Below, one piece after another: positions 1 through 64,000 of a stretch of DNA of 64,000 nt. Position 1 is the first letter of the stretch. Every line of letters starts with the position of its first letter. The stretch comes from a virus. The DNA lies in the IMG/VR virus record IMGVR_UViG_3300042924_005659; one strand, given 5' to 3'. The notes beneath the pieces were generated by a model. The model was not told the origin of the DNA and ran no database searches. It worked only from the letters and a program-made list of their open reading frames with translations. Both the position numbers and the translations under genes were made by a program.

Positions 1-3000
1 TGTGGTTGTGCCTGTTGTGCCGGCAATTCCTCCGCCTAGGTGATATCCAACGCCTATACCAGTAGCTGGCATATAAGTAGTCGCGTTCTGCACGTTCCAT
101 GTAGTGACTGGCGTGCCATTGACTCTCAGGCCTCTATCTGCCAACCCCCCATAATAGCCACACAATACTCCAGGATTAGTGTTCACTGCCGTAGCTGCCG
201 TATCGTATGTAGATCCCATGAAGAGCACTGGTCTGCCTAAGCCAAATCCAATTCCTTGTACCTTGGGATTTCCTGCTCCAGGTAGAGCATACTTTCCTAT
301 AGCTGCGTGTATATCTGCAGCGTTTGCAGGCTTTTGATACACCAGGAAATAGGTAAATGAGGATTCGGCCACTGAGGCAGGGGCATATAGCTTGTCCGCA
401 GTACTGTTATCGAACTGTGCGCCTCGGAAGGACGTATTGAATGTAGCGACATTGGGTTGCGCTGCAGGAACGCCTTCAGCTAAGGTAATCGATTCAGTCG
501 TAATGCTATTAGACCAACTGGAAATAGCTTGACCTACCGTAGAGGACAAGCTTTCGTATTTAAACCAAGCTCTGACTCCTAGATTTGCAGGAGTTACAGG
601 CCCAGGATTAGCAACTCTTCCGCCAGTCCTTGCTGAACGAAGATCTGACCCTACATACTCGAGTTTAGCGCTTCCTCCGTAAGTGTTACGAATGAAGCTA
701 GGAGAAATAAAGTCATTTGACGAGCTCAGCGTAATTGCCGAAGCATTGTCTGACGCCGACGTAACACGTACAGATCCATAGGAATTCAGAATAGTCGATT
801 CAAAGCCCGTGCCATTCTTGGCTGCAATTACAAAGTCCGCCGGCTGGCTTAGATCCGAGCCCATATTGGATCCGTCGCGGAATACTCTTTGAATGCCGAT
901 CTTGGAGTCCAGATTCAAGGCAAACAACGAAGCAGAGTTTACTGTGCAGGATACTCCGCGAGGAACAATGCTTAGAACGTACTGAGAGTCTAGGAATGTT
1001 GCAGCACCTGGCCAAGTATCGAGGGCTAGGAACGTTTCAGCAAAGTGAACAGGATCGTTGATTGAATACAACGAGGACTGCCCTACTGCAGAGAATCGGC
1101 GGATCGTCGTCTTCTGGCCGTCGAAGTATCTGTCGAGGTATACGTCTACAGACCAAGAATCTGTAACTCCTGGAATTCCAGAAATATAAGACAAAGCAAT
1201 ATTGGAATAGTCGAACTGCTGCAGTCTTGGTAAGACGTCCTGCAAAGACTCATCTGGCAAAGAGAAATACTGTTTTTGCGCAGTATTGACTTTGTAGAAC
1301 TCTGGGTTAAGAGACGTAGACACGTCATCGTAGCCCCACTGTACTAAGTCTCCAGTGCTCTTCAGTGCATATATCTGCCCTCTGTAGGTATCTAGCTGAG
1401 AGACAACGTCGCCAAATATAAGACCCGACGAGGCCACGTTACGAATTGCAAGAGCCTCTGCCGGAGGAGAGTATAGAAGCGCGTTACAGCTAGCAGGCAC
1501 TAGGTCTCCGCCAAATACGATAACTTCGTCATCTGTACTTACGATTACGCTATAGCCTGCCCCATATGGGAATCTGGTGCTTCTTTGGAAGTGGTATTGG
1601 TATCGCCCCGCAGCCACCAGCTTAGCCTTCCTGCTACCGCCTCTACGGAATGCAGTAGGTACGTTAGTGGCATTTGATATTGTGCCTTGCCGCACGCCAA
1701 ATCCTAGTAAGGCCTGTACAGCCTCTACTACAGGCTCTCTATTTGGATAAATTTCTGATATAGGGGCGTTTATAGCATAAGGGTGATCTAATGGCAGTAT
1801 GGCTGGGCACAAAGCTCCAGCCCGGTGAATAATGTATCCCTCTAGCCTATCGCTATAGTTAGTTCTGTAGCTAGGATCATCGGGAGTCTTCTCGCTCAAC
1901 GAGTTATCTACAAACGCAACTACTCTTTGATCTGTACTTCCCGTACCTCCAACGTAACTGGTAATTTCGAATCCAGTCGACGTCATTGCATACGCGGTGA
2001 ACTCGCCGCCTGCGACAGCCGGGCAATTGAATCCCTTATTTTCTCCAGAGTAGGAGAAGCCTGGTACATTGCATTGGCCCTTGCTGTTATCTCCGAAGGC
2101 TAAAATATCTCCGGCATTGACTGCAAAAGTACCGCCTGGCACAAATTGAGAGTAGCTTGAAGAGGCTCTGCCGACTATGTGTGCTTTACCTGCACTTACA
2201 GTTGAGAATTGAATATCGAAATAAGGAGCCGGAATAGTCGATATAGAGCCCCAGGCAAGCAGCTTGTTAGTGGATGCGTTTATGGCTACGGTGAAGGTAT
2301 CTCCGCAAGCAACCATAGAGTACGTGCCTGCGGGACTGACAGCCTGTCCTTGCGTGTTGCTACCCCAGCACGCCACTGTCCCATCTGCTCTTAATGCTGC
2401 AGCGTGGCGATTTCTGGAACTTACCGATGTAAAAGTGCTGCCAGTTGGGACAGTCAAAGCACCGTCTGAACCGGCACTACCCCAAGCAACCAGAGTTCCT
2501 TGTGTAGCGTTGTACGTGGCTGCCTTGATTGCGTAGTAAGAATTGCTGCCTGCGGCAACGGCAATTGCGTGCTCAAGCCCGGTTAGCTGGGAGCTGGAGT
2601 AGTATCTACTCGTGGTCTTAGCTCTTATAGATGCAGGAATTGCGTTATATGCTGCAGTGAACTCTGCTTGAGTTGGCGCAGCAACAACAACATGTTTGTA
2701 TGGGCCTACTTGAGTAATGGTAGTAGGGTTAAAAGATACAGTGCGTCTAGTGTTTGCATCTGGTACCGCTGTGTAGTACGGCGCACCAGTATCTCCCCAA
2801 GAAACCATGGTTCCACCTGTACCCGTCGTACGAACAGCGACAGCGTAGTACGAGGACCAACCAGTGCCTAGCTTGATATAGGATCCTGCTGGAGTGCTAG
2901 TGACTAGAGTTCCATACCAGTCCGCTCCCCACGAAGCTAAAGTATTATCGGACTTAATTGCTACAGTGTGATAGTAGCCTGCGGCGATATCCAAACATCC

Positions 3001-6000
3001 AGTGCCCAATCCGACAGGATTCGTGGTCTGCCCATGGCCATTATCGCCCCAGCAAACTACTGCACCATTAGACTTGAGAGCAACAGTGTGATAGGCGCCA
3101 GCAACTATCTTTACAACGTTAGATTGAGCGTTGACCGGTACGTTCAACTGACCTGAGCCATTGTCACCCCAGCAGACAACTTTACCATTAGTTGTAAGGG
3201 CAGCAAAGTGTCTCTTACCGCCAACTACTTTAGTACATACTCCTAAATCTGAGGGGGGTGTCAATAAGCCATCGTAGTCTGCTCCCCAGCAGACTACCGT
3301 ACCATCTGTTTGCTTTATACCTGCAGCAGTGTATTCAGCTATGGCTACATCGGTGAAGTCAAAATTGGGAACACTTCGTATCGGGGCAGGTAGATTACCT
3401 CCATTAAATCCAACTACAGTAGCGCGAGAGTCGGACTTAAGAACAATAGATCCCTCTATAGCGCTAACTACTTTTTGACAGGTAATAGATATATCTGCCG
3501 CATCTGCTCTTTGAGAGTTGTAGTTCTGGCCCCAGCTAAAAATAGTGTTATTGGACTTAACTGCATAGGCGCACTTCTGGCCCAGAGCAACTGAACTCGG
3601 AGAGGTAACCACCGCTCCAGGCTCATAGCTTTGCGGAAGCAGTCGACGGCTAGCTACGTCATATGTTATGTATCTAGACAATTCGTCAGCTACGCTGACA
3701 ACTGGATATGCAGGATATATCAAAACGTTAGAAGTAGGGTCTTCCGCTTTGAACTGAAACTGCTCAGAAGTATAGCTGTTTCCAAGACTTCTAAATCCAT
3801 AAACCTCAGTAGGAAGATGCGCAAGATCGCTGACCCACTCTGGCTCATTTGGAAATACTACTTTTGGCCAACGACCGCCTGGATTTGGAGTTTCGTCCGA
3901 GTAATCTAATGCCTCAGTAGGAATGGCATACTCGTCGCCTATGTATATCTTAAAGTTTGGATTTGCATCGCCGTCATATCGCAGAGTGGTAGCTGTAGCC
4001 CCAGAATAGACTCCCGCAGCCGGAACAGATCCGGATATCTGGCTGTAGGTTCTAGATACCAAAGATATAAAGTAGTTCTTTGGACCGGCAAAATCCAAAG
4101 CAGGAAATGCCTCGCCTTGAACGCCGTCTTGATATCCAAGATTTCCACCCGACGGATAAAAATCAGGGCCTGTTGGAGTGGTCATAATAGACCCGCACTG
4201 TCTGTCTCTAGGCTCCGCTTCGTTGTTATACAGCCCAAGGAAGAACGAGTCTCCTGCAATCATCTTAGTTGGAGCTGTAGCAGGCTTACGTTCAGTCAGT
4301 ACAGTGCTGTTATTAGCCGGATCTACTGTGGTCTCATCGCCAAAGCAGTTCATGAACCTACGATAAGAAATTGCAAATACGTCAGGAGACTCGTATTGAT
4401 CTCCTGGCCATTTAATATAAGTACCATTGATCTTTGCCCGGATTCTCATGGGCAACATTCCAGTGCCGCGAGACGCAGGGAAAGACAAGTAGATCAAACT
4501 AGGATTAGGATCAAAGGCCTCTGAATATATCTTAGGAGCTCCTGGTCTCTCCGATATGTACAGCTTAGACTGCCCAGGAATTTGTTCAAGGCCTATGACA
4601 AAACCTTGGTTTCCCGCAGGTCCAGCCTTCTGAGATATCAATACGATGTCGGAATCGTTAAATCCAGCCTTGTCGAAGAAAAGCACTCCGTCGGTGGCAT
4701 AGGCTCCAAGACAGTCTGTATTGTTATAGGAATCTTGCCAAGTGGTGGGAACGTTCGGATACTGGAACATCGTTCCACCGACTAAGTCCATCGAGCTAGT
4801 AGATCCAACAGGTGCGGCGGCAGGCGCTCTATTGCAATTAAAGGTAGCGCACAATGCTGCGCTGGCAGGATCCGTGCCTGGGAGATTACTAAAGTATCCT
4901 GTTAAGTCTGCGGGGCTATCAAGTCCGCAGCCGCTAGCGCGGAAACTAAACGGATCCCAGGTAATTCCCTTTATCTTTGGAGGGTTGATGGCATTGTTCA
5001 AGCCACGTGCGTGAACATACCCATCTTCGTCAATAGCTAAAGTATGGAATTGGCCACATACTACTTTGGAGAAACCGTAAGTAAGAGCGGGAGTCTCCGT
5101 ATGTCCAATTTGCGTCTGGCCAAAATTCATCAGCCAGTTGGTGCTGAAGTTTGTGGCATAGTTGTTCATCTCAGAGGGCGTGATTGAGAATGGCCCAGTA
5201 AGACGAAGCTCCAACTGACCAACCTTATTATCTCCATAGCTGGATAATGTGACGGGGTTCTTTCCGCCAATATTCATTCTGCTGCGACTAGTAAGGACAG
5301 CAGATCTAAAGCCAGCAAAGTACTGCAGAGGCGAAATGGCAAAGGCGGATCTGTACCCCTTTACACCGCCGGTAATTTGCTGACTAGAATTCGATATGCT
5401 TAGACCCCGCACTGAGGCACTCCAGGTCGTTATTCCAAGAACCTCCTGCGTAGATATATAAGAAGTTAGGTGTTTGCCTGGATACGCCTGATATGTCGCG
5501 GCTCCGTAGCTAAGCTGCTGCTTAACTACACGAGTTTTCTTTATCGTTATGCCTAAAGCTGCCAACCAGCTTGAATCTATAAGAATTCCGCCAGAGGAGT
5601 AGGTTATATCAAAGGGCAAAGATATGCTTAGATTTCCAGTCCCAGAATCTATTCCCGCCCAAGCACCGGTCATCACCAAAGTTCTAGAGGATCCACCTAC
5701 AGTTCCAGTAAAGATTAAGTGGTATCCAGTGTCAGAATTGGGAGTTCCTGCAGGTAAAGATCCAGAACCGTTTGCAACAATGGAATAGCCTGCTGGAAGT
5801 GCGTAAGTGAATGCTTCTACGTATACAGCGCGGTTGTTAAACCCCTGCATTTGGGAATCGAGATTTGCAGGATTCGTAGTGCCATCACCAGATTCTGGGC
5901 TTGCATATGTTCTGATAGACGCTGCCCCGACAGGAGTAGGTCTATTAAAATAGCGAGGAGTCCCAGATACGCTTAAAAATACCGTATTGGAGCCGAGATA

Positions 6001-9000
6001 GTATACGTAAGATCCCGCGCTTGTAGTTATGCTCAAAGCGTTTTGAGGCTCTACAATCTGAAGCACTCTCGGGCCTATGTATATATCGTTTTGTAGCGAA
6101 GCTTCTCCTGCTCTAGTCAAGTAAGAGCTACCAAGTGGATTCGTTCCAGCTTCAATTAAGTCTATCCCTAATTGTTTGCCGTAGCCTACGTAGCTATAAA
6201 TGCTATTAAGGTTGAAGGCAGAGCTGTCCTTTACAGGAGTAGGATTAATATCAGGGCCTACGCTTGCCGACAAATTTTCGGTGCCAGGATAGTATTGCGT
6301 ATACGAGTTAGAATCTAGAGACTCCGCCCAAGCTATTGGATTTCCCCACCCTACAAACAATCTATTGAGGCCTACCGAAATAGCATCTGCCGTTGCGTAG
6401 TCTACTCCGAGATACTCTCCAGTCGTAGTTGCAGTAGCGTAAGATATAAATCCTGTGACTTCGTCTACAACAGCCCTCCAAGCAGGCGTACCAGAGAGCG
6501 CATCCCAGCCTATATAGAATTGCCTAGATATATTGTAAAATGGAGACGAAGTTAAAACTTGATACGGATCATAAGTATCTTTATTAAACTCTACCGTAGT
6601 CCAATTTGTAGGACTTGTAGGGCTCGACTCTACTGTGACAGTAGCTGCAGAAACGTTCCAAACTATCCTATATTTGGTACCAGAGACGGTTACTGAAGCA
6701 GATGCGTATACTCCACTACCTGCAGCGGTCTCGTTAAGAACATAGGTCTCTCCGGTTGAGCTCCTAGCGAAATAGACATTAGGAACAGGTGGATCTGAAT
6801 CCTCGATGGCCAGATAGCGCAAGCAAGGGAATATCGTAGTTCCACCGCTGTGCTTAAACGGTAATTTAATAGCGTATCTGTTAGTCAGCCTATTTAACTC
6901 TGCATGCTGGAACCATCTGGAAGGAACGTCGTCTTTGCGAATTCCTATTGCGTGATCCCAACCGCACTTTACACCCCAGAAGCGCATTCTGTACTTGTGG
7001 ACAGACGGATTGTAAGACGCTCCTTCGCAGACAGGAGGTGTGCATTGGCCCTGGGTGTTGTCCCCCCAGCAGGCGACAGTGTCCTCTATTTCGTCATCAA
7101 CGACGGAGCCGACCGTTCCCGATACGTCTGTAGCAAAGCCGTTACGCACAGCTATGGAGAAGTTGCCTCCCGCAGCTATGCTCTTTGCCTGCAGTCCAGC
7201 TGGAACAGTAGCTTGCCCCAGGTGGTTTCTACCCCAGCAAACGATGGTGCCATCGTTCTTTATGGCTATGGTGTGATCGTCACCTGCGTCTATGCCAATA
7301 ACTCCGGACAAGCCAACAGGGACGGTGCATTGGCCGTACGTATTGTTGCCCCAACACACCACGGTATTGTCGCTCTTTAGCAGCACTGCATGGTTTTTTC
7401 CGCATGCTAGTATCTTTCCTGCATAAACGGTTTGTCCTGCAAGACCTTCAGTCCAAACTACGGTTGGAGTGGCTGCAGTTACTCCGACGGGCACGCTGGC
7501 AATAGACGGAGAGTTGCCGTATTGCTCGATTACCTTGATGGGCGTGCTAGGAGATGCCGAGTTGTAGCGATCAACTATAGCCACGGAGAAGTTCTCTCCT
7601 ATAGCCATATGCGATATGGGAGAAGTTGCCCCTGCCTGCCATACCGTAGATTGAGTGCAACCCCAGCTATGAAGCTGACCGTTGTCAAGGATTACGGCTA
7701 TGTGACCAGAGTTAAAATCAAATTCCTTGACGTTACTGATATAGCCTTGAGTCAGGAACGAAGCGTCTACAGCAGCAGGTACGTCGAGCTGACCATAGGT
7801 ATTGTAGCCCCACAGGAATAGCTTTCTGGAACTTGCTCCGCTGGATAGCAGGGCAATGATGCTTTCTCCTACCTTGACCTGAGAGAACAGTCCGCCGTTA
7901 GTAATAAACTCCCTTACAGCTATAGGAAGTATTGGATTGGGATCGGTGCTGACCTCGAGACCGTTGTAGGCAGTAAGGACGCGACGGCAGCCTAGCGATC
8001 CATCTGACTTTATGAACAAATGCAGAGAGTTGGGATCAAAGGAAGAAACTTTGGAGGCCGGAATTGAGGCGGAGTCGTAGACCTCCAGGGCCGTATTAGG
8101 GGCTGCTTCGACATTGACCTTAAGTGCCGTATCAAATACGGTCGAAGGCCGAGATATGGCTACGGAGAATTCTCCAAGCAACAGGTTTCTGTCGTTGGCA
8201 AAAGACAAAAGGTTTTGATTGGATTCTCCCTGGTCTCCGCTGATGTCGACTACGGGCCGAGTAACTGCCAAGACCGCACGGGTAGTCAGACTTGGAGCGC
8301 TGTTGGGAGCTGTGTAAAAATCCTTCAACACACGGACTGTGTGAGTGTCGGCATAAGCTCCGCCGAGCAGGCACTGCTCGACAAACCATCTATAGGAAGA
8401 ATCTATGACTACTCTGGAGGGATTATTTACCGATATTCCCAGTACGGGAACGTCTACGTACACAAATGACTGCAGGCCGGAATCTGTGTAAGGGGCGATC
8501 AGAAGCCGCAATACGCAATCGGCATCTGGACTGTAGATGGAGCTGGAATCCAATGGGAAGCCATTAGCCACAAGCTCTACGGTGAACTCCAGAGGATTTG
8601 AGCTAGGCGGGCCACCAAGGAAGGACGCCGCCCCTACGATGGAAGTTCCTGGCACCGTAGACGGACGATAACGAGAGTACGAGTATCTCGCTCCTTGCTT
8701 TATCGGCAGGAACGAGATCATCGAATCTGATCCGTGAATGTTGGCCGACGACGAAGTAGTTCCGTCCTGAGCCAGAACCGCTGCGTTTATCTGGAAGCTT
8801 TGACCGCCTTGAGAGTACAGCCCATATTCGCTAGGGCTCAGCAGTCTAAAGGCCGAGGAGCTATAGATTGGGGATAAGCCTTCGCTATAGTTTCCAACCG
8901 TGGTTTCCACTCTTGCCTTAGCCAGCTTTCTGGAATTAGACTGAGGGTAGTAATAGTCAGACACCAGCGAAGATGGCTTGGAGATGCTGGCGCTTTGATT

Positions 9001-10995
9001 GTAGTTATGTCGTAGAAGCGCTGATCCAAAGAATAGAACTGGAGTCGTTGGAGCAGAATACGTTCCAGTTACCTCAGTTTGGGCAGAAGCAAGAGTGGTA
9101 GTTCCTCCGGCTCCCATAGATGCCACTGAAGACACATAGGATCTTGGCAGTGAGGAATAGGTAGCCACTCTGCTGACATTTGGCCCTACAGCCTGATTGC
9201 CAAATATTGCTCTTTGAGTCGAAGAGGTATCAAGTATGGAGGTACGCAACAACACCAGAGTGCTGTTGTAGTCTGGAGGGAAAGAGTACTGAGTAGGTAG
9301 GCCTATCTGCGTAGCCTTCAGGCGAAGTCCTACTGCCGTCGTAGAAGATCCAGTAGGAGTAAGTCTGATCAGCGTACTGCCGAATATCGAATGAGAATAC
9401 GGCACGGGAGAGCCGTCGTCATCGACAGGGCTGGCTGCAGATGTAGCAGTAGGCAGCGGATAACGAACATACTCCTGGACCTGATCTGGATAATCAACAG
9501 CGCCCAGCACTAACAAACTGGTATTCAAGCTGCTGATAGCGGAAGCGCATTGAACTACAGGTGCTGACAGAGAGATAGGCCCAGATATAGTTGCAGTAGT
9601 GCCAAGTTGGGCATTGGCTATAGCTGGCTTGATTGTCGGATAGCCAATAGCAAAAATACCATTAAGTCCAGCAATTCCTGAACTGGCAATAGGAATCAGT
9701 AGAGATTGCGTCTGTCCAAAATAAACAGTTTGCCCAAGCAAAGGCCTAGAGCTGCTTGGTTGATCTGAGATAGCTCGTACTATTGGCACATTGTTAGGAG
9801 CAATAATTCCAAATTTTGCAGTCCCAACACTTGTACTAGAAGCACAAACTATGTTAGATAGGGCAATACCGGTTTTAATAGCGGTAGAATTGGCGTCTAG
9901 TGTTCCGGCAACAATAGCCTTTAAAGCAAAATAACCCTTCAGGCTTGCGGAGGAAACTGTATTAGCCGATGTAACTACGTAGGTCTCAAGTAGTGCTGCC
10001 TTGCCGACAATAAATTTGCCAACAGGTATCTGGGATACGATTGAGTTACAATTAACTACGGTAGATCTAAGAGTAATATTAAGTAGTGATGCTTGCGTAT
10101 TAAAGGCAGCAGTTGCAGAGCCGGCACAGGCCTTCTCAAATACCTGAGAGCTAAAACTTCCTTGGAGATTTTGTACTGCAGAAATAGTAAATGTCGATCC
10201 CGATACAGCTCTAAATATTGTAAGTAAAGAGCCTACCGGTAAAACAGCGCTAGCTGACGTTATATTGGGAGTCTTATCTACTATTACACGCGACTCAAAA
10301 TTAGCCTGAGATATCGCATTTACTAAGGAGCGACAAGTTATGTTAGCTATAAGGCTAGCAAAAAGATTTGCAGCACTTACTGCACCAGCAACCTGTATTG
10401 AAGGAGCTCCTAGTAAATTAAAAGCATTAAGTTCTAGGGCTGTGCCACCAGTAGAGGCAACCGCTGCTGCATCAGTTAGGTCTATTTGAAAGGCTAGCTT
10501 ATTTGTGGGTATTGCAAATACTGTGCTACTACTGTTTAAAACAGTCCCATTCAGCTGCCCTCCTGTAATTAGATTAGCTGAGACATCTAATGCTGCTGTG
10601 GAACTGCCGCTGCTTAGGCCCTTAGTAGCTAGAGTAAAACTACTTGCATTCCTTATAGTCGTATTAGAAATGCAAGAATTTACTAAAGATTTTAAACTAG
10701 TAATAACGTCTAAATTGTATTCAACAAATGGAGTAGGTCTAGTAATTTCAACCTTACTAATGCCTACTACTCCAACTCCTGTCGATTTATTTAAGTATAT
10801 ATTTAGTACAGCAGATTGGACTTGTGCCTTAAAAACATTAGTCTCTGCAGAATAATTGAGTAGAAATGTACCCGTTAGATTCTTGGTGGCAGTTACTGTT
10901 GATACTGCTGCTACATCAATAAGATTAGTGTCTAGCGCTGGTTCACCAAGAGCCGCACTATTTACCGTGAGAGTAGCTAGATTACAAATAGGCAT
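1..10995 (-). CDS. Giant RCC1/ATS1-type beta-propeller repeat protein (>3665 aa, C-terminus beyond the left edge of the window); probable virion/tail-associated adhesin
   Basis: Manual reading of + frame-1 triplets from 10995 to 1 found no tta/cta/tca, so the - strand frame is open from the ATG at 10995 (MPICNLATLTVNSAALGEP...), which sits 1 nt after the stop of the upstream ORF. RCC1 repeats occur at about 7860-7020 (ACGKNHAVLLKSDNTVVCWGNNTYGQCTVP...IDAGDDHTIAIKNDGTIVCWGRNHLGQATVP), 3600-2000 and 1500-1300. Confidence 0.88.
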   Translation of the reverse strand, partial: MPICNLATLTVNSAALGEPALDTNLIDVAAVSTVTATKNLTGTFLLNYSAETNVFKAQVQSAVLNIYLNKSTGVGVVGISKVEITRPTPFVEYNLDVITSLKSLVNSCISNTTIRNASSFTLATKGLSSGSSTAALDVSANLITGGQLNGTVLNSSSTVFAIPTNKLAFQIDLTDAAAVASTGGTALELNAFNLLGAPSIQVAGAVSAANLFASLIANITCRSLVNAISQANFESRVIVDKTPNITSASAVLPVGSLLTIFRAVSGSTFTISAVQNLQGSFSSQVFEKACAGSATAAFNTQASLLNITLRSTVVNCNSIVSQIPVGKFIVGKAALLETYVVTSANTVSSASLKGYFALKAIVAGTLDANSTAIKTGIALSNIVCASSTSVGTAKFGIIAPNNVPIVRAISDQPSSSRPLLGQTVYFGQTQSLLIPIASSGIAGLNGIFAIGYPTIKPAIANAQLGTTATISGPISLSAPVVQCASAISSLNTSLLVLGAVDYPDQVQEYVRYPLPTATSAASPVDDDGSPVPYSHSIFGSTLIRLTPTGSSTTAVGLRLKATQIGLPTQYSFPPDYNSTLVLLRTSILDTSSTQRAIFGNQAVGPNVSRVATYSSLPRSYVSSVASMGAGGTTTLASAQTEVTGTYSAPTTPVLFFGSALLRHNYNQSASISKPSSLVSDYYYPQSNSRKLAKARVETTVGNYSEGLSPIYSSSAFRLLSPSEYGLYSQGGQSFQINAAVLAQDGTTSSSANIHGSDSMISFLPIKQGARYSYSRYRPSTVPGTSIVGAASFLGGPPSSNPLEFTVELVANGFPLDSSSIYSPDADCVLRLLIAPYTDSGLQSFVYVDVPVLGISVNNPSRVVIDSSYRWFVEQCLLGGAYADTHTVRVLKDFYTAPNSAPSLTTRAVLAVTRPVVDISGDQGESNQNLLSFANDRNLLLGEFSVAISRPSTVFDTALKVNVEAAPNTALEVYDSASIPASKVSSFDPNSLHLFIKSDGSLGCRRVLTAYNGLEVSTDPNPILPIAVREFITNGGLFSQVKVGESIIALLSSGASSRKLFLWGYNTYGQLDVPAAVDASFLTQGYISNVKEFDFNSGHIAVILDNGQLHSWGCTQSTVWQAGATSPISHMAIGENFSVAIVDRYNSASPSTPIKVIEQYGNSPSIASVPVGVTAATPTVVWTEGLAGQTVYAGKILACGKNHAVLLKSDNTVVCWGNNTYGQCTVPVGLSGVIGIDAGDDHTIAIKNDGTIVCWGRNHLGQATVPAGLQAKSIAAGGNFSIAVRNGFATDVSGTVGSVVDDEIEDTVACWGDNTQGQCTPPVCEGASYNPSVHKYRMRFWGVKCGWDHAIGIRKDDVPSRWFQHAELNRLTNRYAIKLPFKHSGGTTIFPCLRYLAIEDSDPPVPNVYFARSSTGETYVLNETAAGSGVYASASVTVSGTKYRIVWNVSAATVTVESSPTSPTNWTTVEFNKDTYDPYQVLTSSPFYNISRQFYIGWDALSGTPAWRAVVDEVTGFISYATATTTGEYLGVDYATADAISVGLNRLFVGWGNPIAWAESLDSNSYTQYYPGTENLSASVGPDINPTPVKDSSAFNLNSIYSYVGYGKQLGIDLIEAGTNPLGSSYLTRAGEASLQNDIYIGPRVLQIVEPQNALSITTSAGSYVYYLGSNTVFLSVSGTPRYFNRPTPVGAASIRTYASPESGDGTTNPANLDSQMQGFNNRAVYVEAFTYALPAGYSIVANGSGSLPAGTPNSDTGYHLIFTGTVGGSSRTLVMTGAWAGIDSGTGNLSISLPFDITYSSGGILIDSSWLAALGITIKKTRVVKQQLSYGAATYQAYPGKHLTSYISTQEVLGITTWSASVRGLSISNSSQQITGGVKGYRSAFAISPLQYFAGFRSAVLTSRSRMNIGGKNPVTLSSYGDNKVGQLELRLTGPFSITPSEMNNYATNFSTNWLMNFGQTQIGHTETPALTYGFSKVVCGQFHTLAIDEDGYVHARGLNNAINPPKIKGITWDPFSFRASGCGLDSPADLTGYFSNLPGTDPASAALCATFNCNRAPAAAPVGSTSSMDLVGGTMFQYPNVPTTWQDSYNNTDCLGAYATDGVLFFDKAGFNDSDIVLISQKAGPAGNQGFVIGLEQIPGQSKLYISERPGAPKIYSEAFDPNPSLIYLSFPASRGTGMLPMRIRAKINGTYIKWPGDQYESPDVFAISYRRFMNCFGDETTVDPANNSTVLTERKPATAPTKMIAGDSFFLGLYNNEAEPRDRQCGSIMTTPTGPDFYPSGGNLGYQDGVQGEAFPALDFAGPKNYFISLVSRTYSQISGSVPAAGVYSGATATTLRYDGDANPNFKIYIGDEYAIPTEALDYSDETPNPGGRWPKVVFPNEPEWVSDLAHLPTEVYGFRSLGNSYTSEQFQFKAEDPTSNVLIYPAYPVVSVADELSRYITYDVASRRLLPQSYEPGAVVTSPSSVALGQKCAYAVKSNNTIFSWGQNYNSQRADAADISITCQKVVSAIEGSIVLKSDSRATVVGFNGGNLPAPIRSVPNFDFTDVAIAEYTAAGIKQTDGTVVCWGADYDGLLTPPSDLGVCTKVVGGKRHFAALTTNGKVVCWGDNGSGQLNVPVNAQSNVVKIVAGAYHTVALKSNGAVVCWGDNGHGQTTNPVGLGTGCLDIAAGYYHTVAIKSDNTLASWGADWYGTLVTSTPAGSYIKLGTGWSSYYAVAVRTTGTGGTMVSWGDTGAPYYTAVPDANTRRTVSFNPTTITQVGPYKHVVVAAPTQAEFTAAYNAIPASIRAKTTSRYYSSSQLTGLEHAIAVAAGSNSYYAIKAATYNATQGTLVAWGSAGSDGALTVPTGSTFTSVSSRNRHAAALRADGTVACWGSNTQGQAVSPAGTYSMVACGDTFTVAINASTNKLLAWGSISTIPAPYFDIQFSTVSAGKAHIVGRASSSYSQFVPGGTFAVNAGDILAFGDNSKGQCNVPGFSYSGENKGFNCPAVAGGEFTAYAMTSTGFEITSYVGGTGSTDQRVVAFVDNSLSEKTPDDPSYRTNYSDRLEGYIIHRAGALCPAILPLDHPYAINAPISEIYPNREPVVEAVQALLGFGVRQGTISNATNVPTAFRRGGSRKAKLVAAGRYQYHFQRSTRFPYGAGYSVIVSTDDEVIVFGGDLVPASCNALLYSPPAEALAIRNVASSGLIFGDVVSQLDTYRGQIYALKSTGDLVQWGYDDVSTSLNPEFYKVNTAQKQYFSLPDESLQDVLPRLQQFDYSNIALSYISGIPGVTDSWSVDVYLDRYFDGQKTTIRRFSAVGQSSLYSINDPVHFAETFLALDTWPGAATFLDSQYVLSIVPRGVSCTVNSASLFALNLDSKIGIQRVFRDGSNMGSDLSQPADFVIAAKNGTGFESTILNSYGSVRVTSASDNASAITLSSSNDFISPSFIRNTYGGSAKLEYVGSDLRSARTGGRVANPGPVTPANLGVRAWFKYESLSSTVGQAISSWSNSITTESITLAEGVPAAQPNVATFNTSFRGAQFDNSTADKLYAPASVAESSFTYFLVYQKPANAADIHAAIGKYALPGAGNPKVQGIGFGLGRPVLFMGSTYDTAATAVNTNPGVLCGYYGGLADRGLRVNGTPVTTWNVQNATTYMPATGIGVGYHLGGGIAGTTGTTT

Positions 10996-10996
10996 T

Positions 10997-13900
10997 TTAA
11001 GAACAGTTCGTTGAGTGTAGACTTACTCGAACATTCAAGTTTTTATTTGCGGACATTGAGCAATTTGCACCGCAAGCTATGGCAGGAGCCCTTAGGACTT
11101 TATTGTACAAGATAGCTGAGTTTGTTAAAAGCCCACCTCGAACATTGGTGTTTGTTACTGTTAAAGCTCTTCTAAAGTTAGCTTTATCTGCAGGTATTGC
11201 GGTTGTAGTTAACGCTGAAGCAGCCCCTGCCACTAAGCTGTATTGACTTCCGGTGGATATAAACGCACCTGTTGGCAGCACCTGCAGACTGGGATTCAGC
11301 GTTCCTATCTGATCCTTAATACCTAAAAATGGTCTATGGGGAAGAGTGGTAAATACGCTAAAGAAGTTGGCAGTGACTCTCTCTTTGAGTATTGCTTTGC
11401 GCAATAGAGTAAAGTCAAAGGGGGTATAGTAATCCTCTAAAGTTTGAGCTGCAGCAGTTTCTCTGTTTCCGGCAGGGCCGTACTTCTTTGTACCACATAT
11501 AAACTTGGAGTCAGCTAGAAAGCCGACAGGGTGTTTTCGACTTAATAATAATGAATCTATTTCGCATGGGCAGTTTAGTAGCCAGCGAGATTTAATATTA
11601 GGACCATTATAGACGTCGTCATATTCATTAAAAGCTGATATATCTGCTCCAAATGAAGGCCCTTGTCCTGGAAGTTCGTTCCATACTCCGGACTTGTTTG
11701 GACCATATAGAACATATGGCAATTCTCCGTCGTCTACTTCCACCTCAAGCGTTATGTTTACACTGCAGTTTGCATAACTGCTAGCACTAGTATAGTCTTT
11801 AATGTTAACATTTATTGTAGGCTCATTGAATGGAAGCACGACTTCAGGCGTAGTAGGGCTAGTTAAATTCCAAAAATTAGCAGTTACTACATTGCTTGTA
11901 TCTACGCTGACTGGGTAGTAGCAGCCTTGTTTGGATAGCGCAGGAACTGCAGCGGCAGTGTCTATAGGCCGTAGGAAATAAGGCGAAGTACCAGAATAGG
12001 CAGCAGTGACAGTGGGATTTATGCCCTGCTCATCGTATACGTCAACGGTGCCATACGTATAACCGACTGTCGGATGGAATCTATCAGAAAATCTATAAGT
12101 GGCAGCTGTGGTTGAAGCTTGTAGAAAAGAGTCTGCTGCTGCCGTATCTAGGTTTGCTTTAAGTTTGCTAAATACAGTCCAGGTGTTGTTCTTGTACGGT
12201 ATCGTCACTTCCCAGGAGGACAGAGGCAGATTTACCGTGCCCGAGGACGTGACAACAGATATGCGCACGTCCAAGCCTCTAATTTGTTTTGAATAAGCAG
12301 AAGCAGGAATAGTAATAGGAATAGTTTGAGTGCTGTAGCCGGATCCAGAATCCAGAAGACTCAAAGCAACGTTACCACTACTGGCTTCGACTATACGAAT
12401 GGGATTAGTGACAAGAGTGTAGGACTCGCCACAGTAGACTTTAGCGTCAGGGGCAAACAATCTCGGGACCAATGGCGCTATGGAGCCGTCTGTAAGAATG
12501 CGTTCGGCACCTGCCGTCTGGCCCTCACAGCCGTAGCCTACTATTCCCAGCTTGCATACTTTGCGCTGACCGAAGTGTATGTTGCCAACGGCATCTACCT
12601 TGAAGTGCGTATTAAACGCAGTAATATTAGCTAGATGAGCACCTGCGCTAATCTGGCTCCAGCTCGGACAGCTAGATCTGAATAGCACCGCACTATGCAT
12701 GCTGCCTGCTGCGTAGTCTATAACGTAATCAGTATACGTCTGTCGAGTGTAGCCAAGAGGAGAGTGGTATTCCAGCAAGGAGTTAAGAGACTCAAAGTTT
12801 ACTGCCTCCTCTGCCGCAGTTGCACAACATCTAACAGCCAGGCTGGATTGTGCGGAAGAGCTTACAAATGGGCGAAAGGCTGCAGCCGGAATAGCCGCAA
12901 CTTGGTTTCCGTTGAGTAGATCTCTAGCTCCTAGTGCAGGATTGGTAAAGGTACTAGGATACAGCTGAGGCTGGAATCCCAACAGAGATTGCATGGCCTC
13001 TACGGCATGGTGTCCAGGGGGTCCAAATATTGCACCAGACACTGTTCCACCAGTACTACCTATAGAGGTAGTTAGACTAGGAGGAGTGAAGCTTCTGTCG
13101 TAGGTGCTATTTACATTCCAGCGATAATGTCCGTAATAATTCTCCCAGGCATCAGTATTAACTGCCAATCCCTGCACCGATCCCCCTGCATAGGTTGCAT
13201 CGTAGCGAGAGACTGCATGAGTATCGAGGAAGCCAAGACCAAATACGCTGTCTGTACCTGATCCAATGCCGTAAATGGTGGTACCTGGAGGCGCTAGAGA
13301 TACCAGCGTGGTTCCGTATTCACGTCCATCTCCTGCTCCCCAGGAAATTAATGTCGGCCTAGAGTAGCGAGAACCTTCATTTGTAATCAGCCCAGGGGCA
13401 ACTAATGCCGTAGGAACAACACCAGTGAATAATTGTGTTCCAAGCTCGCTAACGATCTTAGGAGCTCTTGCAATAGTCCCCAAGCCTACTGCTACAGGCC
13501 AATCTCCATCGGTCACGGCCATTATGTGAGCCTTACCTACTTTAAAGCTCTGTAGTGGCACGCTGGGCAACAAAGACAGATCGATAGGAGCCTGGTAGTT
13601 GTCGCTAAACCAGCTACCCAGCCAAGCTACAGGCCTATTGTCCATATTAACAATGGCCACAGTGAGATTGGCGCTTGCCAATGCAGTAGTCGGCAGTATG
13701 TACTCTATGGTGCGATCTGTAGAGTCTCCACTAAGCCTACCCACTACTCCGTTAGCAATACGCTTTATTGGACCAAAGTGAAAGGACCTTGTCTTCATTG
13801 GCATAGCCGTAGAGCCAGGCCATAAGTACTCTTGTCCTACTCCCGTAGTGTCTTGTCTATTTCTGCGTGCTACCAAATTTCCAGAATAAGGACTGTTGGC

Positions 13901-16900
13901 TTCAAACCTTCCGTGAAGTTGATATGGCGCAAGTAAACTCGTTCTATATACGTCGTTGCCTGTAAAAAATACAGAGGCTTCATAGTCGTAAGTAGCGCCA
14001 GACCCGAGAGTCTCTGTACTCGTATCTGCAGGAGTTACCTTTTCTGGGCTTCTAGAAAACGTATTTAAGAACCCTATGTATACAGAGAAATCTCCGCAAC
14101 AGGCCATATCTTTGACCTTAAAGCGGCTTATAGTTACCGGGCAGTCAGTAAAAAAGTTTGGACTTCCTTGTGTGGTAGCATTGTTGCCAACAACACCTAC
14201 TGATGGCGAGGAGGCTATTGAACTATTTGGAGAAGGTGAGCCTACTAAATTCGATGTGCCGACATAAACTCCAAAATTAGTGCCAATTGAACGATTTAGA
14301 ATCTCAAAATATCTTGGAGTTGCAGTTGTTATCTGCGCGGTGGCCCCCATACCAGAAAGGGTACCTGCAGGATTGTTTGCCGGATCTGTATTGTAGCCGG
14401 TAGTTCCACCGCTTACTGGCTGATATCTACTGCCAAGTATTCCAGTACACCCAGTCCCCTGTGTTTGAAAGTACCGGGGGCTAAATGCGCAACCCCAGGA
14501 AACTACTCTGCCGTGAAGGTATACCTTGTCGTCTATTAAAAATTGATCTGTTGTGGTGCCTCTTGATACGGAAAAAACTATTCCGTGTGTCGAGAAAGGC
14601 CCGCACACTACCTTTTTAAACTGTAGATCCTGAAAATACCTGGACTTATAAGGTGAGTTGACTGAACCCGAAAATCTGAATAATTGCGGAGCTGTTTCAA
14701 CAATAGTATTAGTAGAAAGTGGAGCTCTGTACTGGCTTAAGCCCTGGCAAAAATGCGGATAAGTATCGGCGCCGTATAGAACGTCATTGTTGGTGTAGCT
14801 GGTACCCCAAACTACAGCACTGCCTAAAGCAGGCACAAAGCCATTTTGAACAGAGGTCCTCTGGTTTGTGGCTCCACGACCTGCGCCTATGCACTGAATT
14901 TTAAGCTGTTGATCTATGATTGCGGTATGAAATGCACCTGCAGCGATCATGCCCTTCATTCTGGTTGCGCCAGTAGGTTCCGCTACTGAAAATCCAGCCG
15001 CTGTCTTTTGACCTATGTTTACGGTGCCTCCAGTAGTCACCTGCTTAGATATAGTGGTAACGCTCGTATATACGGAAAACGTAGTATAGCTTTCTGAGCT
15101 CTGAGAGCTAGTTCCCGGAGGATCTTTTGCGGGAGTAGCCAAGTGGGCAAAGCCAGTTGTAGCATCCCCAGAAGCGTACAGTAAACTTTGACCAAAGTGA
15201 ACTGACTTGTACTGTGCTGGCACAGCTGGAGGAATTACATCTCCGGCAGTTTGAACTCTACCGGTGGTGCTTACCCATGGTCCTCCTGCACCCCATACGT
15301 ATACAACCCCTGCTTTAGATCTAGCCACCGTATGGAATGCTCCAGCGGAAACTTCCATAATAGGATCGGTGGCAGCAGTTGTTCTTACAGTCCCTGTGCT
15401 GTCCAACAAGCTAATTTCGTCAGGCACTTCACATTGATAGTAAAGATTATTGCCCCAAGCGTACACCCAACCTTGATTAGTAACTACGACAACATGGCCT
15501 GGTAGATTGGAATAATTGATATGGTTTCCGTATCGGCTAGACCACGAATGTGGATATCTGTAGCTATAGATATCTGTGTCGGCATCATTGGTTGGGTTAA
15601 ACCTTCTAGCCTGGAGTTCAGCTACTTCATCCGAGTACACACCGTGGTGTATATAGCTCCAACCGGACTGCGGTAATACTGGCGGCGAGTTAGATACCGC
15701 CACGTCTGAAATTGTTACGTTTACATCGCGCATTGGGTCAGGCAGTATCAACTGACCCCATCTATTGCTGCCCCAGACTACAACCTTTCCTCCAGTAACT
15801 ATGGCGCCGTTGAAAGTACCTAGGGCCATAACGTGCCCTCCACCTCCATGTAAAATCTGATCGCTTACAAAGGCAGTTTTTACACTGGCGGTAGAGGTAT
15901 TGTATAGCGATGACGAAGTAGTGGAAGTACGAGGGTCTACTCCCAGCAACATGTTAGAGGCAGGAATAAAGTCTGCACTCCTGGGAGGAGCATGCATTAT
16001 CTTGTTTATGACCTGAGATTCGCCCGATTGTATTGTCGGATCTGCGTGGGCTGTGAACATAAACTCGAGATGCTTTGTGTCTTTATTTAAAAACACATAG
16101 CCGTACTGCATTGCCTTTACGTCTTCGTATCGGCTGGATCTTAATCCCTGTGGATATGCTGCGCTCCAAAAAGCATTACTTGCCGTAACTACAGATTGGT
16201 CAGTCTTTACGCTAGTCCAGTTGCTATTAAAAAACAAAGACGGCTTACATGCCGCATTATCTTTAAGGGGGGAGCCATAGGCAAGATACGAGTGAAAGAA
16301 ATATGTCGGCCAGTCTGTACCGGGAGCTACATTGGCTGCGCTTCCAAACATACCTATGAAGGCCGTGTAGTTACCTTTAGTACCTACAAAAGAAAACTCG
16401 CCATAGCTGTCCGTCTGAGTAGATAGAGCTGCAAACGATCTAACGTAATTAGGCGTTGTCTGAGTGCCAAATGCAGAAGCAGACATAGCTCCGGTAGTGG
16501 CATTAAATCCACCTAAAGTTGGAGCGTTGGTAGAGGCCTGCAACATGGCCAAAGATCTTCTGTGTCTCTCAAGGTAGTTACCCCCAAACTCATCAAGATC
16601 AGATACCTGATTACCGACTATTGTCGGATACTTGACTACAACGGGTGTATAGTATGGGAGTTTGCTTGAACTAACATCAGCCAATAAGTACGCATAGCCG
16701 CTGCCTGCGCTTGGTATACTGATCCCAGAGGCGCTGAAACTTACAGGCACACTCCCAACTACAGAAGATGTCCAAAGGGCATTTAGGCGTTCGGACAGTT
16801 GCGCAGAACCAAAGTTATAAGTAAATCCGTCCTTTTTAAAAACGTAATTTAAAGGATCGTTTGGATTATTGGCAGTCCCGCCAATATTGAGGGCAAACAC

Positions 16901-17326
16901 AGGCGATACGTTTGAGGTCGAGAGCTCTGCAGGCAAGCCATTTAAAGAGATACTATTAAGAACAACGCCGTCTACATAATATGGTTTTAAGATGGGGTTA
17001 GGTGTTGCAAAGCCCTCTATATACGTACCGCCTACAACCTTTACGTTTCTATTTCTGGCCTCAACGCGTACTCTGTTGCCAGCACTAGGAATACTGTCGT
17101 GTAGAAACTCTCTTATGACCAGATGGTTTGGTCCGGCATATACAGAATCTACAGTGACTGCGGAGTTTCCTCTCACAGAACTCTTCGCTGCGATGAGGCA
17201 TGGAAAAACTCCAGGACAGGGCTGAATCTGCCCAAGAGGTCCTCCTGAGGTAGAATCAATAGATCCCTGAGATGTTATGCCGGACGAAGAGTAGTCTCGG
17301 TTTACGCCTAGATAGACCGTAGGCAT
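10997..17326 (-). CDS. Large (2109 aa) RCC1-like repeat protein, Ser/Thr/Gly-rich; probable virion-associated
   Basis: ORF track; repeats such as VVVWGSNRWGQL, VYAWGNNLYYQCEVP, VSAGAFHTVARSKAGVVYVWG, IAAGAFHTAII. Confidence 0.8.
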   Translation of the reverse strand: MPTVYLGVNRDYSSSGITSQGSIDSTSGGPLGQIQPCPGVFPCLIAAKSSVRGNSAVTVDSVYAGPNHLVIREFLHDSIPSAGNRVRVEARNRNVKVVGGTYIEGFATPNPILKPYYVDGVVLNSISLNGLPAELSTSNVSPVFALNIGGTANNPNDPLNYVFKKDGFTYNFGSAQLSERLNALWTSSVVGSVPVSFSASGISIPSAGSGYAYLLADVSSSKLPYYTPVVVKYPTIVGNQVSDLDEFGGNYLERHRRSLAMLQASTNAPTLGGFNATTGAMSASAFGTQTTPNYVRSFAALSTQTDSYGEFSFVGTKGNYTAFIGMFGSAANVAPGTDWPTYFFHSYLAYGSPLKDNAACKPSLFFNSNWTSVKTDQSVVTASNAFWSAAYPQGLRSSRYEDVKAMQYGYVFLNKDTKHLEFMFTAHADPTIQSGESQVINKIMHAPPRSADFIPASNMLLGVDPRTSTTSSSLYNTSTASVKTAFVSDQILHGGGGHVMALGTFNGAIVTGGKVVVWGSNRWGQLILPDPMRDVNVTISDVAVSNSPPVLPQSGWSYIHHGVYSDEVAELQARRFNPTNDADTDIYSYRYPHSWSSRYGNHINYSNLPGHVVVVTNQGWVYAWGNNLYYQCEVPDEISLLDSTGTVRTTAATDPIMEVSAGAFHTVARSKAGVVYVWGAGGPWVSTTGRVQTAGDVIPPAVPAQYKSVHFGQSLLYASGDATTGFAHLATPAKDPPGTSSQSSESYTTFSVYTSVTTISKQVTTGGTVNIGQKTAAGFSVAEPTGATRMKGMIAAGAFHTAIIDQQLKIQCIGAGRGATNQRTSVQNGFVPALGSAVVWGTSYTNNDVLYGADTYPHFCQGLSQYRAPLSTNTIVETAPQLFRFSGSVNSPYKSRYFQDLQFKKVVCGPFSTHGIVFSVSRGTTTDQFLIDDKVYLHGRVVSWGCAFSPRYFQTQGTGCTGILGSRYQPVSGGTTGYNTDPANNPAGTLSGMGATAQITTATPRYFEILNRSIGTNFGVYVGTSNLVGSPSPNSSIASSPSVGVVGNNATTQGSPNFFTDCPVTISRFKVKDMACCGDFSVYIGFLNTFSRSPEKVTPADTSTETLGSGATYDYEASVFFTGNDVYRTSLLAPYQLHGRFEANSPYSGNLVARRNRQDTTGVGQEYLWPGSTAMPMKTRSFHFGPIKRIANGVVGRLSGDSTDRTIEYILPTTALASANLTVAIVNMDNRPVAWLGSWFSDNYQAPIDLSLLPSVPLQSFKVGKAHIMAVTDGDWPVAVGLGTIARAPKIVSELGTQLFTGVVPTALVAPGLITNEGSRYSRPTLISWGAGDGREYGTTLVSLAPPGTTIYGIGSGTDSVFGLGFLDTHAVSRYDATYAGGSVQGLAVNTDAWENYYGHYRWNVNSTYDRSFTPPSLTTSIGSTGGTVSGAIFGPPGHHAVEAMQSLLGFQPQLYPSTFTNPALGARDLLNGNQVAAIPAAAFRPFVSSSAQSSLAVRCCATAAEEAVNFESLNSLLEYHSPLGYTRQTYTDYVIDYAAGSMHSAVLFRSSCPSWSQISAGAHLANITAFNTHFKVDAVGNIHFGQRKVCKLGIVGYGCEGQTAGAERILTDGSIAPLVPRLFAPDAKVYCGESYTLVTNPIRIVEASSGNVALSLLDSGSGYSTQTIPITIPASAYSKQIRGLDVRISVVTSSGTVNLPLSSWEVTIPYKNNTWTVFSKLKANLDTAAADSFLQASTTAATYRFSDRFHPTVGYTYGTVDVYDEQGINPTVTAAYSGTSPYFLRPIDTAAAVPALSKQGCYYPVSVDTSNVVTANFWNLTSPTTPEVVLPFNEPTINVNIKDYTSASSYANCSVNITLEVEVDDGELPYVLYGPNKSGVWNELPGQGPSFGADISAFNEYDDVYNGPNIKSRWLLNCPCEIDSLLLSRKHPVGFLADSKFICGTKKYGPAGNRETAAAQTLEDYYTPFDFTLLRKAILKERVTANFFSVFTTLPHRPFLGIKDQIGTLNPSLQVLPTGAFISTGSQYSLVAGAASALTTTAIPADKANFRRALTVTNTNVRGGLLTNSAILYNKVLRAPAIACGANCSMSANKNLNVRVSLHSTNCS

Positions 17327-17337
17327 TTAAACACACC

Positions 17338-17547
17338 TTAGAATGCGGTAGGTACTGTCTTACCAGCGTTTTTATCGAGAGGTTGAGCAGCAGGCTCCTC
17401 AACAACAATAGGGGCTTCTACAGCAGGTTCAGGTAGATGAGCAGCCTCAGGCTCAACTGAGGCAGACTCAACAACTTCTACAACGTGCTCAGGAGTAGGC
17501 TCTGGAGCTGTATCTTCATTCATGTTGTTTCTCTTTTTCTTAGCCAT
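17338..17547 (-). CDS. Hypothetical acidic Pro/Glu-rich protein
   Basis: ORF track; co-oriented and tightly packed with neighbours. Confidence 0.6.
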   Translation of the reverse strand: MAKKKRNNMNEDTAPEPTPEHVVEVVESASVEPEAAHLPEPAVEAPIVVEEPAAQPLDKNAGKTVPTAF

Positions 17548-17559
17548 ATAGGGCTTTCT

Positions 17560-17593
17560 AAAAGTATAGGGCCGTCTCTTCAGACGGCCCTAT
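17560..17593 (-). terminator. Rho-independent terminator-like hairpin
   Basis: ATAGGGCCGTCT-GAAG-AGACGGCCCTAT stem followed by ACTTTT on - strand. Confidence 0.6.
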
Positions 17594-17621
17594 TATAGCT
17601 GGAATTTCCAGAACTCTCTAG

Positions 17622-17750
17622 TTACTTCTTATTCCAGGGAAGCTTGGGTGCAACCCAGTCCCAAAGAGGCTTGCCGATCAGTGCGCCGGCTACGAAAACC
17701 ATTGCGGTGTAGAAAACGGTGCCGAGAAACGAAGAGAAAAATAGTTCCAT
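17622..17750 (-). CDS. Small membrane protein (42 aa), below ORF-track cutoff
   Basis: Manual translation MELFFSSFLGTVFYTAMVFVAGALIGKPLWDWVAPKLPWNKK*; one hydrophobic helix; ATG 2 nt after the previous stop. Confidence 0.65.
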   Translation of the reverse strand: MELFFSSFLGTVFYTAMVFVAGALIGKPLWDWVAPKLPWNKK

Positions 17751-17752
17751 AT

Positions 17753-18160
17753 TTATACTTCCTTTTTGATGCAGTTCTCTAACTCAACTCTTAGGTGATT
17801 GTTTTCCTTAATTAAGACACTACAGGTTCTTTCAAGATCGTCGTTTTGTCTTTTAAGGGCTTCTATTTCACGCAAAAGATTTATATTAGAGAGACGTAGT
17901 TCAGACAGTTCGTGTTCCAATTTCAAGTTTTTACGAGCAAGATCTTCAGTCTTATCCTCTAGGCTCTTAAGAGAGTTCTGAAGCTTATCCGTCATTTTCA
18001 TTGCCATCTCAACGAGAGATATTTCTCCTTCGACGGCAATCTTCTTTGCCTCAGCCTTGGTCTTATTCTTGTCTACCAGCGCTTTGACCACCATGGTGAG
18101 GATTCCTCCAGCCGCCAAGGCCGTAAGCAATTCCAGCACCTTGGACAGGTCTAAAGACAT
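17753..18160 (-). CDS. Membrane-anchored coiled-coil protein
   Basis: N-terminal hydrophobic helix (LLTALAAGGILTMVV) followed by heptad-rich coiled coil. Confidence 0.65.
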   Translation of the reverse strand: MSLDLSKVLELLTALAAGGILTMVVKALVDKNKTKAEAKKIAVEGEISLVEMAMKMTDKLQNSLKSLEDKTEDLARKNLKLEHELSELRLSNINLLREIEALKRQNDDLERTCSVLIKENNHLRVELENCIKKEV

Positions 18161-18165
18161 TGGTA

Positions 18166-18867
18166 TTACTCAAGCGTAATGGTGATTGCTTGCGTTGCAA
18201 ATACGGGAGTGTCGCCTTCGTTCAACAATCTAGAGGCAGACAAATCTCCATAAGCAATAATTAATGGAGCTCCGCCGTTATTACTGGCCACAAGCTGACT
18301 GGCAGGATTAGTGGCGCTAGGAGCAGCATCAGTTCCCTGAGCAGTAATTACAAAGCCATAAACACTCATAGCTCCTGAAGTAGCTCCCAATGCAGGGAAT
18401 CCAATTTGAAGATTGCTTTGCGCCTGGCCTTTACTACTAGTTTCCGATAGTGACCAACCTTGCCAAGTGTGAGTAGTGCCGCCGCTAGCAACCATTGCCT
18501 TTCCAGTGTATCCAAAGTAGTTACCAGCAGCACCTGTTCCAAAAGAGGGGGTTCCGCCAACGTTAGCAAAAGAGCCAGAAATAGTGCCTAACGAAGGAGT
18601 TCCTTGAAAGTTTGAATCGTTAAGATTATTAGCAGCAATGTTAGCACCGGTTGCTGCAACACTTCCAAATACAAGATGGCACGTGTGAACTACGTTAGCC
18701 CCTGCAGAAAAAATACCCCATTGGCTTCCTGCAGCAACATGGCTATTGTAGATTCTAAAGTTTGCTGCAGTAGTAGTAGTAGCTGTTATTGGAGCTAGTG
18801 CTGTAGTAGAGCTGGGAAACACTGCTCGCATGATTTGAAGCGCTACGTTTGAAGTAAATGAACCCAT
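18166..18867 (-). CDS. Putative virion structural protein
   Basis: C-terminus IIAYGDLSASRLLNEGDTPVFATQAITITLE resembles the end of small phage tail/fibre-associated proteins; upstream AGGAG RBS. Confidence 0.45.
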   Translation of the reverse strand: MGSFTSNVALQIMRAVFPSSTTALAPITATTTTAANFRIYNSHVAAGSQWGIFSAGANVVHTCHLVFGSVAATGANIAANNLNDSNFQGTPSLGTISGSFANVGGTPSFGTGAAGNYFGYTGKAMVASGGTTHTWQGWSLSETSSKGQAQSNLQIGFPALGATSGAMSVYGFVITAQGTDAAPSATNPASQLVASNNGGAPLIIAYGDLSASRLLNEGDTPVFATQAITITLE

Positions 18868-18901
18868 AAGTAAGGTCTCCTAGAGTGATCTTGAAAAGCG
18901 G

Positions 18902-18930
18902 ATTGTACCAAAAGGACAGTGGAGTAACAA
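18902..18930 (-). promoter_or_regulatory. Sigma70-like promoter
   Basis: TTGTTA-N17-TACAAT with a TG just upstream of the -10 (TGGTACAAT), upstream of the structural gene block. Confidence 0.5.
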
Positions 18931-18949
18931 CTGATAGCTAAAAAAGCTC

Positions 18950-19423
18950 CTAGGCGGAGCCTGCATGACCGGGTAACACCAGTCCTACGGCAGAATTATG
19001 CGCTAACTGGACATTGCTGTCAAGCTGACGCACATAGCCGTCCGGACAAGTATAGTATATTTCATCAAAAAGAGCTGAACACCAGGGCAAGCACAATGCA
19101 CAAGGTCTAGCCATACGCATTTGTTCGTTTTTATTAAAACGAATATTAATCAGCGTAAGTTTATCTTTGTGCGAGCATTTAAGAAATGCATTTAATTCAC
19201 TGTGCTGCTCTCCGAAGCGGTAGCCGATCTTACTGGCTATGGGATGCCCTTTAAAAGCATTTGTACCCATAGCCAGCAACCGACCTTTTCTGATAATCAG
19301 AGATACATGTTTTTTAGTTCTAGGGATATCCAAGCACGCCGGCAAGGCCTGCTCTATAAACCTATGTATTCTGGGATCCTTGCAAACAAGATCCAGCTCC
19401 ATGTCTCTGAATATGGCGGTCAT
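18950..19423 (-). CDS. Cytidine/dCMP deaminase-fold Zn-dependent protein
   Basis: HxE motif (QHSELNA) and PCxxC motif (RPCALC). Confidence 0.75.
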   Translation of the reverse strand: MTAIFRDMELDLVCKDPRIHRFIEQALPACLDIPRTKKHVSLIIRKGRLLAMGTNAFKGHPIASKIGYRFGEQHSELNAFLKCSHKDKLTLINIRFNKNEQMRMARPCALCLPWCSALFDEIYYTCPDGYVRQLDSNVQLAHNSAVGLVLPGHAGSA

Positions 19424-19770
19424 CTGGGTCTGGGTGCAAACTTCTCGACAATCACTTCGTGCAGAATGTCGATCGTGCGCTGGATATTGGAAAGAACTTC
19501 CTGATCCTCGCCGGAGACCTTGGAGTTATCGTCTCGCTCCAAAGCCACTCGAAGTAAGTCCACCGATCCGAACAACTGGTTCACAATGGAATACTGAGTA
19601 AGCAGGTCTTCCAGTGTCTGACCGTAGATCTCAGCCTTGTCTACAGGAGCCTTGGACAGGTTCTTGTAGGGGCTGAGATCTACGCCCTGGTTATCGTAAA
19701 AGTACAGCTTTGCGCCAAAGGCGCTTAGTGGAGTACTTTGATTGATCGGCACTTCAGGCATTGTGAACAC
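19420..19770 (-). CDS. Hypothetical protein
   Basis: ORF track; overlapping start/stop with neighbours. Confidence 0.6.
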   Translation of the reverse strand: MFTMPEVPINQSTPLSAFGAKLYFYDNQGVDLSPYKNLSKAPVDKAEIYGQTLEDLLTQYSIVNQLFGSVDLLRVALERDDNSKVSGEDQEVLSNIQRTIDILHEVIVEKFAPRPR

Positions 19771-20131
19771 CTCTCTTGGGGCCGCCCTTCTTGAGGGCCT
19801 GATCTACCATCTTCCAGTTTATAAATTCCGAGACTATCTGATCCGCACGAACCATGTGGTTGTGCTGATCCTCGGGATTTAGATTCTGAAATGGTACAAA
19901 CAACTTCATCAGATTTTCTACCTCGGTAGAAACGATGTAGCCTTGGTCAATCATGCTCATGGCCCATTCGCACCACTGCTGATGCAGCTTAGCGGCGATG
20001 GTCTGAGTCAGGACTTGAGCGTATAGCCTCCGGTAGATGTGAGGATCTCGGGGGTCGTATACAGCTTTGGAATCGAAGTTATCTGCTTGAGCCATGTGCG
20101 GGAGCTTAATCGATGACCGGACGGCGGTCAA
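19754..20131 (-). CDS. Hypothetical protein
   Basis: ORF track; true start may be the internal MAQADNF. Confidence 0.55.
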   Translation of the reverse strand: MTAVRSSIKLPHMAQADNFDSKAVYDPRDPHIYRRLYAQVLTQTIAAKLHQQWCEWAMSMIDQGYIVSTEVENLMKLFVPFQNLNPEDQHNHMVRADQIVSEFINWKMVDQALKKGGPKRGVHNA

Positions 20132-20429
20132 GTTGTGCTGTGAAAAAAGCTTCGACAGTTTCCTTGATGTGCTTGAGACGAGCCTCGCTCTCGTTCAGCT
20201 TTTCGCGATCCTGTTCCATTCGGTGCATGAGCTTCTCGACATCCTGCTGAAGCAGATCAATGACCTCGGTCAAGGCCTTGATCTCCTCCTGCAGCGACTC
20301 TGGATCCGAGAAGTGCAGATTGTGCTGTACTGCCTGAACAGCCTCCTTGGCCAGTAACTCCTGGTCCTCTGGGGACAGGGAGTACTTCTTGCAGACTTCC
20401 TTCAGTTCGACTAATAACGTGCTTCTCAT
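20106..20429 (-). CDS. Hypothetical coiled-coil protein
   Basis: Start re-assigned to the ATG at 20429 (MRSTLL), which overlaps the upstream TGA as ATGA. Confidence 0.6.
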   Translation of the reverse strand: MRSTLLVELKEVCKKYSLSPEDQELLAKEAVQAVQHNLHFSDPESLQEEIKALTEVIDLLQQDVEKLMHRMEQDREKLNESEARLKHIKETVEAFFTAQLDRRPVID

Positions 20430-20776
20430 CTTTGTTCTTTCGTGTGAATTACCACGGCGAGCCAATTTTCCTTCTGTAGCTCTTGTGGCATTTCCAACTC
20501 AATGATTTTAAAACGTCCTCTGGTCCTTTTACCAGGAAGGCCCGGATAGTAGTAGGAGGTAACGTGGAGGTCTGGGCCTCCTTCGAAATCCACCATGGCT
20601 ATACAGTCTGGGCTTAGGCCTAGCTCTATCACATCGGATGGAGCAGGTCCGCTGAATCTACTGAATGTGCTGTGGCCTTCCAACAGGTATTTACCTACTC
20701 CCAAGTAGGTTTCGTATCTGGGCCGGCCGTATCTAGACATCTCTTTGCATATCCGATGCGAAACATGCTCATCCAT
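20426..20776 (-). CDS. Hypothetical protein
   Basis: ORF track; operon packing. Confidence 0.55.
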   Translation of the reverse strand: MDEHVSHRICKEMSRYGRPRYETYLGVGKYLLEGHSTFSRFSGPAPSDVIELGLSPDCIAMVDFEGGPDLHVTSYYYPGLPGKRTRGRFKIIELEMPQELQKENWLAVVIHTKEQR

Positions 20777-21146
20777 TCAGCGCCCTTCTGTATTCCTCTC
20801 GAAGATCCTTGAGTCGCTGCAGCTCGTCATGCTCGAGCTCCTCCAAGGACATGTGAGAAAGGTCGAACATCTTGGAGCTCCTCATCCGCATTGCTGCAAG
20901 CTTTGCACGAACCTCGAGTTCGGGCTCCGACGCTTCCAGCAAATCTTCAATAGGCCTCACGTGGTCCTGTAGTCGACGAGCCATCTCCAGAACAAATGGC
21001 AATGGCAGGGATACGCTCATCTGCAGATCCAGGCCAAAATTCACGTCCAGAGAAACCATGTCGCTGAAGCACTGGCTGTACATGTGCAACCGCACTCCTC
21101 CTGGAATCTGGCTTTCAAACATACAGATTGTTGCCTTGCTGCTCAT
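20769..21146 (-). CDS. Hypothetical protein
   Basis: Start re-assigned to the ATG at 21146 (MSSKAT), ATGA overlap with the upstream stop. Confidence 0.55.
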   Translation of the reverse strand: MSSKATICMFESQIPGGVRLHMYSQCFSDMVSLDVNFGLDLQMSVSLPLPFVLEMARRLQDHVRPIEDLLEASEPELEVRAKLAAMRMRSSKMFDLSHMSLEELEHDELQRLKDLREEYRRALNG

Positions 21147-21442
21147 TCGTCGTCCTCTATTTGTCTGTAGCCGCACTTCCACAGGAGCTGCGCCAGCTCC
21201 TTGCCGTGACGGCTGATTGTTTCCTCTGAGTCCTCGGGCCACTGTGCGTGCAAAGCCTCATGGAGTATGGTCTCCAGTCGGGCCTTGCCCCGCAATACTT
21301 GTCTGACTCTGATGCCTCTCTTGGGGTCGTCCGGAGGGCTGCAGTCAGCCCAGCGGTCGTTTGGTATCTCGCTGCTGCGTACAAACCGAAACCTCCAGCG
21401 AAGATTGCCTAGATATACCCAGAACGAGCTGAAGGGTTTCAT
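21143..21442 (-). CDS. Small HExxH zincin-like metallopeptidase-domain protein
   Basis: ETILHEALHAQWP motif. Confidence 0.5.
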   Translation of the reverse strand: MKPFSSFWVYLGNLRWRFRFVRSSEIPNDRWADCSPPDDPKRGIRVRQVLRGKARLETILHEALHAQWPEDSEETISRHGKELAQLLWKCGYRQIEDDE

Positions 21443-21451
21443 GGGTAGTCC

Positions 21452-21742
21452 TCAGGGTTTTACCCTGATCTTGCGTTGAAAGTAAAACAGAATCAGAGAT
21501 CCAGCAAAGACCAGGATGGCTATCGGATACATGGTAGCCAACCAGTTTACTGGAGTTGTCTCGATTGGTTCGACTACTGCAGGCATGAGCTCTGCCGAGT
21601 TCTGCTCCGAAGTAACCACTGTCTCCGGCTCCGCTGTTGGCTCACTAGAGACAATAATTGGAGTTGGAGCGCTGAGCTCCGACAGCTTGGGACTACAGCA
21701 CGCAGACAGGCCTAGAACAAGAACTAACAAGAATCTGGACAT
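21452..21742 (-). CDS. Putative lipoprotein with C-terminal transmembrane helix
   Basis: Signal plus lipobox LVLGLSA-C, Pro/Thr/Glu linker, hydrophobic C-terminal helix with basic tail. Confidence 0.55.
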   Translation of the reverse strand: MSRFLLVLVLGLSACCSPKLSELSAPTPIIVSSEPTAEPETVVTSEQNSAELMPAVVEPIETTPVNWLATMYPIAILVFAGSLILFYFQRKIRVKP

Positions 21743-21793
21743 AGTGGCTCCTATGTTTTGATTTTAACTTGTAAGTATTTATTCTGTAGACTG

Positions 21794-22057
21794 TCAGTCT
21801 GCATATTGCTGCTTGGCGCATATCGAACAATCATTGTGGCTATTTACGGGAACATCCATGCAGCCACAAAGACCGCACCTTTTATATCCTATTTTTTCGC
21901 CCTCCAGCTCCTCTATATATCTTTTAAGCTGCTCAATCTTGTCATGAGCTCGCCTGTAAATGTTTGCCTTAAAAGGAGTTCCGTGAATTCGATCCTCTAA
22001 GTCAGCAAGGCGCTTCATGACTTTAGAGATGTCTTCAGTTTCGAACGGGTTTGACAT
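21794..22057 (-). CDS. Hypothetical protein with C-terminal CxxC..CxxC Zn-finger
   Basis: CGLCG...CSIC. Confidence 0.55.
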   Translation of the reverse strand: MSNPFETEDISKVMKRLADLEDRIHGTPFKANIYRRAHDKIEQLKRYIEELEGEKIGYKRCGLCGCMDVPVNSHNDCSICAKQQYAD

Positions 22058-22338
22058 CAGCTTCCCTCAAGCTCTTCGTCCAGCTGCATGATTCTGGCAA
22101 TAGCGGACTCTCGGTCGGCTTCGAACAGCGCCATGGGCAGTACGGGCTTGTCGGCCGCCTGCTCCATGTTTCTTACAATTCTAAGTATTTCTTCTACGGT
22201 CTCACCCATGACTTGAGCAGGGTGCGTAGTACATGCACGAGGATTGCCTTCGCTGTCGTAGTAGACCTCGAAGATTCCAATAATGCCCGTGTTGGACTTG
22301 ACCAGACGGTAGTTCCAAGTTCTAGGATCGTTTGACAT
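22057..22338 (-). CDS. Conserved phage hypothetical protein
   Basis: WNYRLV...IFEVYY..G.P motif typical of small phage ORFs; operon packing. Confidence 0.6.
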   Translation of the reverse strand: MSNDPRTWNYRLVKSNTGIIGIFEVYYDSEGNPRACTTHPAQVMGETVEEILRIVRNMEQAADKPVLPMALFEADRESAIARIMQLDEELEGS

Positions 22339-22789
22339 CTACTTTTCCGTGAATGAGGTCGTTGAGCAAAATGCCCATATCTACTATTGCTTTTTCTTTT
22401 TGGTAGAGCACCTTTCGGAGCTCAACCAATAGAGCAGACAGCTTGGGATCTGTTTTCTTAAGTCTGTTGGTCTCTTTGGTCAGCCGGTTAAGCAGCGTCT
22501 CCTCGTTAGACGGAGGAGGTGGAAGTTGGAACGTGCGGCGAGAGTCACCTTCGTACAGATAGAACTCGTTGACCTCCATTGGGTACACTTCTAGTTCTTC
22601 GTCCGCATCGACCGAGACGTAGTTGTGAGTTTCCAGCATTATCCAAAGCTTGTTGTAGTCCAGATCGTCCCACTTCATGTTTACTATCTGGATAAGCGTC
22701 GGAGTCTTTGATTCTCCTAGGAAGCAGTTCATACCCCAGTAATAGGGTTTAATGTCCCTAGCTCTTATCTTCTTGGGTTCGGATTGCAT
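22322..22789 (-). CDS. Hypothetical protein
   Basis: ORF track; operon packing. Confidence 0.55.
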   Translation of the reverse strand: MQSEPKKIRARDIKPYYWGMNCFLGESKTPTLIQIVNMKWDDLDYNKLWIMLETHNYVSVDADEELEVYPMEVNEFYLYEGDSRRTFQLPPPPSNEETLLNRLTKETNRLKKTDPKLSALLVELRKVLYQKEKAIVDMGILLNDLIHGKVDVKRS

Positions 22790-22955
22790 GCTCCTCCTCT
22801 TTACTCCTTATCTGAGCATTTAGCTTACGAATTTCTGCCTCCATGCGAGACATTTCCGCATAGGTTGCGGACAGAAGTTCGATTATCTCCGGAGGTAGGT
22901 CGTCACGTTTGGTGGCGTAGCGGACCTCCAGGATTACGTCCCAGTGTTTTGGCAC
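22758..22955 (-). CDS. Hypothetical protein
   Basis: ORF track; operon packing. Confidence 0.5.
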   Translation of the reverse strand: MPKHWDVILEVRYATKRDDLPPEIIELLSATYAEMSRMEAEIRKLNAQIRSKEEEHAIRTQEDKS

Positions 22956-23176
22956 GGTGTGTCCTTTGGCGGATCTCGCCAGCTTCTACCCTGCAGGTAT
23001 CGGAATGCTTCCTCAACAAGCTCTGCTAGTTTTTCTGTGTTGCCGGTTTTGGTATCGGGATTGTAGTAACCGTCCCAGTCAGCCAAGAGCATAGAGGCAT
23101 ATCGTATCCGCGTCTCCAGATCCTTTATGTACGCCGACTGTTTCTCCAGGCTCTGGCCTTGCTCATCCATAGACAT
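22934..23176 (-). CDS. Hypothetical protein
   Basis: ORF track; operon packing. Confidence 0.55.
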   Translation of the reverse strand: MSMDEQGQSLEKQSAYIKDLETRIRYASMLLADWDGYYNPDTKTGNTEKLAELVEEAFRYLQGRSWRDPPKDTPCQNTGT

Positions 23177-23370
23177 AGTCGCTCCATTTCAGAGATGCTG
23201 GGAATACTACACCCCGAGTCGTAGATCCTACCGCAATCAGTAAGCCTGATTGTACGCCTGCCATCAAACTCCTCCACAGCTCTGGCAAATATATGCTCAG
23301 TGCGTAAAGGATGAGGCTTAGCAACCTTCTTTTTCTTAGGACTCAAGAATTCTCCTTGAAGCAGTCCCAA
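23125..23370 (-). CDS. Hypothetical protein
   Basis: ORF track; start uncertain. Confidence 0.4.
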   Translation of the reverse strand: MGLLQGEFLSPKKKKVAKPHPLRTEHIFARAVEEFDGRRTIRLTDCGRIYDSGCSIPSISEMERLCLWMSKARAWRNSRRT

Positions 23371-23684
23371 CCGAAGTCCTTTGCCACCCGCCTTGCTGCC
23401 TGTTCAAGACTCAGATGGTCATGCTTGGGATTAGGGCAAAAGTCGGTAAATCCACGGCAATACTGACGCCGCGCATCGTCACGTTCGGTGGTGAGGCGTT
23501 CCGCCAACTGTTCAAGTGCATCGATACGTCTTGCCATGTACTCCAGTTCATCCACGGCTCCTCGGATAGCTTTTGGGTGCAAATGATCTTCGTTCTCCCG
23601 CAGCGTTTCGATGATCTTCGGCAGATGCGGATTCAGTTTCATGTATGGTACCCGGATCACTTGGTGTCCTCCTGTTGGAAGCAA
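23343..23684 (-). CDS. Hypothetical protein (WDCF-motif paralog)
   Basis: C-terminal ERDDARRQYC...FGWDCFKE. Confidence 0.55.
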   Translation of the reverse strand: MLPTGGHQVIRVPYMKLNPHLPKIIETLRENEDHLHPKAIRGAVDELEYMARRIDALEQLAERLTTERDDARRQYCRGFTDFCPNPKHDHLSLEQAARRVAKDFGWDCFKENS

Positions 23685-23869
23685 TTCCAGCCTCTCTCTA
23701 CTGCTTCTCGCGTAGCTGAGTCTATCGAGCCATTGCCAGAAAGCTCACAGACTTCCCAGCGAAGGCGTTCAATCTCATTGGCCGCTTCAGCTCGTTCGTC
23801 GTTCTGCTTGTCAGTCATGGACGTCCACGATATACGTAGACGATCTACGATGTCAATGTCGTTACTCAT
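23657..23869 (-). CDS. Hypothetical protein (WDCF-motif paralog)
   Basis: Start at MSNDIDIVDRLR (ATGA overlap); C-terminal RWEVC...RGWNCFQQE. Confidence 0.6.
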   Translation of the reverse strand: MSNDIDIVDRLRISWTSMTDKQNDERAEAANEIERLRWEVCELSGNGSIDSATREAVERGWNCFQQEDTK

Positions 23870-24309
23870 CTCGTCTCCTGTTTGAAGCAATCCCATTGCA
23901 GCGCATCTGCAATATCCTCTGGTTTCTTGTCCTGTATGCAGGCTGCTCGATGAGCGCAGACCTCGCGCCGTGCCAGGTCCCGCTGGGCCAGGATTACGTC
24001 GTATTGGTGCTCTACTCGCATCACTGTTCTTTCCAAGGAGACAATTTCCCCCTCTGCTTCACGCCAGGCAGCATGCGATACCCGCAGCTCGTCCACAGCC
24101 CGCAGCAGTAAGTCTTTTAAGAATTTAGGCAGATTGACTGCCTCCTGTTCCAGCTGCTGTATAGTGGAGTTACTGCTGTAGTCCGACCGGGACAACATCT
24201 GAGCGGCGTCCATCATGAGATGGGCCGACTCCAAAGACATCTGAGCCCAGTTATCCGGAGTCCACGTCCGGGACTCTCTCAGCTTTTCAATCAGCTCCGC
24301 TCTTGTCAT
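23866..24309 (-). CDS. Hypothetical protein (WDCF-motif paralog)
   Basis: C-terminal QRDLARREVC...LQWDCFKQE. Confidence 0.6.
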   Translation of the reverse strand: MTRAELIEKLRESRTWTPDNWAQMSLESAHLMMDAAQMLSRSDYSSNSTIQQLEQEAVNLPKFLKDLLLRAVDELRVSHAAWREAEGEIVSLERTVMRVEHQYDVILAQRDLARREVCAHRAACIQDKKPEDIADALQWDCFKQETR

Positions 24310-24926
24310 TTGTCTCCTCTTTCTTGCGATTGCGAAGGCGAATCAGCTCCTGATTCATTGCGGTCAAAGTGTCGATGGCTTTCCGAAATGCTCTGGCATT
24401 CCGCCCCTCTCCCAGGTACCGTTCGACTTCCTCTAGATGCTGTAGTTCGTCTAATAAGAGCTCTAAGTTTGTCTCGTTTAATGGCATTTATTTCTCCGGT
24501 TGCTACTTTCCAGTCCTCGTAAGCTTGCAAGAATTGCTCTCTGCGAGCGTGGTCAATTTTTACGGATTTGTCCTGCAGGGACACAGTGCAGTTACCGATT
24601 CCAAGGGCATCCCAGGCAATTTTAATGAGTTGTTCAAGACGCTCATAATTAGCATCTTTTATTTTGCTGGCAACGTCGCAGATTTTTGCAGCTTCTGGAA
24701 TAGGGAACCTATGTAATTCCATAAACCGCAGTAGCTCCGCAAGATCAACACGTCTATGCGGATTCTTGGCCCCAGAAGGAATTACATGTCCCTTCAGTTT
24801 TCCGTGTTCCAGCCAGCCGGTGACTGTGCGAGACGATACTCTGCATAGTTGAGCTACATCTCCAGTGGTAAGTACAGTCTGGGAAAAGAGCTGCTCAATG
24901 GACTTAGGTTCACGCTTGTATGCCAT
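24306..24926 (-). CDS. Excisionase/MerR-like helix-turn-helix DNA-binding protein
   Basis: LTTGDVAQLCRVSSRTVTGWLEHGKLKGHVIP...HRRVDLAELLRFM, HTH_17-like. Confidence 0.7.
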   Translation of the reverse strand: MAYKREPKSIEQLFSQTVLTTGDVAQLCRVSSRTVTGWLEHGKLKGHVIPSGAKNPHRRVDLAELLRFMELHRFPIPEAAKICDVASKIKDANYERLEQLIKIAWDALGIGNCTVSLQDKSVKIDHARREQFLQAYEDWKVATGEINAIKRDKLRALIRRTTASRGSRTVPGRGAECQSISESHRHFDRNESGADSPSQSQERGDK

Positions 24927-24930
24927 GCTA

Positions 24931-25491
24931 CTACTGCCTCTTTAGATTAGGGATATCGAAGTACAACTCTACACCGCTGCTCTTGGCGAGATTCCTAAAC
25001 GTCGTGTGTACGCACGAACTCTGAATTCCGTACATGCGACCTATTTGAGTTAGAGTCATGCCTTTAAATACATACAGCAGAAGCATCTGTTTTACCTTTG
25101 GAGAGGCCTGCAAATTTTTGATGGCCTCCTCTGTGTATTTAGTTTGGCAGTATCCGGAGTAGGCAGGACTTACCAGGAGGCGTTGAAAGTACGGGATCTC
25201 CGGACCCATGTTGACTGGGTTTTTTGCGTTCTTAACTTTTCTTACGTATTCCTCGCTTCCACGAGTGCGGTAGCCTGTCTCGGTTCTTAAGACGTCTATG
25301 AGTCTTTTGTCTGCAACTTGCTTAAACATCTTGGGATGAATCTTCTTAGAACTCATCTCCAGCAAGACGATTTGTCTTATATCGTCTAAACCGTGGCCAG
25401 GAAGTACCCACTTCTTGTATTTGAAGTTTAGGTACCTACTCACTACTTTGGATAAAGTACTAAGTGCTTTATCGTTGTATTCGTAGGTCAT
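24931..25491 (-). CDS. RNA polymerase sigma-70-like factor (regions 2/4)
   Basis: DDIRQIVLLEM (region 2-like); KVKQMLLLYVFKGMTLTQIGRMYGIQSSCVHTTF (region 4 HTH). Confidence 0.6.
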   Translation of the reverse strand: MTYEYNDKALSTLSKVVSRYLNFKYKKWVLPGHGLDDIRQIVLLEMSSKKIHPKMFKQVADKRLIDVLRTETGYRTRGSEEYVRKVKNAKNPVNMGPEIPYFQRLLVSPAYSGYCQTKYTEEAIKNLQASPKVKQMLLLYVFKGMTLTQIGRMYGIQSSCVHTTFRNLAKSSGVELYFDIPNLKRQ

Positions 25492-25898
25492 TGATGTCCA
25501 GGCCCAGTGTTATGGGATATCCAAGGTTGAGGCCATGGAAATGGAGCAGTGGGATACGGCCGTAGGAGATCACGCTGCAGCTCGGCACTTTGACGCTGCA
25601 GTTCTGCCAGTTCCTTGGTCAGACTTTCAATCTGTTGCCGGGCCGCCTGGAGGTCCTGTATAAGATATGGAAGCTTAGTCCAGGTGTCCTGGTTATCCTG
25701 CTCCATATGCCTGACCACAGATTCAAGTTGCTCTATCTTCTGATCCTTGATTCGTAGAGCAGTCATGGCAGCATCGTGCCAAGCCTTGAACTGCTCTATC
25801 TGGTCAAAGGGAAACACGGTGTCCGGGGCGAGCTTGGTATAGGTACGAGTGGGATCTGTCATGGTCATCTCTTGGTGATTGAATCTATCACGTAGCAT
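25488..25898 (-). CDS. Hypothetical coiled-coil protein
   Basis: ORF track. Confidence 0.55.
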   Translation of the reverse strand: MLRDRFNHQEMTMTDPTRTYTKLAPDTVFPFDQIEQFKAWHDAAMTALRIKDQKIEQLESVVRHMEQDNQDTWTKLPYLIQDLQAARQQIESLTKELAELQRQSAELQRDLLRPYPTAPFPWPQPWISHNTGPGHQ

Positions 25899-25970
25899 AC
25901 GACTACTATCACGCCTACGGCTACAGCTAAGGCAATTACGATTAAAGCGCTAAAAGCGTTTAACAACCAG

Positions 25971-26258
25971 TCACTCATCGTGAACGTCTTCTTCCTCAAA
26001 GTCTTCTCCGTAAAACTGCTTTTCTGCGTCTGAAAGACGACATCTCTTTAGAAATGCAGGAGTGCCGGCACCTACCCAGGCGCCCACTACATTGAACTCC
26101 AGGTATTCCATTGCCTCATCCATAGACATTTTGTCTCTGGTCATGAGCAGCCGAACCGCCAGAGAGTAGTCATACACAAAGATCGTAGGCTGTCCACAAC
26201 GATCTATGGTGCCTAGAAACGCTGACTCAAACCCATCTGCTTTGAGAGTCGGATCCAT
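25971..26258 (-). CDS. Conserved phage hypothetical protein
   Basis: ADGFESAFLG...VYDY...DEAMEYLEFNVVGAWVGAGTP motif. Confidence 0.65.
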   Translation of the reverse strand: MDPTLKADGFESAFLGTIDRCGQPTIFVYDYSLAVRLLMTRDKMSMDEAMEYLEFNVVGAWVGAGTPAFLKRCRLSDAEKQFYGEDFEEEDVHDE

Positions 26259-26336
26259 AAATCCTCTTAGACTATTTTAACAACATTACTTATGTATTTG
26301 AATGCTAAATGGAACGCACAGGCGTACCCTTGCTGA

Positions 26337-26747
26337 TCACCACCAGCCAACTACTACGCCACCATTGTCCGCCACTACTCTGAACCATGCGGTCAGAGCT
26401 TCTAGTTCGGCAGGACTGATGTCGTGTAGTCGGCATTTTTTGTTGTTAAATCCTCTAGCAGTAGCGGAAGCAAAGGCATCCGCTATCTCTCGCACTATCT
26501 CGTTTGGTATCTCCTCTTGGTACAACGTTTCGTTGGCAATACTTTGAACCACGTCGTCGTACACCTTGCCTCTGAAGCTGTGGCCTGCTCCGTTGCCGGA
26601 GAACATTCCGCCACACAGGCAGTTGGGAACATCCTTGAACAGCTCATCCTCCATCGGAATGTACTGGTATTCCCGATCAGGAGTGTCCTCTGGAACGGTT
26701 GGATCGAACTTCGGATTGTGTCTCATGGCATAGGTGTCTAGGCCCAT
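26337..26747 (-). CDS. Conserved phage hypothetical protein
   Basis: Begins MGLDTY; ORF track. Confidence 0.6.
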   Translation of the reverse strand: MGLDTYAMRHNPKFDPTVPEDTPDREYQYIPMEDELFKDVPNCLCGGMFSGNGAGHSFRGKVYDDVVQSIANETLYQEEIPNEIVREIADAFASATARGFNNKKCRLHDISPAELEALTAWFRVVADNGGVVVGWW

Positions 26748-27112
26748 ATGGAACCTCCCTTGTATAGGGGCTCGGGTAAGGTGCGTCCTTTGACCTTTAG
26801 GTCGTGCGTATATTGCATTGGATAATGCTTAGATATACGGAACGCCAGATCTCGTACGTCTCCAGGAACTCTAGGAGTCTTTACGGGATCCAAAAGATTA
26901 AGCAGAAAATCTCTACCGGCATTCAAACCGGCAACCTTGTCAGCATGGCTGCATGCCGGCTCTGTTTCCAGCCTATCCACCATCTGATAGACGGTATAGG
27001 CCGTATTCCTAACAGCTCTTGGAACCTTGGGAAAGAGTCTTGTGTCTAGTAGGTCCATGAAAAACTTTCTGGCCCACATCAATGATCTTATTTCTTCTTC
27101 CTTTGTGCTCAT
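26738..27112 (-). CDS. Hypothetical protein with internal duplication
   Basis: Two similar halves (ARKFFMDLLD..PKVPRAVR / GRDFLLNLLD..PRVPGDVR). Confidence 0.6.
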   Translation of the reverse strand: MSTKEEEIRSLMWARKFFMDLLDTRLFPKVPRAVRNTAYTVYQMVDRLETEPACSHADKVAGLNAGRDFLLNLLDPVKTPRVPGDVRDLAFRISKHYPMQYTHDLKVKGRTLPEPLYKGGSIWA

Positions 27113-27756
27113 AGTCTTCCTGCTACATGTATGGACTTGGCAGCCAATTGATCGATGAGCATCATTGCATCTAGATCCGGAGAATCATTTTTAAATGCTA
27201 TTCCCAGATCCTTGCATCCTCTCCAGAACCAGTGCGGCAGCGTATTGACGTCCTTCCAATACGCAAACCGAGACTTTGCCCGAATGTAGTAGTTTCTGTA
27301 ACTCTCCACCTGCCCTGTCAGCTTGTACTCGTCTGGCATCGCTACTGCGAATGCCTCCAGAGCTCCGGTCTGAATCTTGCCAGGAGGATATCGCAACAGA
27401 GACATTACCGGTTCGGACCGATGCACCTTGCCGTACCGACGAGTGTACTCCCGGCACATGGCAGCACCATGCCGATGCAGCCATAGGTAGTTCTCATGGG
27501 TGCTCCTGGCCCAGACGGAGCATGGATGATTTACGTAGCTGGCCAGATACAGCTGTGTCTCCAGTACGGGATCCGGCAGAGTCCAGCGCTTTACGTTTCT
27601 GTTGGTCAGGGTGAGACCCTGGCCCTGAACGCCGTCGATCAGTCTGTGTGCGGTGCATAGCAGCTGCGTGGTCTCGACGATCATCTTCGGTATGTGCTTG
27701 TCGCACAGAGTATGTGCGGCAATCTCAGGATCGCAGTGGGTGGCAAAAATGTTCAT
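27109..27756 (-). CDS. Pyrimidine-dimer DNA glycosylase / endonuclease V-like protein
   Basis: MNIF..DP..AA..LCDKH..KMIVET.QLLCTAH, NHPCSVWAR, YRNYY motifs. Confidence 0.75.
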   Translation of the reverse strand: MNIFATHCDPEIAAHTLCDKHIPKMIVETTQLLCTAHRLIDGVQGQGLTLTNRNVKRWTLPDPVLETQLYLASYVNHPCSVWARSTHENYLWLHRHGAAMCREYTRRYGKVHRSEPVMSLLRYPPGKIQTGALEAFAVAMPDEYKLTGQVESYRNYYIRAKSRFAYWKDVNTLPHWFWRGCKDLGIAFKNDSPDLDAMMLIDQLAAKSIHVAGRL

Positions 27757-28136
27757 GACTCTTCCTTTATTCCGTAGCTTATCTCTTTGTCCTTCATGGC
27801 CTTGTCTATGAGTTCCTCCAGTCTTTGTTTGGTTACGTCTGCAGGCGGGTCTTTTTCTAGGTAGTACTTCAGAGCCCTGGCCAGCTCCCGCATGTCCTTA
27901 TGGATCTTGTTGTTCTGCTCCCACAGTGAAGATTCCAGTCTACGTTGAGACTCAACGTACTTCTGTTGCAGTAGGACTAAATCCAACGCTTGATGCGTCA
28001 GCTCCGCTAGCTTGGACCACTGTACGGCGGCAGGCAGACTGTTCAGCTCGTGCCTTAACAATCTTACTAAGGTCTTGTGCATAAAAGAACCTGCCTCCGT
28101 TAAGAGACAGGTTCCAAAGAGGGATCCTCTGAGCAT
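27753..28136 (-). CDS. Hypothetical protein
   Basis: ORF track. Confidence 0.5.
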   Translation of the reverse strand: MLRGSLFGTCLLTEAGSFMHKTLVRLLRHELNSLPAAVQWSKLAELTHQALDLVLLQQKYVESQRRLESSLWEQNNKIHKDMRELARALKYYLEKDPPADVTKQRLEELIDKAMKDKEISYGIKEES

Positions 28137-28274
28137 TCAGAGTTTTCGAGACACCCAATAGGTGTAGAGAGCCAGGTAGATCTTCAGTAGTGTCATAGGA
28201 GTGCCTTTGGACTTGAACCAAATTACTGGTGTTATCAGACGAACTGGAATGAACCCTGTGTCTGTTTATAGCAT

Positions 28275-28535
28275 TTACGCCAGCCGCGTCTTTTCAACGC
28301 TGCGTGTTCCCGCCACGCCGGGCACTCGGGTTTTCCGTGTTACCGGCTCTCGGACTATGCCAATGTCCTTTGGAGCCTGGATGAGAATGCGAATAATGGC
28401 GTCTTCTCCGTGACGCTCGTTGATCAGAATCCGAGCGATGACGTTTCCCTCCGCGTCTTTGAGCACGGCAGCTTCCTTGCAGCCGATGCTGAGTGCGAGA
28501 TTGCCAAACTTAACGCTATCCTTAGCCTTCGTCAT
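28275..28535 (-). CDS. CsrA/RsmA-like (carbon storage regulator fold) RNA-binding protein
   Basis: Start re-assigned to MTKAKD (the upstream part overlaps the tmRNA); LALSIGCKEAAVL...IARILI...IIRILIQAPKDIGIVRE resembles CsrA (VRIGIxAPKxxxxxRxE). Confidence 0.55.
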   Translation of the reverse strand: MTKAKDSVKFGNLALSIGCKEAAVLKDAEGNVIARILINERHGEDAIIRILIQAPKDIGIVREPVTRKTRVPGVAGTRSVEKTRLA

Positions 28536-28608
28536 GTACTTGCTTCCATACAAGTGATGTGAAAATTGCGTTATCTGGGAATGCGCAAACCCTCCCTGAT
28601 TGAGACAA

Positions 28609-28974
28609 TGGACCTGGGGGGAGTCGAACCCCCGTGCTGAATGACGTATTGAAAGAGCAACTACAAGCTTATCCCACAATTGCAGTTCGGATTTGCTCGA
28701 CCCCATGGGCAGGGTTTGCAGATCCTATCCGACTTCGATTCTCAACGGGGTTGGCTCGGAAGCCTCCACCGCCATACCCTGCTGGGTTTTATCCTGAGCG
28801 TCTAGCAGGAGTCCTGCTCAGGATTCCAAGTCAGGCCGCTGCGAGAGCGGGGGACTCAGAGGGGACGTACCATTCGTTGGCAGTCTTGATTTAGTCGACT
28901 TTTTACGGAGCCTTTCGACCAACTCCGGCTTGCTCTCTATCGCAACAATCACCAGTCGAAACCTGGTCAGGCCC
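28609..28974 (-). ncRNA. ssrA: tmRNA (transfer-messenger RNA), tag ANEWYVPSESPALAAA
   Basis: 5' GGGCCTGACCAGGTTTCGAC; 3' CACGGGGGTTCGACTCCCCCCAGGTCCA; acceptor stem with G3-U70 and A73; tag ORF at 28881-28831 ending ALAAA-stop; CCA not encoded. Confidence 0.92.
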
Positions 28975-29009
28975 TAAGACTGGAAGCATATCTCAGCTTC
29001 CAGCGAAAG

Positions 29010-29246
29010 TCAAAGGCAGTCTTCCGTCGAGGGAACCTTTCCTTTGCTTTCAAAGAATTTCCAAGCACGGCAAAGCACACAATCTGAATCCCAGCTTTTG
29101 CACCTAGGCCCCCACAGACGCTCCATGGTGCGCTTGGTGTGCTCTCTAGGAGAACACAATTCGCATATTTTGTGCCCATGGTCCGAATCGGACATTGAGA
29201 GTGGATCTGCACAAACTAGGCATCTCATTGATGTATCCTTACTCAA
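29010..29246 (-). CDS. Hypothetical Cys-rich (Zn-binding) protein
   Basis: CLVC...CELC...C...CVLC. Confidence 0.55.
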   Translation of the reverse strand: MSKDTSMRCLVCADPLSMSDSDHGHKICELCSPREHTKRTMERLWGPRCKSWDSDCVLCRAWKFFESKGKVPSTEDCL

Positions 29247-29787
29247 GAGTTACGTAGCCAGTACCTGAGCCATCCGCAGGCCAACGGGGATCCTGCTCAT
29301 GCATGTACTGGTGAAATCGATAGGCTGTTCCCTTTCGCACCAGGATCAGTTCACGGCACTGCTCGTGAGCGCAGTTCATCGTGGAGTTGTCCGCATCGCT
29401 GACGGACTTCAAGTCCGGCAGAAAGAAAGCCTGCTGGCATTTAGGACACTTGACTCCCACCATTACTTTGTTCATTTGTGGTCTTTCGATGTGCAAAAGA
29501 GGCAAAAACTCAGAACTTATCTCAAGATTAGGGCTTTCCCAATCTAAGCCGGCCTCTATAAGCCATTTGTCGAATTTGCTGCAAGTGACAGCCCCTATGT
29601 TTTTCTGAGCCATCCAAAAGCCTCTAGAGAAATGGGCTAGATCGTTGAGTATCAAGTGGTCTACATGGCGCCGCTCTATTTTTAATTTGTAAGCAGCAGA
29701 GCCGCGAAGCCATACGGCTCGTACAGCATTTTTGGCTTTTGTGTTTGGCTCTAGTAAGTCTAGAATTTTTGATGTTGCTGTAACCAT
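29239..29787 (-). CDS. Hypothetical protein with Zn-ribbon
   Basis: CPKC...CAHEQC. Confidence 0.55.
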   Translation of the reverse strand: MVTATSKILDLLEPNTKAKNAVRAVWLRGSAAYKLKIERRHVDHLILNDLAHFSRGFWMAQKNIGAVTCSKFDKWLIEAGLDWESPNLEISSEFLPLLHIERPQMNKVMVGVKCPKCQQAFFLPDLKSVSDADNSTMNCAHEQCRELILVRKGTAYRFHQYMHEQDPRWPADGSGTGYVTLE

Positions 29788-29929
29788 GGTTTAAATTCGT
29801 GCCAGGAATCCGTTATGACCTGGCTTGACCCTACGGGTCCTTTGAAGCCTCGACAGCTAATCTGCCACCTTCAGCGAGGGGATGGGACTGCATCCTCTAG
29901 GGATTGTGCTTCCGGCCTTATTACTGGCT

Positions 29930-30009
29930 GTGACTTGGCAGGATTCCAGCGGGTACCTGCATTCTCCGGTTTATCCTCCGGTGCTTTTGGTCTGTTAAGC
30001 TACAAGTCA
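29930..30009 (-). ncRNA. Degenerate tRNA-like cloverleaf (80 nt)
   Basis: Acceptor TGACTTG/CAAGTCA, TA, D-stem GCTT/AAGC, anticodon stem CCGG/CCGG with 8-nt loop AGGATAAA, T-stem GCAGG/CCTGC with 13-nt loop. Confidence 0.6.
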
Positions 30010-30014
30010 CAGAG

Positions 30015-30220
30015 TGGAGTCGACGGGAGTTGAACCCGCATATGATTGTATAGAACAAGGTTCTTCCGAAGGAACACTGACATAGATGACAGCACGGTGA
30101 TAATGCTGGTCTTCCATATTCCGCGATAAAATATGGAATAGTCATACAATGCTTTGATCTTTGCAATCATATCTTTCGATACTTCGTAATATCGAGACAG
30201 CAACCGGCTGTAGCGACCCC
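30015..30220 (-). ncRNA. 206-nt tRNA/tmRNA-like RNA with alanine-type acceptor stem
   Basis: GGGGTCG/CGACTCC-A acceptor (G3-U70, A73); T-arm GCGGG-TTCAACT-CCCGT; 9-bp long-range helix ATATGATTG/CAATCATAT; internal hairpins. Confidence 0.65.
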
Positions 30221-30226
30221 ATGAAA

Positions 30227-30313
30227 CGGACAGGGTGGGATTCGAACCCACGGTAGGATTGCTCCTACACAGCATTTCCAATGCTGCTCCTTCAACCGCT
30301 CGGACACCTGTCC
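30227..30313 (-). tRNA. tRNA-Ser (GGA)
   Basis: GGACAGG/CCTGTCC acceptor; anticodon arm CAGCA-TTGGAAA-TGCTG; long variable arm; TTCGAAT T-loop. Confidence 0.93.
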
Positions 30314-30375
30314 AAACCGCAGGCCTGGAGCAGCGCAGAGCATACTCCAGGCCTGGGTAACACGCCCGCACGCTC

Positions 30376-30627
30376 TCAGCGGGGCTTGGTGGAGGAGCAG
30401 CGGCTGATGCGATCGTCCTGATCAGCGACTACTCTCTCGATTTCGTCTGTACGACGCAGCGTGTCTCGGCGCAGGTCTTCAACTGCTTCCCACAGGTCCC
30501 TACGAACGGACTCAAACTCCCCCTCTTGTGCCTTACGGGCAGCCTTGGAAAGCTCGTGCCAGTAGAGAGCGCCCATGATTGCAGTGGTGCAGGCAAATGC
30601 GATTACGGCGATTTCGGTAAATGTCAT
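30376..30627 (-). CDS. Membrane-anchored hypothetical protein
   Basis: N-terminal hydrophobic helix plus coiled coil. Confidence 0.55.
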   Translation of the reverse strand: MTFTEIAVIAFACTTAIMGALYWHELSKAARKAQEGEFESVRRDLWEAVEDLRRDTLRRTDEIERVVADQDDRISRCSSTKPR

Positions 30628-30702
30628 TCGATTCCTTTTCTTAGGTTTCAGTCGCGAAGTGCGACCCTACAGGGTCGCAGTCTAGCAAAGAAACTTCAAG
30701 TG

Positions 30703-31062
30703 TCAAACAAGAGCGTAATGTGATTTACGAGCGCATTCTGTACATAGCACTCGCAACCATTTATTTCTTTTGTGCATTGCGCTGGGATAGTAACCGCAGT
30801 CCTGGCAGGTTCTGGAAGCCTGTAGGGAGAACCCCTTTACAATGTTTACAGATATCAACGTAGGATTAACCAACTTTACATCCAGGGTTCCGTACAACTC
30901 CTTCATGCTTTGCACGGTGAAATCTCTGGAGACTAGCTGCTGCTGTCTAAGAGTATTGAACTCATGTAGCAGATCTATTCCCAGCATTACCCAGCCTTTT
31001 GGAAGCTGAATGTTCATCACGTCTACAAAGTCATAATTGGGATAAATTGGGAATGGTTGCAT
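30703..31062 (-). CDS. Hypothetical protein with C-terminal Zn-finger
   Basis: TCQDCG...VLCTEC. Confidence 0.55.
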   Translation of the reverse strand: MQPFPIYPNYDFVDVMNIQLPKGWVMLGIDLLHEFNTLRQQQLVSRDFTVQSMKELYGTLDVKLVNPTLISVNIVKGFSLQASRTCQDCGYYPSAMHKRNKWLRVLCTECARKSHYALV

Positions 31063-31094
31063 GGTGCTAATCAGCGGTAGATTATGTTAACGCG

Positions 31095-31277
31095 TTAAAG
31101 CACCTTTTGCAGTAGACGAGAAATGGTGTGCAGCAGAGACCAGATCAGCAGGCCAAGCATGGCCCACCAACCTCCTTGCCACATCAAAGCCACAGGAATG
31201 GCCAATAGGACCAGTACAAGGGCCAGTAGACCCACAATCATGGTAACGGCAAGCAGCGCCGCAAGCCAGCCTCTCAT
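31095..31277 (-). CDS. Small two-helix membrane protein
   Basis: Start re-assigned to MRGWLAA (ATGA overlap); highly hydrophobic. Confidence 0.55.
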   Translation of the reverse strand: MRGWLAALLAVTMIVGLLALVLVLLAIPVALMWQGGWWAMLGLLIWSLLHTISRLLQKVL

Positions 31278-31549
31278 AGGACTGTAGACCGCAGTTTCTT
31301 TGCAGCTGTCTTTAGTGCAGCAATTTGCCTTAGAGTGTCCTTGTGCATTGTTTTCTTTGGTGACCATTCTTGCTCCAACAATACTACTAGCGCTTCGTAG
31401 GTGTTTATCAGCTTCTCCAAACGCTCTATCTCTGCCAGCGAGCGCATGTTTATCTCGACAACGCGCTGCTCGAACACCGGGGTAGGTACTCCTTTGTATC
31501 CAGGGACTGGTTTTACTAGAGTTACTTTAAGTTCTTTCTTTTTAGGCAT
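31274..31549 (-). CDS. Hypothetical protein
   Basis: Start re-assigned to MPKKKELK. Confidence 0.55.
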   Translation of the reverse strand: MPKKKELKVTLVKPVPGYKGVPTPVFEQRVVEINMRSLAEIERLEKLINTYEALVVLLEQEWSPKKTMHKDTLRQIAALKTAAKKLRSTVL

Positions 31550-31586
31550 TTGATACCTAGGGGAAAAGCAGGCAGGTAAGCTCTGC

Positions 31587-31865
31587 TTAAACAACTACAT
31601 CCGATAAGGCACTGGGATTGGCATAAGGCCCCAGATACTCCATTACCGGATGACTTTTTATTCCAATTGTAATTTTCATGTGCTCGACCACTCTTATCAA
31701 CCAACGCCAGTCTGTGCTCTCCAGGACTAGTTTGTATGTGTCGTCTTCAAGCTGCTCAACGTAGACCACGCTGGGCCAGTTGGGCTTTTGATCTTTGTTC
31801 AAGCACGCTTTACTGACCAGCACGGTCATTCGAAACGGCTTTTGTTTCTTTATTTTTGGTTTCAT
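31587..31865 (-). CDS. Hypothetical protein
   Basis: Start re-assigned to MKPKIKK, immediately after tRNA-Leu. Confidence 0.5.
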   Translation of the reverse strand: MKPKIKKQKPFRMTVLVSKACLNKDQKPNWPSVVYVEQLEDDTYKLVLESTDWRWLIRVVEHMKITIGIKSHPVMEYLGPYANPSALSDVVV

Positions 31866-31867
31866 AA

Positions 31868-31952
31868 TGGCTTTGGTGGGAATCGAACCCACACGCCTTT
31901 AGAGGGCGTCGGATTTTGAATCCGATGCGTCTGCCAGTTCCGCCACAAAGCC
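31868..31952 (-). tRNA. tRNA-Leu (CAA)
   Basis: GGCTTTG/CAAAGCC acceptor; TCGGA-TTCAAAA-TCCGA. Confidence 0.93.
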
Positions 31953-31955
31953 TAA

Positions 31956-32037
31956 TGCCCTGAGTGGGAATCGAACCCACACGCCTTTCGGCTGCAGATT
32001 TTAAGTCTGCTACGTCTGCCAGTTTCGTCATCAGGGC
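31956..32037 (-). tRNA. tRNA-Leu (TAA)
   Basis: GCCCTGA/TCAGGGC acceptor; GCAGA-CTTAAAA-TCTGC. Confidence 0.93.
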
Positions 32038-32098
32038 GGGACAGGTATTATGGCTGGTCCTTAAACACATAATACCTGCGAGGCCAACACGACCTCAA

Positions 32099-32171
32099 TG
32101 CGCTCGGTGGGACTTGAACCCACGACTTACGGATTAAAAGTCCGCTACTCTACCAACTGAGTTACGAGCGC
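32099..32171 (-). tRNA. tRNA-Lys (TTT)
   Basis: GCGCTCG/CGAGCGC acceptor; GCGGA-CTTTTAA-TCCGT. Confidence 0.94.
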
Positions 32172-32177
32172 AACTTG

Positions 32178-32840
32178 TCATTTACGCCGGGGCAGTACAT
32201 ATGCACCTATGCCATCCACTCGATCCTTTGAAGTATAGGACCGGTATTCGACATCATGCATGTGTTTTGTAACTATGTCAAGCGATGGATTCCGAACATC
32301 GTATTTTTCATCGACCGCCACCTTGGCGATCATATGATCGCATCTCGGTATGCCCAACGGAAAGTTGGCGTTCTTAATTCTGCACGGTCCACGCCACACC
32401 CAGGTGTCCTGACAGTACTTGCCCAGGGGATCTAGAGACCAAAGGCCTTCGTAGGCAGAAGGTATCCATCGGGTGAGACAGAGAAACATGTCTCCAGTTA
32501 CGTATTGGTCGAGTTCTTCCAACACATCAGGCTCTATCAGTATGTCTGAGTTTGCCAGAATGTACAAATCTTCCGTCGTACCCCGATTAGAATAATCAAA
32601 GAAGTCCTGATAGGTCGGGCGAACACTTGATTCCGCGAGCCGTACACATCCAACTTTTTGTTTTCTAATTTCAGAAAAACGAACATAGGCCTCAGGAGTA
32701 AACTCGCTAAAGAGCACTAATTCTGCGGTTGGATTGGATGAAAAACAGCTTCTGCTGTTTTTTGTCAAACACTTTCCAAGTTCGTCATAGCGATCGGGAT
32801 TCGGACAGTCGTACCAGAATGGCGTCATAAAGTAAATCAT
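32178..32840 (-). CDS. Glycosyltransferase-like protein (GT-A-like)
   Basis: YILANSDILI, LCLTRW, QDTWVW, GIPRCDH motifs like those of viral GT-like ORFs. Confidence 0.5.
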   Translation of the reverse strand: MIYFMTPFWYDCPNPDRYDELGKCLTKNSRSCFSSNPTAELVLFSEFTPEAYVRFSEIRKQKVGCVRLAESSVRPTYQDFFDYSNRGTTEDLYILANSDILIEPDVLEELDQYVTGDMFLCLTRWIPSAYEGLWSLDPLGKYCQDTWVWRGPCRIKNANFPLGIPRCDHMIAKVAVDEKYDVRNPSLDIVTKHMHDVEYRSYTSKDRVDGIGAYVLPRRK

Positions 32841-33184
32841 GATTCAAAGACTATGGTCACATAGTCTGCCTTCTTAAGGACGATCTCGGTCCACCTAGGC
32901 GCATTGATTTCCTTGGAGTTCTTGACCCCCATAAATATCGCTTTTCCGCAAACCTGGTAGCTGACTCCTCTGCATATCAGCATCAGCTTACTAGCCAGTT
33001 CGTTGTGTTTTCCAGGCTCGTCTTTTTCCGGCACAAACATCATCAGGCCATCTCCCAGGTCTATGGCCATCGGCCAGGATTCCAGAATAGACGGTATCTC
33101 TGCGGTGTTAATCGAGGTTCTCTCCACCTTTTGAACCGAGTCTTTGCCGGCGGGATGAAGTATGACTACTTCTAACTTTTTCAT
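32837..33184 (-). CDS. Hypothetical protein
   Basis: Start re-assigned to MKKLEVVILHP. Confidence 0.5.
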   Translation of the reverse strand: MKKLEVVILHPAGKDSVQKVERTSINTAEIPSILESWPMAIDLGDGLMMFVPEKDEPGKHNELASKLMLICRGVSYQVCGKAIFMGVKNSKEINAPRWTEIVLKKADYVTIVFES

Positions 33185-33362
33185 CTGTGCTGTCCTACGA
33201 AGAAGGTGTCCAGAGTCTTGTAATACGCAGTCCAGAACAGCTTGGGCTGCATCCAATTTGGAGTGTGGGCCAGCCACCACTCCATTACGAATTCTATTTT
33301 TCTTAGCATTTGAAAAGGGCCTGGCCACTTTTGAAGTGTGACCAGGCCCCATGAAAGAGGAA

Positions 33363-33436
<74 letters not shown>

Positions 33437-33443
33437 TCCTTGT

Positions 33444-33983
33444 TTAGCTGCTGCAGAGTTCTAGGACTGGAGCCAGCTTGCCCCACTTGATTCTGCGCTT
33501 CAGGAACTTGTACAGGGCCCAGGTGACCCTGCAGTCCTGCATGCAGTAGGAAGCCATCTTAGGGGATTGACGACTCCAGTCAATAGGAGGTTTGTCCTTG
33601 TGCACTCCTAGTCTATAGCCCCAGGCTTCCAGAGAGTTAGACAACTTACGATCGGGATTCCGGATTCGTTTTTCCCGAAATCCATTTGGAAACATCGACT
33701 TAGCCCGACGGTAAGTGCAGAACACCCGGGGAGTTTTCAAAGTTTTCTGTGTCCAGGTCTGCAGAACGTTGACGTCGAACTCCGCATTATGGGCGATGAT
33801 CTCGTCTGCGGTGTACACCATCCACATTCCGAATGACAGATTGTCGCCTTCGAAGGTGTATTCGTATCCGGTGTCTGCATCAATGGCGCACAGGCAATGC
33901 AGCTTGGTAAGAGAGGATCGGTCTCCCTTGTTCCAGGCATTGAAGTCGATGGCGTTGGTCTCGGTGTCTATCACCAGCTTCAT
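33444..33983 (-). CDS. Stand-alone DEDDy 3'-5' exonuclease (family-A polymerase proofreading-like domain)
   Basis: ExoI VIDTET, ExoII AHNAEFD, SLEAWGYRLG, ExoIII YCMQD. Confidence 0.8.
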   Translation of the reverse strand: MKLVIDTETNAIDFNAWNKGDRSSLTKLHCLCAIDADTGYEYTFEGDNLSFGMWMVYTADEIIAHNAEFDVNVLQTWTQKTLKTPRVFCTYRRAKSMFPNGFREKRIRNPDRKLSNSLEAWGYRLGVHKDKPPIDWSRQSPKMASYCMQDCRVTWALYKFLKRRIKWGKLAPVLELCSS

Positions 33984-34000
33984 GACGGTCCTTTCTTGAA

Positions 34001-34072
34001 AGCGGACGACGGGATTCGAACCCGCAACAGCTAGCTTGGAAGGCTAGCACTCTACCGTTGAGTTACATCCGC
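34001..34072 (-). tRNA. tRNA-Gly (TCC)
   Basis: GCGGATG/CGTCCGC acceptor; CTAGC-CTTCCAA-GCTAG; U73. Confidence 0.93.
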
Positions 34073-34172
34073 AAAAGCCGATTATTCCAGTTCGGCAAAC
34101 ACTGGCAGTACGCCTTGTCGTATGCTGCGCTGCAGGGCATCTAGAACCCATACAGACATCTTCAGGGCAGCC

Positions 34173-34523
34173 TTAGCCTCTTATAGCGGTCTTGTCGCAT
34201 GCCGCAGATGCATGCAGACCGGCCGGACTATCTGGATAGCTGAGCTCGGCATCTCCAGACGCATTACCCTCAGGTTGATGTTCGCTTATGTAGAACTGAA
34301 TTCTAGCGAATCCCGGCACCAGGCTTTCGGCCTGCCGATCCACCACTTTGTAGGAGAGGTGCTTTTTCCCTGCCCAGCACTTCCACCGGTACGGTTCGGA
34401 TATATAGTACCTGTGTGCGGAGAACAGCTGCCTGAACTGCCACAAGGCCTCCTCCAAAGCCTGTTGTTCTGTATCGAACAGCACTGGCCAAACCCATACG
34501 CCCATCTTCAGTTGATACTTCAT
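34173..34523 (-). CDS. Hypothetical protein
   Basis: Start re-assigned to MKYQLKMG, directly after the tRNA. Confidence 0.45.
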   Translation of the reverse strand: MKYQLKMGVWVWPVLFDTEQQALEEALWQFRQLFSAHRYYISEPYRWKCWAGKKHLSYKVVDRQAESLVPGFARIQFYISEHQPEGNASGDAELSYPDSPAGLHASAACDKTAIRG

Positions 34524-34526
34524 GAA

Positions 34527-34624
34527 TGCACCCGGTGGGATTCGAACCCACATTATCCGGCTTATCTGGCCGGTGCTTTAACCTGATTATAAGGCAGGCT
34601 GCTTAACCATTTAGCTACGGGTGC
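34527..34624 (-). tRNA. Atypical tRNA-Ile with two anticodon-like arms (TAT and GAT), 98 nt
   Basis: GCACCCG/CGGGTGC-A acceptor; T-arm GTGGG-TTCGAAT-CCCAC; arms GCCTGC-CTTATAA-TCAGGT and CCGGC-CAGATAA-GCCGG. Confidence 0.75.
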
Positions 34625-34631
34625 TAAAAGA

Positions 34632-35078
34632 TTAGCTAGGCTGCGAGGCTATGAACTCGCATTGGACCTGATGTATTTGCTGCGCTAGATGCTCTAGCTG
34701 CTGCAATACATAGGTCCGAGTTCTGAAACGGTGTGCTCCGGACAACTTAATGTCCAGAGCTGCCTTGGGGTAGTAGTTGAAGCTGAAGCAACCCATGCCT
34801 GTACGATAGTCACAGCTATGGGCGCAGTCAAACCCCAACTCCCAATTTCCATCAACAAGACTTGGTTCGCTGTAGGTGATCCCCCCGTGGACCTCGAACA
34901 TGTACTCCAAGGTCTGCTCTTTATCGTGCTTGATCGTCTGGAAGAGCCCGTGGTCTGCAGGAACAGTGAGATATCCGCAGTAATGGCCGAATGCGTTGAA
35001 GCTGACTCTACCCAGATAGATCCACTCTCTGCCGGCTGGATCAGTGTGCGTCACGGCAAAGGTTGCAACCGTGCCCAT
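34632..35078 (-). CDS. Conserved phage hypothetical protein
   Basis: GHYCGY...HG...VHGGITYS...LGFDCAH motif. Confidence 0.65.
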   Translation of the reverse strand: MGTVATFAVTHTDPAGREWIYLGRVSFNAFGHYCGYLTVPADHGLFQTIKHDKEQTLEYMFEVHGGITYSEPSLVDGNWELGFDCAHSCDYRTGMGCFSFNYYPKAALDIKLSGAHRFRTRTYVLQQLEHLAQQIHQVQCEFIASQPS

Positions 35079-35150
35079 AAATGCTCCTTTTTGAGTGCGA
35101 AAGACTGTACTTAGTTATTGTAACTAGGTATAGGCCTTTATTTAGTTATG

Positions 35151-35183
35151 AAAACCCCCGTTAGTTTTGAGGCTAACGGGGGT
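35151..35183 (-). terminator. Rho-independent terminator ending the 35-49 kb operon
   Basis: ACCCCCGTTAG-CCTCAAAA-CTAACGGGGGT followed by TTT on - strand. Confidence 0.75.
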
Positions 35184-35204
35184 CTAAGGATGCGTTCAGT
35201 ACAC

Positions 35205-35609
35205 TCAGTCTTTGGCTTTGGTGGGCTTGTTATCCATCATACTTAGTAGTTTGTCTACAAGCAAGTAGCCGCCTACTCCTCCACCGCCTGCTCCCACCAA
35301 ACCTCCCAAAGCGCCATAAGTAGCAACATCCTTTACTCTATTGCTGATATCGGTGCTTAGTCCGTACAACGCATTGGTAGTACCTGCTCCAAGAGCTGCT
35401 CCATTCCACGCACCCAAAAGAGCGCCTACGTCAGCACCTAGGCCTTTTGCAGCGCCTCTAAGTATCCTGGACATGCGAACCTTGTCCTCAGGAGCAGTCA
35501 GGCCGTGAGCCAACGCACTGATGGTAGTGGCTATCAAAGCCTGCTTGGTAAAGTCGCTTTGAGTCTGGTGTGCCTTAAGGGCCTGAAGATTGTTCGCCAG
35601 TTTAATCAT
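35205..35609 (-). CDS. Glycine-zipper membrane protein (putative virion)
   Basis: GxxxG-rich helices; N-terminus MIKLANNL. Confidence 0.65.
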   Translation of the reverse strand: MIKLANNLQALKAHQTQSDFTKQALIATTISALAHGLTAPEDKVRMSRILRGAAKGLGADVGALLGAWNGAALGAGTTNALYGLSTDISNRVKDVATYGALGGLVGAGGGGVGGYLLVDKLLSMMDNKPTKAKD

Positions 35610-36133
35610 TCTTCTTGTGCGTACATGTCCGGATTGAGGTAGGGCATCTCCAATCCGCTTGCTGCGCCTCCGCCTGCTCCAAGCAGAGCTCCAAGGCCAA
35701 GACCGATCAGGGCCTTATCTACTCCGGGAGTTCCGCCCTGACCTTCCATAGCATCAAGGCCTAAACCAGCCAGTGCGCCTATTGGAGCTGCTGTGAAGCC
35801 TCCCTTCAATGCGCCCATCAAAGCTCTTCTCAAATAGTTTGGTTTATCAGAACGAGTAATGATGTCTTCGTTTTCGTAACCCGCCAGAGCATTACCTAAG
35901 GCTCCGCCGACACCGCCAATTAAACCGCCTGCTCCTGCACCCAGTAAGCCCGTCGCCAATGCGTTCGGCACATTGCCAGACGAACCAGCTGCGCCAAGCA
36001 GAGCACCATATAGGCCTCCAGCTAAAGCTCCGCCGCCACCGCCAACTAGGGCGCCTCTAGCAAGACGCTTTTTATAATCTACTTCGCGAGCAGCCTGTTT
36101 AAATGAAGGAACGTAATGAGAGTATGGTGTCAT
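35606..36133 (-). CDS. Glycine-zipper membrane protein (putative virion)
   Basis: Multiple GxxxG helices; N-terminus MTPYSHYVPSFKQAA. Confidence 0.7.
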   Translation of the reverse strand: MTPYSHYVPSFKQAAREVDYKKRLARGALVGGGGGALAGGLYGALLGAAGSSGNVPNALATGLLGAGAGGLIGGVGGALGNALAGYENEDIITRSDKPNYLRRALMGALKGGFTAAPIGALAGLGLDAMEGQGGTPGVDKALIGLGLGALLGAGGGAASGLEMPYLNPDMYAQEE

Positions 36134-36146
36134 GCTTAATATCCTT

Positions 36147-37238
36147 TTATTGAGTTAGAGATGAATTATAGCTATTAGCGTTATTTCTAGCTAATGTGCC
36201 AGCTGGTGGCTTAGGCCCTAGAGTGGAAGTTAGTCCATAGTGCGTAGCAATTGGAGCAAAGTCATCTCCATAATAGTTTCTCATACTGGCATAGAATCGC
36301 GAGTTATTGACGGCGTCTTGCGCAGACTGCACCGCATTAGGAGAATATGCGGCAGTTGGCAATTGTGTCATAGCCTGCTGTACGGTTCCCTGTATAGCTC
36401 CAGGTATGGACTTTAACTGGTTTATGGCGCCGTAGCCCAGAGTCTTGCCTACAGCCCCTATAGGACCAGAGGATAAAACTTTGGCTGCTTCTGTAGCGGC
36501 AGTAAAGGCATTATGCGGTTTAGGACTGCCCATGGAACTGGCGAATCTTGCATCTATGGGATTGCTGCCACCTTGACGATATATGTAGTGGTAGGGGCTG
36601 GAGAGATATTCTTTTCCAGCGTGCAAAACTCCGCCCCAGCCCATCTTGTAGGCCAGTCTATATGCATCTTCAGGAGAGTATCCAGCGTCTAATAAAGACT
36701 GTATGGCCTCGACTTGGTAGTTATTTATATTCTGCACTGCTGAAGCCGCTGCACCAATAGTATCTCCAATTACTTTAGGTACGGTTAAAGCAGCAGCAGG
36801 ACGTGCTACAGTTTTAAATACTTGTCCTGCCCTAGCTGCCGTAGGCAGGGCATAGCGAGCAGCCCCTGTAGGCGCTGCTACAAAGCGAAGAGCATGTGGG
36901 GCTACGGGAGCTGCAAGGGCCAATCCTGCTCCTCCAGCTGCAGCTCCGCTGACTCCCAAAGACGCAGCTGCTGCATCTAACAGAGGGTCTTTATATTGAA
37001 GCTCTAGCTGATTTGGACCTGGTAGCGCGTTGTATACTCGACGTACAGTATCTACCCATGGGGAATCATCAGCATAATCTGAGCCAATACGCCCACCGGT
37101 CCAGTAGTGTGCTGCTCCACTAAATGGCTCTACCAGCTGAGAACCAAATGCCTTTACACCTTCCCATAAAGGATTCTCCTCCGCACGCTTGATGCGGAAG
37201 GAGTGCAAGGCAGAAAGATTGTTGGCCAACTTTATCAT
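36147..37238 (-). CDS. Ala/Gly-rich putative internal virion protein
   Basis: N-terminus MIKLANNL...KRA; shares ELQYxDPLLD with 46665-48635. Confidence 0.65.
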   Translation of the reverse strand: MIKLANNLSALHSFRIKRAEENPLWEGVKAFGSQLVEPFSGAAHYWTGGRIGSDYADDSPWVDTVRRVYNALPGPNQLELQYKDPLLDAAAASLGVSGAAAGGAGLALAAPVAPHALRFVAAPTGAARYALPTAARAGQVFKTVARPAAALTVPKVIGDTIGAAASAVQNINNYQVEAIQSLLDAGYSPEDAYRLAYKMGWGGVLHAGKEYLSSPYHYIYRQGGSNPIDARFASSMGSPKPHNAFTAATEAAKVLSSGPIGAVGKTLGYGAINQLKSIPGAIQGTVQQAMTQLPTAAYSPNAVQSAQDAVNNSRFYASMRNYYGDDFAPIATHYGLTSTLGPKPPAGTLARNNANSYNSSLTQ

Positions 37239-37882
37239 TATTCAAATTTGTTGTATTTATCTATTATAGCTTTAAACTTAGGATTTTTCATGGCGCGCTG
37301 CTTGGCAACATGTTGGCCAGCCAGACTGCCTAGTAACGATGCCAAGCTTGCTGCAGCTCCACCCTCAAGAATTGGAGTAAGCGTCTTGCCAAATCTATCA
37401 TGACCAGCAAGATAGCCGGCGCCTCCAGCACCTAGTCCAGCAAGCAAAGCTGCAGTAATCCCCCAGTTTCTACCAGAGCGATTTATATCATTTAGCAGTT
37501 GCTTTTCTGTTTTATTAAAAGTATTTAAAGCAGCATCGACTCGTTCTCGCTCTTTGGAGAACAGATGTAGTTGGCCCAACAGTTTACCTATACCTAAACC
37601 TGCAAACATGCCGGCAGGCCCTGCAGTCAATCCACCTATGGCAGCACTAGGCAAACCGTAGGCTCCTTGATAAAGAGCGGTATCTCCAAGCTCCCACAGT
37701 CTTTGTTTGTTTAAAAGCGTAGGCCCAAAGAACTGCTGTTTAAGATCTTCGTATCCTCTGAACGGAGTTTGTTCGGGGCTGTGATCCTGTACCGCTACTG
37801 TTTCAAGTACATCTCCTGGCAGATGAGATAACTGAGCTACCTGTTCTACAGCTTTGGAGATGTTGTTAGGCTTCTTGGCCAC
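37238..37882 (-). CDS. Glycine-zipper membrane protein
   Basis: AAIGGLTAGPAGMFAGLGIG; AGLGAGGAG; hydrophobic helices. Confidence 0.65.
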   Translation of the reverse strand: MAKKPNNISKAVEQVAQLSHLPGDVLETVAVQDHSPEQTPFRGYEDLKQQFFGPTLLNKQRLWELGDTALYQGAYGLPSAAIGGLTAGPAGMFAGLGIGKLLGQLHLFSKERERVDAALNTFNKTEKQLLNDINRSGRNWGITAALLAGLGAGGAGYLAGHDRFGKTLTPILEGGAAASLASLLGSLAGQHVAKQRAMKNPKFKAIIDKYNKFE

Positions 37883-37884
37883 GA

Positions 37885-40800
37885 TTACTTACCTAGTATC
37901 TTTACGGTATCTGTTGGGCTTAGCTCACCGCGATTAAACGCCTTTATGACATCGTCCTTGGTTTGGAAGACCTTGACGTTGTCTTTATCGGGAGCCTTTT
38001 TGCTAGCTAAATAAAGACCGTATAGGAATTCGTTCTTTATGAACGGCTGCGCTTGGAACGTAGCAGCGGACATTAGGTTACGGCTAGGCAGCATGCGCTC
38101 GTAGGCTTCGGCTACTGCCTTCTCAGAACTAGGTACGTGCAATCGCATCTGGTCTCCGTCGAAGTCTGCGTTAAAGCCTACGACTACGGAAGGAGACAAC
38201 CTTAGCGTACTGCCAGTGGTAAGCTTGGGGCGTGCTGCCATGAAGTTGTACTTGTGCAGAACCGGAGCACGAGTGATCATCACCGGGCGGCGTTCCATCT
38301 CCGAAAGCAAGGCTCGACGGGCCGTAGGAGTACGGCTCTCCACCTGCTTCATGGCTTCCAAGGGATTGGCTCCAGAAGCCACCAATGCCCTTACTACATA
38401 TGGACGGAAGACAGAGAAAGCCATGTCTTCCGGTACTCCAACGTGGTCCATGTCCAGCGAAGGATCAGGGGTAATTACAGCATTTCCTACGCCTTCTACC
38501 GTGGAGCTCAGTACCTTGCGCTGGAACATCGAGAACTTGGGATTGCTGCCCAGAATATGCCGAATAAGGCCGTTGACGTTCTTCTGCTTCAGCTTAGCGC
38601 TGGCAGGATCGGCAAGACCTACGGTTGCCTTTAACATCTTATACAGAGCCAGGCGCTCCTTGCCTGTAGCTTCCTGGCCCAGCTCAGACTGCAGCTCCTT
38701 CAAGTTGCCGTTCATGCTGAACAGCTCCTTGTATAGGTAGTTCATATCCGAGACCATCTGCATGTTGCCGGTATCGGTAATGGGTCTAAAGCGAGGAGGC
38801 AGCACAGGCATGTCTTCCCAGAGGAAGTCACTAGGCTTCAGCTTGCGCTTCTGCATTCCTTCCAGATATGAAAGCTTGGAAATAGCATTGCTGCGCTTCT
38901 GGCCCTTCGATGCCGTGATCTCCCGACGAGTCTGGTCTATCTCGTTGGGAATATCCAGAGTTGCAAGCTTGGCCTCCAAGCCCTGCATGCCCTTGATGCC
39001 CTTTACGGTCTCGCCTGAAACGACGGACTCAAAGTCCTTCTTGGTCAAACCAGTCAAGGAACGAACCACGTCCTCCATGACTGGATTGACCATCTTGGCA
39101 GCAAGAGGAAAGTGTCCGAATGAAGACTGATTGACTCCGAAGATCTTCTCGTCGAAGAAGCCGCCGTCATAGGCCTTACCGGTTTTGAAGTCTATATCTC
39201 GGAAGTCCTTTACTTCTCCTCCAGACATCTTCTTAACATCGGAGCCACTCATGCCATAGATGTTTACAGCTCCGCCTTGGCGTTCGACATTTACTCCAGA
39301 GCCCTTGAGCTGAGCTACGAACTTGTCCCAAACAAATGGAACGTTGACCGAAGGAACTGGAGTTCCGGTCTTGATAGCTCTCCAGTACTCGTCGTTCTTC
39401 TGGCCACGGATAAGTCGGGCGTCCTTCAAGACCTCGATTGCACCGTGGGCCAGAATGGCATTCATGTCAGAGATCGAGATGCGCTTGGCGCCTTCTTCTC
39501 CGCCCTTGACTGGAGCTTCTTCGGTGCTGTAGCCGCCGGTGTCACGAGCGCTCAGCTTCTTCTCTGCCTGGTGGTGCAGGTTCATGAAGTAACGAGTGCC
39601 GGTAAACACATTGTCTACATTTCGGTTCAACCGAGGATCATAGATCGTCTCGGTATCCGCCATGCCGGCTTTCTTCAGCTCTCGCTGAGCGAAATCGATG
39701 AAGCTCTCGTCCATGAACGCCGGAAGTTTGACGGGCTGCCCGTTCTTAGCGGCAATCTTGCCCATTGCGGCTTCCACGGCCTGCACAGGGTTAACGCGAG
39801 TGACAAGAGCCAGGGGATTATAGATGACTTCATACGAGTTACCGTCCTTATCCTTTGGCATGTCTGCGTCAGGAATAATAGTGGAAATTACACCCTTGTC
39901 TCCGTATCGACCTACCAGCTTGTCTCCAACGGACATCGGCTTGTAGGACTTTACCGCTACTTGGTATCCACTGCGAGTCTTGGTTACGTTGGTAACTACT
40001 CCTGGCTGGCTGTGGTCCCAGGTCTGAGCACGGTTGGTATAGCTTGGCCGAGCCTTCTTCATCAGGCCGAACGTATCAGACTTACGCTCACCTACGCCTA
40101 GGATAATAGGATCGCCAGGATTAAGCACGGTGCCCGGCTTGACCACACCTGTTGCGGAGTCAAGGTTCTTGAGCTGATCCTTGTTGTACTGGCCGGGAAA
40201 TAGAGATACAAACTTGCTAAAGTTGGCTTCGTAGTCGTCCTTGCCGTCATAGCCGACGGTGTACATGTGCTCGGAGGACATCTTCTTTGCGGCGGATTCA
40301 GACATTACCACGCCGTCTTCGAAGTTGGAGCCTCCAAGCTCCGGATCTCCCCATACCGTATAGGCCACCTTCAGATTGCGACCCATGGCCATTCTGCCCT
40401 GATCGTCAGAATAGTTGGACTTAGCCAACAGCTGTCCGGGCTTGATCTGGTCTCCGATCTTGACCATCGGAGTGTTATGGATATAGGTCTTGCGATTGAA
40501 CGGAAAGTTGTTGTACAGCTCGTAGCGACGCTTTTCCTTGCCGTGCTTTACTTCGACGTAGTCCGGAGTTACCGCAGTAACCAAACCGTTGCCGAATTCC
40601 GGCTCCGACTGTACTGCGCCAAGGTGAGGAACCAGTTGCTCCTCAAACGACTTGCCTTCCGGATCATTGGGATCTAATCCCTGTACCAGGGGCGCTTCGG
40701 CCTCCTGGACAGGTAACGCTTGGGTAAAGTACTTGGAGCCCATGAGCAGTCGGCCACCCTTGATTCCAGAAATACCTGGAACAAGATTGGAGTTGACGTT

Positions 40801-42807
40801 GAACATGTTGCTGTAGGCAGGCACCTCGTACTCGACCTCTGCAGGATCGACATAGGAAATGCGGCCACGCACCATGGCTCTTACAGGATCTCCGGTCTTT
40901 GCCGAGCGTGCGAGTTCTCCTGGAAATGCGACTATAGAGTCGGTCAGTGTACGGGCAGCCACAGGTTCCATGGCTCCTGTCTTGACCTTGCGCATCTTGG
41001 AGTAAATCTGACCATCAGCTCCCTTGTAGGAGCCTACGGTAAGTCTAAGGTCGATACCTACTTTATCGGATTCCGGAGTACGTACCGGATCCAGGAAGCC
41101 TAAGTGAGAGGGCTGCACCGAACGGCTATCTACTGGAATGCCGTGTGCAGCGGAGCCTATGCCGCCTTCTCCGGTGCGGATAACTCTCATGTTCTGGTCC
41201 AGGATCTCCATCGGATTGACTTCCTCGATGGGAGCTCCCAGTCCGGAACCAAGCAATACGCCATTCAGTACAGGAGTGAATACTCCGTTCTTGAAGGCAT
41301 TGAGATTACCCTTGTTGGTAGCCTTGAACATGGCGGTGCGTAGAGTTGCACCTGCGTCCTTTTCAATGCGCTCTGAGAAGAAGTCCTCTGCGCTCAGGAA
41401 CTTCTGATAGGCCAAGGAGTCACGGTCGTCCTGATCCTCAAAACCCTTTTGAGCATTTAGAATCTTCTGAGATGCCCGCAGCAGAGTATTGCCGGTAATA
41501 CGGCCGAAGTCCTCTTCATTCAGCTGAAGCTGTTCGTAATCTGCGGCATCAAAGCCGGCAGTTTGCGGTGCTGCCTGCTTTTCGGTTAATAGGTCATTGA
41601 TGTCAGAGGCGACCTTTACACCTACTGCCAACCGGAATCCACCGCGAGGCTTGGCCTCCAACAGGAGACTTCTGCGCAACTGCTCAAGTTCCGGGCACTC
41701 GATATCGATGCAGTACTCTCCGTTGCTTGGAGGCAGCACTCCACGGATCTGATAGGTGAATCTACGGCCGGAGCCACAGGTGGCCTCAAAGCTCTTCTTG
41801 AATACTTTCTTCAGCTGACGAATCTCGTCACTAGTGATTACTATCAGCCGGCCCTTGTCGTTGACTGGGGCAATTGCCGGAGATTTATCGGAATCTCGCA
41901 GGGCATAGAACACTCCGTCAACCAGACCGGCAGGTACGGTTATGTACCCGGTGTCTTCTATCTTGAGCGTTCCGCGAATAGGCACATCTGCCTTTTTGCG
42001 AAGGGCTCCGGCATAGCTCAGAGTGCGTCGGGTAACCTCAGGATCAAGCTCCGTGGAATTCAACGCATCTTTGATTCCCTGGTAGATAGTATTGTCATCT
42101 AGTCCCTTGGAGGGATTGTTAGTAAGACGCTCATATATACGTGCTGCGTCATAGCTGGAGCCGAGCTTATTGGATTCCAGCAATTCCTTGCCCCAGGTTC
42201 TCTCCAGCACCGAATCATCGACGCCTAAAGCCTTGAACATGGGATAAGCTGGAGCAACGGACTGGCCTATCTCAGCAACAAACTTTCCCGTATCAGGCAT
42301 GAATGCAACGCGAAAACCACGACCCTTGCCGGGCATGGTGTTGAAGTGCGCCTCAAACTCACCGGACTTTCTCTTGCGGACATATGGTCCTGCAAGAAGA
42401 CGAGACTGATTAGCAACAGTGTATTCGCTGCCAGCATTTATGAAAGTACCACGGTCCGTAAGATAGGGAACACGAGCCAAGGTTATGGATCTGTCCGTCT
42501 GGTCCATTACCTGACCAGTGGCATTGTCCTTCATTACAAGCCTGCCTCTAAGAGGAACAAAGAGGCTTTGATTTTGCATCAAGGCCTCTTGCTGTTCTTT
42601 TAGAGAATACGGCTCTTCTCTGCCGTAATGAAGATCCGCAGCCTCAATTGTGTAGCGGGCATTCTGAAGCGGGAACTTCTTCGCCACCGCATTACGCACT
42701 CCATCAAATATGTTTTTACGAGTAGTGCGATAATCGCTAAAACCCCTCAGCACCGGGGCAAGAGGGGTTACGAGTTGGTTTAAGTCGTCTGCGCCGGGCG
42801 TAGGCAT
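37885..42807 (-). CDS. DNA-directed RNA polymerase: fused beta subunit plus catalytic N-terminal half of beta-prime (1640 aa)
   Basis: Beta motifs PYLTDRGTFI, HLGFLDPVRTPE, LMGSKYFTQALP, NFEDGVVMSE, GDKLVGRYGDKGVIS, YFMNLHHQ, GAKRI; beta-prime motifs GFFDEKIFG, PVLPPRFRP, SDMNYLY, RAPVLH, NADFDGD (38152-38172). Confidence 0.93.
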   Translation of the reverse strand: MPTPGADDLNQLVTPLAPVLRGFSDYRTTRKNIFDGVRNAVAKKFPLQNARYTIEAADLHYGREEPYSLKEQQEALMQNQSLFVPLRGRLVMKDNATGQVMDQTDRSITLARVPYLTDRGTFINAGSEYTVANQSRLLAGPYVRKRKSGEFEAHFNTMPGKGRGFRVAFMPDTGKFVAEIGQSVAPAYPMFKALGVDDSVLERTWGKELLESNKLGSSYDAARIYERLTNNPSKGLDDNTIYQGIKDALNSTELDPEVTRRTLSYAGALRKKADVPIRGTLKIEDTGYITVPAGLVDGVFYALRDSDKSPAIAPVNDKGRLIVITSDEIRQLKKVFKKSFEATCGSGRRFTYQIRGVLPPSNGEYCIDIECPELEQLRRSLLLEAKPRGGFRLAVGVKVASDINDLLTEKQAAPQTAGFDAADYEQLQLNEEDFGRITGNTLLRASQKILNAQKGFEDQDDRDSLAYQKFLSAEDFFSERIEKDAGATLRTAMFKATNKGNLNAFKNGVFTPVLNGVLLGSGLGAPIEEVNPMEILDQNMRVIRTGEGGIGSAAHGIPVDSRSVQPSHLGFLDPVRTPESDKVGIDLRLTVGSYKGADGQIYSKMRKVKTGAMEPVAARTLTDSIVAFPGELARSAKTGDPVRAMVRGRISYVDPAEVEYEVPAYSNMFNVNSNLVPGISGIKGGRLLMGSKYFTQALPVQEAEAPLVQGLDPNDPEGKSFEEQLVPHLGAVQSEPEFGNGLVTAVTPDYVEVKHGKEKRRYELYNNFPFNRKTYIHNTPMVKIGDQIKPGQLLAKSNYSDDQGRMAMGRNLKVAYTVWGDPELGGSNFEDGVVMSESAAKKMSSEHMYTVGYDGKDDYEANFSKFVSLFPGQYNKDQLKNLDSATGVVKPGTVLNPGDPIILGVGERKSDTFGLMKKARPSYTNRAQTWDHSQPGVVTNVTKTRSGYQVAVKSYKPMSVGDKLVGRYGDKGVISTIIPDADMPKDKDGNSYEVIYNPLALVTRVNPVQAVEAAMGKIAAKNGQPVKLPAFMDESFIDFAQRELKKAGMADTETIYDPRLNRNVDNVFTGTRYFMNLHHQAEKKLSARDTGGYSTEEAPVKGGEEGAKRISISDMNAILAHGAIEVLKDARLIRGQKNDEYWRAIKTGTPVPSVNVPFVWDKFVAQLKGSGVNVERQGGAVNIYGMSGSDVKKMSGGEVKDFRDIDFKTGKAYDGGFFDEKIFGVNQSSFGHFPLAAKMVNPVMEDVVRSLTGLTKKDFESVVSGETVKGIKGMQGLEAKLATLDIPNEIDQTRREITASKGQKRSNAISKLSYLEGMQKRKLKPSDFLWEDMPVLPPRFRPITDTGNMQMVSDMNYLYKELFSMNGNLKELQSELGQEATGKERLALYKMLKATVGLADPASAKLKQKNVNGLIRHILGSNPKFSMFQRKVLSSTVEGVGNAVITPDPSLDMDHVGVPEDMAFSVFRPYVVRALVASGANPLEAMKQVESRTPTARRALLSEMERRPVMITRAPVLHKYNFMAARPKLTTGSTLRLSPSVVVGFNADFDGDQMRLHVPSSEKAVAEAYERMLPSRNLMSAATFQAQPFIKNEFLYGLYLASKKAPDKDNVKVFQTKDDVIKAFNRGELSPTDTVKILGK

Positions 42808-42824
42808 AGAACTTGTACTCTAGC

Positions 42825-43832
42825 TTAAAGCTTGAACTTTGGCTTACCTTCTTCAGACTCTTCGAGATCAATGCCAGAAGACAAAGCACCAGAGGCAATG
42901 TCTCGCTTTAGCATGCTTTGCAACGTCTTCAGTTTTGCCTTCTCAGGATCGTCCTTCATCTTGTTGTTCATCATCCACCAACCAAGCAATGCCCCGACAC
43001 CAGGAGCAAGACCCAAGGCATAAGCAGCACCTGGAATGCTGAAACCTGGACCGTGAGGATCCTTCTCTGTAACTATTCTATCGGGAGAAATTGGATCGAA
43101 TGCAACCTTGGTAAGTGCGTCGATCTGGGCTTGAAGATCAGAAGACTGCTTTGAAAGAACCTTTTCAAATTCTTTTTTAGCCTTATCAATCTTCTTATCC
43201 ATCTTAGCTTTGCGCTGCTGATCCACTAAACGAGTACCCAGCATAAAAGTAAGAATACCTGGAGCCAGCACGGCTGCAGGAGTAGCCATACCATACAGCA
43301 TAGGTTCCGTAAGATACTCTCCGAGAGTTGTAGCTGACTTGTCGGCAGAGGATTTCGGAGACTCCATGTCTTCAATCACATCGGCAGAAAGATCTGAGGT
43401 TAGCTCATCTGCCTTTTCCGGAAGCATGTCTGCTGGATTGGAGGCCTGCTGTTCAGAAAGCAGATCTTCCAACTTATGGCTCTTTGGAATAGCTATACGC
43501 TTTTCCATGCGCTTGGCTCTGCCCTCTTGGCCAGGCAAACCAAACATGGATTCGTCGTGGAGGTATTTTGAAAGACCGTAAAGACCTGCGCCGCCTAATC
43601 CAATACCTGCGCTAATTGCAGCATAGTTAAGAAGTTGTCTTACGTTGGGATCCATAGATTCCTTCTTGCTTTCAGGCAGGTCTTCATGCTTGGTTCCGGC
43701 AAAATCTCGTACGTCCTGTTCAGACATACTAGCAGCAGCCTCTTCAGCCTTTCCAGAGCCGATAGCTTTGCCTTCTTGAATGGCTTTAACCAAGCCAAAA
43801 AAGCGTTGTTGCTTTTTGCTTTGAGCAGGCAT
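42825..43832 (-). CDS. Putative virion protein with DUF3008-like N-terminus and glycine-zipper helices
   Basis: MPAQSKKQQRFFG...ASMS...DFAGTKHEDLP resembles DUF3008 (from memory); three hydrophobic segments. Confidence 0.55.
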   Translation of the reverse strand: MPAQSKKQQRFFGLVKAIQEGKAIGSGKAEEAAASMSEQDVRDFAGTKHEDLPESKKESMDPNVRQLLNYAAISAGIGLGGAGLYGLSKYLHDESMFGLPGQEGRAKRMEKRIAIPKSHKLEDLLSEQQASNPADMLPEKADELTSDLSADVIEDMESPKSSADKSATTLGEYLTEPMLYGMATPAAVLAPGILTFMLGTRLVDQQRKAKMDKKIDKAKKEFEKVLSKQSSDLQAQIDALTKVAFDPISPDRIVTEKDPHGPGFSIPGAAYALGLAPGVGALLGWWMMNNKMKDDPEKAKLKTLQSMLKRDIASGALSSGIDLEESEEGKPKFKL

Positions 43833-43835
43833 TAA

Positions 43836-44366
43836 TTAAATTCCTAGTTTGCTTGAAAGCGAGTCTCTTAGTGCAGCTAGAAGATCTTGCTGCTCAGCCT
43901 TATTTAGCCGGCTTTCGTATCTACGCTCAAAAGCCATTGGAGTGTTGCTTGTGTTCAAGGCCGATAGAGCATCTGCAGCATCTACAAACTGAGAGAGGTA
44001 AGGACTACGCGCAGGAGAAAGATATCCTTCTCCGGTTCGCATGGGGAAATCTGCTCTTAGTTTTGCTAAGTCAGCCTTAGTACCCTCGATATTAGCCTTC
44101 TGATCGGCTAGAGAATAATCTCCCAGGGCCTTGGCTCCAGCGCCCAATCCAGCACCTACTCCTCCGCCGATAAGAGCACCCTTAAGCTTAGATTCTCCGC
44201 GCAATGCGTTAATCAAAGCACCAACGCCAGCACCGGCAAGACCTCCGCCACCTGCATAGATTGCGTAGTCCTTAAGCAAGCTGTCTGTTGGGTTAAGTGC
44301 AGCAAGAGCATCCTGCACAGTAATGTTGGATTGCTTGAGAGTCGGCAGATAATGGGAGTAGGTCAT
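43836..44366 (-). CDS. Glycine-zipper membrane protein
   Basis: GGGLAGAGVGALINALRG...GALIGGGVGAGLGAG; N-terminus MTYSHYLPTLKQS. Confidence 0.7.
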   Translation of the reverse strand: MTYSHYLPTLKQSNITVQDALAALNPTDSLLKDYAIYAGGGGLAGAGVGALINALRGESKLKGALIGGGVGAGLGAGAKALGDYSLADQKANIEGTKADLAKLRADFPMRTGEGYLSPARSPYLSQFVDAADALSALNTSNTPMAFERRYESRLNKAEQQDLLAALRDSLSSKLGI

Positions 44367-44773
44367 TAGGTAGATTCCTTTACATTGTTCGCATTTGTGT
44401 TAATGCGCATTATATCCATTTCATACAGATAGAGGTGCATTTCTTCAGCCGGAATTTGCAATAGAGCGTAGTACTTTATCCACGAAGTCCAGTTTTCTTT
44501 GGACTCAACCCACTCTGCAACCTCCGTAAAATCACACCATCCTCTGTCTTTCCATTTTACCAAAACATCCACTAATTGGTTGTACTGAGCCAGCTCCCCA
44601 TCTTTCCAGAGGCAGAACTGTCTAGAATTAAAAAATGGAGTTTCTTGTGGTCGTTTGTCTTGGCTGTCGTTTTCTTTAACTATTGGCGACACCGAGCCAA
44701 AGAATGGCGGGTCACTCAAGTTCTGGTGCTTAAAGTTAAATAACGGTACGTCAGCAGGGGATCCAATAGTCAT
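44366..44773 (-). CDS. Hypothetical protein
   Basis: ORF track; operon packing. Confidence 0.6.
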   Translation of the reverse strand: MTIGSPADVPLFNFKHQNLSDPPFFGSVSPIVKENDSQDKRPQETPFFNSRQFCLWKDGELAQYNQLVDVLVKWKDRGWCDFTEVAEWVESKENWTSWIKYYALLQIPAEEMHLYLYEMDIMRINTNANNVKEST

Positions 44774-45069
44774 GGAGGAGACTGTACCTTATCAATCTCT
44801 TCTTGTACCTTTTTACCTATTTCTTTTGCTTTAGCGGCTGCTGCTTCGCTCATGGCGGCTCTAGTAGCCCGGTATTCGTTGGAGCCGAGGTATCCCAGAC
44901 TTCCTCCGGCCAATGCACCTAGAGCTCCAGAGCCTAGACCTAAGCCTAAAGTTTGTTTAGTTTTGGGGGTTAAAAGTTTGTATAAACCATAACCGCCAGC
45001 GCCACCAATGCCGGCACCTAATAAAGCATACAATAGATCGTTAGAGTCCAAGGCAGACAGCTTTTGCAT
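44770..45069 (-). CDS. Glycine-zipper membrane protein
   Basis: LLGAGIGGAGGYG; LGLGLGSGALGALAGGSLG. Confidence 0.7.
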   Translation of the reverse strand: MQKLSALDSNDLLYALLGAGIGGAGGYGLYKLLTPKTKQTLGLGLGSGALGALAGGSLGYLGSNEYRATRAAMSEAAAAKAKEIGKKVQEEIDKVQSPP

Positions 45070-45416
45070 TACGCTAGTCCAGACTGTACCAATTTCTTGG
45101 CATTGCGATATTTGGCCAATAGGTGCAACTTCTTGGCTTCTTCTACGGCGCTATAGTTAGGAAGAATAGAGTCGTCGGGATCCAACTCAAACTTAGCCTT
45201 ATTGTAAAGGTAGTTGCTAAGAGCTCCCGCTGCAGTACCTCCAAGCAGACCCAAAGAGCCAAGGAGTAGCCCAGTATGCAGGGTATTCTTAGCTACATCG
45301 TCTACTCCGGATTGCTTATAGCCAGAAAAAGACATTAGTTCCGAAGGGAGGATTCCTAGTTCGGCAGCCTTTTCGCAAAAGCCTTGTCTAAATTCTTGTA
45401 GTTCTTCGTTGGTCAT
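45069..45416 (-). CDS. Membrane protein with glycine zipper
   Basis: GFCEKAAELG; GLLLGSLGLLGGTAAG. Confidence 0.65.
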   Translation of the reverse strand: MTNEELQEFRQGFCEKAAELGILPSELMSFSGYKQSGVDDVAKNTLHTGLLLGSLGLLGGTAAGALSNYLYNKAKFELDPDDSILPNYSAVEEAKKLHLLAKYRNAKKLVQSGLA

Positions 45417-45447
45417 AGTGTAATTCTACCTTAGTTAATAAAATTGC

Positions 45448-46668
45448 TCAAAAGGACAGCTTGCCTAGATTGATCAATGTACCTAGGGCTGCTCCTGTGC
45501 CTTGCATTAGTTTCTGCTCATTTGGCTTAAGATTAACAAACATACCTATGCCTTTGGCTGCGGCGGTTCCAGCAACAGCGCCTGCACCAGCTCCAATAGC
45601 AGCATGAGCGATATCCCTCACCGTAAACCAGGGCTTGTTGGATTCCCGGCTTGCACGAAGCATAAGTCCAGCAGCCTGGCCGTAGTCGACATACCCTGAG
45701 CGCATCTGTTCGCTGACCACGTCGGCTAAGTGAGTCCTAGCTATCTGCATGTCCATAGGTATATAGGAACCATTCTTAGTGGAACCCTTACCTTCAGCAA
45801 CAAGAGCATTAGACCCGGTCGGAATTATACCTGAGCGCCTGCGAGAATCTTGCTGCATATTTTGCTTGTCTGCTTCGGTATAGTTTTCGTTCTTCGGCAA
45901 AGACATTCTGGAGATGTCTGCCATGGTAGAAGGAGCGTTAACAAGCCACGGTGCACTCATACCGCCCAAAGCAGCCAAAGCCATCATGGCCTTTTCCTTG
46001 CCTCTAAAACGCTCCGGGAACATGTACTTAAGTACAGGAATTGCAGCTAAACCTAAACCTGTAAGCCCTACACCTGAAACAAGGTTTCCAAATCGAGTCT
46101 GTGCAGCAGGAGTAAAGCTGCCCTCGTTGTACCAAAGCCCTGGGCTATAACCCAATGCCCGTGATAGATCCGATGTCAGTGCGGCATTCTTATATGCAAA
46201 TGGAGTTGGGCTCATCTTTTTACGCATATAGTCTGCCGTGGCGGGATACAGCTTTTCAGCAGCAGTGCCGCCGACAGGCGTTTGTTGTTTGCTCTTTTCT
46301 CCCACCTGTTTTGTTGCTTTGGTAAGGTCTGCCTTCATGCTGCCAAACAAAGAGGGAAGTTTGACATAGCTGCCATCGCCACCTCCAGAAATGTTAGGCA
46401 TTCCAAATCCAGCGCCAATGCTAGTCGCAGCAGCAGACTCTTTGCTAGGAGCCTGACCTAGCTCTAAGTTGCCTATTACGTTCTTAGGAACGTGAATCTT
46501 GAAGTTGGTGGCGCTATGCGTCAAACCTACAATTCCATCCTTCTCAGAGTCTACGTAGAACTCTTTTGGAGCCTTGAGCACCAAATCGTGAATCAAGTCA
46601 TGCTTCTGAGAGTACTGTTTGGCATCAGAAAACTGCTTTGCTCTTTTAAGGTCTTTAAGTACGCTCAT
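45448..46668 (-). CDS. Putative virion protein with hydrophobic/glycine-zipper segments
   Basis: ORF track; KESA, KNAA, KNG motifs separate the domains. Confidence 0.6.
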   Translation of the reverse strand: MSVLKDLKRAKQFSDAKQYSQKHDLIHDLVLKAPKEFYVDSEKDGIVGLTHSATNFKIHVPKNVIGNLELGQAPSKESAAATSIGAGFGMPNISGGGDGSYVKLPSLFGSMKADLTKATKQVGEKSKQQTPVGGTAAEKLYPATADYMRKKMSPTPFAYKNAALTSDLSRALGYSPGLWYNEGSFTPAAQTRFGNLVSGVGLTGLGLAAIPVLKYMFPERFRGKEKAMMALAALGGMSAPWLVNAPSTMADISRMSLPKNENYTEADKQNMQQDSRRRSGIIPTGSNALVAEGKGSTKNGSYIPMDMQIARTHLADVVSEQMRSGYVDYGQAAGLMLRASRESNKPWFTVRDIAHAAIGAGAGAVAGTAAAKGIGMFVNLKPNEQKLMQGTGAALGTLINLGKLSF

Positions 46669-48635
46669 GGAGAGGTCTCCTCGGCAGGCTGCATGTTTTT
46701 GTACACTTCGCTCATTATTGGTTGTAGCTCAGCTAGCGTCTCCGTAAACGGAACCTGCCCAGAAGACGGATTTTGCTGAGCGGCGCTCAAGCGACGAGCC
46801 CCTTCGAGCAACTCCTGATATCCGCTAGGAGCTTGACCTGTTTGCCGGTAGCTGTCATGCATCGCAGACAACATCACGTTAAGGTTGGCCAGCTGAGCAG
46901 TAGCTCCAACTACCGCTTCCGGATTACCTCCGACCAAGCTTGCGACTGGAGACTGCATAAGGTGACGGCCTAGTGGAGAGGACTCTACTTGTGAAGGATC
47001 TTGCTGCAGAGCACTCAAAGCATCGTACAGCCTAGGATCCTGCATAGCTGCCCCAGGAAGGTTCAACATTCCGCCAGTCAGTTCGGGGGCCAGGCTGCCC
47101 ATTCGGAACGTAAGGCTCTGCTGCATTTTCTGTCTAGCCTCAGGAGAAGCTTTTGCTAAAGCCTCTTGAACGTTTGGATCCTGCATCGGGTCCTTGCCTG
47201 TCGCAAACGCCTCTGCAAATGGAGCCCAGGCAGTTCCTGCCGCTATTTCGTCCTGGTTTAAGTCCTCTGAGTAACTGCGAGCACCTAAAGCTCGGAAGGG
47301 ATTAAATGAAGTGCCTTCCGCAAGTCCAGACACGTAAGAGTATGAAGGATTGGCGGAGTTAAACGCATCTGTAACTTCAGTTCTTATTTGATTCAAAGCC
47401 GCGGGATTCTCTTGCACTAAAGCTTGATCCTCAGGAGACAAAGAAGCTACCCGATTAGCTACAGCCTGATCTATAGCTGCAGAACCTTGCTGAGCCAATC
47501 CGGGCATAAAGGCACTCGCCCCTATTCCGTATGGGTTTAGCGAAGTAGGATCAAATGAAAAGCCTCCTGCAGCAAGGGACTCGGCAAAACGTCTAGCAGA
47601 GGCAGGAGTGCCCGCTAGCTCTGGATTAACTTGATTGAAAGACTGCACATCTCTTATAGCATTGGCGTAGTTTCTTGCTGCTCCTTGAGTAGCCAGGTGT
47701 GCTCCTAATTGACTAAACGGCAACGCCCAACTAGATCCAGCAGTAGCGGCGCCAGTTAGCAAGGGAACCGGATTTATTCCAGATACGGCATAATTTAAAC
47801 TTGATGGAACCGACCTACCTGCAAATCTAACAACAGGACTTGCAGCAGTCTGCATTACCGGCTGAAATCCTTGACTCAAAGCTTGGCCGGTTGCTCTAAG
47901 AGCACTGGGCGCTACGCTCTTAGCGCCTTGTACTCCAGCCTGGCCAGTTGCTCTAAGAGCACTGGGCGCTACGCTCTTAGCGCCTTGTACTCCAGCCTGA
48001 GCAGCAGCGCTTCCTCCTGCCGTTCCAGCCATCATCAAAAAACTTGGAGCAGCCTCAAGCGCGTAGCTGGAATAATCCAAAAGAGGATCGTTGTACTGCA
48101 GCTCAAAATTTCCACCCCAACGATTTGCAACTCGCTTTCCAGCATCTGCAAGCATGCTGCCATACACGGCATCAGACTTAGCCTTATCGGCAGATGCCTG
48201 GTTGAATCCCTTCGTAGCGACGTCGTAGCCATACATAAACGGAGCTGTAGGCATGACAGGAGATCTAGCCAGGTCTCCAATAAAGGCTCCTGTTGCACTA
48301 GGACTTGGAGCAACAGCGTTAGGGTTTACTGGAGCAGCACCTCTAGCTTGTGCCTCGTAAAGTCTAAATCGATTTCTTAAATCAATCTGCTCCTGAGACA
48401 TCCCTGTTCGTTCAGAGCCTTTATAACCCCAACCTTTAGTGCTGTAAGTGTAATCCCCGTAAGGAAAAGCACGAGCATACTCAGACTCCAAAGCCTTACC
48501 TTGAGCGGCAAGCTGAGGATCTATATTAGGCCGGTTGTAATAACCAGGCGGCTGAAACGCCTTGCCTGCGGTCTCCGTAGCGGAGGTGTACCCAGGAGCC
48601 TGAGCTTTCTTTATGTAGGAACTGTACGGAGTCAT
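46665..48635 (-). CDS. Ala/Gly/Gln-rich putative internal virion (ejection) protein
   Basis: 656 aa; N-terminus MTPYSSYIKKAQ; internal 19-aa tandem repeat. Confidence 0.6.
   Translation of the reverse strand: MTPYSSYIKKAQAPGYTSATETAGKAFQPPGYYNRPNIDPQLAAQGKALESEYARAFPYGDYTYSTKGWGYKGSERTGMSQEQIDLRNRFRLYEAQARGAAPVNPNAVAPSPSATGAFIGDLARSPVMPTAPFMYGYDVATKGFNQASADKAKSDAVYGSMLADAGKRVANRWGGNFELQYNDPLLDYSSYALEAAPSFLMMAGTAGGSAAAQAGVQGAKSVAPSALRATGQAGVQGAKSVAPSALRATGQALSQGFQPVMQTAASPVVRFAGRSVPSSLNYAVSGINPVPLLTGAATAGSSWALPFSQLGAHLATQGAARNYANAIRDVQSFNQVNPELAGTPASARRFAESLAAGGFSFDPTSLNPYGIGASAFMPGLAQQGSAAIDQAVANRVASLSPEDQALVQENPAALNQIRTEVTDAFNSANPSYSYVSGLAEGTSFNPFRALGARSYSEDLNQDEIAAGTAWAPFAEAFATGKDPMQDPNVQEALAKASPEARQKMQQSLTFRMGSLAPELTGGMLNLPGAAMQDPRLYDALSALQQDPSQVESSPLGRHLMQSPVASLVGGNPEAVVGATAQLANLNVMLSAMHDSYRQTGQAPSGYQELLEGARRLSAAQQNPSSGQVPFTETLAELQPIMSEVYKNMQPAEETSP
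47884..47997. repeat. 57-bp in-frame tandem duplication
   Basis: Two near-identical copies starting 47884 and 47941, encoding GQAGVQGAKSVAPSALRAT. Confidence 0.9.
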
Positions 48636-49060
48636 GCTAATGCAGTGCTTCCAGGTACTTTAGGTTCTATTTGCGAAGAGCTATGGAATACTTCAGAGTC
48701 AGGCAAAAGAGACTTGTAGTCCTGCGTGGACTTGTTTATATCTGGAACATATTTATCAACAAGCGATTTAGACTCCGATTCAGGCACCACAGGCTGCTCA
48801 TATACAGTTACTAAGTTTGGAGCTACTTTTAGACCGTAGGAAACCAATCTTCTAATCAGGTCCGAGTTTGCGCTTTCCTTAACTACCGTAATCTCGACAA
48901 CTTTGTCTGCAACAGGAGCGCTGTGCTCCAGCTCTGGCTTATTCATTGATGCCAGCATGGACTCCAACTTATCTATTAACATACTTTCTGTGTCGGTAGC
49001 CGACATAGACTCACAGGCACAACAGGCGTATTTGACCAAGTAAGCTTTAAATAAGTTCAC
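48632..49060 (-). CDS. Hypothetical protein
   Basis: ORF track; first gene of the - strand operon. Confidence 0.55.
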   Translation of the reverse strand: MNLFKAYLVKYACCACESMSATDTESMLIDKLESMLASMNKPELEHSAPVADKVVEITVVKESANSDLIRRLVSYGLKVAPNLVTVYEQPVVPESESKSLVDKYVPDINKSTQDYKSLLPDSEVFHSSSQIEPKVPGSTALA

Positions 49061-49295
49061 AGATTGCTCCTGAGATCACTGCAAATTATAGCTAAAAAGA
49101 AAGTAGGATTCCAACAGTAAATGCCGTTTAAAAAAGTGTATCCACGTTGCGTATGTTTCTTGTTGCTGTATTCTAATTCTATATACAAGGAAATACTTAT
49201 TAGTGAAGAGGTTAGTAACTTTCGCAACGTGGAGGCACTTTTTTTGAAGGTTCTATGTCGACATTTGAAACAAGGTTTTGCTAAAATGCAGTTCC

Positions 49296-49721
49296 ATGAT
49301 TCCATACGCTCATTGTAAACAGGCGGCTCTATTTGAGGGAGCCAACTCCGACGGACTGCAAGGTCTTAGGGCATTAATTGGAGCTGGACTTGGCGGAGTA
49401 CTAGGAGCAGGTTTAGGTGCAGGTGGAGGGTTACTTAAAGAAACTTTCTTTACTCCTGCAGATCAAGCTCAGTATCTTCGCAGAGCTTTACAAGGTATGA
49501 GCCTTGGAGGTTTGGCAGGTGCGGGTATTGGAGCAGGAGTGGGTGCAAGCAATATAGGTAAGGGTGTACAAAATGCTTTAGAGGATTCTGCGGCTAGAGC
49601 CAACACTAAAATGTTGCAATATGTTGTTGACGCTCTTAATGCCGTTGAAGTAAAAGGCCTAAGTCCACTTGTAGGTACCCCTACGTTTGGGATTAAAGAA
49701 AAGGAAACGACTAATGAATAA
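49296..49721 (+). CDS. Glycine-zipper membrane protein
   Basis: Start re-assigned to MIPYAHCKQAA; GAGLGGVLGAGLGAGGG; GGLAGAGIGAGVG. Confidence 0.65.
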   Translation: MIPYAHCKQAALFEGANSDGLQGLRALIGAGLGGVLGAGLGAGGGLLKETFFTPADQAQYLRRALQGMSLGGLAGAGIGAGVGASNIGKGVQNALEDSAARANTKMLQYVVDALNAVEVKGLSPLVGTPTFGIKEKETTNE

Positions 49722-50469
49722 ATCCGCACAGTACAACCTACTTCGTTATTATCTAATGCAAAAGCTTGCTGCAGAATGTGACTGCGGTATGGATGAAGAA
49801 AGTTGCGACTGCGAGGAGTGCAGCAAAAAAGCCTTTCTAGGCTTATTTAGCAGCGATCCCAGTCCTAACGAAATCTCTATTCCTGACCCTTCTGATAGTG
49901 ACGATCCTGACGTTGAAGTAGAGAAGTCCCTTAAAAATTTAGGCTTTACCGATATTCAACGCCACATGTTTACTCCTTACGTGAATCCATTTACGGCGAA
50001 GGGCCCGGATGGAAAATACTACACGATAGATTTAGATGAAGATGAAAATGTTTGGAGGTCTAAATCTATCAGCGATATGTACGGAGTAGATTCTGTTGCA
50101 GATCTTCCCGATCCGTACAATAGATCTGAGCCTAGATTGGTGCGTTATGCAAGTAAAAAAGCAGATACTTCTTTATTGACTGCTAGTCTTTTAAAGTGGG
50201 CGGCCTCTTCTCCAGCCTGGCAGCGTTCCGAGGGTAAGAACCCGGAGGGTGGTCTCAACGCCAAGGGCAGAGCTAGCTACAACAAGGCTACTGGTGGCAA
50301 CCTGAAGCCTCCGGTGAGCGCTGAGGCTGCCGATAAGAGTCCAGCCAAGGCCAAGCGTCGTAGCAGCTTCTGTGCCCGTTCTGACGGCCAGCGTCGCATG
50401 CACAACATCGATTGCTCCAAGACTCCAGACAAGAGAATCTGCTTGGCCAGAAAGAAATGGGACTGCTGA
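49714..50469 (+). CDS. Putative virion protein with C-terminal DUF6321-like domain
   Basis: AWQRSEGKNPEGGLNAKGRASYN...RRSSFCAR...ARKKWDC, a widespread phage motif (family name from memory); start MNKSAQY. Confidence 0.55.
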   Translation: MNKSAQYNLLRYYLMQKLAAECDCGMDEESCDCEECSKKAFLGLFSSDPSPNEISIPDPSDSDDPDVEVEKSLKNLGFTDIQRHMFTPYVNPFTAKGPDGKYYTIDLDEDENVWRSKSISDMYGVDSVADLPDPYNRSEPRLVRYASKKADTSLLTASLLKWAASSPAWQRSEGKNPEGGLNAKGRASYNKATGGNLKPPVSAEAADKSPAKAKRRSSFCARSDGQRRMHNIDCSKTPDKRICLARKKWDC

Positions 50470-50538
50470 TAGTTTTAAAAATTTCAGCACTTGACAGCCA
50501 GCTCTTTGAAGCTGGCTGCTCTTTATAGGGGTTTACTC

Positions 50539-51588
50539 ATGGCTATATTAAAGACATATATTCCAACCGTACACGACATTCACACTTACGCCTATCCTGC
50601 TACTTTAAATCCCAGACTGGATGCAAGTCCGTTTGGCTTAAATTCAAAATGCCACGCTGCTCATATTCTGTGGAACGGCGTAAGCATACGTCCTAGAGCA
50701 TTCTGCAGAACGATAGGCACTGTATTTCAAACTGGTTGGACTGCCCCATACGAAGCAGAGAACATTAACTTCTGGAATACCTGCAATCCCACAGCTGTTT
50801 TGATATCCCCTAAGCATGCTTTGATATGCCAGCACTATAGAGGTACTCATGACAGACCCGAGGAGTACTACACCTTCTTAGGACGCTCAGGTACCTTCTA
50901 CACAGGCAGAGTCTCAAAGGCTTATTTAAACATAGGCCCAGACCATACTCTCATCGAGTTTCAAGAGCCGTTTATTACTGACGTCCCGTGCTATTCAAAA
51001 ATTGCCGATATAAAGTACATTCCAGCAGGCACTCCTCTTTGGATTCATGAGTGCAACGGCAAAGCTTACAAGATGCTTTTTGGTCAGGCTCAACTTAGCA
51101 CTGCCGGATCTGCAGTTCAGTACACGTACAATCCTAGCCTTGATCCGATTAACATCGGTATTACTGCAAACGGGTGGCCTGCTATATTTGGAGGAGACAG
51201 CGGATCGCCAACCTTTATTGACTACAACGGTACTACTATTTTTGTAGGTCTATTGCACGGCGGCATGCAGGTAAACGATGTAGAGCTAGCTGCTATAAAC
51301 GCAGTATTGCAGCCTCAAGGTTATTCCGTAGAGCATTTTAAAATTTCTGCTAAGCCTGCTGATTTAAATCAGGATGGATTAGTGGATGGCTCTGATCTTG
51401 CTCAGATCATTGGCGCCTGGGGCAATGGATCTGCCCTTGCTGATTTAAATAAAGATGGAGTGGTAGACTCTGCTGACCTATCCGAGTTGCTTGCGTCATG
51501 GGGAGCGTACGTCATGCAGACAAATTTCTTCAAACCTCCGACTACTGTTCAGCCTGACAACAGCACGAATACCAAACCTAAATCTTAA
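50539..51588 (+). CDS. Trypsin-like serine protease with C-terminal dockerin-like (duplicated EF-hand) domain
   Basis: AVLISPKHALICQHY (His), PDHTLIEF (Asp), GGDSGSP (Ser); PADLNQDGLVDGSDLAQIIGAWG...ADLNKDGVVDSADLSELLASWG at 51355-51504. Confidence 0.8.
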   Translation: MAILKTYIPTVHDIHTYAYPATLNPRLDASPFGLNSKCHAAHILWNGVSIRPRAFCRTIGTVFQTGWTAPYEAENINFWNTCNPTAVLISPKHALICQHYRGTHDRPEEYYTFLGRSGTFYTGRVSKAYLNIGPDHTLIEFQEPFITDVPCYSKIADIKYIPAGTPLWIHECNGKAYKMLFGQAQLSTAGSAVQYTYNPSLDPINIGITANGWPAIFGGDSGSPTFIDYNGTTIFVGLLHGGMQVNDVELAAINAVLQPQGYSVEHFKISAKPADLNQDGLVDGSDLAQIIGAWGNGSALADLNKDGVVDSADLSELLASWGAYVMQTNFFKPPTTVQPDNSTNTKPKS

Positions 51589-51770
51589 ACGTTCGCTTAC
51601 ATACACAACATGCCTATACTTTTTGAGGTACCGGGCTGTTGCACGACTTCTATGAACTGTTACAATGCTACTAGTCACCTTGAGTAAAGTAAGTGACTAA
51701 TTAGCTTATGTCGCGCTTGCATTAGGCAAGGCAGCAAGACTCAAGCAATTTAAATTAAATAGGAGGTTTT

Positions 51771-51968
51771 ATGGAAGTAAAACCAGGTACCAAAACTACT
51801 GAGTTTTGGGTGGCCTTGGCTCCGGTCCTTGCTGGACTGGTAGAGGGTGTACGTGGAGACCCCGTCAATAACCGCTATCTAATGGTATGCGGAACTGTAC
51901 TTGGCGCTTTATACATATGCAGCCGCACTGTCGTAAAGTATATTTCAAATAAATCGGAGTCAAAATGA
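51771..51968 (+). CDS. Small two-helix membrane protein, holin-like
   Basis: KPGTKTTEFW start, two hydrophobic segments, basic C-terminus; AGGAGG RBS. Confidence 0.5.
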   Translation: MEVKPGTKTTEFWVALAPVLAGLVEGVRGDPVNNRYLMVCGTVLGALYICSRTVVKYISNKSESK

Positions 51969-53215
51969 TTAGACTGTTTTCTTTACTGTTGGTTTTAGCT
52001 GTTTCTTTTTCTTCGTACGGACAGACTCTTACTGAAAACGCCAATGGCACATCTACTTTGTCTCAGGGTACGACGTCCTACGTAATAGATTCTGCCAAGA
52101 AGTTTAAAGTTACCCTGAGTAGTGATTACAGCAACGAGACTCAAGCTGGACTTAAGCGCAACGGAATTATTGCATATAGAGATGCTTTTATAGAAGTCTC
52201 AGTGCAGATGGCGGCTTTGCCATCTACTCCTACTGGTAGTGCTCCTTATCAAGTATGGAGATCTTCTGATATTTTGATCTCCTACGATGCACAAAAGTTA
52301 GAGTTTGTATCGTGGTCATCTGATCACTTTATGACTGATAAGTCCGTAATAGATGTGGCTAAGTCAGGTGCCTCTGAATGGATTCCTGGGCTAGTGCAAG
52401 TTCACGCACAGTGTCTAAAGGCTCCGGAATCTAGAATTCCTGCCTTACGACGTCAGCCCTTTCAATGGAATTTTGGAGGCTTTATCTGGAGAGAGCAGAA
52501 CAGCCGACAATTAGGCAGACTTAAATTTAAAGTAAAGGGTGATTTCTATTACCCCGAGTCTTTGGCTACTCACATCACTGCTGTAGCCCAGGCGCAATTG
52601 CCAGACGGCTCGTCTGTTAACTCCAAGATCGACGGAGGTATCAGTACAGGCAACAACGTAATTGGGCCAATTCAAAACGACGTCAATAAAATTGCGTTTG
52701 GGCCAAGCCCTGAATCAAAAGTAAATCTTACTCTTAAGGGTCCTGCTACTCCCGTCAAGGCAGGAGATGATTTTGCAGTTCAAATAATCACTACTCCGGA
52801 TTCCGCCCCTCAAGTAATTTGGAGCGTGTCCTCTATCTTCATTTGGGACTCTTCCAAACTTGCTTTATTAGGAATGGATAAGACGGGAGCCAAGGCGTCT
52901 ATCTTCTCTAAGTTCATGCCTGGGGGTTTAAACGAATCCGAGGTTCCTCAGGATGGAAACGCTCAGCATTTGTTTGGAGCTCAGCTTGGAGATAAACGCC
53001 CTATAGCAGGAGATACTTTGATTGTCACCCTAAGATTCAAGGCTCTGCAGGATTTTACAGACACTAAAATTGAGCTGGTGTCTAGATCTGATCCTAGGCT
53101 ATCAGGCGTATCTATTATCGACGAATGCGGAGTCATAGGTAGCGTAGTGGCCGGAAAGTCTGTTACCGGAACTTTGACTTCGGCTGTCATTCGCGGTGTA
53201 GCTGCCCAGCCATGA
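51965..53215 (+). CDS. Secreted protein with two cohesin-like beta-sandwich domains
   Basis: Signal peptide MIRLFSLLLVLAVSFSSYG; cohesin patterns IEVSVQM...DILISYDAQKLEFVS and PVKAGDDFAVQI...SIFIWDSSKLALLG...LIVTLRFKAL. Confidence 0.6.
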   Translation: MIRLFSLLLVLAVSFSSYGQTLTENANGTSTLSQGTTSYVIDSAKKFKVTLSSDYSNETQAGLKRNGIIAYRDAFIEVSVQMAALPSTPTGSAPYQVWRSSDILISYDAQKLEFVSWSSDHFMTDKSVIDVAKSGASEWIPGLVQVHAQCLKAPESRIPALRRQPFQWNFGGFIWREQNSRQLGRLKFKVKGDFYYPESLATHITAVAQAQLPDGSSVNSKIDGGISTGNNVIGPIQNDVNKIAFGPSPESKVNLTLKGPATPVKAGDDFAVQIITTPDSAPQVIWSVSSIFIWDSSKLALLGMDKTGAKASIFSKFMPGGLNESEVPQDGNAQHLFGAQLGDKRPIAGDTLIVTLRFKALQDFTDTKIELVSRSDPRLSGVSIIDECGVIGSVVAGKSVTGTLTSAVIRGVAAQP

Positions 53216-53601
53216 CTCCTTATCACTACAACGTACTTCAGGTCATGCGAGTAGTAGACGGAGATACTGTCGATATGCTGTTGGATCTGGGCTTCTCTAT
53301 TTCCATTAAACAAAGAGTAAGGTTGAAAGGAGTCGACGCTCCTGAGATACTTACTAAAGATGCGACCGAGCGCAAGATGGGCTACGAAGCCAAGGCATTT
53401 TTGGAAAGAAAGCTAATGCAGAATGGCAAACTTAAAGTAAGCACCTTCAAAGATGACAAGTATGGGCACCCTCTTGCCGTCATCTACATGGAAGGTGAGG
53501 AAGCCTCGATCAATCAGCAGATGCTTGAACTTGGCTACGTATGGGCCTATGACGGGGGCAGCAAGATAAAAGACCTGGAATCTCTAAGAAAACCCGAATA
53601 A
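53212..53601 (+). CDS. Thermonuclease (SNase-like) family nuclease
   Basis: RVVDGDTVD...RVRLKGVDAPE...DKYG..LA...INQQMLELGY. Confidence 0.85.
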   Translation: MTPYHYNVLQVMRVVDGDTVDMLLDLGFSISIKQRVRLKGVDAPEILTKDATERKMGYEAKAFLERKLMQNGKLKVSTFKDDKYGHPLAVIYMEGEEASINQQMLELGYVWAYDGGSKIKDLESLRKPE

Positions 53602-53617
53602 GGAATCTTAGATATCT

Positions 53618-53658
53618 AAAAAAAAGACAGGAGGGCGGGTGCGCCCTCCTGCTTTTTT
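53618..53658. terminator. Bidirectional Rho-independent terminator
   Basis: A-tract, CAGGAGGGCG-GGTG-CGCCCTCCTG, T-tract, between convergent genes. Confidence 0.85.
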
Positions 53659-53714
53659 AACCCCATACAAACCCGTTAAGAACATATGGGGTTAAGTCGG
53701 GGCGGGGTTGGTTG

Positions 53715-54290
53715 TTACTGGACAGTGATCAGGTCTCCGTCAACGACGACCTTCTTAGCATCGTCCAGGAGGCGGAGGGCCTGGCCGACTTGGTACGGGG
53801 TCAGCCGTTGCTTTGCAGCATGGCGTCGTAGATCTGTCCGGGCGATCTTCCCCTTGGCCGCATGGGCTTGGATCAGACCTAAAACAGCCTCGCTAACAGA
53901 GACCCGGGCGCTTGCACGCTTCTTATTGCTGGAGAGGACTCCCAGCAGCCGGAGCAGGTTGCCGACGGTGAGAGGAGATGTGCCGAGCTCTTCGGCTATA
54001 TCGACTGCTGTTTTGCCTGCCTTGTACTGAGCCTTGACCCAGTTCTTCTGAGCGGCGCTCCAGCGGTATGGCCGGTGTCGGGTGTTCAACTTTCCTGGAA
54101 AGTCACTAGCAGCCTTGGCAGTTGACTGCTTGGGCTTGTCGTCCACGTCCTTCAGCAAAGACCGCAGGCACAGACCTGCGGCTTTGCATCTTGCGGACAA
54201 AGACTCGATCTCATTTAGGATCGACCTCAATTCTTTAAAAGTCGTCATAACGGGTTCCTTATCTGCAGACGTTTTCGTCGCTGTAAGCAC
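53715..54290 (-). CDS. Helix-turn-helix domain protein
   Basis: WVKAQYKAGKTAVDIAEELGTSPLTVGNLLR. Confidence 0.55.
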   Translation of the reverse strand: MLTATKTSADKEPVMTTFKELRSILNEIESLSARCKAAGLCLRSLLKDVDDKPKQSTAKAASDFPGKLNTRHRPYRWSAAQKNWVKAQYKAGKTAVDIAEELGTSPLTVGNLLRLLGVLSSNKKRASARVSVSEAVLGLIQAHAAKGKIARTDLRRHAAKQRLTPYQVGQALRLLDDAKKVVVDGDLITVQ

Positions 54291-54388
54291 CTGCTTACAA
54301 CGCCGTGCCTCCTCGTCTGCCAGAAGGAGGACTATGAAAGAAGCCGACAGAGCTTTCGCCCTGCCGACTTCGGAAACAAATGCGCCGG

Positions 54389-54619
54389 TTACCTGCGCTC
54401 CAACAGCTTGAGCAGCAGGTCTTTTTCAATCTCAAGGCGTTCGATGCGCTTTCGAAGCCTGGCTATCTCCTCCCGAGAACGAGCGACTTCGTCGCTGTAC
54501 TCACGGAGGAGTGGGTTTATGGGACGTACAGGTTCTAGGTCCTGCTCTACCTCTATCTGCTTAGGCTGCACTGCTGCCTCCTTCAGATCGGTAATCGTGC
54601 CAGAACGGATCGTCTCCAT
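54389..54619 (-). CDS. Hypothetical coiled-coil protein
   Basis: ORF track. Confidence 0.5.
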   Translation of the reverse strand: METIRSGTITDLKEAAVQPKQIEVEQDLEPVRPINPLLREYSDEVARSREEIARLRKRIERLEIEKDLLLKLLERR

Positions 54620-54959
54620 TGAAGGGATCGTTCTCTCCCATCAAGTGCTTGGTTGACTCCGTGGGTGTGTTCGGAGTGTTCTCCGCATTGGGTTCCAACA
54701 GGCCCATAAGCCTCAGGAGATCCTCCTGGAAGATGATCGGCCTATAGCACTTCATCAGCATTGCGGTCCTCTTCTTGGCCTGCTCGTATGAGCATCTGTG
54801 AATTACGCCATCCACCACGATTGCCGAAGATGCCTGAGGATCCTTCGACAGTAGCGTCTTCAGCCCTGGTGTTCGAATTGCGCACGCCAGATCTGTATGG
54901 TGGACTAAACGCCATCCGCGAGGTCCATCGCCATGGTTGAGAGTTAGGCAGATGTACAT
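54561..54959 (-). CDS. Hypothetical protein
   Basis: ORF track. Confidence 0.45.
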   Translation of the reverse strand: MYICLTLNHGDGPRGWRLVHHTDLACAIRTPGLKTLLSKDPQASSAIVVDGVIHRCSYEQAKKRTAMLMKCYRPIIFQEDLLRLMGLLEPNAENTPNTPTESTKHLMGENDPFNGDDPFWHDYRSEGGSSAA

Positions 54960-55384
54960 TACTCTGCCTCCTTCAGCTTCGCCTGCACCTTGGCCCAGTA
55001 GGCCTTGGTGCTGCTCTTACGGTGACCCTTGGGGCCACCGTTATGGATACGGGCCATGTCCTCCCAGCTGGCTCCCTTGGGAGCATAGCGGGCCATGTAG
55101 GCCTTGATGACCTCTCTCGCGTAGGCAGGATCCTTGACTGCCTGGTAGCCTCTGGCCTTGAGATCCTGGCGGTGTTCCACCGCGTCGAGCCAGTAGCTAT
55201 GCCAGATCTGATAGGCTCCAAGGGCTTTGCCCTTGTCGCCAACCGCATTGTTGGGGTCCTTTTCGGACCCAGTCTCCACCTTCTGGATGGCGTCCAGGAA
55301 GGTGTCCCAGGTCTGAGCCTGGGCGGTGGTGGGAACGGCGAGGTACAGCATCATCGCCACGATGATTCCAATAACAGGCTTCAT
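54959..55384 (-). CDS. Secreted lysozyme-like / lytic transglycosylase-fold enzyme (i-type/destabilase-like)
   Basis: Signal peptide MKPVIGIIVAMMLYLAVPTTAQA; AIQKVET (catalytic Glu), GAYQIWHSYWLDA, ARIHNGGPKG. Confidence 0.75.
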   Translation of the reverse strand: MKPVIGIIVAMMLYLAVPTTAQAQTWDTFLDAIQKVETGSEKDPNNAVGDKGKALGAYQIWHSYWLDAVEHRQDLKARGYQAVKDPAYAREVIKAYMARYAPKGASWEDMARIHNGGPKGHRKSSTKAYWAKVQAKLKEAE

Positions 55385-55446
55385 TGCATTTGTTTCCTGT
55401 TGCTGATGAGAAGTCCTGTCGGAACGCCCGACAGGTAAAACCCGAA

Positions 55447-55692
55447 CTACTTCAAGTAGTCTGGGGAATATACGTACCATCCCGCGTCGGGGATCTGTTC
55501 ATCCCCAGGCGGAAACACTTCCGCATAGAACTGCAGTTTGGGACTTTCTCCCAAAAGCGGGTATCCGTCTCTCACTCCTAATCGGGGAGAGAGATGCCGT
55601 ACTCGCTGCAAATGCCTTTTCGCACCCCTTCCAGTGCGAAATAGCAAATTGATTCGTCCGTCGTCCTTGTCTTTGAATTGAACGCAATACAT
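55447..55692 (-). CDS. Hypothetical protein
   Basis: ORF track; preceded by AGGAAACAAAAAAC leader. Confidence 0.55.
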   Translation of the reverse strand: MYCVQFKDKDDGRINLLFRTGRGAKRHLQRVRHLSPRLGVRDGYPLLGESPKLQFYAEVFPPGDEQIPDAGWYVYSPDYLK

Positions 55693-55897
55693 GTTTTTTG
55701 TTTCCTGTTGCTGTTGAAAATCCTGTCGTAACGGTCGACAGGTAAAAACCCAAACTCCTTACCTCGCGGAGCCTGGGTCGAGGGGGAAAAGATGCGGTTT
55801 AATAAGCCTCCCGCTGGAGTTCAACACTCAACAGCGGGGGCCTTGGGGGTTCTGAAAAGACCCACAACCCCCACCGGGATTGCAGGCCGTAGATGTA

Positions 55898-55971
55898 TGG
55901 GCCGGGTGGGATTCGAACCCACGCCTTATCGATTATGAGTCGACGGCTCTAGACCGCTGAGCTACCAGCCC
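55898..55971 (-). tRNA. tRNA with CAT anticodon, most likely Ile2 (lysidine type)
   Basis: GGGCTGG/CCGGCCC-A acceptor; GTCGA-CTCATAA-TCGAT; paired 1-72 and no GGG/CCC initiator signature. Confidence 0.88.
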
Positions 55972-56698
55972 AAAGTTGAAGGTTGCTAGGCGCCGGCCGG
56001 ACGCTTTGCTCAGATAGACCTTCCGCTACCCCACACTATCCCGCAGTGGAGCGTCGATTGTTTCCTATGCAATTGCTCCATGTGCCGGTATCGCTCCGGT
56101 CCGTTATATACATGGACTGCCGCAGGTAGAAGAGAGTCGGTGTTACCCGGCCCCACAGGGGCCCTTCTCCCAATGCCTAGTATACTTGGCATCGGTTTGC
56201 TTGCGACAGCTGCTGTGGTTTAGTGCCAAGATTCCAGATCTGACTTGGCGTTTGTAGAGGTGTACCTTAGATAATAAGGCTCTACACTTTGTTGCGTTTC
56301 AAGGGGGATCAGCCAACCTTTGGTACCGAGGTGCAACTGGCTTCGGCAGACTTGACAGAGTGCGCAATCCGACGGGTTGCGCCAACGTCTACTCAACCAC
56401 ATTAGCCTGTCTTCATGTGGTAGCCTGAGCAAGCTTCAACGGGCCTAAACCCTCCACTGGCTCAAGACGGTTAATTTACGATTCAGGTTCCGTAGTCCTG
56501 AATCCCGGAGATGTGTTCGTCTCCGACCCAGACTCCTATTAACCCGGAAGTCGCGAGTTGCCATTCTCGTATGGCTGCCACTCGAGCGGAGTGACGTGTA
56601 CGGAGGAGCTCAGGTGCACCTAGCCCTCAAGTAATGCTCCTACTGAAGAAGCATAGCTTGAGGGCCAGGCCGTAGTCGTCCTACGGCCTGGTTCCTCT

Positions 56699-57079
56699 TC
56701 AGTTAGCAGAAACTGCAGCGGCAGCGGCATCCAGATCTCGGATGTCTCGCAGCCTAGTTTCCAGCATTTGCAGCGAGTACTGAATGTCTGAGCCTCGCGC
56801 TTCTCGCGCTTCTGGAGTCAGCTCCAGCCATTTCTTGACAGCTTCCTTGGAGCCGAATGCAGACATAGGCAGACAATACTGCACTAGGTCCACAATCTCT
56901 TCAAGGCATTGCCAGTTGTAGCTGTCCAGGCTGCGCTTGGCCTGGAATAGATCCCCTTCTAGTACAGCTCGAATGCCGGATCCGGGGGAAATACCGTTCT
57001 TGACATAACGCATCAGACCCTCAACTATCGCTACTCGCATGCATTTATCTCCTTTCAATGAAGATCGTAGGAGGTCCAA
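56699..57079 (-). CDS. Conserved phage hypothetical protein
   Basis: RYVKNGISPGSGIRAVLEGDLF motif. Confidence 0.6.
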   Translation of the reverse strand: MDLLRSSLKGDKCMRVAIVEGLMRYVKNGISPGSGIRAVLEGDLFQAKRSLDSYNWQCLEEIVDLVQYCLPMSAFGSKEAVKKWLELTPEAREARGSDIQYSLQMLETRLRDIRDLDAAAAAVSAN

Positions 57080-57321
57080 GCGTGTGCCTGGGCCTCGTGG
57101 CGAACCACATCGATGGGTTTCAACCTACGCAGATGCCTAATACCACCTGCAGTAAGCTCCGTTCTCGTAGGAGGCTACTCGGACCGTAGCTGGTCGTATG
57201 CTTCAACACCCACTATCGATTAGATAAAATGGGCTGTAAGCGGCCCTCTGAAAAGCTACTGAAGAGGACTATGTCATGTTACCCCATATATGCTGTATTT
57301 TTAGCGTATAAAATGAGGTAT

Positions 57322-57350
57322 AAAAAAGCCCTTCTTTTGATCGAAGGGCT
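57322..57350 (-). terminator. Rho-independent terminator
   Basis: AGCCCTTC-GATCAAAA-GAAGGGCT followed by TTTTT. Confidence 0.75.
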
Positions 57351-57361
57351 AACTTGCAAGC

Positions 57362-57556
57362 CTAGTCATCGTCAGATTCGTCAAACTCGTCCAGGTCAAG
57401 TTCTACAAATTGCTTAAAGCCGGGCTCTAATGTGCCGTTGGCCTTCAAGTTATTCGAGTATGCGAGTTGGGCTTTGACGTAGTCGTTGTTTTTAACGTAG
57501 GTAGATATGACAATATCTACATACGAAAAGCCAGTTTCTTTTTTTCGACGTCCCAT
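57362..57556 (-). CDS. Hypothetical protein
   Basis: ORF track. Confidence 0.5.
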   Translation of the reverse strand: MGRRKKETGFSYVDIVISTYVKNNDYVKAQLAYSNNLKANGTLEPGFKQFVELDLDEFDESDDD

Positions 57557-57622
57557 TAGGCAATACCTAACTTGAAAGCTCTGATGAACTCTTTATAAAT
57601 CATGTTAACCTGCTTTATTTGT

Positions 57623-58303
57623 TTATTTAGCGCGAGTATTTCCGCCTAAATCCATGGTCTCTATGAACGGATCTCCATCGATGACCACTCCGCAGCTCAC
57701 AATTGGCTTCTTAAGGAACGCCGCACCGTACTGCATGCTCCAGTGGTTGCGATCCACGCCGCATCCAACGTTCATTCCCCATACCTTTGCCGTAGGTCCG
57801 GCCTGGTACCATATGCCGCAGGCGCTATGGTAGTGTCCGATGACCGTATTTTGCATGCGCATCTTGGCTGCATTGAATGCAGGATGCTGACCTCCGCATC
57901 CTTCTCCGTGGTAATAGTACACTCCATCCAACTCTACGTGCTCAACCCACTTCCAGTTGTCGGTGGCGTATAGTTCATTAAATCCCTTCAGATACATCTT
58001 GGGAATACCCATTTTGGCATTTAATCTCAAGACTCGCATGTCGTGATTTCCAACCGTAACCACGGCATCAGGGAATTCTTTGTACAACTTTTGAATCTGA
58101 TTGTATGCCTGAGTGTATTCGTCTCTTGCTCCCGGGCTATCCGGATGCTTGTCGTGAAAGCTGATGCAATGATGATCCACCACGTCTCCTACGTGTATGA
58201 CCTTGTCGGTCTTCCACTTCTTGGCTACGTTCTTCAGGAACTGTATGTAGCCTTTATGCATCGCCGGAGCGTGCGTATCACCGATTACCAGGACTCTGCT
58301 CAT
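57623..58303 (-). CDS. Calcineurin-like metallophosphoesterase
   Basis: GDTH, GDVVD, GNHD, YYHG, GHYH motifs; start re-assigned to MSRVLVIGD. Confidence 0.88.
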   Translation of the reverse strand: MSRVLVIGDTHAPAMHKGYIQFLKNVAKKWKTDKVIHVGDVVDHHCISFHDKHPDSPGARDEYTQAYNQIQKLYKEFPDAVVTVGNHDMRVLRLNAKMGIPKMYLKGFNELYATDNWKWVEHVELDGVYYYHGEGCGGQHPAFNAAKMRMQNTVIGHYHSACGIWYQAGPTAKVWGMNVGCGVDRNHWSMQYGAAFLKKPIVSCGVVIDGDPFIETMDLGGNTRAK

Positions 58304-58429
58304 ATGTTCTCCTGTGGCTGCGGAGTGCAGCGCACGGAGCATAAGCATAGACATCGAGGCTTGTCAACTGTTGATACCTAAAAGAAAGCCAGGGTTTTAC
58401 CCCTGACTCTCTTAGGCACCGCCAACGGG

Positions 58430-58750
58430 TCAGTAGTTCCTGTACCCGTTGCCAGAACGTGCCGCCGTCAGTGCGCTCTGTCGCCGCTCCATTTCTTGGC
58501 GCTTGCGGACGATCTCCGCAACCATAGCCTGGAGCACCGTCTCGGTCTTCTTCAGCTCAGCGATCTGGGCCGCCAAGTGAAGTTCCTCCGAGATCATCGT
58601 GTTCTGGTACTGCGTAGCACCCGTGAGGGTGGCCAAGGCACCAGCGATGACGGACGCAGCTTCCGGCTGCACGATAACGATGTTGTTGTCAGACATGACA
58701 ACTCCTTTCTGCCACTGAGTGGCAAAGCCAGCCAGGATGCAATTAAGCAA
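58430..58750 (-). CDS. Hypothetical coiled-coil protein
   Basis: ORF track; likely start MSDNNIV. Confidence 0.5.
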   Translation of the reverse strand: MLNCILAGFATQWQKGVVMSDNNIVIVQPEAASVIAGALATLTGATQYQNTMISEELHLAAQIAELKKTETVLQAMVAEIVRKRQEMERRQSALTAARSGNGYRNY

Positions 58751-58824
58751 GCCTGGCAGCGAGATCTTTAAGTCTCAAAAGGAAAAACGTCTTGAGCAGT
58801 TTTAGGACCTGCTCAGGTCCAGGT

Positions 58825-59244
58825 TCACGGTCTTTTGCTGAGCTCCCAGTCCAGCCGTACGTCCGGCTGCATCGGCTCCCAGCGTTTCGCCATTCGCAGC
58901 ATGGCCTCGTCGGGAACGCCGTGAATGTTCCCGAAGCTGTTCTCGCATGCGAGAATAAATACGCTATAGCCGAACTCCAGGGCGAGCTCCTGGTACGGCC
59001 GGAGTTCCCAGGCCTGGGTAAATGTATTGCTCACCCCGACCTTCTCTAGGCCAAACTCCAAGTCCTTTCGGACTTGGTCGAGGCACCACGCATGTGCCTC
59101 CTTGAGCTTGGAGGGATCGAACCTATAGACCCCTCCCTCCATAAAGTATTGGTCCGCTTCATGGAAGTCATGCCCGCACAAACTGCGGGCAAGGGTGCTC
59201 TTGCCAGATCCGGGCAACCCTCGGATGATGTACAGTGTTTTCAT
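58825..59244 (-). CDS. P-loop nucleotide/polynucleotide kinase-like protein (AAA_33 type)
   Basis: IIRGLPGSGKST Walker A; VSNTF..WE; NIHGVP. Confidence 0.85.
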   Translation of the reverse strand: MKTLYIIRGLPGSGKSTLARSLCGHDFHEADQYFMEGGVYRFDPSKLKEAHAWCLDQVRKDLEFGLEKVGVSNTFTQAWELRPYQELALEFGYSVFILACENSFGNIHGVPDEAMLRMAKRWEPMQPDVRLDWELSKRP

Positions 59245-59307
59245 GCGCCTCCTAAAAAAAAGAGCAGTTTTAGGACTTGCTCAGGTCCCCGGGAACCCCG
59301 GCTCGTA

Positions 59308-59970
59308 TTACGACTTCCACCACCACTTGACAGTGGTCCAGAACCCTGGGTTCTCCAGGGCCTCGACCGCCTGCTCATCCTTCAGTCGTTCCTGCTGGAT
59401 GGTTTCAAGAACCACCTCGTTCCGAGGAGCCTGCTTCAGCAGCTGGCTGTACTCGGGGATGTGCAGGGCGTCCTGGTCAAGGACCTGCTTCGTGTGTGCT
59501 TCCTGGAGGCGTTCCACCACAGCCACCTTCACGGCAGCGACAGCGGGGTCTTCGGCCTCAGCCTTGGTCATGGCCTTGGCATAGGTGGCGCCGAAGCCGG
59601 AAGGACGCTCCACCTCGTTTCCGGCGTACACCGGAACGAGATCTGAGAATTCCTGTCCAGCCTTTTGGACGTAGGAGCGAGTATCGGGCTGGGCCACGAC
59701 AGCCTGAGGCTGCTGTTGAATCAGCATGGCCTTCACCTCTTCAAACTTCGAGATGAGCGTTGCGGTAGCCATCTTCTGGCTGAGGCTGTCAGCCTCAGCG
59801 AGAGTCTTCTTGGCCTCTGCGATGTCCTTGTTGAGCTTTTCGACCAGCTCAGACTGAATCTGCTGTTCGGACTTCTGCTCAACCTGAGTTGCCGAGCAAC
59901 TCTTGGTGAGGCCGAAGGTGCAGATGACAAGGGCGAGACCGACGACAACGATGTTCTTGATGTTACGCAT
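59308..59970 (-). CDS. Membrane-anchored/secreted hypothetical protein
   Basis: Start MRNIKNIVVVGLALVIC after GAGGAAACAA RBS; basic/Trp C-terminus. Confidence 0.6.
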   Translation of the reverse strand: MRNIKNIVVVGLALVICTFGLTKSCSATQVEQKSEQQIQSELVEKLNKDIAEAKKTLAEADSLSQKMATATLISKFEEVKAMLIQQQPQAVVAQPDTRSYVQKAGQEFSDLVPVYAGNEVERPSGFGATYAKAMTKAEAEDPAVAAVKVAVVERLQEAHTKQVLDQDALHIPEYSQLLKQAPRNEVVLETIQQERLKDEQAVEALENPGFWTTVKWWWKS

Positions 59971-60093
59971 TTGTTTCCTCTTTCGTGGATCTATATTGTT
60001 AAGGTGGTCCAGCGACATTGCTGGAATACCTATAGATCCTCTATATATGTATACCGCAATAGAGGCCTATTTTTAGGCATATCTTCTATAGCT

Positions 60094-60127
60094 AAAGAAA
60101 ACCCCTGCCGCCATACGACGGCAGGGG
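60094..60127 (-). terminator. Rho-independent terminator
   Basis: CCCCTGCCG-TCGTATGG-CGGCAGGGG followed by TTTTCTTT. Confidence 0.75.
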
Positions 60128-60176
60128 GCCCTGGCACCCGGGCAGGGGTAACGCCTACCGGGTACCCGGTGAGGAA

Positions 60177-60668
60177 TTACTTCTTGCCTGCCTTTCGAGC
60201 AGGCTCTCCGGCGAGAACAGCGTCTCGCTCGTCCGCTGTCGCAACTTCGACACTGACATTCCCCTCGGTAATAACGTAGGGCTTCTGTGCCGGATCGGGC
60301 GTACGAACGTTGTCCTCCGCCTTGGTCTTCGCCTTGGTCTCCGCCTTGGTCTCCGCCTTGGCGATGTGTCCACGCTGGACGCCAGCGATCAGGCCGATCG
60401 CCACGAGGGCGCTAACGCCTGCCCCCAGAATGAACAGCACCTGGCTGTAGCTGATGCTATTCGCCTGCGCAGCATTGGCCTGCTGCGTCGCATGCGCAGC
60501 AGACTCGTCCAGGGCCCAGGAGATCGGATTCCACCACGTTTCGCCGGTCTCCGCAATCGCAGCAACCGGGGCCGGAGTGCCGATGACGAACTGGCCGACG
60601 AGGGCCAGGCCGACGATCAGCATGAAAGGGACGACCACGTACATACCGACGTTCTTCAAAAGGTTCAT
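60177..60668 (-). CDS. Membrane protein with two hydrophobic helices
   Basis: ORF track; GAGGAAACAA RBS. Confidence 0.6.
   Translation of the reverse strand: MNLLKNVGMYVVVPFMLIVGLALVGQFVIGTPAPVAAIAETGETWWNPISWALDESAAHATQQANAAQANSISYSQVLFILGAGVSALVAIGLIAGVQRGHIAKAETKAETKAKTKAEDNVRTPDPAQKPYVITEGNVSVEVATADERDAVLAGEPARKAGKK
60316..60363. repeat. 12-bp in-frame tandem repeat (about 4 copies)
   Basis: tccgccttggtc units encoding KAETKAETKAKTKAE. Confidence 0.8.
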
Positions 60669-60860
60669 TTGTTTCCTCTTTCAGGGGTCTATATTGTTAC
60701 GGCATTCCAACAACATAGTTGGAATACCTATAAACCCTCTATTTATATATACCCCAAAACAGGCCTACCTTTAGCCCTATAAGGCCAATTGCAGCCTGCA
60801 AGTATATATAACGCAAAAAAGGGGTATTTTTAGGCCCTATTTAGGGGATCTTTATTAGCT

Positions 60861-60896
60861 AAAAAAAGATTGGTTGTGTATAACCAATCTTCTTTT
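60861..60896. terminator. Bidirectional terminator-like hairpin
   Basis: A-tract, AAGATTGGTT-GTGTAT-AACCAATCTT, T-rich tail. Confidence 0.65.
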
Positions 60897-61132
60897 GGCT
60901 GTTTGCGGGTAGCCACCCTTACCCATTTCGGGATACCTGCCACGGGGTACCGTTCCCGTACCGGTGGGATTCCGGTGTTCCTTCAAAATTTTTGTCACCT
61001 ACCCCATAGGCAGATCTAGGGTAGTAGGAAAGGGCCCAACGCATCAACAGGATGCATTTACCTTTCTGGGCTTGTTGAAGACCTACAAGGCCTCTAAGTA
61101 TATATACCTCAAAACAGGCCTATTTTTAGCCC

Positions 61133-61528
61133 TTAAACCCACTCTTTTAGGTACCTATCCGCAGGCTCCTCCAATAGGACCCATCCAGTCATGGGAACCT
61201 TTATGGACATGCCTTTAGGAGTAATTAACTGGCCTCTACTTAACCTCCATCCTCCAGGAATGCATGCATTTATGGCTATTGTCGTAGTGATAGTATTCCA
61301 GCCTGCATAGTTTATACGGAACTCCTGCTCTCCGTTCGGTTTACTTATTCTTGACACTATGTGGTTATCATGCAGCATCGCAGTAATAATTGTATTTCCT
61401 GTAGTGGAGTCGGTATATACTTGTACTCCTCGATTATCTTTCTTTGAGCGATACTCGTCTCCGTTTATGAAGTGAGAACGAAGCTTTCGATTCCTGCAGT
61501 TCATGTTTATGTCCTCGTCTATTGACAA
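61133..61528 (-). CDS. Conserved phage hypothetical protein
   Basis: LHDNHI...INYAGWNTITT motif. Confidence 0.55.
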   Translation of the reverse strand: MSIDEDINMNCRNRKLRSHFINGDEYRSKKDNRGVQVYTDSTTGNTIITAMLHDNHIVSRISKPNGEQEFRINYAGWNTITTTIAINACIPGGWRLSRGQLITPKGMSIKVPMTGWVLLEEPADRYLKEWV

Positions 61529-61573
61529 ACAACCCGGATTGCTCCGGGTTGAAGGTTCTTTTGATTGTATTGG

Positions 61574-63436
61574 TTATTGCGGAGGAGGCGCTGGCTGCCG
61601 CAACTGATCTTTGCCTTGGTTCTCGGCTTGCTGAGTGATCTGATCCAGCATGCTCTTGACCACGGCATGCATATTGGGATCCTGACCCTTGATCTGATCC
61701 AGGATCTGCCTGCGTTGCGGAGAACCCAAGGGGGCAGTTGCCATGATCTCATTGACTCTGGCCTGAGCATCGGCAAAGAAGCTGTCCAGATCTTTGCTTG
61801 GACCTGCTGCCATGGGGCCGGCAACTCCATTGATTGGCATTGGCGGAGCTCCGGGAGCACCTCCAAGGCTTGGACCTCCAGGTATGGCCCCTGCTCCCAT
61901 AGGAGCACCGGGACCTGCGATCATTGCACCTGGAGGAGCCGACATAATCTGCTCGTTCTCCTCCGCCTTGCGCATCTTGTCCATGTACTCCTTCTCGGAG
62001 CGCATCTTGAATTCCTGCTCGGACTGGCGCTTCTTGAAGGTATCCTTCCAGTCGAGACCAAAGAGCGTAAGTACATCCTGCTCTGCGGCCACACCCTGCA
62101 TCATCATCTGCAACATGAGCATACGGCGCTCGATGTCGTCCGCATGGGTAGGTCTGGTGAGAGCTACTTCGCACGGAATCCAGTTGAGGATAGCGCTGAT
62201 GCGATCTACCAGCCACGTAAGCGTAGTCTGTAGCCCGTGCAGGAAGTGAGTTTCTCCTGCTTCGAATAGTCTTGCAGCAAACGGAGCAGCCTGAGCACTT
62301 AGAGTCTTTCTATACAGCTCGACCGGCACTCCTAGCCCGTTGAGGAAGTCGGCCTGGGCTTGTTCCAGCAGCTCTGGAACTACAAATGCCTTGCCCTCTC
62401 CTCCCAGCAGCTGATAGTTGACCGGGAGCGGCATCCACTGCCAGCCAGTTGGATCTTTTCTGGCTCGTTCTACTGAACGCATTACCTGTTGGCCGAAGCT
62501 TCCTATGTTGACGGACTTCATGAAGTCCCCGCCAACACCTACGGAAGCAGGCGTAACCATTCTAATTGGAAGCATGTGATCCAATGCGATGCTTTCGTTG
62601 TTTCTCTTCAGGATCTGCGCAAGATAGGCATCACGGAATCCTGCGATGACAGGAGGCAGCCCCCAATTGCCCATCTTGATGTCGCTGAGATTGCCCAACG
62701 AGAAGTGGTGCACCATGTTATCGCTGAATTGAAACAACGTTCCTGAACGCACAGATTGCACTAGGCCCCAAGGTACGCTCTCCAGGTACTTCTTGTTTCC
62801 TGCCTGTATCTGCTGTACGTCTTGCGGAGGCACTTCGTAGAAATAGTCTGGCTTTCCGCCGTACTGGTGAGCTACAATGCGCATCTGCTTGATTGGCCAG
62901 CGCTTGATGTAGATCTCGTTCTCCTGTAGCGTAGGCCGATCGTCCGGATTCATGCAGCTGCTGTTCTTGCCGCAGCTTGGGCACTGGAAATTAAACCCGT
63001 GGTTGATGGTAAACTTGTAATCCAGGGTTTGAATCGGTCTGCTGGCACCGCAACTATTGCAAGTAAGGAATCTCTTGAAAGGCGCCAGGACGGATACGCA
63101 GCTGTTTCCGTAGACCTTTACGTCTCGGCCTATCATGAACAGCAACGTCTTCAAGTCCAGTTTTTCAACTAAAAACTTCTTGTACTGATTGGCCTTTTCC
63201 TCGTCATCCGAAACAATGTTTATGTCCGTGCCTGTGAAGTAGCTGACCACATACTCTACAGCTTGCGCAAAAGTACGGTTGCTGTAGTACATGGTTTCCG
63301 CAATCTCAAATGCCTCGTTTAGATTGGTAGGCAGGTGCAGAGATGCGTAGTCCAAAAACGGGCTAGGAGCATGCTCGGCATGCGCTAGCTGCCTTCTTCC
63401 AGACATTTGAACGGACGACGACGAAAAATCAGGCAT
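61574..63436 (-). CDS. Probable portal protein with Zn-ribbon insertion
   Basis: 620 aa; portal-like progression (YYSNRTFAQAVEYVVSYF...IGRDVKVYGN...MVHHF...WGLPPVI...ESIALDHMLPIR); CNSC/CPSC; Gln/Pro/Gly-rich tail. Confidence 0.65.
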   Translation of the reverse strand: MPDFSSSSVQMSGRRQLAHAEHAPSPFLDYASLHLPTNLNEAFEIAETMYYSNRTFAQAVEYVVSYFTGTDINIVSDDEEKANQYKKFLVEKLDLKTLLFMIGRDVKVYGNSCVSVLAPFKRFLTCNSCGASRPIQTLDYKFTINHGFNFQCPSCGKNSSCMNPDDRPTLQENEIYIKRWPIKQMRIVAHQYGGKPDYFYEVPPQDVQQIQAGNKKYLESVPWGLVQSVRSGTLFQFSDNMVHHFSLGNLSDIKMGNWGLPPVIAGFRDAYLAQILKRNNESIALDHMLPIRMVTPASVGVGGDFMKSVNIGSFGQQVMRSVERARKDPTGWQWMPLPVNYQLLGGEGKAFVVPELLEQAQADFLNGLGVPVELYRKTLSAQAAPFAARLFEAGETHFLHGLQTTLTWLVDRISAILNWIPCEVALTRPTHADDIERRMLMLQMMMQGVAAEQDVLTLFGLDWKDTFKKRQSEQEFKMRSEKEYMDKMRKAEENEQIMSAPPGAMIAGPGAPMGAGAIPGGPSLGGAPGAPPMPINGVAGPMAAGPSKDLDSFFADAQARVNEIMATAPLGSPQRRQILDQIKGQDPNMHAVVKSMLDQITQQAENQGKDQLRQPAPPPQ

Positions 63437-63774
63437 TACTGTTCATCCTCTGAGTCCATGACCTTCATCAATAGACTGCGGCCGAATTCATTGCCACCCA
63501 GTACCGCCCAGTCATGGGCATTTAGCCCGTCTTCATCCTCTACGTTAGGATCTAGTTTGGGGTTGGCGATGATGAAGAAGGATACCAGGTAGTTAATGAT
63601 GCTGGGGTCGCCAAGGTACGCAGCCATCATAAGAAGAGTGCGACCCCTCTTATCCCGCAACTCAATTAGCTTTGGAAACTTATCCAACAAGGCATTGACC
63701 ATCGGTAGATCGCTGTTCATCACAGATACTACCAATACCGGAATTGCCTCTTGAATGTTATTTACTATCTTCAT
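63436..63774 (-). CDS. Ankyrin-repeat protein
   Basis: DKRGRTLLMMAAYLG and DEDGLNAHDWAVLGG ankyrin repeats; start re-assigned to MKIVNN. Confidence 0.75.
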   Translation of the reverse strand: MKIVNNIQEAIPVLVVSVMNSDLPMVNALLDKFPKLIELRDKRGRTLLMMAAYLGDPSIINYLVSFFIIANPKLDPNVEDEDGLNAHDWAVLGGNEFGRSLLMKVMDSEDEQ

Positions 63775-63928
63775 TAGCAGCTCCTTTTTGCTTTGCCTTA
63801 CAATTACAGCGACAAGTGGGAGTACATGCTCTGACTTTTTCAAAAACTTCGTCAGAGGCAGTTTTCACTGGTTGCGCTTCGGTCTCGCGCTCCACAACGC
63901 CTTTTTTGATGAATTCGGATTCTGACAT
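63758..63928 (-). CDS. Small hypothetical protein (56 aa), below ORF-track cutoff
   Basis: Manual translation MSESEFIKKGVVERETEAQPVKTASDEVFEKVRACTPTCRCNCKAKQKGAANEDSK*. Confidence 0.45.
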   Translation of the reverse strand: MSESEFIKKGVVERETEAQPVKTASDEVFEKVRACTPTCRCNCKAKQKGAANEDSK

Positions 63929-64000
63929 AGTATTTAAAGAAAGTTATTTGAGATTTTAAACAAACGATTTAATTTATGCGGTAGATTTTTTAGCGTCTAA

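What the first reader, a model, noticed from the sequence alone, without database searches (positions are those of the whole stretch)
30015..30220. Second, compact 206-nt RNA with an alanine-identity acceptor stem and T-arm but no tag or anticodon arm
The RNA starts 6 nt after tRNA-Ser. Its ends form GGGGUCG/CGACUCC-A with the G3-U70 wobble and A73 (AlaRS determinants). The 3' end GCGGGUUCAACUCCCGUCGACUCCA closely mirrors tmRNA 3' ends. A 9-bp helix (30164-30172 with 30040-30048) replaces the anticodon arm, as tmRNA helix 2 does. Extra hairpins (ACAGC/GCUGU, UCGAUA/UAUCGA) replace the D-loop, and others (UUCCAUAUU/AAUAUGGAA, CAGCA/UGCUG) fill the interior. No frame gives a tag ending in AA-stop. 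It could be an undescribed aminoacylatable tRNA/tmRNA mimic, such as a decoy for SmpB, EF-Tu or anti-phage nucleases.
Basis: partly seen in the sequence, partly recalled or inferred. Interest (0 to 1): 0.82.

Follow-up and report, generated by a model that had tools for sequence, protein, structure and literature searches.

The report
Alanine-type tRNA-like RNA with giant arm
A freshwater jumbo phage carries, inside its tRNA/tmRNA gene cluster, a 206-base RNA gene built like an alanine tRNA with odd D and anticodon hairpins and a 133-base branched domain in the variable loop; it is probably a non-decoding tRNA mimic, of a kind known from phage T4 RNA C and the phage DS6A mini-tmRNA, and its function is unknown.

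Summary

The reading "no anticodon arm, tmRNA-like" is only partly right. The phage's own tRNAs align to it as a cloverleaf:
- hairpin 1 sits at the D-arm position;
- hairpin 2 sits at the anticodon-arm position, with an 8-nt loop UUACGAAG;
- the 133-nt block sits in the variable loop and abuts the T stem.

It is not a tmRNA (Rfam 14 bits against a 47-bit cut-off, no tag frame) and not a canonical tRNA.

Its exact 3' motif occurs in bacterial genomes almost only in tmRNA and tRNA-Ala, so the ends are of the alanine-acceptor type.

Only three near-identical variants exist, so there is no covariation. In the most diverged variant the 73-nt core has 0 changes, the insert has 10 of 134, and neighbouring ORFs are 6-29% diverged.

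The gene is cleanly deleted in one sister lineage and absent from all other relatives examined, so it is an accessory gene.

Closest known are T4 RNA C and the TLD-only "tmRNA" of phage DS6A. I rate it a new variant of a known kind, of moderate interest. Expression could not be tested.

The parts
30015..30220 (-). Whole tRNA-like RNA gene, 206 nt including discriminator A at 30015. CCA is not encoded.
   Evidence: Identical copies in L097, L098, L100, L107, L108 and L112.
30214..30220 (-). Acceptor stem 5' strand GGGGUCG (positions 1-7). G3 pairs with U70-equivalent.
30197..30211 (-). D-arm-position hairpin ACAGC-CGGUU-GCUGU. The stem is 5 bp and the 5-nt loop contains GG. Position 8 is C, not U.
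30176..30195 (-). Anticodon-arm-position hairpin UCGAUA-UUACGAAG-UAUCGA. It is a 6-bp stem with an 8-nt loop; the MFE closes it to 8 bp with an ACGA tetraloop.
30040..30172 (-). 133-nt branched domain in the variable loop. It is closed by the 9-bp helix AUAUGAUUG/CAAUCAUAU and abuts the T stem. All 10 differences among the variants lie here.
30023..30039 (-). T arm GCGGG-UUCAACU-CCCGU.
30015..30022 (-). Acceptor 3' strand CGACUCC plus discriminator A.
30227..30313 (-). tRNA-Ser(GGA), 6 nt upstream in the same array.
29930..30009 (-). Second aberrant tRNA-like element 5 nt downstream. RNase P cleavage at its 5' end would define the candidate's 3' trailer (inferred).
30679..30706 (-). Promoter-like site TTGACA-16-TAGACT upstream of ORF83. 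It is a possible start of the ORF83 / tRNA-Ser / candidate transcript, on consensus match only.

Best explanation
This is a tRNA-derived accessory RNA gene under selection, not a tmRNA and not a normal decoder.

Likely pathway, inferred from layout and known enzyme rules (not shown):
1. It is transcribed as part of the polycistronic ORF83 / tRNA-Ser / candidate / tRNA-like-2 precursor.
2. RNase P cuts its 5' end at G1.
3. Its 3' end is trimmed after RNase P cuts the next tRNA-like element 5 nt downstream.
4. CCA is added after transcription, because no tRNA gene in this window encodes CCA.
5. AlaRS can charge it, because G3-U70 with A73 in an acceptor/T minihelix is sufficient for that enzyme.

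Its anticodon-position hairpin has an 8-nt loop (or 8 bp with a tetraloop) and its variable arm is 133 nt. I therefore take it to be a non-decoding tRNA mimic that acts through its invariant tRNA-like core. It would occupy or divert a factor that binds tRNA or tmRNA, such as AlaRS, EF-Tu, a modification enzyme, a host tRNA-targeting nuclease or, less likely, SmpB. The large arm would be a tolerated or auxiliary appendage.
For: - Cloverleaf homology to the phage's own tRNAs, with only positions 49-181 skipped.
- ARAGORN calls a tRNA once the insert is removed.
- Canonical T loop, and a 3' motif otherwise found in tmRNA and tRNA-Ala.
- Tight spacing in a tRNA array: 6 nt and 5 nt spacers.
- No encoded CCA in any of the nine tRNA/tmRNA genes of the window.
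- Selection in variant L104, which is 87% identical overall. The core has 0 differences in 73 nt and the insert 10 in 134. ORFs are 71-94% identical. Fisher tests give core vs insert p = 0.011 and core vs pooled ORFs p = 0.0003.
- All 71 predicted pairs are intact in the window type. Of five changes at paired positions, three keep pairing (A-U to G-U, U-G to U-A, U-G to C-G).
- The sequence is identical in the six copies read. The spurious ORF products over it are listed on 21-30 contigs from NCBI, JGI, ENA and Logan.
- It is not coding: L104 has a frameshifting indel and the changes are non-synonymous.
- Precedents exist: T4 RNA C and TLD-only RNAs.
Against:
- Only three variants exist, with no double-sided compensatory change.
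- The gene is dispensable. It is deleted in L096, leaving a 10-nt 3' remnant. It is absent in L111. It is absent from five related IMG/VR records, including a complete 183-kb genome.
- tRNA-Ser, the candidate core, tRNA-like 2 and the 142-nt spacer are all unusually conserved. Part of the signal could therefore be a shared recombination tract.
- No target factor is identified.
- U8 and a normal D loop are missing, so an L-shaped fold is not assured.
Confidence: 0.4

Rival explanations
1. It is a decaying relic: a tRNA-Ala or tmRNA-derived pseudogene disrupted by an insertion. It would be carried along because it sits between functional RNAs in a conserved operon.
For: - Non-canonical D and anticodon loops and C8.
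- The neighbouring element is also an aberrant tRNA-like.
- It is deleted in L096 and absent in L111 and all more distant relatives.
- No covariation.
- The insert has 9-bp terminal inverted repeats, as a small mobile insertion would.
Against: - 0 of 73 core changes where the insert rate (7.5%) predicts about 5.5 and the pooled ORF rate (10.9%) about 8.
- Every helix of the core and of the insert is intact, and z = -3.8.
- There are no other copies of the insert in the window or in related records.
Confidence: 0.2
2. It is a working tRNA carrying an intron or an expansion segment. After removal of the insert, or despite it, the 8-nt loop decodes. It would read either an Arg-type ACG anticodon or the quadruplet anticodon ACGA.
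For: - ARAGORN calls tRNA-?(Arg|Ser)(acga) once positions 49-181 are removed.
- The loop has U33 before and A37 after a 4-nt anticodon.
- Exon-like conservation, with the core invariant and the insert variable.
- Huge phages are reported to carry tRNAs with unexplained "introns" (bioRxiv 10.1101/356790).
- A 98-nt tRNA in the same window also has extra sequence in the variable region.
Against: - G3-U70 would give alanine at Arg or Ser codons.
- At 133 nt the insert is shorter than any bacterial tRNA group I intron I know of, it sits in the variable loop rather than the anticodon loop, and it gives no Rfam intron or ribozyme hit at E <= 10.
- The boundaries show no bulge-helix-bulge motif (sequence).
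- No insert-less allele was found. Relatives lack the whole gene, and core-only pattern scans found nothing real.
- The MFE closes the loop to a tetraloop.
Confidence: 0.12
3. It is an RNA-processing and stability module. Tandem tRNA-like structures would serve as RNase P / RNase Z punctuation that releases tRNA-Ser and defines the 5' end of the downstream mRNA leader. The 206-nt RNA would be a by-product.
For: - Array layout with spacers of a few nt.
- tRNA-like 2 and the 142-nt leader are 98-100% conserved. They are retained in L111 in front of a different ORF.
- No terminator-like site lies in 28400-31200.
Against: - A simple minihelix would be enough for punctuation. That does not explain the invariant D-position and anticodon-position hairpins or the alanine identity set.
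- L096 and L111 manage without this element.
Confidence: 0.12
4. It is a CDS-less tmRNA derivative acting on trans-translation. It would either titrate SmpB, as proposed for the phage DS6A TLD-only RNA, or deliver alanine without a tag.
For: - Weak full-length tmRNA-model hit covering the acceptor stem and T arm (14.1 bits, E = 0.0018).
- The 3' motif is mostly that of tmRNAs.
- The 9-bp helix abuts the T stem, as tmRNA helix 2 does.
- The phage also encodes a full tmRNA about 1 kb away.
- TLD-only RNAs exist in phages (PMC4131195; L222, L224 and L225).
Against: - The score is far below the 47-bit cut-off and below the 24-35 bits of the TLD-only RNAs.
- The D-position and anticodon-position hairpins occupy the space that SmpB fills on a tmRNA TLD.
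- The conserved UUCGAC...GGAC context is absent.
- The phage's own tmRNA does not match the model of this RNA, whereas its tRNAs do.
- No SmpB was found in the complete related genome G004. This is weak evidence, because G004 also lacks the RNA.
Confidence: 0.08

Closest known systems
Phage T4 RNA C (species 1 RNA, rnaC) and RNA D, stable RNAs of the T4 tRNA cluster
   Same: - Placement. In T4 the order is tRNA-Arg, 1 nt, rnaD (119 nt), 6 nt, rnaC (139 nt) at the end of the tRNA cluster.
- rnaC folds with a 7-position terminal stem stacked on a canonical T arm, CCGGG-UUCGAAU-CCCGG, and has long non-tRNA hairpins inside.
- Its function is still unknown (PMC9697503).
   Different: - No sequence or covariance-model similarity.
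- rnaC has no G3-U70 and no hairpins at the cloverleaf positions.
- The candidate keeps hairpins at the D and anticodon positions and puts its extra domain in the variable loop.
CDS-less (TLD-only) tmRNA-like RNA of mycobacteriophage DS6A, and similar mini RNAs found here in IMG/VR contigs (L222/L224, 83 nt; L225, 77 nt)
   Same: - Phage-encoded.
- Alanine-type acceptor and T arm with the identical 3' motif.
- No tag ORF.
- Adjacent to tRNA genes.
- The DS6A form inhibits tmRNA in E. coli (PMC4131195; PMC11915505).
   Different: - Those RNAs are little more than a TLD with one hairpin, and they score 24-35 bits on the tmRNA model.
- The candidate is 206 nt, scores 14 bits, has two additional cloverleaf-position hairpins and a 133-nt branched arm.
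tmRNA (RF00023)
   Same: - G3-U70/A73 acceptor and T arm.
- A helix emerging next to the T stem. From my own knowledge (Bessho et al. 2007, cited in PMC4131195), tmRNA helix 2 mimics a long variable arm.
   Different: - No resume codon or tag.
- No predicted pseudoknot ring.
- It has D-position and anticodon-position hairpins.
- 14 bits against a 47-bit cut-off.
Oversized tRNA genes with unexplained "introns" in huge phages (Lak megaphages)
   Same: - A tRNA gene in a large phage interrupted by a conserved internal block.
- Removing the block leaves a tRNA-like cloverleaf.
   Different: - In Lak phages, alleles with and without the insert define excision points, and the exons are ordinary tRNAs.
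- Here no insert-less allele exists, and the "exons" make a non-canonical tRNA with alanine identity and an 8-nt loop.
Class II (long-variable-arm) tRNAs
   Same: An extra helix emerges between the anticodon stem and the T stem.
   Different: The arm is 133 nt and branched, against 10-24 nt. The D and anticodon arms are non-canonical.

Membership tests
tRNA (RF00005) | 7-bp acceptor stem with discriminator, stacked on a 5-bp T stem with a 7-nt UUCRANY loop | tested here: met
tRNA (RF00005) | D arm of 3-4 bp with a 7-11 nt loop, and U8 | tested here: not met
   The stem is 5 bp, the loop is 5 nt (CGGUU, GG present), and position 8 is C.
tRNA (RF00005) | Anticodon arm of 5 bp with a 7-nt loop | tested here: not met
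   It is 6 bp with an 8-nt loop UUACGAAG, or 8 bp with a 4-nt loop in the MFE.
tRNA (RF00005) | Variable region of 4-24 nt; detected by ARAGORN or Rfam at threshold | tested here: not met
   The variable region is 136 nt. The gene is not called. It is called only at an 80% threshold after removing positions 49-181.
tmRNA (RF00023) | Alanine-type tRNA-like domain (G3-U70, T arm) | tested here: met
tmRNA (RF00023) | Score at or above the Rfam gathering cut-off (47 bits) | tested here: not met
   14.1 bits.
tmRNA (RF00023) | Tag reading frame with resume codon and in-frame stop | tested here: not met
   The open frame runs past the 3' end, L104 has a 1-nt indel, and the changes are non-synonymous.
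tmRNA (RF00023) | No D stem or anticodon arm, the space being filled by SmpB; pseudoknots | tested here: not met
   Two hairpins lie at the D and anticodon positions. Pseudoknots could not be assessed with MFE folding.
TLD-only / CDS-less tmRNA (phage DS6A type) | Little more than the TLD (about 65-85 nt) | tested here: not met
   The candidate is 206 nt. The comparators L222, L224 and L225 are 77-83 nt.
TLD-only / CDS-less tmRNA (phage DS6A type) | Binds SmpB or inhibits trans-translation | not testable with these tools
   Needs a gel shift or an in vivo tagging assay.
T4 RNA C-like stable RNAs of phage tRNA clusters | Lies directly after a tRNA with a spacer of a few nt; terminal stem plus canonical T arm; non-tRNA interior | tested here: met
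T4 RNA C-like stable RNAs of phage tRNA clusters | Sequence or structure homology to rnaC/rnaD | tested here: not met
   No hit of model R1 on the T4 cluster at E <= 10.
Group I intron-containing tRNA | Intron in the anticodon loop with a group I core | tested here: not met
   The insert is 133 nt, sits in the variable loop, and gives no Rfam intron hit at E <= 10.
Phage tRNA with removable insert (Lak type) | Alleles with and without the insert in relatives | tested here: not met
   Relatives lack the whole gene. No insert-less core was found in viral, metagenome or genome collections.

The most novel reading that the evidence does not exclude
The RNA is a functional hybrid between an alanine tRNA and tmRNA. 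It would be a complete, if odd, cloverleaf that is alanylated and enters the ribosome while carrying a tmRNA-helix-2-like domain at the variable-arm position. It would act either as a tag-less rescue RNA or as a quadruplet (ACGA) decoder. That would be a living example of the architecture expected for an intermediate on the path from tRNA-Ala to tmRNA.
Probability: 0.06. Interest if true: 0.85.

Novelty: new variant of a known kind. Interest (0 to 1): 0.5.

Why it matters
Phage tRNA clusters have long been known to hold stable tRNA-like RNAs of unknown function (T4 RNA C and D). A TLD-only RNA from phage DS6A inhibits trans-translation.

This RNA shows a third design. It combines an alanine-identity minihelix with a retained cloverleaf and a large variable-arm domain, and its tRNA-like core is invariant while the arm drifts.

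If it is matured and charged, it would be a tractable case for asking what non-decoding, aminoacylatable tRNA mimics do during infection. Possible roles include titrating AlaRS, EF-Tu or SmpB, or acting as a decoy for tRNA-targeting defence nucleases. It would also bear on how tmRNA-like architectures arise from tRNAs.

It also shows that ARAGORN and Rfam miss such genes. A simple T-loop motif scan found it and one further candidate in the same window.

Tried and rejected
- Rfam at gathering and at E <= 10: only a 14-bit tmRNA hit, and no intron, ribozyme or Y-RNA family.
- GenBank phages by blastn: only tRNA-Ser matches.
- The window's own genome is not held.
- IMG/VR scans with the exact 3' 25-mer and two structured patterns: 0 hits.
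- JGI metagenome scans: 0 hits, then one chance hit, L109, with no stems.
- Genome collection scan with the core pattern: 0 hits.
- The neighbouring ORF182 has no IMG/VR relatives.
- The DNA-binding protein at 27109-27756 is too widespread to mark relatives.
- RNAP-defined relatives (73-90% aa identity) lack the RNA by BLAST and by covariance model. For two records the whole sequence was fetched and searched.
- Variants were finally reached through the spurious ORF that gene callers place over the RNA. This gave only three distinct sequences, so no covariation test was possible.
- Look-ups of P0021 and P0020 led to contexts that do not include the locus.
- Protein-coding reading: rejected.
- Repeated or mobile insert: no second copy was found.
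- Sequence comparison of the 5' 48 nt with tmRNAs and tRNA-Ala: at shuffle level, so the origin is unresolved.
- The "none" class of bacterial 3'-motif hits: the few checked have no G3-U70 5' partner. I read them as partial tmRNA-end copies or permuted genes, not as analogues.

Full report
**Context.** The window is part of a large phage genome.
- It holds ORFs of more than 3,665 aa and of 2,109 aa, and a fused RNA polymerase beta/beta' ORF of 1,640 aa.
- Its closest cultured relative shares only about 30% identity in that polymerase.
- On the minus strand lies an RNA gene cluster with seven ARAGORN tRNAs, one further 98-nt tRNA seen only by Rfam, and a tmRNA scoring 111 bits.
- The candidate lies between tRNA-Ser (30227-30313) and another aberrant tRNA-like element (29930-30009). 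It is about 1 kb upstream of the tmRNA.

**Observation.** Read on the minus strand, the RNA runs from 30220 to 30015.
- The minimum-free-energy fold is -63.9 kcal/mol, z = -3.8, and none of 200 shuffles reaches it.
- The T-loop motif GGTTCRANTCC occurs 11 times in the window, always on the minus strand, against 0.19 expected. Nine are known tRNA/tmRNA genes and one is this RNA.
- The motif GGGTTCAACTCCCnnCGACTCCA hit 87 loci in one genome each of 185,579 species. Of the 80 I classified, 58 end a tmRNA, 12 end a tRNA-Ala and 10 were not called.
- The ends are therefore of the alanine-acceptor type. By the established rules for AlaRS, G3-U70 with A73 in an acceptor/T minihelix suffices for charging. 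That step is inferred, not tested.

**What it is.** Rfam gives nothing at threshold. With permissive settings it gives only a 14.1-bit tmRNA match that covers the acceptor stem and T arm.
- I built a covariance model (R1) from the sequence and its fold. It matches the phage's own tRNA-Lys, tRNA-Met and tRNA-Gly end to end at 19-24 bits, skipping only positions 49-181. It does not match the phage's tmRNA.
- In that alignment ACAGC-CGGUU-GCUGU is the D arm. UCGAUA-UUACGAAG-UAUCGA is the anticodon arm. AAG is the start of the variable loop. The 133-nt block closed by the 9-bp helix is an insertion in the variable loop that abuts the T stem.
- With the block removed, ARAGORN at an 80% threshold calls a 74-nt tRNA-?(Arg|Ser) with the 4-base anticodon acga in an 8-nt loop.
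It remains true that there is no canonical 7-nt anticodon loop. The MFE even closes the loop to a tetraloop.
- It is not coding. The one long open frame overlaps tRNA-Ser, is frameshifted by a 1-nt insertion in variant L104, and carries non-synonymous changes.

**Distribution.**
- Relatives defined by the polymerase (73-90% aa identity, IMG/VR) do not carry the RNA. BLAST and R1 searches of five records were negative. For two of them (183 kb, complete; 129 kb) the whole sequence was fetched and searched directly.
- The complete relative has a single tRNA.
- In L083 the whole module (ORF83, tRNA-Ser, candidate, tRNA-like 2, ORF182) is replaced by unrelated small ORFs.
- I reached closer relatives through the spurious protein that gene callers place over the RNA. 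The sequence is identical in the six copies read, and those spurious products are listed on 21-30 contigs from NCBI, JGI, ENA and Logan. There are two variants.
- L105 and L106 differ by two substitutions.
- L104 differs by nine substitutions and one 1-nt insertion.
- In L096 (flanks about 90% identical) tRNA-Ser and tRNA-like 2 are present, but the candidate is cleanly deleted. A 10-nt remnant, TCGACTGCAC, remains of its 3' end. The ancestor therefore had the gene and this lineage lost it.
- In L111 tRNA-Ser is followed after 12 nt by tRNA-like 2, with no clear remnant.
- The RNA is thus a lineage-restricted, dispensable accessory gene, as phage tRNA genes often are.

**Selection.** Per-feature identity of L104 to the window:

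| Feature | Identity |
|---|---|
| ORFs | 71-94% |
| tRNA-Ser | 100% |
| Candidate core | 100% (0 of 73) |
| Candidate insert | 92.5% (10 of 134) |
| tRNA-like 2 | 100% |
| 142-nt spacer (29788-29929) | 97.9% |

- Fisher tests give core vs insert p = 0.011 and core vs pooled ORFs p = 0.0003.
- All differences lie in the insert.
- Of five changes at paired positions, three keep pairing and two break a pair at a helix end. One of those two is offset by a new C-G pair that extends the closing helix.
- There is no double-sided compensatory change, so the structure is not proven by covariation.
- The pattern says that the tRNA-like core is what selection holds constant. The arm is constrained mainly in its helices.

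**Mechanism.** Shown:
- array position;
- tRNA-like architecture;
- alanine-type ends;
- no encoded CCA in any tRNA gene here;
- core conservation.

Inferred:
- co-transcription from a promoter-like site at 30706-30679;
- RNase P and 3' trimming, CCA addition and alanylation.

My committed reading, at about 0.4, is a non-decoding, aminoacylatable tRNA mimic acting through its core on a tRNA- or tmRNA-binding factor.

Rivals:
- a relic (0.2);
- an insert-bearing decoder, possibly quadruplet (0.12);
- a processing/punctuation module (0.12);
- a CDS-less tmRNA acting on SmpB (0.08). I rate this last one low because the two extra hairpins occupy the space SmpB fills on a tmRNA TLD. The conserved UUCGAC...GGAC context is also missing.

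**Comparison with known RNAs.**
- In T4 the tRNA cluster ends with tRNA-Arg, 1 nt, rnaD, 6 nt, rnaC. rnaC folds with a terminal stem stacked on a canonical T arm, with long hairpins inside. Both RNAs are still of unknown function (PMC9697503). R1 finds no homology there.
- A TLD-only "tmRNA" is recorded for mycobacteriophage DS6A. A similar molecule strongly inhibits tmRNA, perhaps by titrating SmpB (PMC4131195; PMC11915505).
- Scanning IMG/VR with the candidate's 3' motif gave five loci. Two are permuted tmRNAs. Three are tRNA-sized alanine-type mini RNAs next to tRNA genes (L222/L224, 83 nt with encoded CCA; L225, 77 nt). They score 24-35 bits on the tmRNA model, below its cut-off.
- Huge phages are also reported to have tRNAs with unexplained "introns" (bioRxiv 10.1101/356790).
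- The candidate shares features with each of these but fails a defining feature of every family tested (see the membership table). I therefore file it as a new variant of the known kind "phage tRNA-cluster tRNA-like RNA", not as a member of tRNA, tmRNA or TLD-only tmRNA.

**Limits.**
- Only three variants exist.
- The host is unknown.
- The origin (tRNA-Ala or tmRNA) cannot be resolved from sequence. The 5' 48 nt are no closer to either than shuffled controls.

Noticed in passing
window 29930-30009 (-): A second aberrant tRNA-like element lies 5 nt after the candidate. It has a 7-10 bp acceptor stem, an 8-nt anticodon-position loop and a 13-nt T loop. It is 100% identical in L104. In L111 its acceptor stem shows a compensatory A-U to G-C change.
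   Followed up: partly
window 29788-29929 (-): This 142-nt hairpin-rich spacer lies upstream of ORF182. It is 97.9% identical in L104, where ORFs are 71-94% identical. In L111 it is retained in front of a different ORF. It may be a structured leader or a further RNA element.
   Followed up: partly
window 28198-28327 (-): The T-loop motif scan found an uncalled site at 28209-28219. It has a T arm UUUGG-UUCAAGU-CCAAA and a perfect 7-bp closure GAGUGCC/GGCACUC 130 nt apart, and it overlaps the 3' end of an ORF. It is 96-97% conserved in L110 and L221, with an A-U to G-U change in the closure. It may be a third expanded tRNA-like RNA.
   Followed up: partly
window 34527-34624 (-): This 98-nt tRNA is found by Rfam (59 bits) but not by ARAGORN. 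It has anticodon loop CUUAUAA and a roughly 30-nt extra hairpin, CCGGC-CAGAUAA-GCCGG, in the variable region. It is another variable-region expansion in the same phage.
   Followed up: no
L222:3987-4069 (-), L224:1957-2039 (+), L225:200-277 (+): These are tRNA-sized, alanine-type (G3-U70) mini RNAs in IMG/VR contigs, next to tRNA genes. Each has a single long hairpin in place of the D and anticodon arms. They score 24-35 bits on the tmRNA model, below its cut-off. They resemble the TLD-only RNA of phage DS6A.
   Followed up: partly
L223:3689-4081, L226:3636-4027: ARAGORN calls permuted (two-piece) tmRNA genes in viral contigs. They are flanked by tRNA-Ile(TAT), tRNA-Gly(TCC) and tRNA-Lys(TTT).
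   Followed up: no
window 28606-28974 (-) and 28985-29013 (-): The phage tmRNA has a promoter-like site, TTGACT-17-TATGCT, just upstream. ARAGORN's predicted tag ends in ...RIEVG rather than the usual Ala-Ala.
   Followed up: no
window 29239-30627 vs L083:20480-21830: The module ORF83 / tRNA-Ser / candidate / tRNA-like 2 / ORF182 is a variable cassette. In a relative with 88% RNAP identity it is replaced by several unrelated small ORFs.
   Followed up: partly

Follow-up and report, generated by a model that had tools for sequence, protein, structure and literature searches.

The window, by which we mean the whole stretch of 64,000 nt of viral DNA analyzed here (IMG/VR record IMGVR_UViG_3300042924_005659), contains on its minus strand, at 34624..34527, a two-armed tRNA-Ile gene of 98 nt, in which one anticodon-type arm shows UAU and the other GAU. 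This raises the question of whether such a gene is a genuine tRNA and, if so, which of its arms reads codons and what the other arm is for. An Rfam search aligned the gene to positions 1-71 of the tRNA model RF00005 with 59.2 bits (gathering score 29, E = 1.5e-10); the alignment needs an insert of 27 nt in the D loop and places the GAU arm as the anticodon arm. ARAGORN did not call the 98-nt gene when run on the window. The parts of the gene are listed below in the order of the RNA, together with their conservation in the family of related sequences described in the next section.

34618..34624, minus strand: 5' strand of the acceptor stem, GCACCCG (RNA 1-7), perfectly paired with 34528-34534; 7/7 pairs covary in the family
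34612..34615, minus strand: 5' strand of the D stem, GCUA (RNA 10-13), common to both alternative D stems; G10, C11 and U12 are invariant (98/98), and N13 covaries with both partner sites
34605..34611, minus strand: D loop AAUGGUU with A14, A15 and G18G19; U8 and A14 are conserved, and the purine of the Levitt pair covaries with the final base of the variable loop
34601..34604, minus strand: partner site 1, AAGC, pairing with GCU(A) in a putative cloverleaf that has the UAU arm as anticodon arm; covariation in the family, G10-C25 intact in the window copy
34581..34599, minus strand: arm 1, stem GCCUG/CAGGU plus a C.U mismatch, loop CUUAUAA at 34587-34593, UAU at 34591-34589; four stem pairs have about 50% double-change cells
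34575..34578, minus strand: partner site 2, AAGC, pairing with GCU(A) in a putative cloverleaf that has the GAU arm as anticodon arm; AGC is invariant, G10-C25 is kept in all but a few B-only forms, and 13:22' covaries
34557..34573, minus strand: arm 2, stem CCGGC/GCCGG, loop CAGAUAA at 34562-34568, GAU at 34566-34564, A in place of U33 at 34567; 5/5 pairs covary
34552..34556, minus strand: variable loop AUAAU, 5 nt, ending in the Levitt-pair pyrimidine; 4-6 nt in the family, the last base covarying with the D-loop purine
34535..34551, minus strand: T arm GUGGG-UUCGAAU-CCCAC; matches the Rfam consensus, 3/5 pairs covary
34527..34534, minus strand: 3' strand of the acceptor stem, CGGGUGC, and discriminator A73 (34527), followed by UUC without an encoded CCA; A73 is invariant in alignment A2

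The gene also has U8. Its first module can be written as AAGC-A-[GCCUG C CUUAUAA U CAGGU], with five good pairs and a C.U mismatch closing the 7-nt loop, and its second as AAGC-A-[CCGGC CAGAUAA GCCGG], after which the variable loop AUAAU follows. The earlier note had described one tRNA body with two anticodon modules, UAU and GAU, the latter with A33, and this anatomy is confirmed by the sequence, by Rfam and by the family; from the first-arm stem that it gave as GCCTGC, five pairs stand and the sixth is the C.U mismatch. With an acceptor/T geometry of 7/5, an extra loop of 7 nt and an Ile anticodon in each loop, the gene has neither the 8/4 or 9/3 geometry of allo-tRNAs and class II tRNAs nor a Leu, Ser or Tyr anticodon combined with a short-looped variable arm, and it differs also from a tRNA of ~72-95 nt with a single anticodon arm and no large insert. 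It shares with the two-armed family the loops CUUAUAA and CAGAUAA, in that order and on 5-bp stems, A73, and two partner sites for the D stem. While nearly all relatives encode CCA, the window copy does not.

The tRNA is squeezed between ORFs (34521-34632): the stop codon of ORF 34632-35078 lies 8 nt upstream, and an ATG (34523) starts 3 nt past the discriminator, so that maturation must cut a polycistronic mRNA right at the start codon. The adjoining ORFs encode small phage proteins of unassigned function and an exonuclease-like protein. The window's tRNA cluster also includes a tmRNA (28606-28974) and tRNAs for UUA, AAA, AGA, GGA and other codons; tmRNA genes were likewise seen within other phage tRNA arrays that hold a two-armed tRNA (L007:7817-8199 and L046:5489-5882). 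A megablast search of the 12 kb around the gene against the phage collection gave no match; the window phage therefore has no close cultured relative.

A family of two-armed tRNA genes and its carriers

The same architecture, for which the earlier note had proposed a search in related phages, was found many times. IMG/VR was scanned with patterns in which both loops, only loop 1 or only loop 2 were fixed, and bacterial genomes were scanned as well. Family members were defined by loop 1 Y-U-U-A-U-A-N and loop 2 Y-A-G-A-U-N-N, in that order and on 5-bp stems, and by A73. Together, the scans yielded at least 134 distinct two-armed sequences. These are 93-104 nt long, and almost all of them have A73 and encode CCA. 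In the design of the family, each module consists of A21, the 3' strand of the D stem, N26 and a hairpin (5 bp, loop of 7 nt), and arm 2 has exactly the geometry of an anticodon arm: one base, 5 bp, a 7-nt loop and then a variable loop of 4-6 nt. Of 63 scan candidates, 53 were missed by ARAGORN. Another type of D-loop insertion was seen in two phage contigs (L041 and L058, from IMG/VR 3300045988), where 108-nt tRNA-like genes with a normal acceptor stem, anticodon arm (loops CUUUUAA and UCAUAAU) and T arm have a D-loop insert of ~35 nt containing the hairpin GUAUC-UAUA-GAUAC.

We aligned 98 two-armed sequences (alignment A2). Covariation in this alignment extends to the acceptor stem, both arms and the T stem, with 730-748 double-change cells versus ~235 in shuffles; as many of the sequences are closely related, these represent few independent covariation events, about 4-5 per site. 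The observed count was reached by none of 500 shuffles, and slid controls collapsed. RNAalifold independently predicted the acceptor stem, arm 1, arm 2 and the T arm, and left the D stem open. In the main group, the D-loop purine and the last base of the variable loop, which form the Levitt pair, covary perfectly (A:U in 40, G:C in 21), indicating that the two-armed RNA folds as a real L-shaped tRNA.

One of the relatives is the 98-nt "tRNA-Ile" of the Pectobacterium phage PhiM1 (JX290549 25840-25937), whose genome was Sanger-sequenced. The two genes can be aligned over their full length and share both arms with identical loops, and the acceptor stem and both arms differ between them by compensatory changes; the PhiM1 gene further differs in that CCA is encoded and site 1 is degenerate (AAGA). 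The PhiM1 papers (PMC5377504, PMC6115819) and the GenBank record give just "tRNA-Ile", and the architecture is not mentioned in them. Literature on second or dual anticodon arms, on UAU combined with a variable arm in phages, and on U33 in phage tRNAs likewise contained no description of a two-armed family that we could find. Judged by its sequence and that of its relatives, the window gene is a genuine, functional-type member of an undescribed family of two-armed tRNA-Ile genes located on mobile elements.

Cultured carriers include phages of Pectobacterium, Vibrio, Klebsiella, Xanthomonas and Acinetobacter, in which the gene is mostly unannotated. Examples of unannotated genes in GenBank are those of Xoo-sp13 (MN047793.1 47565-47663; L322:3565-3663) and of OP617743 (68213-68298), PQ768830 (78536-78625) and MT448617 (78696-78785), which are records among KP13-26, Pylo and River4. 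All of the cultured phages infect Gammaproteobacteria, in agreement with an IleRS of the E. coli type in the hosts. A plain tRNA-Ile(tat) was found in a Streptomyces phage. In PhiM1, as in other small phages, the two-armed gene is the sole tRNA gene. The gene is also present on 38 Xanthomonas plasmids and on chromosomal islands, for instance in Stenotrophomonas. In a sample of 150 genomes of the bacterial family to which Stenotrophomonas belongs, 4-7 carry it, and the copies are 100% identical across species; this rarity combined with identity indicates that the two-armed gene is mobile cargo. TilS scored above the cut-off in all five carrier genomes tested, which means that the two-armed gene would be an extra AUA reader there, not a replacement. 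Four sequencing runs, one of them of raw RNA, gave no reads on the two-armed gene, and one RNA-seq contig ends 30 nt upstream of it; this weighs neither for nor against expression.

Some neighbors of these genes deserve mention in their own right. The Stenotrophomonas copy (L190:3397-7998) borders an island encoding KfrA, an OLD-family ATPase/TOPRIM nuclease and a UvrD-type helicase; the nuclease and the helicase form a Gabija-like defence pair, and the tRNA may mark the island or travel with it. Directly downstream of the two-armed gene in two loci (L022:3445-3520 and L183:7487-7562), one in a phage contig and one in an Actinobacillus genome, is a tRNA with an 8-nt anticodon loop, UUCUAAGC (ARAGORN "ctaa"), which could be a quadruplet or suppressor tRNA.

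Two partner sites for one D-stem strand

The 5' strand of the D stem (G10 C11 U12 N13) has a potential partner site ahead of each arm. At site 2, the pairs G10-C25, C11-G24 and U12-A23 are invariant in alignment A2, and they are kept in all but a few B-only forms. At site 1, C11-G24 is present in 97 and U12-A23 in 88 of the 98 aligned sequences; the closing pair of this site is a G.G or G.A mismatch in 98 of 124 sequences and G-C in 20, the window copy included. The fourth position covaries at both sites, the 13:22 pair of site 1 being UA in 36 sequences, AU in 20 and CG in 1, and the 13:22' pair of site 2 being U-A, C-G or G-C. Considered jointly, N13/N22/N22' are U/A/A in 41 of the 47 sequences with U13, C/G/G in all 11 with C13, and G/A/C in two. 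Within one lineage whose members are 88-92% identical, GCUC/GAGC/GAGC has changed to GCUU/AAGC/AAGC, and intermediates exist. The likeness of the two sites is not a remnant of a recent duplication, since the adjoining arms share no sequence.

The earlier note had also claimed that removal of an insert leaves a canonical tRNA-Ile(GAU), and ARAGORN indeed calls tRNA-Ile(gat) after deletion of a module. In the window gene, either module of 24-26 nt can be taken out, leaving a sequence of 72 or 74 nt that ARAGORN calls tRNA-Ile(gat) or tRNA-Ile(tat). When the same deletions were made in silico throughout the family, 131 of the 134 sequences without module 1 were called as tRNA-Ile(gat), and all 134 without module 2 as tRNA-Ile(tat). 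The two covarying partner sites, together with the outcome of both deletions, indicate that one RNA holds two mutually exclusive cloverleaves.

Nearest-neighbor energies, which barely credit either D stem and, like RNAalifold, do not decide between the two, place the folds only ~0.5 kcal/mol apart in the 99 sequences in which site 1 is mismatched, and favor the UAU fold by ~3.4 kcal/mol in the 31 with a perfect site 1, the window included. For the window copy itself, the UAU fold is favored by ~3 kcal/mol. The computed energies would fit tuning toward balance. The conservation of both D-stem pairings is moderately supported by the covariation data, and we give about even weight to the view that both folds are under selection.

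Three other interactions were considered and rejected. Kissing between UUAU of loop 1 and AUAA of loop 2 does not agree with the divergent loops AUUA, AUUG and AUGU, which break the match. A helix between GCCUUA of the D loop and UAAGGC of arm 2, present in the minimum free energy fold of some main-group members, shows no covariation when arm 2 changes, and a triple helix of site 1 on the site 2 duplex would require incompatible strand registers.

The probable decoding arm and the possible role of the second arm

Loop 1 always reads Y32-U33-U34-A35-U36-A37-N38, also among the matches listed in the scan that left this loop free, and this is the full signature of a ribosomal decoding loop with anticodon UAU (C32 U33 U34 A35 U36 A37 A38 in the window). 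Loop 2 always reads Y-A-G-A-U, usually followed by AA, and thus shows GAU with A33 in place of the universal U33; this also holds for the scan that left loop 2 free, and positions 37-38 differ from AA in three divergent forms. An A33 should weaken decoding, because U33 makes the U-turn of the anticodon loop. In addition, carriers rich in tRNA genes (13-41 tRNAs; L130, L137, L139, L113, L107, L095, L036, L046 and Xoo-sp13) have a separate, normal tRNA-Ile(GAU) with U33, and no plain tRNA-Ile(UAU) was found in them. In the long ORFs of the window, 32% of the Ile codons are AUA. AGA (31% for Arg), GGA (34% for Gly) and UUA are common as well, and tRNAs matching these three are present in the window. 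Finally, the UAU cloverleaf is the only one open to some relatives, namely to a form of 93 nt whose variable stem has 3 bp and to forms whose AGC is paired locally within an AGC-GAAA-GCU mini-hairpin. The loop signatures, the co-occurring normal tRNA-Ile(GAU), the AUA usage and the UAU-only relatives together make the UAU arm the likely decoder. The window gene is therefore quite probably a real AUA-reading tRNA, and we regard the GAU arm, by inference, as a conserved, non-decoding accessory. The suggestion in the earlier note of a switchable dual-decoding tRNA holds as far as the structure is concerned, since both D-stem sites are kept and covary, but not for dual decoding, given the lack of U33 in loop 2 and the separate normal tRNA-Ile(GAU).

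What might the GAU arm do? Beyond the anticodon loop, the Ile identity set of E. coli reportedly consists of A73, U12-A23, C4-G69 and C29-G41, as described by Nureki et al. in 1994. The family shows the Ile identity marks G34-A38 (in loop 2), A73 and U12-A23 as invariant features, from which charging by IleRS is only predicted; C4-G69 is present in the window gene and variable in the family, and C29-G41 is not kept. Loop 2 preserves exactly the anticodon-loop nucleotides used by the E. coli enzyme, i.e. G34, A35, U36, A37 and A38, apart from the three divergent forms that lack A37 and A38. According to PMC3575796, the identity set of E. coli IleRS includes G34, A35, U36, t6A37 and A38; tRNA-Ile(UAU) is poorly aminoacylated by this enzyme, in a t6A37-dependent manner, and a UAU anticodon on E. 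coli ribosomes fails to tell AUA from AUG. Loop 1 has C38 in 64 of 124 two-armed sequences, which breaks the 36-UAA-38 rule for t6A in the form given in PMC13276492.

The explanation that we favor overall, with slightly less than even confidence and on comparative sequence data, is a two-armed RNA in which the UAU arm decodes AUA, the GAU arm is a handle for IleRS, and a swap of the D stem gives two cloverleaves. The UAU arm would read AUA, a codon heavily used by the window phage, and the GAU arm would be the recognition handle by which the host IleRS accepts a tRNA whose decoding anticodon it handles poorly. The single D-stem 5' strand could pair with either site, thereby moving the handle into the anticodon position for charging: in one fold UAU would be placed for the ribosome, and in the other GAU for the synthetase. 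A33 may prevent AUC and AUU, which are abundant codons, from using up the GAU handle, and since both anticodons mean Ile, neither fold would miscode. Taken by itself, the proposed role of the GAU arm as an IleRS handle is tentative, and we doubt it more than we believe it. The most specific version, a naturally bistable tRNA that presents GAU to IleRS and UAU to the ribosome and so lets mobile elements read AUA without lysidine where IleRS handles UAU poorly, is a speculative and rather unlikely one.

Several observations count against the handle. A class I synthetase is not expected, from the IleRS-tRNA complex, to reach a loop in the variable region, and in the relatives limited to the UAU cloverleaf the GAU loop would have to act from exactly there. 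A handle is not generally required either, since phage contigs commonly have plain class I tRNA(UAU) genes, of which there are at least 102 distinct ones. A33 may serve another purpose, since it also occurs in ordinary phage tRNAs. At the examined loci, we observed ordinary 73-76-nt phage tRNA-Ile(GAU) genes with A33 (YAGAUAA; six distinct, in L145, L097, L142, L114, L100 and L079) and with C33 (CCGAUAA; five distinct, among them L046:14383-14457). Among the 1170 distinct tRNAs of these loci, a position 33 other than U is concentrated in tRNA-Ile(GAU), the A33 count being biased by the search pattern and the C33 count not. A33 and C33 in these ordinary tRNAs could point to evasion of a factor acting on that loop. 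The 245-kb phage contig L079, which has one of the A33 tRNA-Ile genes, also contains a tRNA with CUA (919-990; labelled Pyl by ARAGORN) of the amber-suppressor type.

The alternative that survives best, although we regard it as unlikely, is a fixed UAU cloverleaf with a long variable arm whose GAU-like loop serves a partner other than IleRS, for instance as an uncleavable nuclease bait, a modification-enzyme site or a ribosome stabilizer. The anticodon-nuclease decoy proposed in the earlier note belongs here and is still a candidate role for the GAU arm. Such a structure would agree with the relatives limited to the UAU cloverleaf, with the preference of the window copy for this fold, with the clustering of A33 and C33 in phage tRNA-Ile(GAU), which hints at pressure from a host factor on that loop, and with the proposal that changes in the anticodon loops of phage tRNAs evade nucleases (PMC10264068). 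It leaves unexplained, however, why site 2 is complementary to and covaries with the D-stem 5' strand, and why arm 2 has the exact geometry of an anticodon arm. The location of the gene on plasmids and islands also counts against it, and we know of no nuclease in phage defence that is specific for tRNA-Ile(GAU).

The reverse arrangement, a fixed GAU cloverleaf, would be a tRNA-Ile(GAU, A33) decoding AUC and AUU, in which the UAU-like hairpin is a D-loop insert acting as an accessory at the elbow. The placement of arm 2 as anticodon arm by Rfam, the better preservation of the site 2 pairs compared to the usual G.R mismatch at site 1, and the ordinary 73-nt phage tRNAs with a YAGAUAA loop speak for it; yet U33 and the complete decoding signature are located in loop 1, normal tRNA-Ile(GAU) genes co-occur, UAU-only relatives exist and A33 is expected to weaken decoding, and we consider this arrangement improbable. 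Still less probable is a true dual decoder whose folds alternate, reading AUA in one and AUC/AUU in the other, so that one gene covers the three Ile codons. Two complete cloverleaves with Ile anticodons are encoded, and in small phages such as PhiM1 the gene is the sole tRNA, but the A33 of loop 2 is invariant, the hosts are rich in tRNA-Ile(GAU), and tRNA-rich phages add a normal GAU tRNA.

Recoding of AUA by a long-armed tRNA charged with Leu or Ser, as in allo-tRNAs or nematode nev-tRNAs, is very improbable. A73 and the long extra arm would suit it, and allo-tRNAs with UAU exist (PMC5389517); the geometry, however, is 7/5 instead of 8/4 or 9/3, the anticodon in the extra loop is GAU, for Ile, U12-A23 and A73 agree with the Ile set, and recoding would be very costly with AUA at the frequency seen in the window. 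We see no more room for excision of one module from the transcript, leaving a tRNA of 72-74 nt, which the earlier note had raised as a processed insert. A canonical tRNA is left whichever module is removed, and in the window copy a direct repeat of 9-10 nt (GGUUAAGCA / GGUUAAAGCA) flanks the module unit. This repeat is absent from most relatives, though, and the insert of 25-27 nt shows no intron signature (group I, >200 nt, or bulge-helix-bulge), the Rfam search having reported no intron family in the region. Moreover, the design occurs in 43-kb podoviruses and other small phages encoding no RNA-repair enzymes, and on plasmids without a ligase, and both arms are under purifying selection with covariation. 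That the gene is a one-off duplication chimera, a pseudogene or an assembly artefact, the first and last of which the earlier note had considered, has nothing but the direct repeat in its favor and is refuted by the conserved, compensatory design of more than 130 sequences, including those of cultured phages, among them the Sanger-sequenced PhiM1, and of finished plasmids.

Relation to known tRNAs

None of the closest described systems has a second anticodon-type arm. Bacteria usually read AUA by means of a lysidine-containing tRNA-Ile2(CAU) made by TilS, of which T4 also provides an example. That route serves the same codon and the same synthetase as proposed for the two-armed tRNA, but it involves a modification enzyme, a CAU anticodon and a single arm. 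Nearer to the two-armed tRNA is the TilS-independent tRNA-Ile2(UAU) of Mycoplasma mobile, a plain class I cloverleaf for which IleRS itself has changed (Arg865; Taniguchi et al. 2013, PMC3575796). In both cases, a UAU of the unmodified type reads AUA, or in the two-armed tRNA would read it, instead of lysidine, and both face the problem that an E. coli-type IleRS handles UAU poorly. The synthetase has adapted in M. mobile, whereas the two-armed family has a second, GAU arm and 5/5 tested carriers keep TilS. The window gene thus has the UAU decoding loop of this class and departs, by its extra arm, from the plain cloverleaf; the hosts of the class lack TilS or have an adapted IleRS.

In its UAU fold, the two-armed RNA resembles the class II tRNAs for Leu, Ser and Tyr, the allo-tRNAs and the nev-tRNAs in having an extra arm in the variable region, the nematode nev-tRNA-Ile(UAU) being a long-variable-arm tRNA. 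The extra arm of the two-armed family differs from these in its 5 bp and 7-nt loop, its own copy of the D strand, the 4-6 nt on its 3' side, the 7/5 geometry and the Ile anticodon loop. Allo-tRNAs with UAU have 8/4 geometry (PMC5389517). The nuclease-evading phage tRNAs of van den Berg et al. (2023, PMC10264068) have altered anticodon-type loops comparable to the one with A33; the altered loop of the two-armed family is located on the second arm, and neither tRNA-Ile nor position 33 is mentioned in that paper.

The rule that a bacterial tRNA has a single cloverleaf and one anticodon arm is broken by the two-armed family in hundreds of phages, plasmids and islands. As gene finders mostly miss these tRNAs, the tRNA sets of phages and their capacity to decode AUA are undercounted. 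Cultured systems that carry the gene exist, such as PhiM1 in Pectobacterium, Xoo-sp13 in Xanthomonas and the Xanthomonas plasmids. If the two folds do interchange, the function of a tRNA would depend on a conformational switch. Should the second arm serve the synthetase as a handle, the two functions of the anticodon, identity and decoding, would be separated, and the family would represent a third natural answer to the AUA problem, beside lysidine or agmatidine and adapted synthetases, as well as a ready-made design for the engineering of orthogonal or rare-codon tRNAs.

Follow-up and report, generated by a model that had tools for sequence, protein, structure and literature searches.

Can a phage assemble a bacterial-type RNA polymerase (RNAP) from two polypeptides, with no alpha subunit of its own? 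The question is raised by one gene in a 64,000-nucleotide stretch of viral DNA (IMG/VR record IMGVR_UViG_3300042924_005659; hereafter the window), whose long ORF had been described, in a preliminary description made from the sequence, as a complete beta subunit fused to the catalytic half of beta-prime. To our knowledge, cellular RNAPs always need an alpha (or Rpb3/11-like) platform that joins the two large subunits. The phage multisubunit RNAPs known to us meet this need with four or five fragments. A literature search, conducted outside subscription journals, found no paper describing an architecture in which beta is fused to the N-terminal part of beta-prime and the remainder is split off.

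Results

The ORF is encoded on the minus strand, hence beta lies at the high coordinates (Table 1); this is the sole correction to be made to the preliminary description. It forms a single uninterrupted frame that runs from beta into beta-prime, with no internal stop or frameshift, and Pfam domains follow one another along it in the order Rpb2_3 (residues 528-591), Rpb2_6 (755-1095, E 3.6e-44), Rpb1_1 (1291-1379) and Rpb1_2 (1505-1571, E 5.8e-26). The profiles of the C-terminal part match well above their cut-offs, and beta-prime regions A-D, including NADFDGD, do follow beta without a stop, as had been proposed. Searches with phmmer against PDB chains aligned the ORF end to end with bacterial beta and beta-prime (E 1e-44 to 1e-55), residues 431-1179 corresponding to B. 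subtilis beta 370-1147 of 1193 and residues 1265-1628 to B. subtilis beta-prime 163-530. Residues 1185-1227 correspond to the N-terminus of B. subtilis beta-prime (14-56), which places the end of beta close to residue 1180, at coordinate ~39268, in agreement with the ordered beta motifs that had been traced to ~39300. At the junction, the last conserved beta element is followed by a linker of ~6-8 residues and then by the first conserved beta-prime element.

Table 1. Position and content of the features discussed, in coordinates of the window
Feature	Residues	Coordinates	Strand	Content or evidence
Whole ORF (P0001), RNAP beta + N-terminal half of beta-prime	1-1640	37885..42807	minus	1640 aa, ATG start; Pfam, PDB phmmer
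Beta module	1 to ~1180	39268..42807	minus	Lobes, Rif-pocket region, double-psi barrel with GRYGDKGVIS (966-975), flap, C-terminal clamp element; Pfam Rpb2_3, Rpb2_6; PDB phmmer; AF2
Variable slot in beta, degenerate 2H-phosphoesterase-like domain	230-430	41518..42120	minus	
Counterpart of rifampicin-binding segment	523-549	41161..41241	minus	HMMER alignment to mycobacterial and E. coli beta
Beta/beta-prime junction, GVNVERQ-GGAVNIY-GMSG	1171-1188	39244..39297	minus	Family alignment and PDB phmmer
Beta-prime N-terminal module	1185-1640	37888..39255	minus	Clamp without Zn-binding domain, clamp helices (1353-1398), beta-prime double-psi barrel; Pfam Rpb1_1, Rpb1_2; PDB phmmer; AF2
Site of missing beta-prime zinc-binding domain, IFG-VNQSSF-GH	1222-1232	39112..39144	minus	
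NADFDGD catalytic Mg-binding motif	1546-1552	38152..38172	minus	
Block of 12 co-oriented genes including the polymerase, almost cysteine-free		35205..48635	minus	Cysteine count
Portal protein gene		61574..63436	minus	tblastn with Arash portal gp204, E 3.6e-47

Pfam misses the lobes, yet beta is complete: when residues 1-560 were modelled with AF2 (pLDDT 85.7), Foldseek aligned ~550 columns of the model with the N-terminal half of bacterial beta (E 1e-17). The model of the beta-prime N-terminal module (pLDDT 82.4) found cyanobacterial gamma/RpoC1 as its best Foldseek match (E 1e-30). The earlier claim that one polypeptide holds both double-psi barrels is thus borne out by Pfam, by PDB phmmer and by AF2 with Foldseek. 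K971 of GRYGDKGVIS and D1548, D1550 and D1552 of NADFDGD are invariant in an alignment of 21 family members (31-86% identity), and the clamp helices are present. The zinc-binding domain of beta-prime, already noticed to be deleted, is replaced by the six residues VNQSSF and is absent from 21/21 aligned members. The ORF had been said to end shortly after NADFDGD; its stop follows 88 residues later, ~25 residues before the TTVG motif and at ~B. subtilis beta-prime 540. Members of the family share this stop, which upholds the distinction drawn from full rpoBC fusions.

A fusion of this kind might have been created by an error in sequencing or assembly, or by a recent accident, resembling pseudogene formation, that joined separate rpoB-like and rpoC-like genes. 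No point was found in favour of that reading, which conservation refutes and which we regard as vanishingly improbable. Junction length varies by a one-residue indel at most among the 21 diverse members, and in a survey of the best 150 representatives of 50%-identity clusters, drawn from independent assemblies, 150/150 span the junction with matches that begin at query residues 1-8, within beta; most of them end within ~10 residues of the query end. Three cultured phages, each sequenced independently, likewise retain the junction. The Salmonella phage Arash protein gp206 and its Vibrio phage D69 counterpart have the same fused layout, gp206 with the same Pfam order, and gp206 was recovered with 100% peptide coverage in virion mass spectrometry (PMC10585845). 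The layout occurs in many contigs of 140-220 kb, and we conclude that the two-chain arrangement is real and common to at least 150 sequence clusters and to Arash.

Nor do we give any appreciable weight to a bacterial origin, for instance a Helicobacter- or Wolbachia-type rpoBC fusion truncated by assembly. Bacterial beta and beta-prime are 25-28% identical to the ORF, nearly as much as the Arash protein is (30%), but the ORF is closed by a true stop conserved family-wide, the zinc-binding domain and the alpha subunit are absent, and IMG/VR viral contigs, including one that is complete with terminal repeats, are collinear with the window. Moreover, the window encodes a phage portal protein, which identifies it as phage DNA and places the polymerase in the morphogenesis region. 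At the nucleotide level, no similarity of the window to known phages was found.

The bridge-helix and trigger-loop half of beta-prime had been expected to lie elsewhere, and Pfam finds no Rpb1_5 domain in the fused ORF. In the close relatives G003 and G001, the latter a complete 183-kb genome with terminal repeats, it is a separate, Rpb1_5-bearing ORF of ~620 aa located 34-38 kb downstream of the fused gene. The partner chain, which carries the rest of beta-prime, starts at the TTVG motif; its alignment to beta-prime begins at ~Mtb 666 and takes in the bridge helix and trigger loop. When Arash gp216 and the partner ORFs of G003 and G001 served as tblastn queries against the window, no match was better than E 0.3; at 46665-48635 there is a 656-aa ORF of similar size, but it is not related to them (E 0.079 in BLASTP) and matches neither Pfam nor PHROG. 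Collinearity with G003 extends up to 114 nt from the left end of the window, and on this basis the partner gene of the source phage is predicted to lie ~2.8 kb beyond position 1.

G001 and Arash each encode one Rpb2_6, one Rpb1_2 and one Rpb1_5, that is, a single polymerase set. The alpha subunit profile (RNA_pol_A_bac, PF01000) has no match in either genome but matches all 14 control genomes; a host alpha subunit may nevertheless take part in the enzyme. A Pfam scan of 48 further ORFs of the window yielded no sigma factor. In G001, Sigma70_r2 has no match, and a sigma70-like ORF gives only a sub-threshold TIGR02937 match (E 3.4e-7, below the cut-off); in Arash a sigma gene is clearly present. 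Since the polymerase keeps its clamp helices, it probably uses sigma-like factors.

Beta is interrupted by a slot of highly variable length, from 25 aa in compact relatives to as much as 466 aa in others. In relatives the slot holds what the sequences identify as intact 2H enzyme domains (Pfam 2H-SAK, in some with SET or DUF5661). The insert of the present ORF has no Pfam match at E <= 1, and its homology to the P0069 insert is weak (BLASTP E 9e-4). A motif alignment did not find the two H-x-S/T catalytic motifs of 2H phosphoesterases in it: RLIV (320-323) and RLAV (392-395) occupy the positions of HISV and HITF in relatives. AF2 models the region as well folded, and it contains all three cysteines of the protein (344, 366 and 371). 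Judging from these substitutions, the domain is probably inactive.

The counterpart of the rifampicin-binding segment was located with a 121-aa piece compared with the PDB, which had no match at thresholds stricter than E 1e-4; residue 24 of the piece corresponds to E. coli 511. Here the equivalents of E. coli D516, H526 and S531, established rpoB rifampicin-resistance sites, are E, Q and I, and the polymerase is probably insensitive to rifampicin.

The polymerase gene is separated by 17 nt from the upstream gene and by 2 nt from the downstream one and is thus probably co-transcribed with its neighbours. The block to which it belongs contains 6 cysteines in 4448 aa (0.13%), where ~64 would be expected, as against 201 in 13,855 aa (1.45%) elsewhere in the window. 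The polymerase core, ten neighbouring genes and, in relatives, the partner are cysteine-free. Several block genes have glycine-zipper segments (weak Pfam Gly-zipper and DUF3008 matches), and among the block genes the N-termini MTPYSHY.. and MIKLANNL.. recur; PHROG annotation of the ten neighbours is almost empty. The block products are candidate virion-internal or ejected proteins, although cysteine avoidance may have other causes.

Discussion

We propose that two polypeptides would replace the usual beta, beta-prime, two alpha and omega subunits of a bacterial-type RNAP. The first, with all of beta and beta-prime to just past its barrel, carries both barrels, and with them the catalytic lysines and the aspartates that bind Mg, while the second, encoded by the ~620-aa gene outside the window, would contribute beta-prime from TTVG onwards, including the bridge helix and the trigger loop. 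The covalent tether between beta and beta-prime would take the place of the alpha dimer in assembly. The enzyme would be packed in the capsid, ejected with the DNA and able to transcribe phage genes independently of the host; later transcription would probably be carried out by the same enzyme, as the only phage polymerase. Taken as a whole, this explanation of a virion-packaged and ejected, alpha-less polymerase appears probable to us on account of the single set without alpha, the abundance of the protein in Arash virions and the cysteine-poor block.

The direct evidence for packaging comes from the proteomics of Arash, whose polymerase is 30% identical. In purified Arash virions gp206 is the most detected protein, with 3516 spectra compared with 1333 for the major capsid protein, gp216 is within the top five, both thus ranking among the most abundant virion proteins, and the sigma factor gp10 is also in the particle (PMC10585845). 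The authors of that study point out that abundant enzymes may merely co-purify with particles (PMC10585845), and the same two-chain polymerase could accordingly be made after infection and not packaged, with host RNAP reading the early genes and the Arash signal representing carry-over. Such an enzyme would be comparable to the non-virion polymerase of phiKZ or to the enzymes presumed for the mReC and Kleczkowskaviridae phages. It would fit with a polymerase gene that lies 19 kb from the portal gene, close behind which it is found in Arash and D69, and with an N-terminus that lacks the leaders recurring in its neighbours. Against it stand the ranks of gp206 and gp216 in the Arash virion, the position of the gene inside a co-oriented, almost cysteine-free block typical of shared constraint, and the presence of one polymerase set per genome in G001 and Arash. 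We consider synthesis after infection unlikely and packaging of the enzyme in the virion probable.

A more speculative extension, which we hold to be doubtful but worth stating, is that the polymerase is an ejection protein threaded through the tail, that the tether evolved to give a scaffold-free catalytic centre and that the slot is a site for effector cargo. The beta slot, and in some relatives the N-terminus, would then carry a 2H phosphoesterase, a SET methyltransferase or a GNAT acetyltransferase for delivery at the onset of infection, making the polymerase an injected polyvalent protein.

The closest known system is that of Arash (OQ632216.1; PMC10585845), with gp206 (1525 aa) and gp216 (606 aa), together with those of Vibrio phages D69, D148 and D181. 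It shares the single chain with Rpb2_3, Rpb2_6, Rpb1_1 and Rpb1_2, the separate Rpb1_5-bearing partner, the single polymerase set, the lack of alpha and of the zinc-binding domain, and a genome of ~180 kb. It differs in having only 27 aa where the source phage has its 200-aa beta insert, in the location of the gp206 gene directly after the portal gene and in a partner gene that adjoins an SNF2 helicase, which was not found in G001 or G003. None of the published records that we examined describes the fusion; the gene is labelled there no more specifically than 'beta subunit' or 'hypothetical protein' (Arash gp206 as 'subunit beta', the D69 gene as 'hypothetical protein').

The phiKZ- and AR9-type enzymes are likewise phage relatives of beta and beta-prime and do without alpha and omega, with beta-prime split shortly after its double-psi barrel and one enzyme packaged in the virion; however, their beta is in 2-3 pieces, nothing is fused, and each genome has two paralogous sets and no sigma factors (PMC7598289, PMC7824862). 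The contrast with these splits holds as first described, in that beta is here whole and fused to the beta-prime N-terminal part, and the relatives have one set (G001 and Arash) and sigma-like genes. The fused ORF also scores much lower against phiKZ-type PHROG families (1.7e-23) than against unnamed ones (1e-51). Its nearest PHROG-type relatives are from mReC phages (PMC7481178) and Kleczkowskaviridae such as Rhizobium phage RHph_TM30, tailed phages with cell-like, alignable beta and beta-prime, but they encode beta (1009-1563 aa) and an undivided beta-prime (915-1127 aa) in two different genes. Weinheimer and Aylward (2020) report neither a fusion nor a split for mReC phages (PMC7481178). Membership of the source phage in the mReC group was considered and rejected, as mReC contigs have separate beta and whole beta-prime genes and no IMG/VR sample numbers are shared. 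The crAss-like gp66, YonO and the tape-measure-fused RNAP of P23-45 hold both barrels in one polypeptide, some being delivered by the virion, yet these proteins have diverged strongly and most domains of beta and beta-prime are missing from them (PMC10770324), whereas the fused ORF aligns with bacterial beta and beta-prime from end to end.

Among cellular enzymes, cyanobacterial and plastid RpoC1 (gamma)/RpoC2 also have beta-prime divided after the catalytic barrel. The break reported here is ~65 residues earlier (~gamma 560 of 625), before the TTVG that gamma keeps, and gamma is not fused to beta and retains its zinc domain. In the rpoB-rpoC fusions of Helicobacter and Wolbachia, and in an engineered E. 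coli fusion, the C-terminus of beta is tethered to the N-terminus of beta-prime. Those proteins, however, have a whole beta-prime and operate with alpha, whereas the beta-prime of the fused ORF stops after its barrel, and alpha is not encoded.

The family would represent a third solution to RNAP assembly, in which one chain links both barrels and a second chain supplies the mobile bridge-helix and trigger-loop module. The enzyme is near enough to bacterial RNAP for residue-by-residue modelling, and Arash, which grows on Salmonella Typhimurium, offers a cultured representative. We anticipate that it could serve as a tractable minimal system for studying how RNAP assembles without alpha and what the true need is for alpha and for the zinc-binding domain, as well as how a two-chain assembly of ~250 kDa could be packed in a capsid and delivered through a tail. 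Correct annotation of the fusion gene would allow such phages to be read as transcriptionally autonomous and not as dependent on host RNAP.

A fusion of beta with half of beta-prime

The polymerase gene is a single open frame of 1640 aa with an ATG start (window 37885-42807, minus strand), lying 17 nt from the upstream and 2 nt from the downstream gene on the same strand. The preliminary description had beta running to about 39300 and then, without a stop, into beta-prime. This reading is supported, as Pfam recognized two beta and two beta-prime domains in that order in one uninterrupted frame (table below), and phmmer against PDB sequences matched residues 431-1179 to B. subtilis beta 370-1147 (of 1193), 1265-1628 to B. 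subtilis beta-prime 163-530 and 1273-1629 to cyanobacterial gamma (RpoC1) 189-550 (of 625). The final conserved beta element stops at about residue 1177 and the first conserved beta-prime segment (B. subtilis 14-56) aligns with residues 1185-1227; the joint is therefore only about 6-8 residues long. Where bacterial beta-prime has its zinc-binding domain, after IFG, the polymerase has only VNQSSF (1225-1230), confirming the proposed deletion, and NADFDGD (1546-1552) is followed by only 88 residues. The preliminary description held on all points that were checked, and both double-psi barrels are in this one chain.

Features of the polymerase (residues) and of the window (nucleotides)
Feature	Position	Strand	Basis or remark
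RNA_pol_Rpb2_3	polymerase residues 528-591		Pfam
Rpb2_6	polymerase residues 755-1095		Pfam, E 3.6e-44
Rpb1_1	polymerase residues 1291-1379		Pfam
Rpb1_2	polymerase residues 1505-1571		Pfam, E 5.8e-26
Beta/beta-prime junction, GVNVERQ-GGAVNIY-GMSG	39244-39297	minus	
Block of twelve co-oriented genes incl. polymerase	35205-48635	minus	nearly cysteine-free

Pfam found no domain in the first 520 residues. For residues 1-560, AlphaFold was run on an alignment of 54 family sequences and gave a model (pLDDT 85.7) whose superposition on the N-terminal half of bacterial beta covers about 550 columns (Foldseek E 1e-17); beta is therefore complete. A second model, of residues 1100-1640 (pLDDT 82.4), has its best matches in RpoC1 of cyanobacteria and plastids and in bacterial beta-prime (E 1e-30).

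The missing half of beta-prime

The bridge-helix/trigger-loop half was anticipated to lie elsewhere or be replaced, and neither the polymerase frame nor the 64-kb window contains Rpb1_5 or any likeness to the partner proteins of relatives. The related viral contigs G003 and G001 and Salmonella phage Arash each have one ORF of about 620 aa bearing Rpb1_5. The G003 partner begins MDPSLTTVGQ and from its tenth residue matches mycobacterial beta-prime 666-1170, including the bridge helix and trigger loop, while the fused chain stops at about B. subtilis beta-prime 540, some 25 residues ahead of the TTVG motif; therefore, the two genes jointly make up a whole beta-prime that lacks only the zinc domain. 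The G003 partner is encoded 34 kb downstream of the fusion, and window position 114 corresponds to G003 position 53335, so that by this collinearity the partner of the window phage should be found about 2.8 kb beyond the left end. Between the polymerase block and this predicted gene sit two giant minus-strand ORFs, 1-10995 (>3665 aa, running off the window edge) and 10997-17326 (2109 aa), with RCC1 or RCC1-like beta-propeller repeats (Pfam, E 5.6e-70 and 9.4e-13) and more divergent copies in G003.

Phage origin and family

A portal protein is encoded at 61574-63436 (E 3.6e-47 in tblastn with Arash gp204). No nucleotide similarity of the window to GenBank phages was found; the window is collinear with G003 along its entire length, and seven IMG/VR viral contigs carry homologues with 73-90% identity to the polymerase; one of these contigs, G001 (183,468 bp, direct terminal repeats), is rated complete. 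Among the matches listed by a word-indexed protein search, more than 100 chains carry both Rpb2_6 and Rpb1_2; apart from two shorter fragments they are about 1360-2800 aa long, and many of their contigs are 140-220 kb. In 21 aligned members (31-86% identity) the junction length is constant to within one residue, and all 21 lack the zinc domain.

Residues 1100-1640 were also used in an exhaustive HMMER search of 1.84 billion cluster representatives. In each of the 150 best hits (E ≤ 1e-116) the match starts at query residues 1-8, still within beta (protein positions roughly 900-2300), and stops no more than about 10 residues from the query end where no intein intervenes. Both the fusion and the truncation are therefore found in no fewer than 150 clusters defined at 50% identity; such recurrence across sequences excludes an assembly artefact as the source of the fusion, and the window holds one more representative of a large family, not an isolated case.

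In many relatives the fusion gene contains inteins with LAGLIDADG domains, some of them near the catalytic motif. P0027 and P0028 (L007, on G001) are intein-bearing, with the P0027 intein just before Rpb2_6, and in other relatives the match breaks near positions 322-333 and 453-466 in the junction query; the second of these sites adjoins NADFDGD. A homing-endonuclease gene splits the fusion gene in Vibrio phages D148 and D181.

Elsewhere in the window, 48 small ORFs (17753-61528), scanned jointly, yielded DUF6321, staphylococcal nuclease, ankyrin repeats, destabilase-type lysozyme, AAA_33 kinase, pyrimidine-dimer glycosylase, dockerin and 3'-5' exonuclease families; a metallophosphoesterase lies at 57623-58354.

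A variable insert in beta

Residues 230-430 fill a slot of variable length: 25 aa in compact relatives, as many as 466 aa in others. In relatives it holds a 2H phosphoesterase domain (Pfam 2H-SAK) whose HISV and HITF motifs are intact, in some cases with SET or DUF5661 ahead of it. The window phage and its close relatives have RLIV and RLAV at the aligned positions. No Pfam model matches the window insert, which is weakly similar to an intact 2H insert (E 9e-4) and is probably an inactive 2H domain. Accessory enzyme domains are fused into the polymerases of relatives P0045, P0055, P0048 and P0040; slot combinations comprise SET, DUF5661 or LNS2-like domains, each with 2H-SAK, and P0040 has an N-terminal GNAT acetyltransferase.

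Alpha, sigma and rifampicin

G001 and Arash each encode exactly one Rpb2_6 region, one Rpb1_2 region and one Rpb1_5 ORF, and neither has a match to bacterial alpha, which every control genome does. In relatives a second chain carries the mobile catalytic elements. We infer that the polymerase is alpha-independent: the tether between beta and N-terminal beta-prime would stand in for the alpha platform in uniting the large subunits.

The polymerase keeps the clamp helices (residues 1353-1398), on which sigma mainly docks in bacterial beta-prime. A sigma gene is clearly present in Arash, none was detected in the window, and a 266-aa ORF of G001 shows a weak sigma70-family match (L020, G001:C1:13382-13918; TIGR02937, E 3.4e-7, 26.5 bits, below cut-off), making it a candidate divergent sigma factor for the fused polymerase. 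At the positions of E. coli beta D516, H526 and S531 the polymerase has E, Q and I, which predicts rifampicin insensitivity.

Comparison with known polymerases

Helicobacter-type beta/beta-prime fusions are full length. Cyanobacteria break beta-prime about 65 residues later (RpoC1/RpoC2) and, unlike the phage, do not fuse it to beta; the single-chain crAss, YonO and P23-45 enzymes are far more divergent; and mReC phages and Kleczkowskaviridae have beta and whole beta-prime as separate genes. In phiKZ/AR9-type enzymes both subunits are split, in two sets and without sigma (PMC7598289, PMC7824862). Comparing these layouts upholds the distinction, drawn at the outset, from full-length rpoBC fusions and phiKZ-type enzymes. 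Closest are Arash gp206/gp216 and Vibrio phages D69, D148 and D181, whose records annotate the fusion gene as 'subunit beta' or 'hypothetical protein'. The polymerase is a phage multisubunit RNAP, and we found no description of its architecture, beta fused to N-terminal beta-prime with a separate C-terminal half, in the freely accessible literature searched.

Probable packaging in the virion

In Arash, gp206 is the top virion protein by spectral count (3516), gp216 (1210) is among the top five and the sigma factor gp10 is also in the particle, carry-over being possible according to the authors themselves (PMC10585845). The twelve-gene block has 6 cysteines in 4448 residues (0.13%); the rest of the window (13,855 residues) has 1.45%, so about 64 would be expected. 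All three polymerase cysteines fall within the insert; the family core is cysteine-free, as are the G003 and G001 partners. We interpret this shared constraint as fitting proteins that pass through tail and envelope, and by analogy with Arash the polymerase would be packaged in the virion.

Block products may be capsid-internal or ejected proteins. Their N-termini recur (MTPYSHY/MTYSHY/MTPYSSY at 36133, 44366 and 48635; MIKLANNL at 35609 and 37238), and several genes have glycine-zipper segments. The gene just upstream of the polymerase (42825-43832) is headed by a 57-aa DUF3008-like module, and PHROG 10538 matches its N-terminus as well as the C-terminal end of ORF 49687-50469 on the plus strand, which suggests shuffling of small modules among these proteins.

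Both packaging and alpha-independence are testable in Arash, a cultured member of the family.
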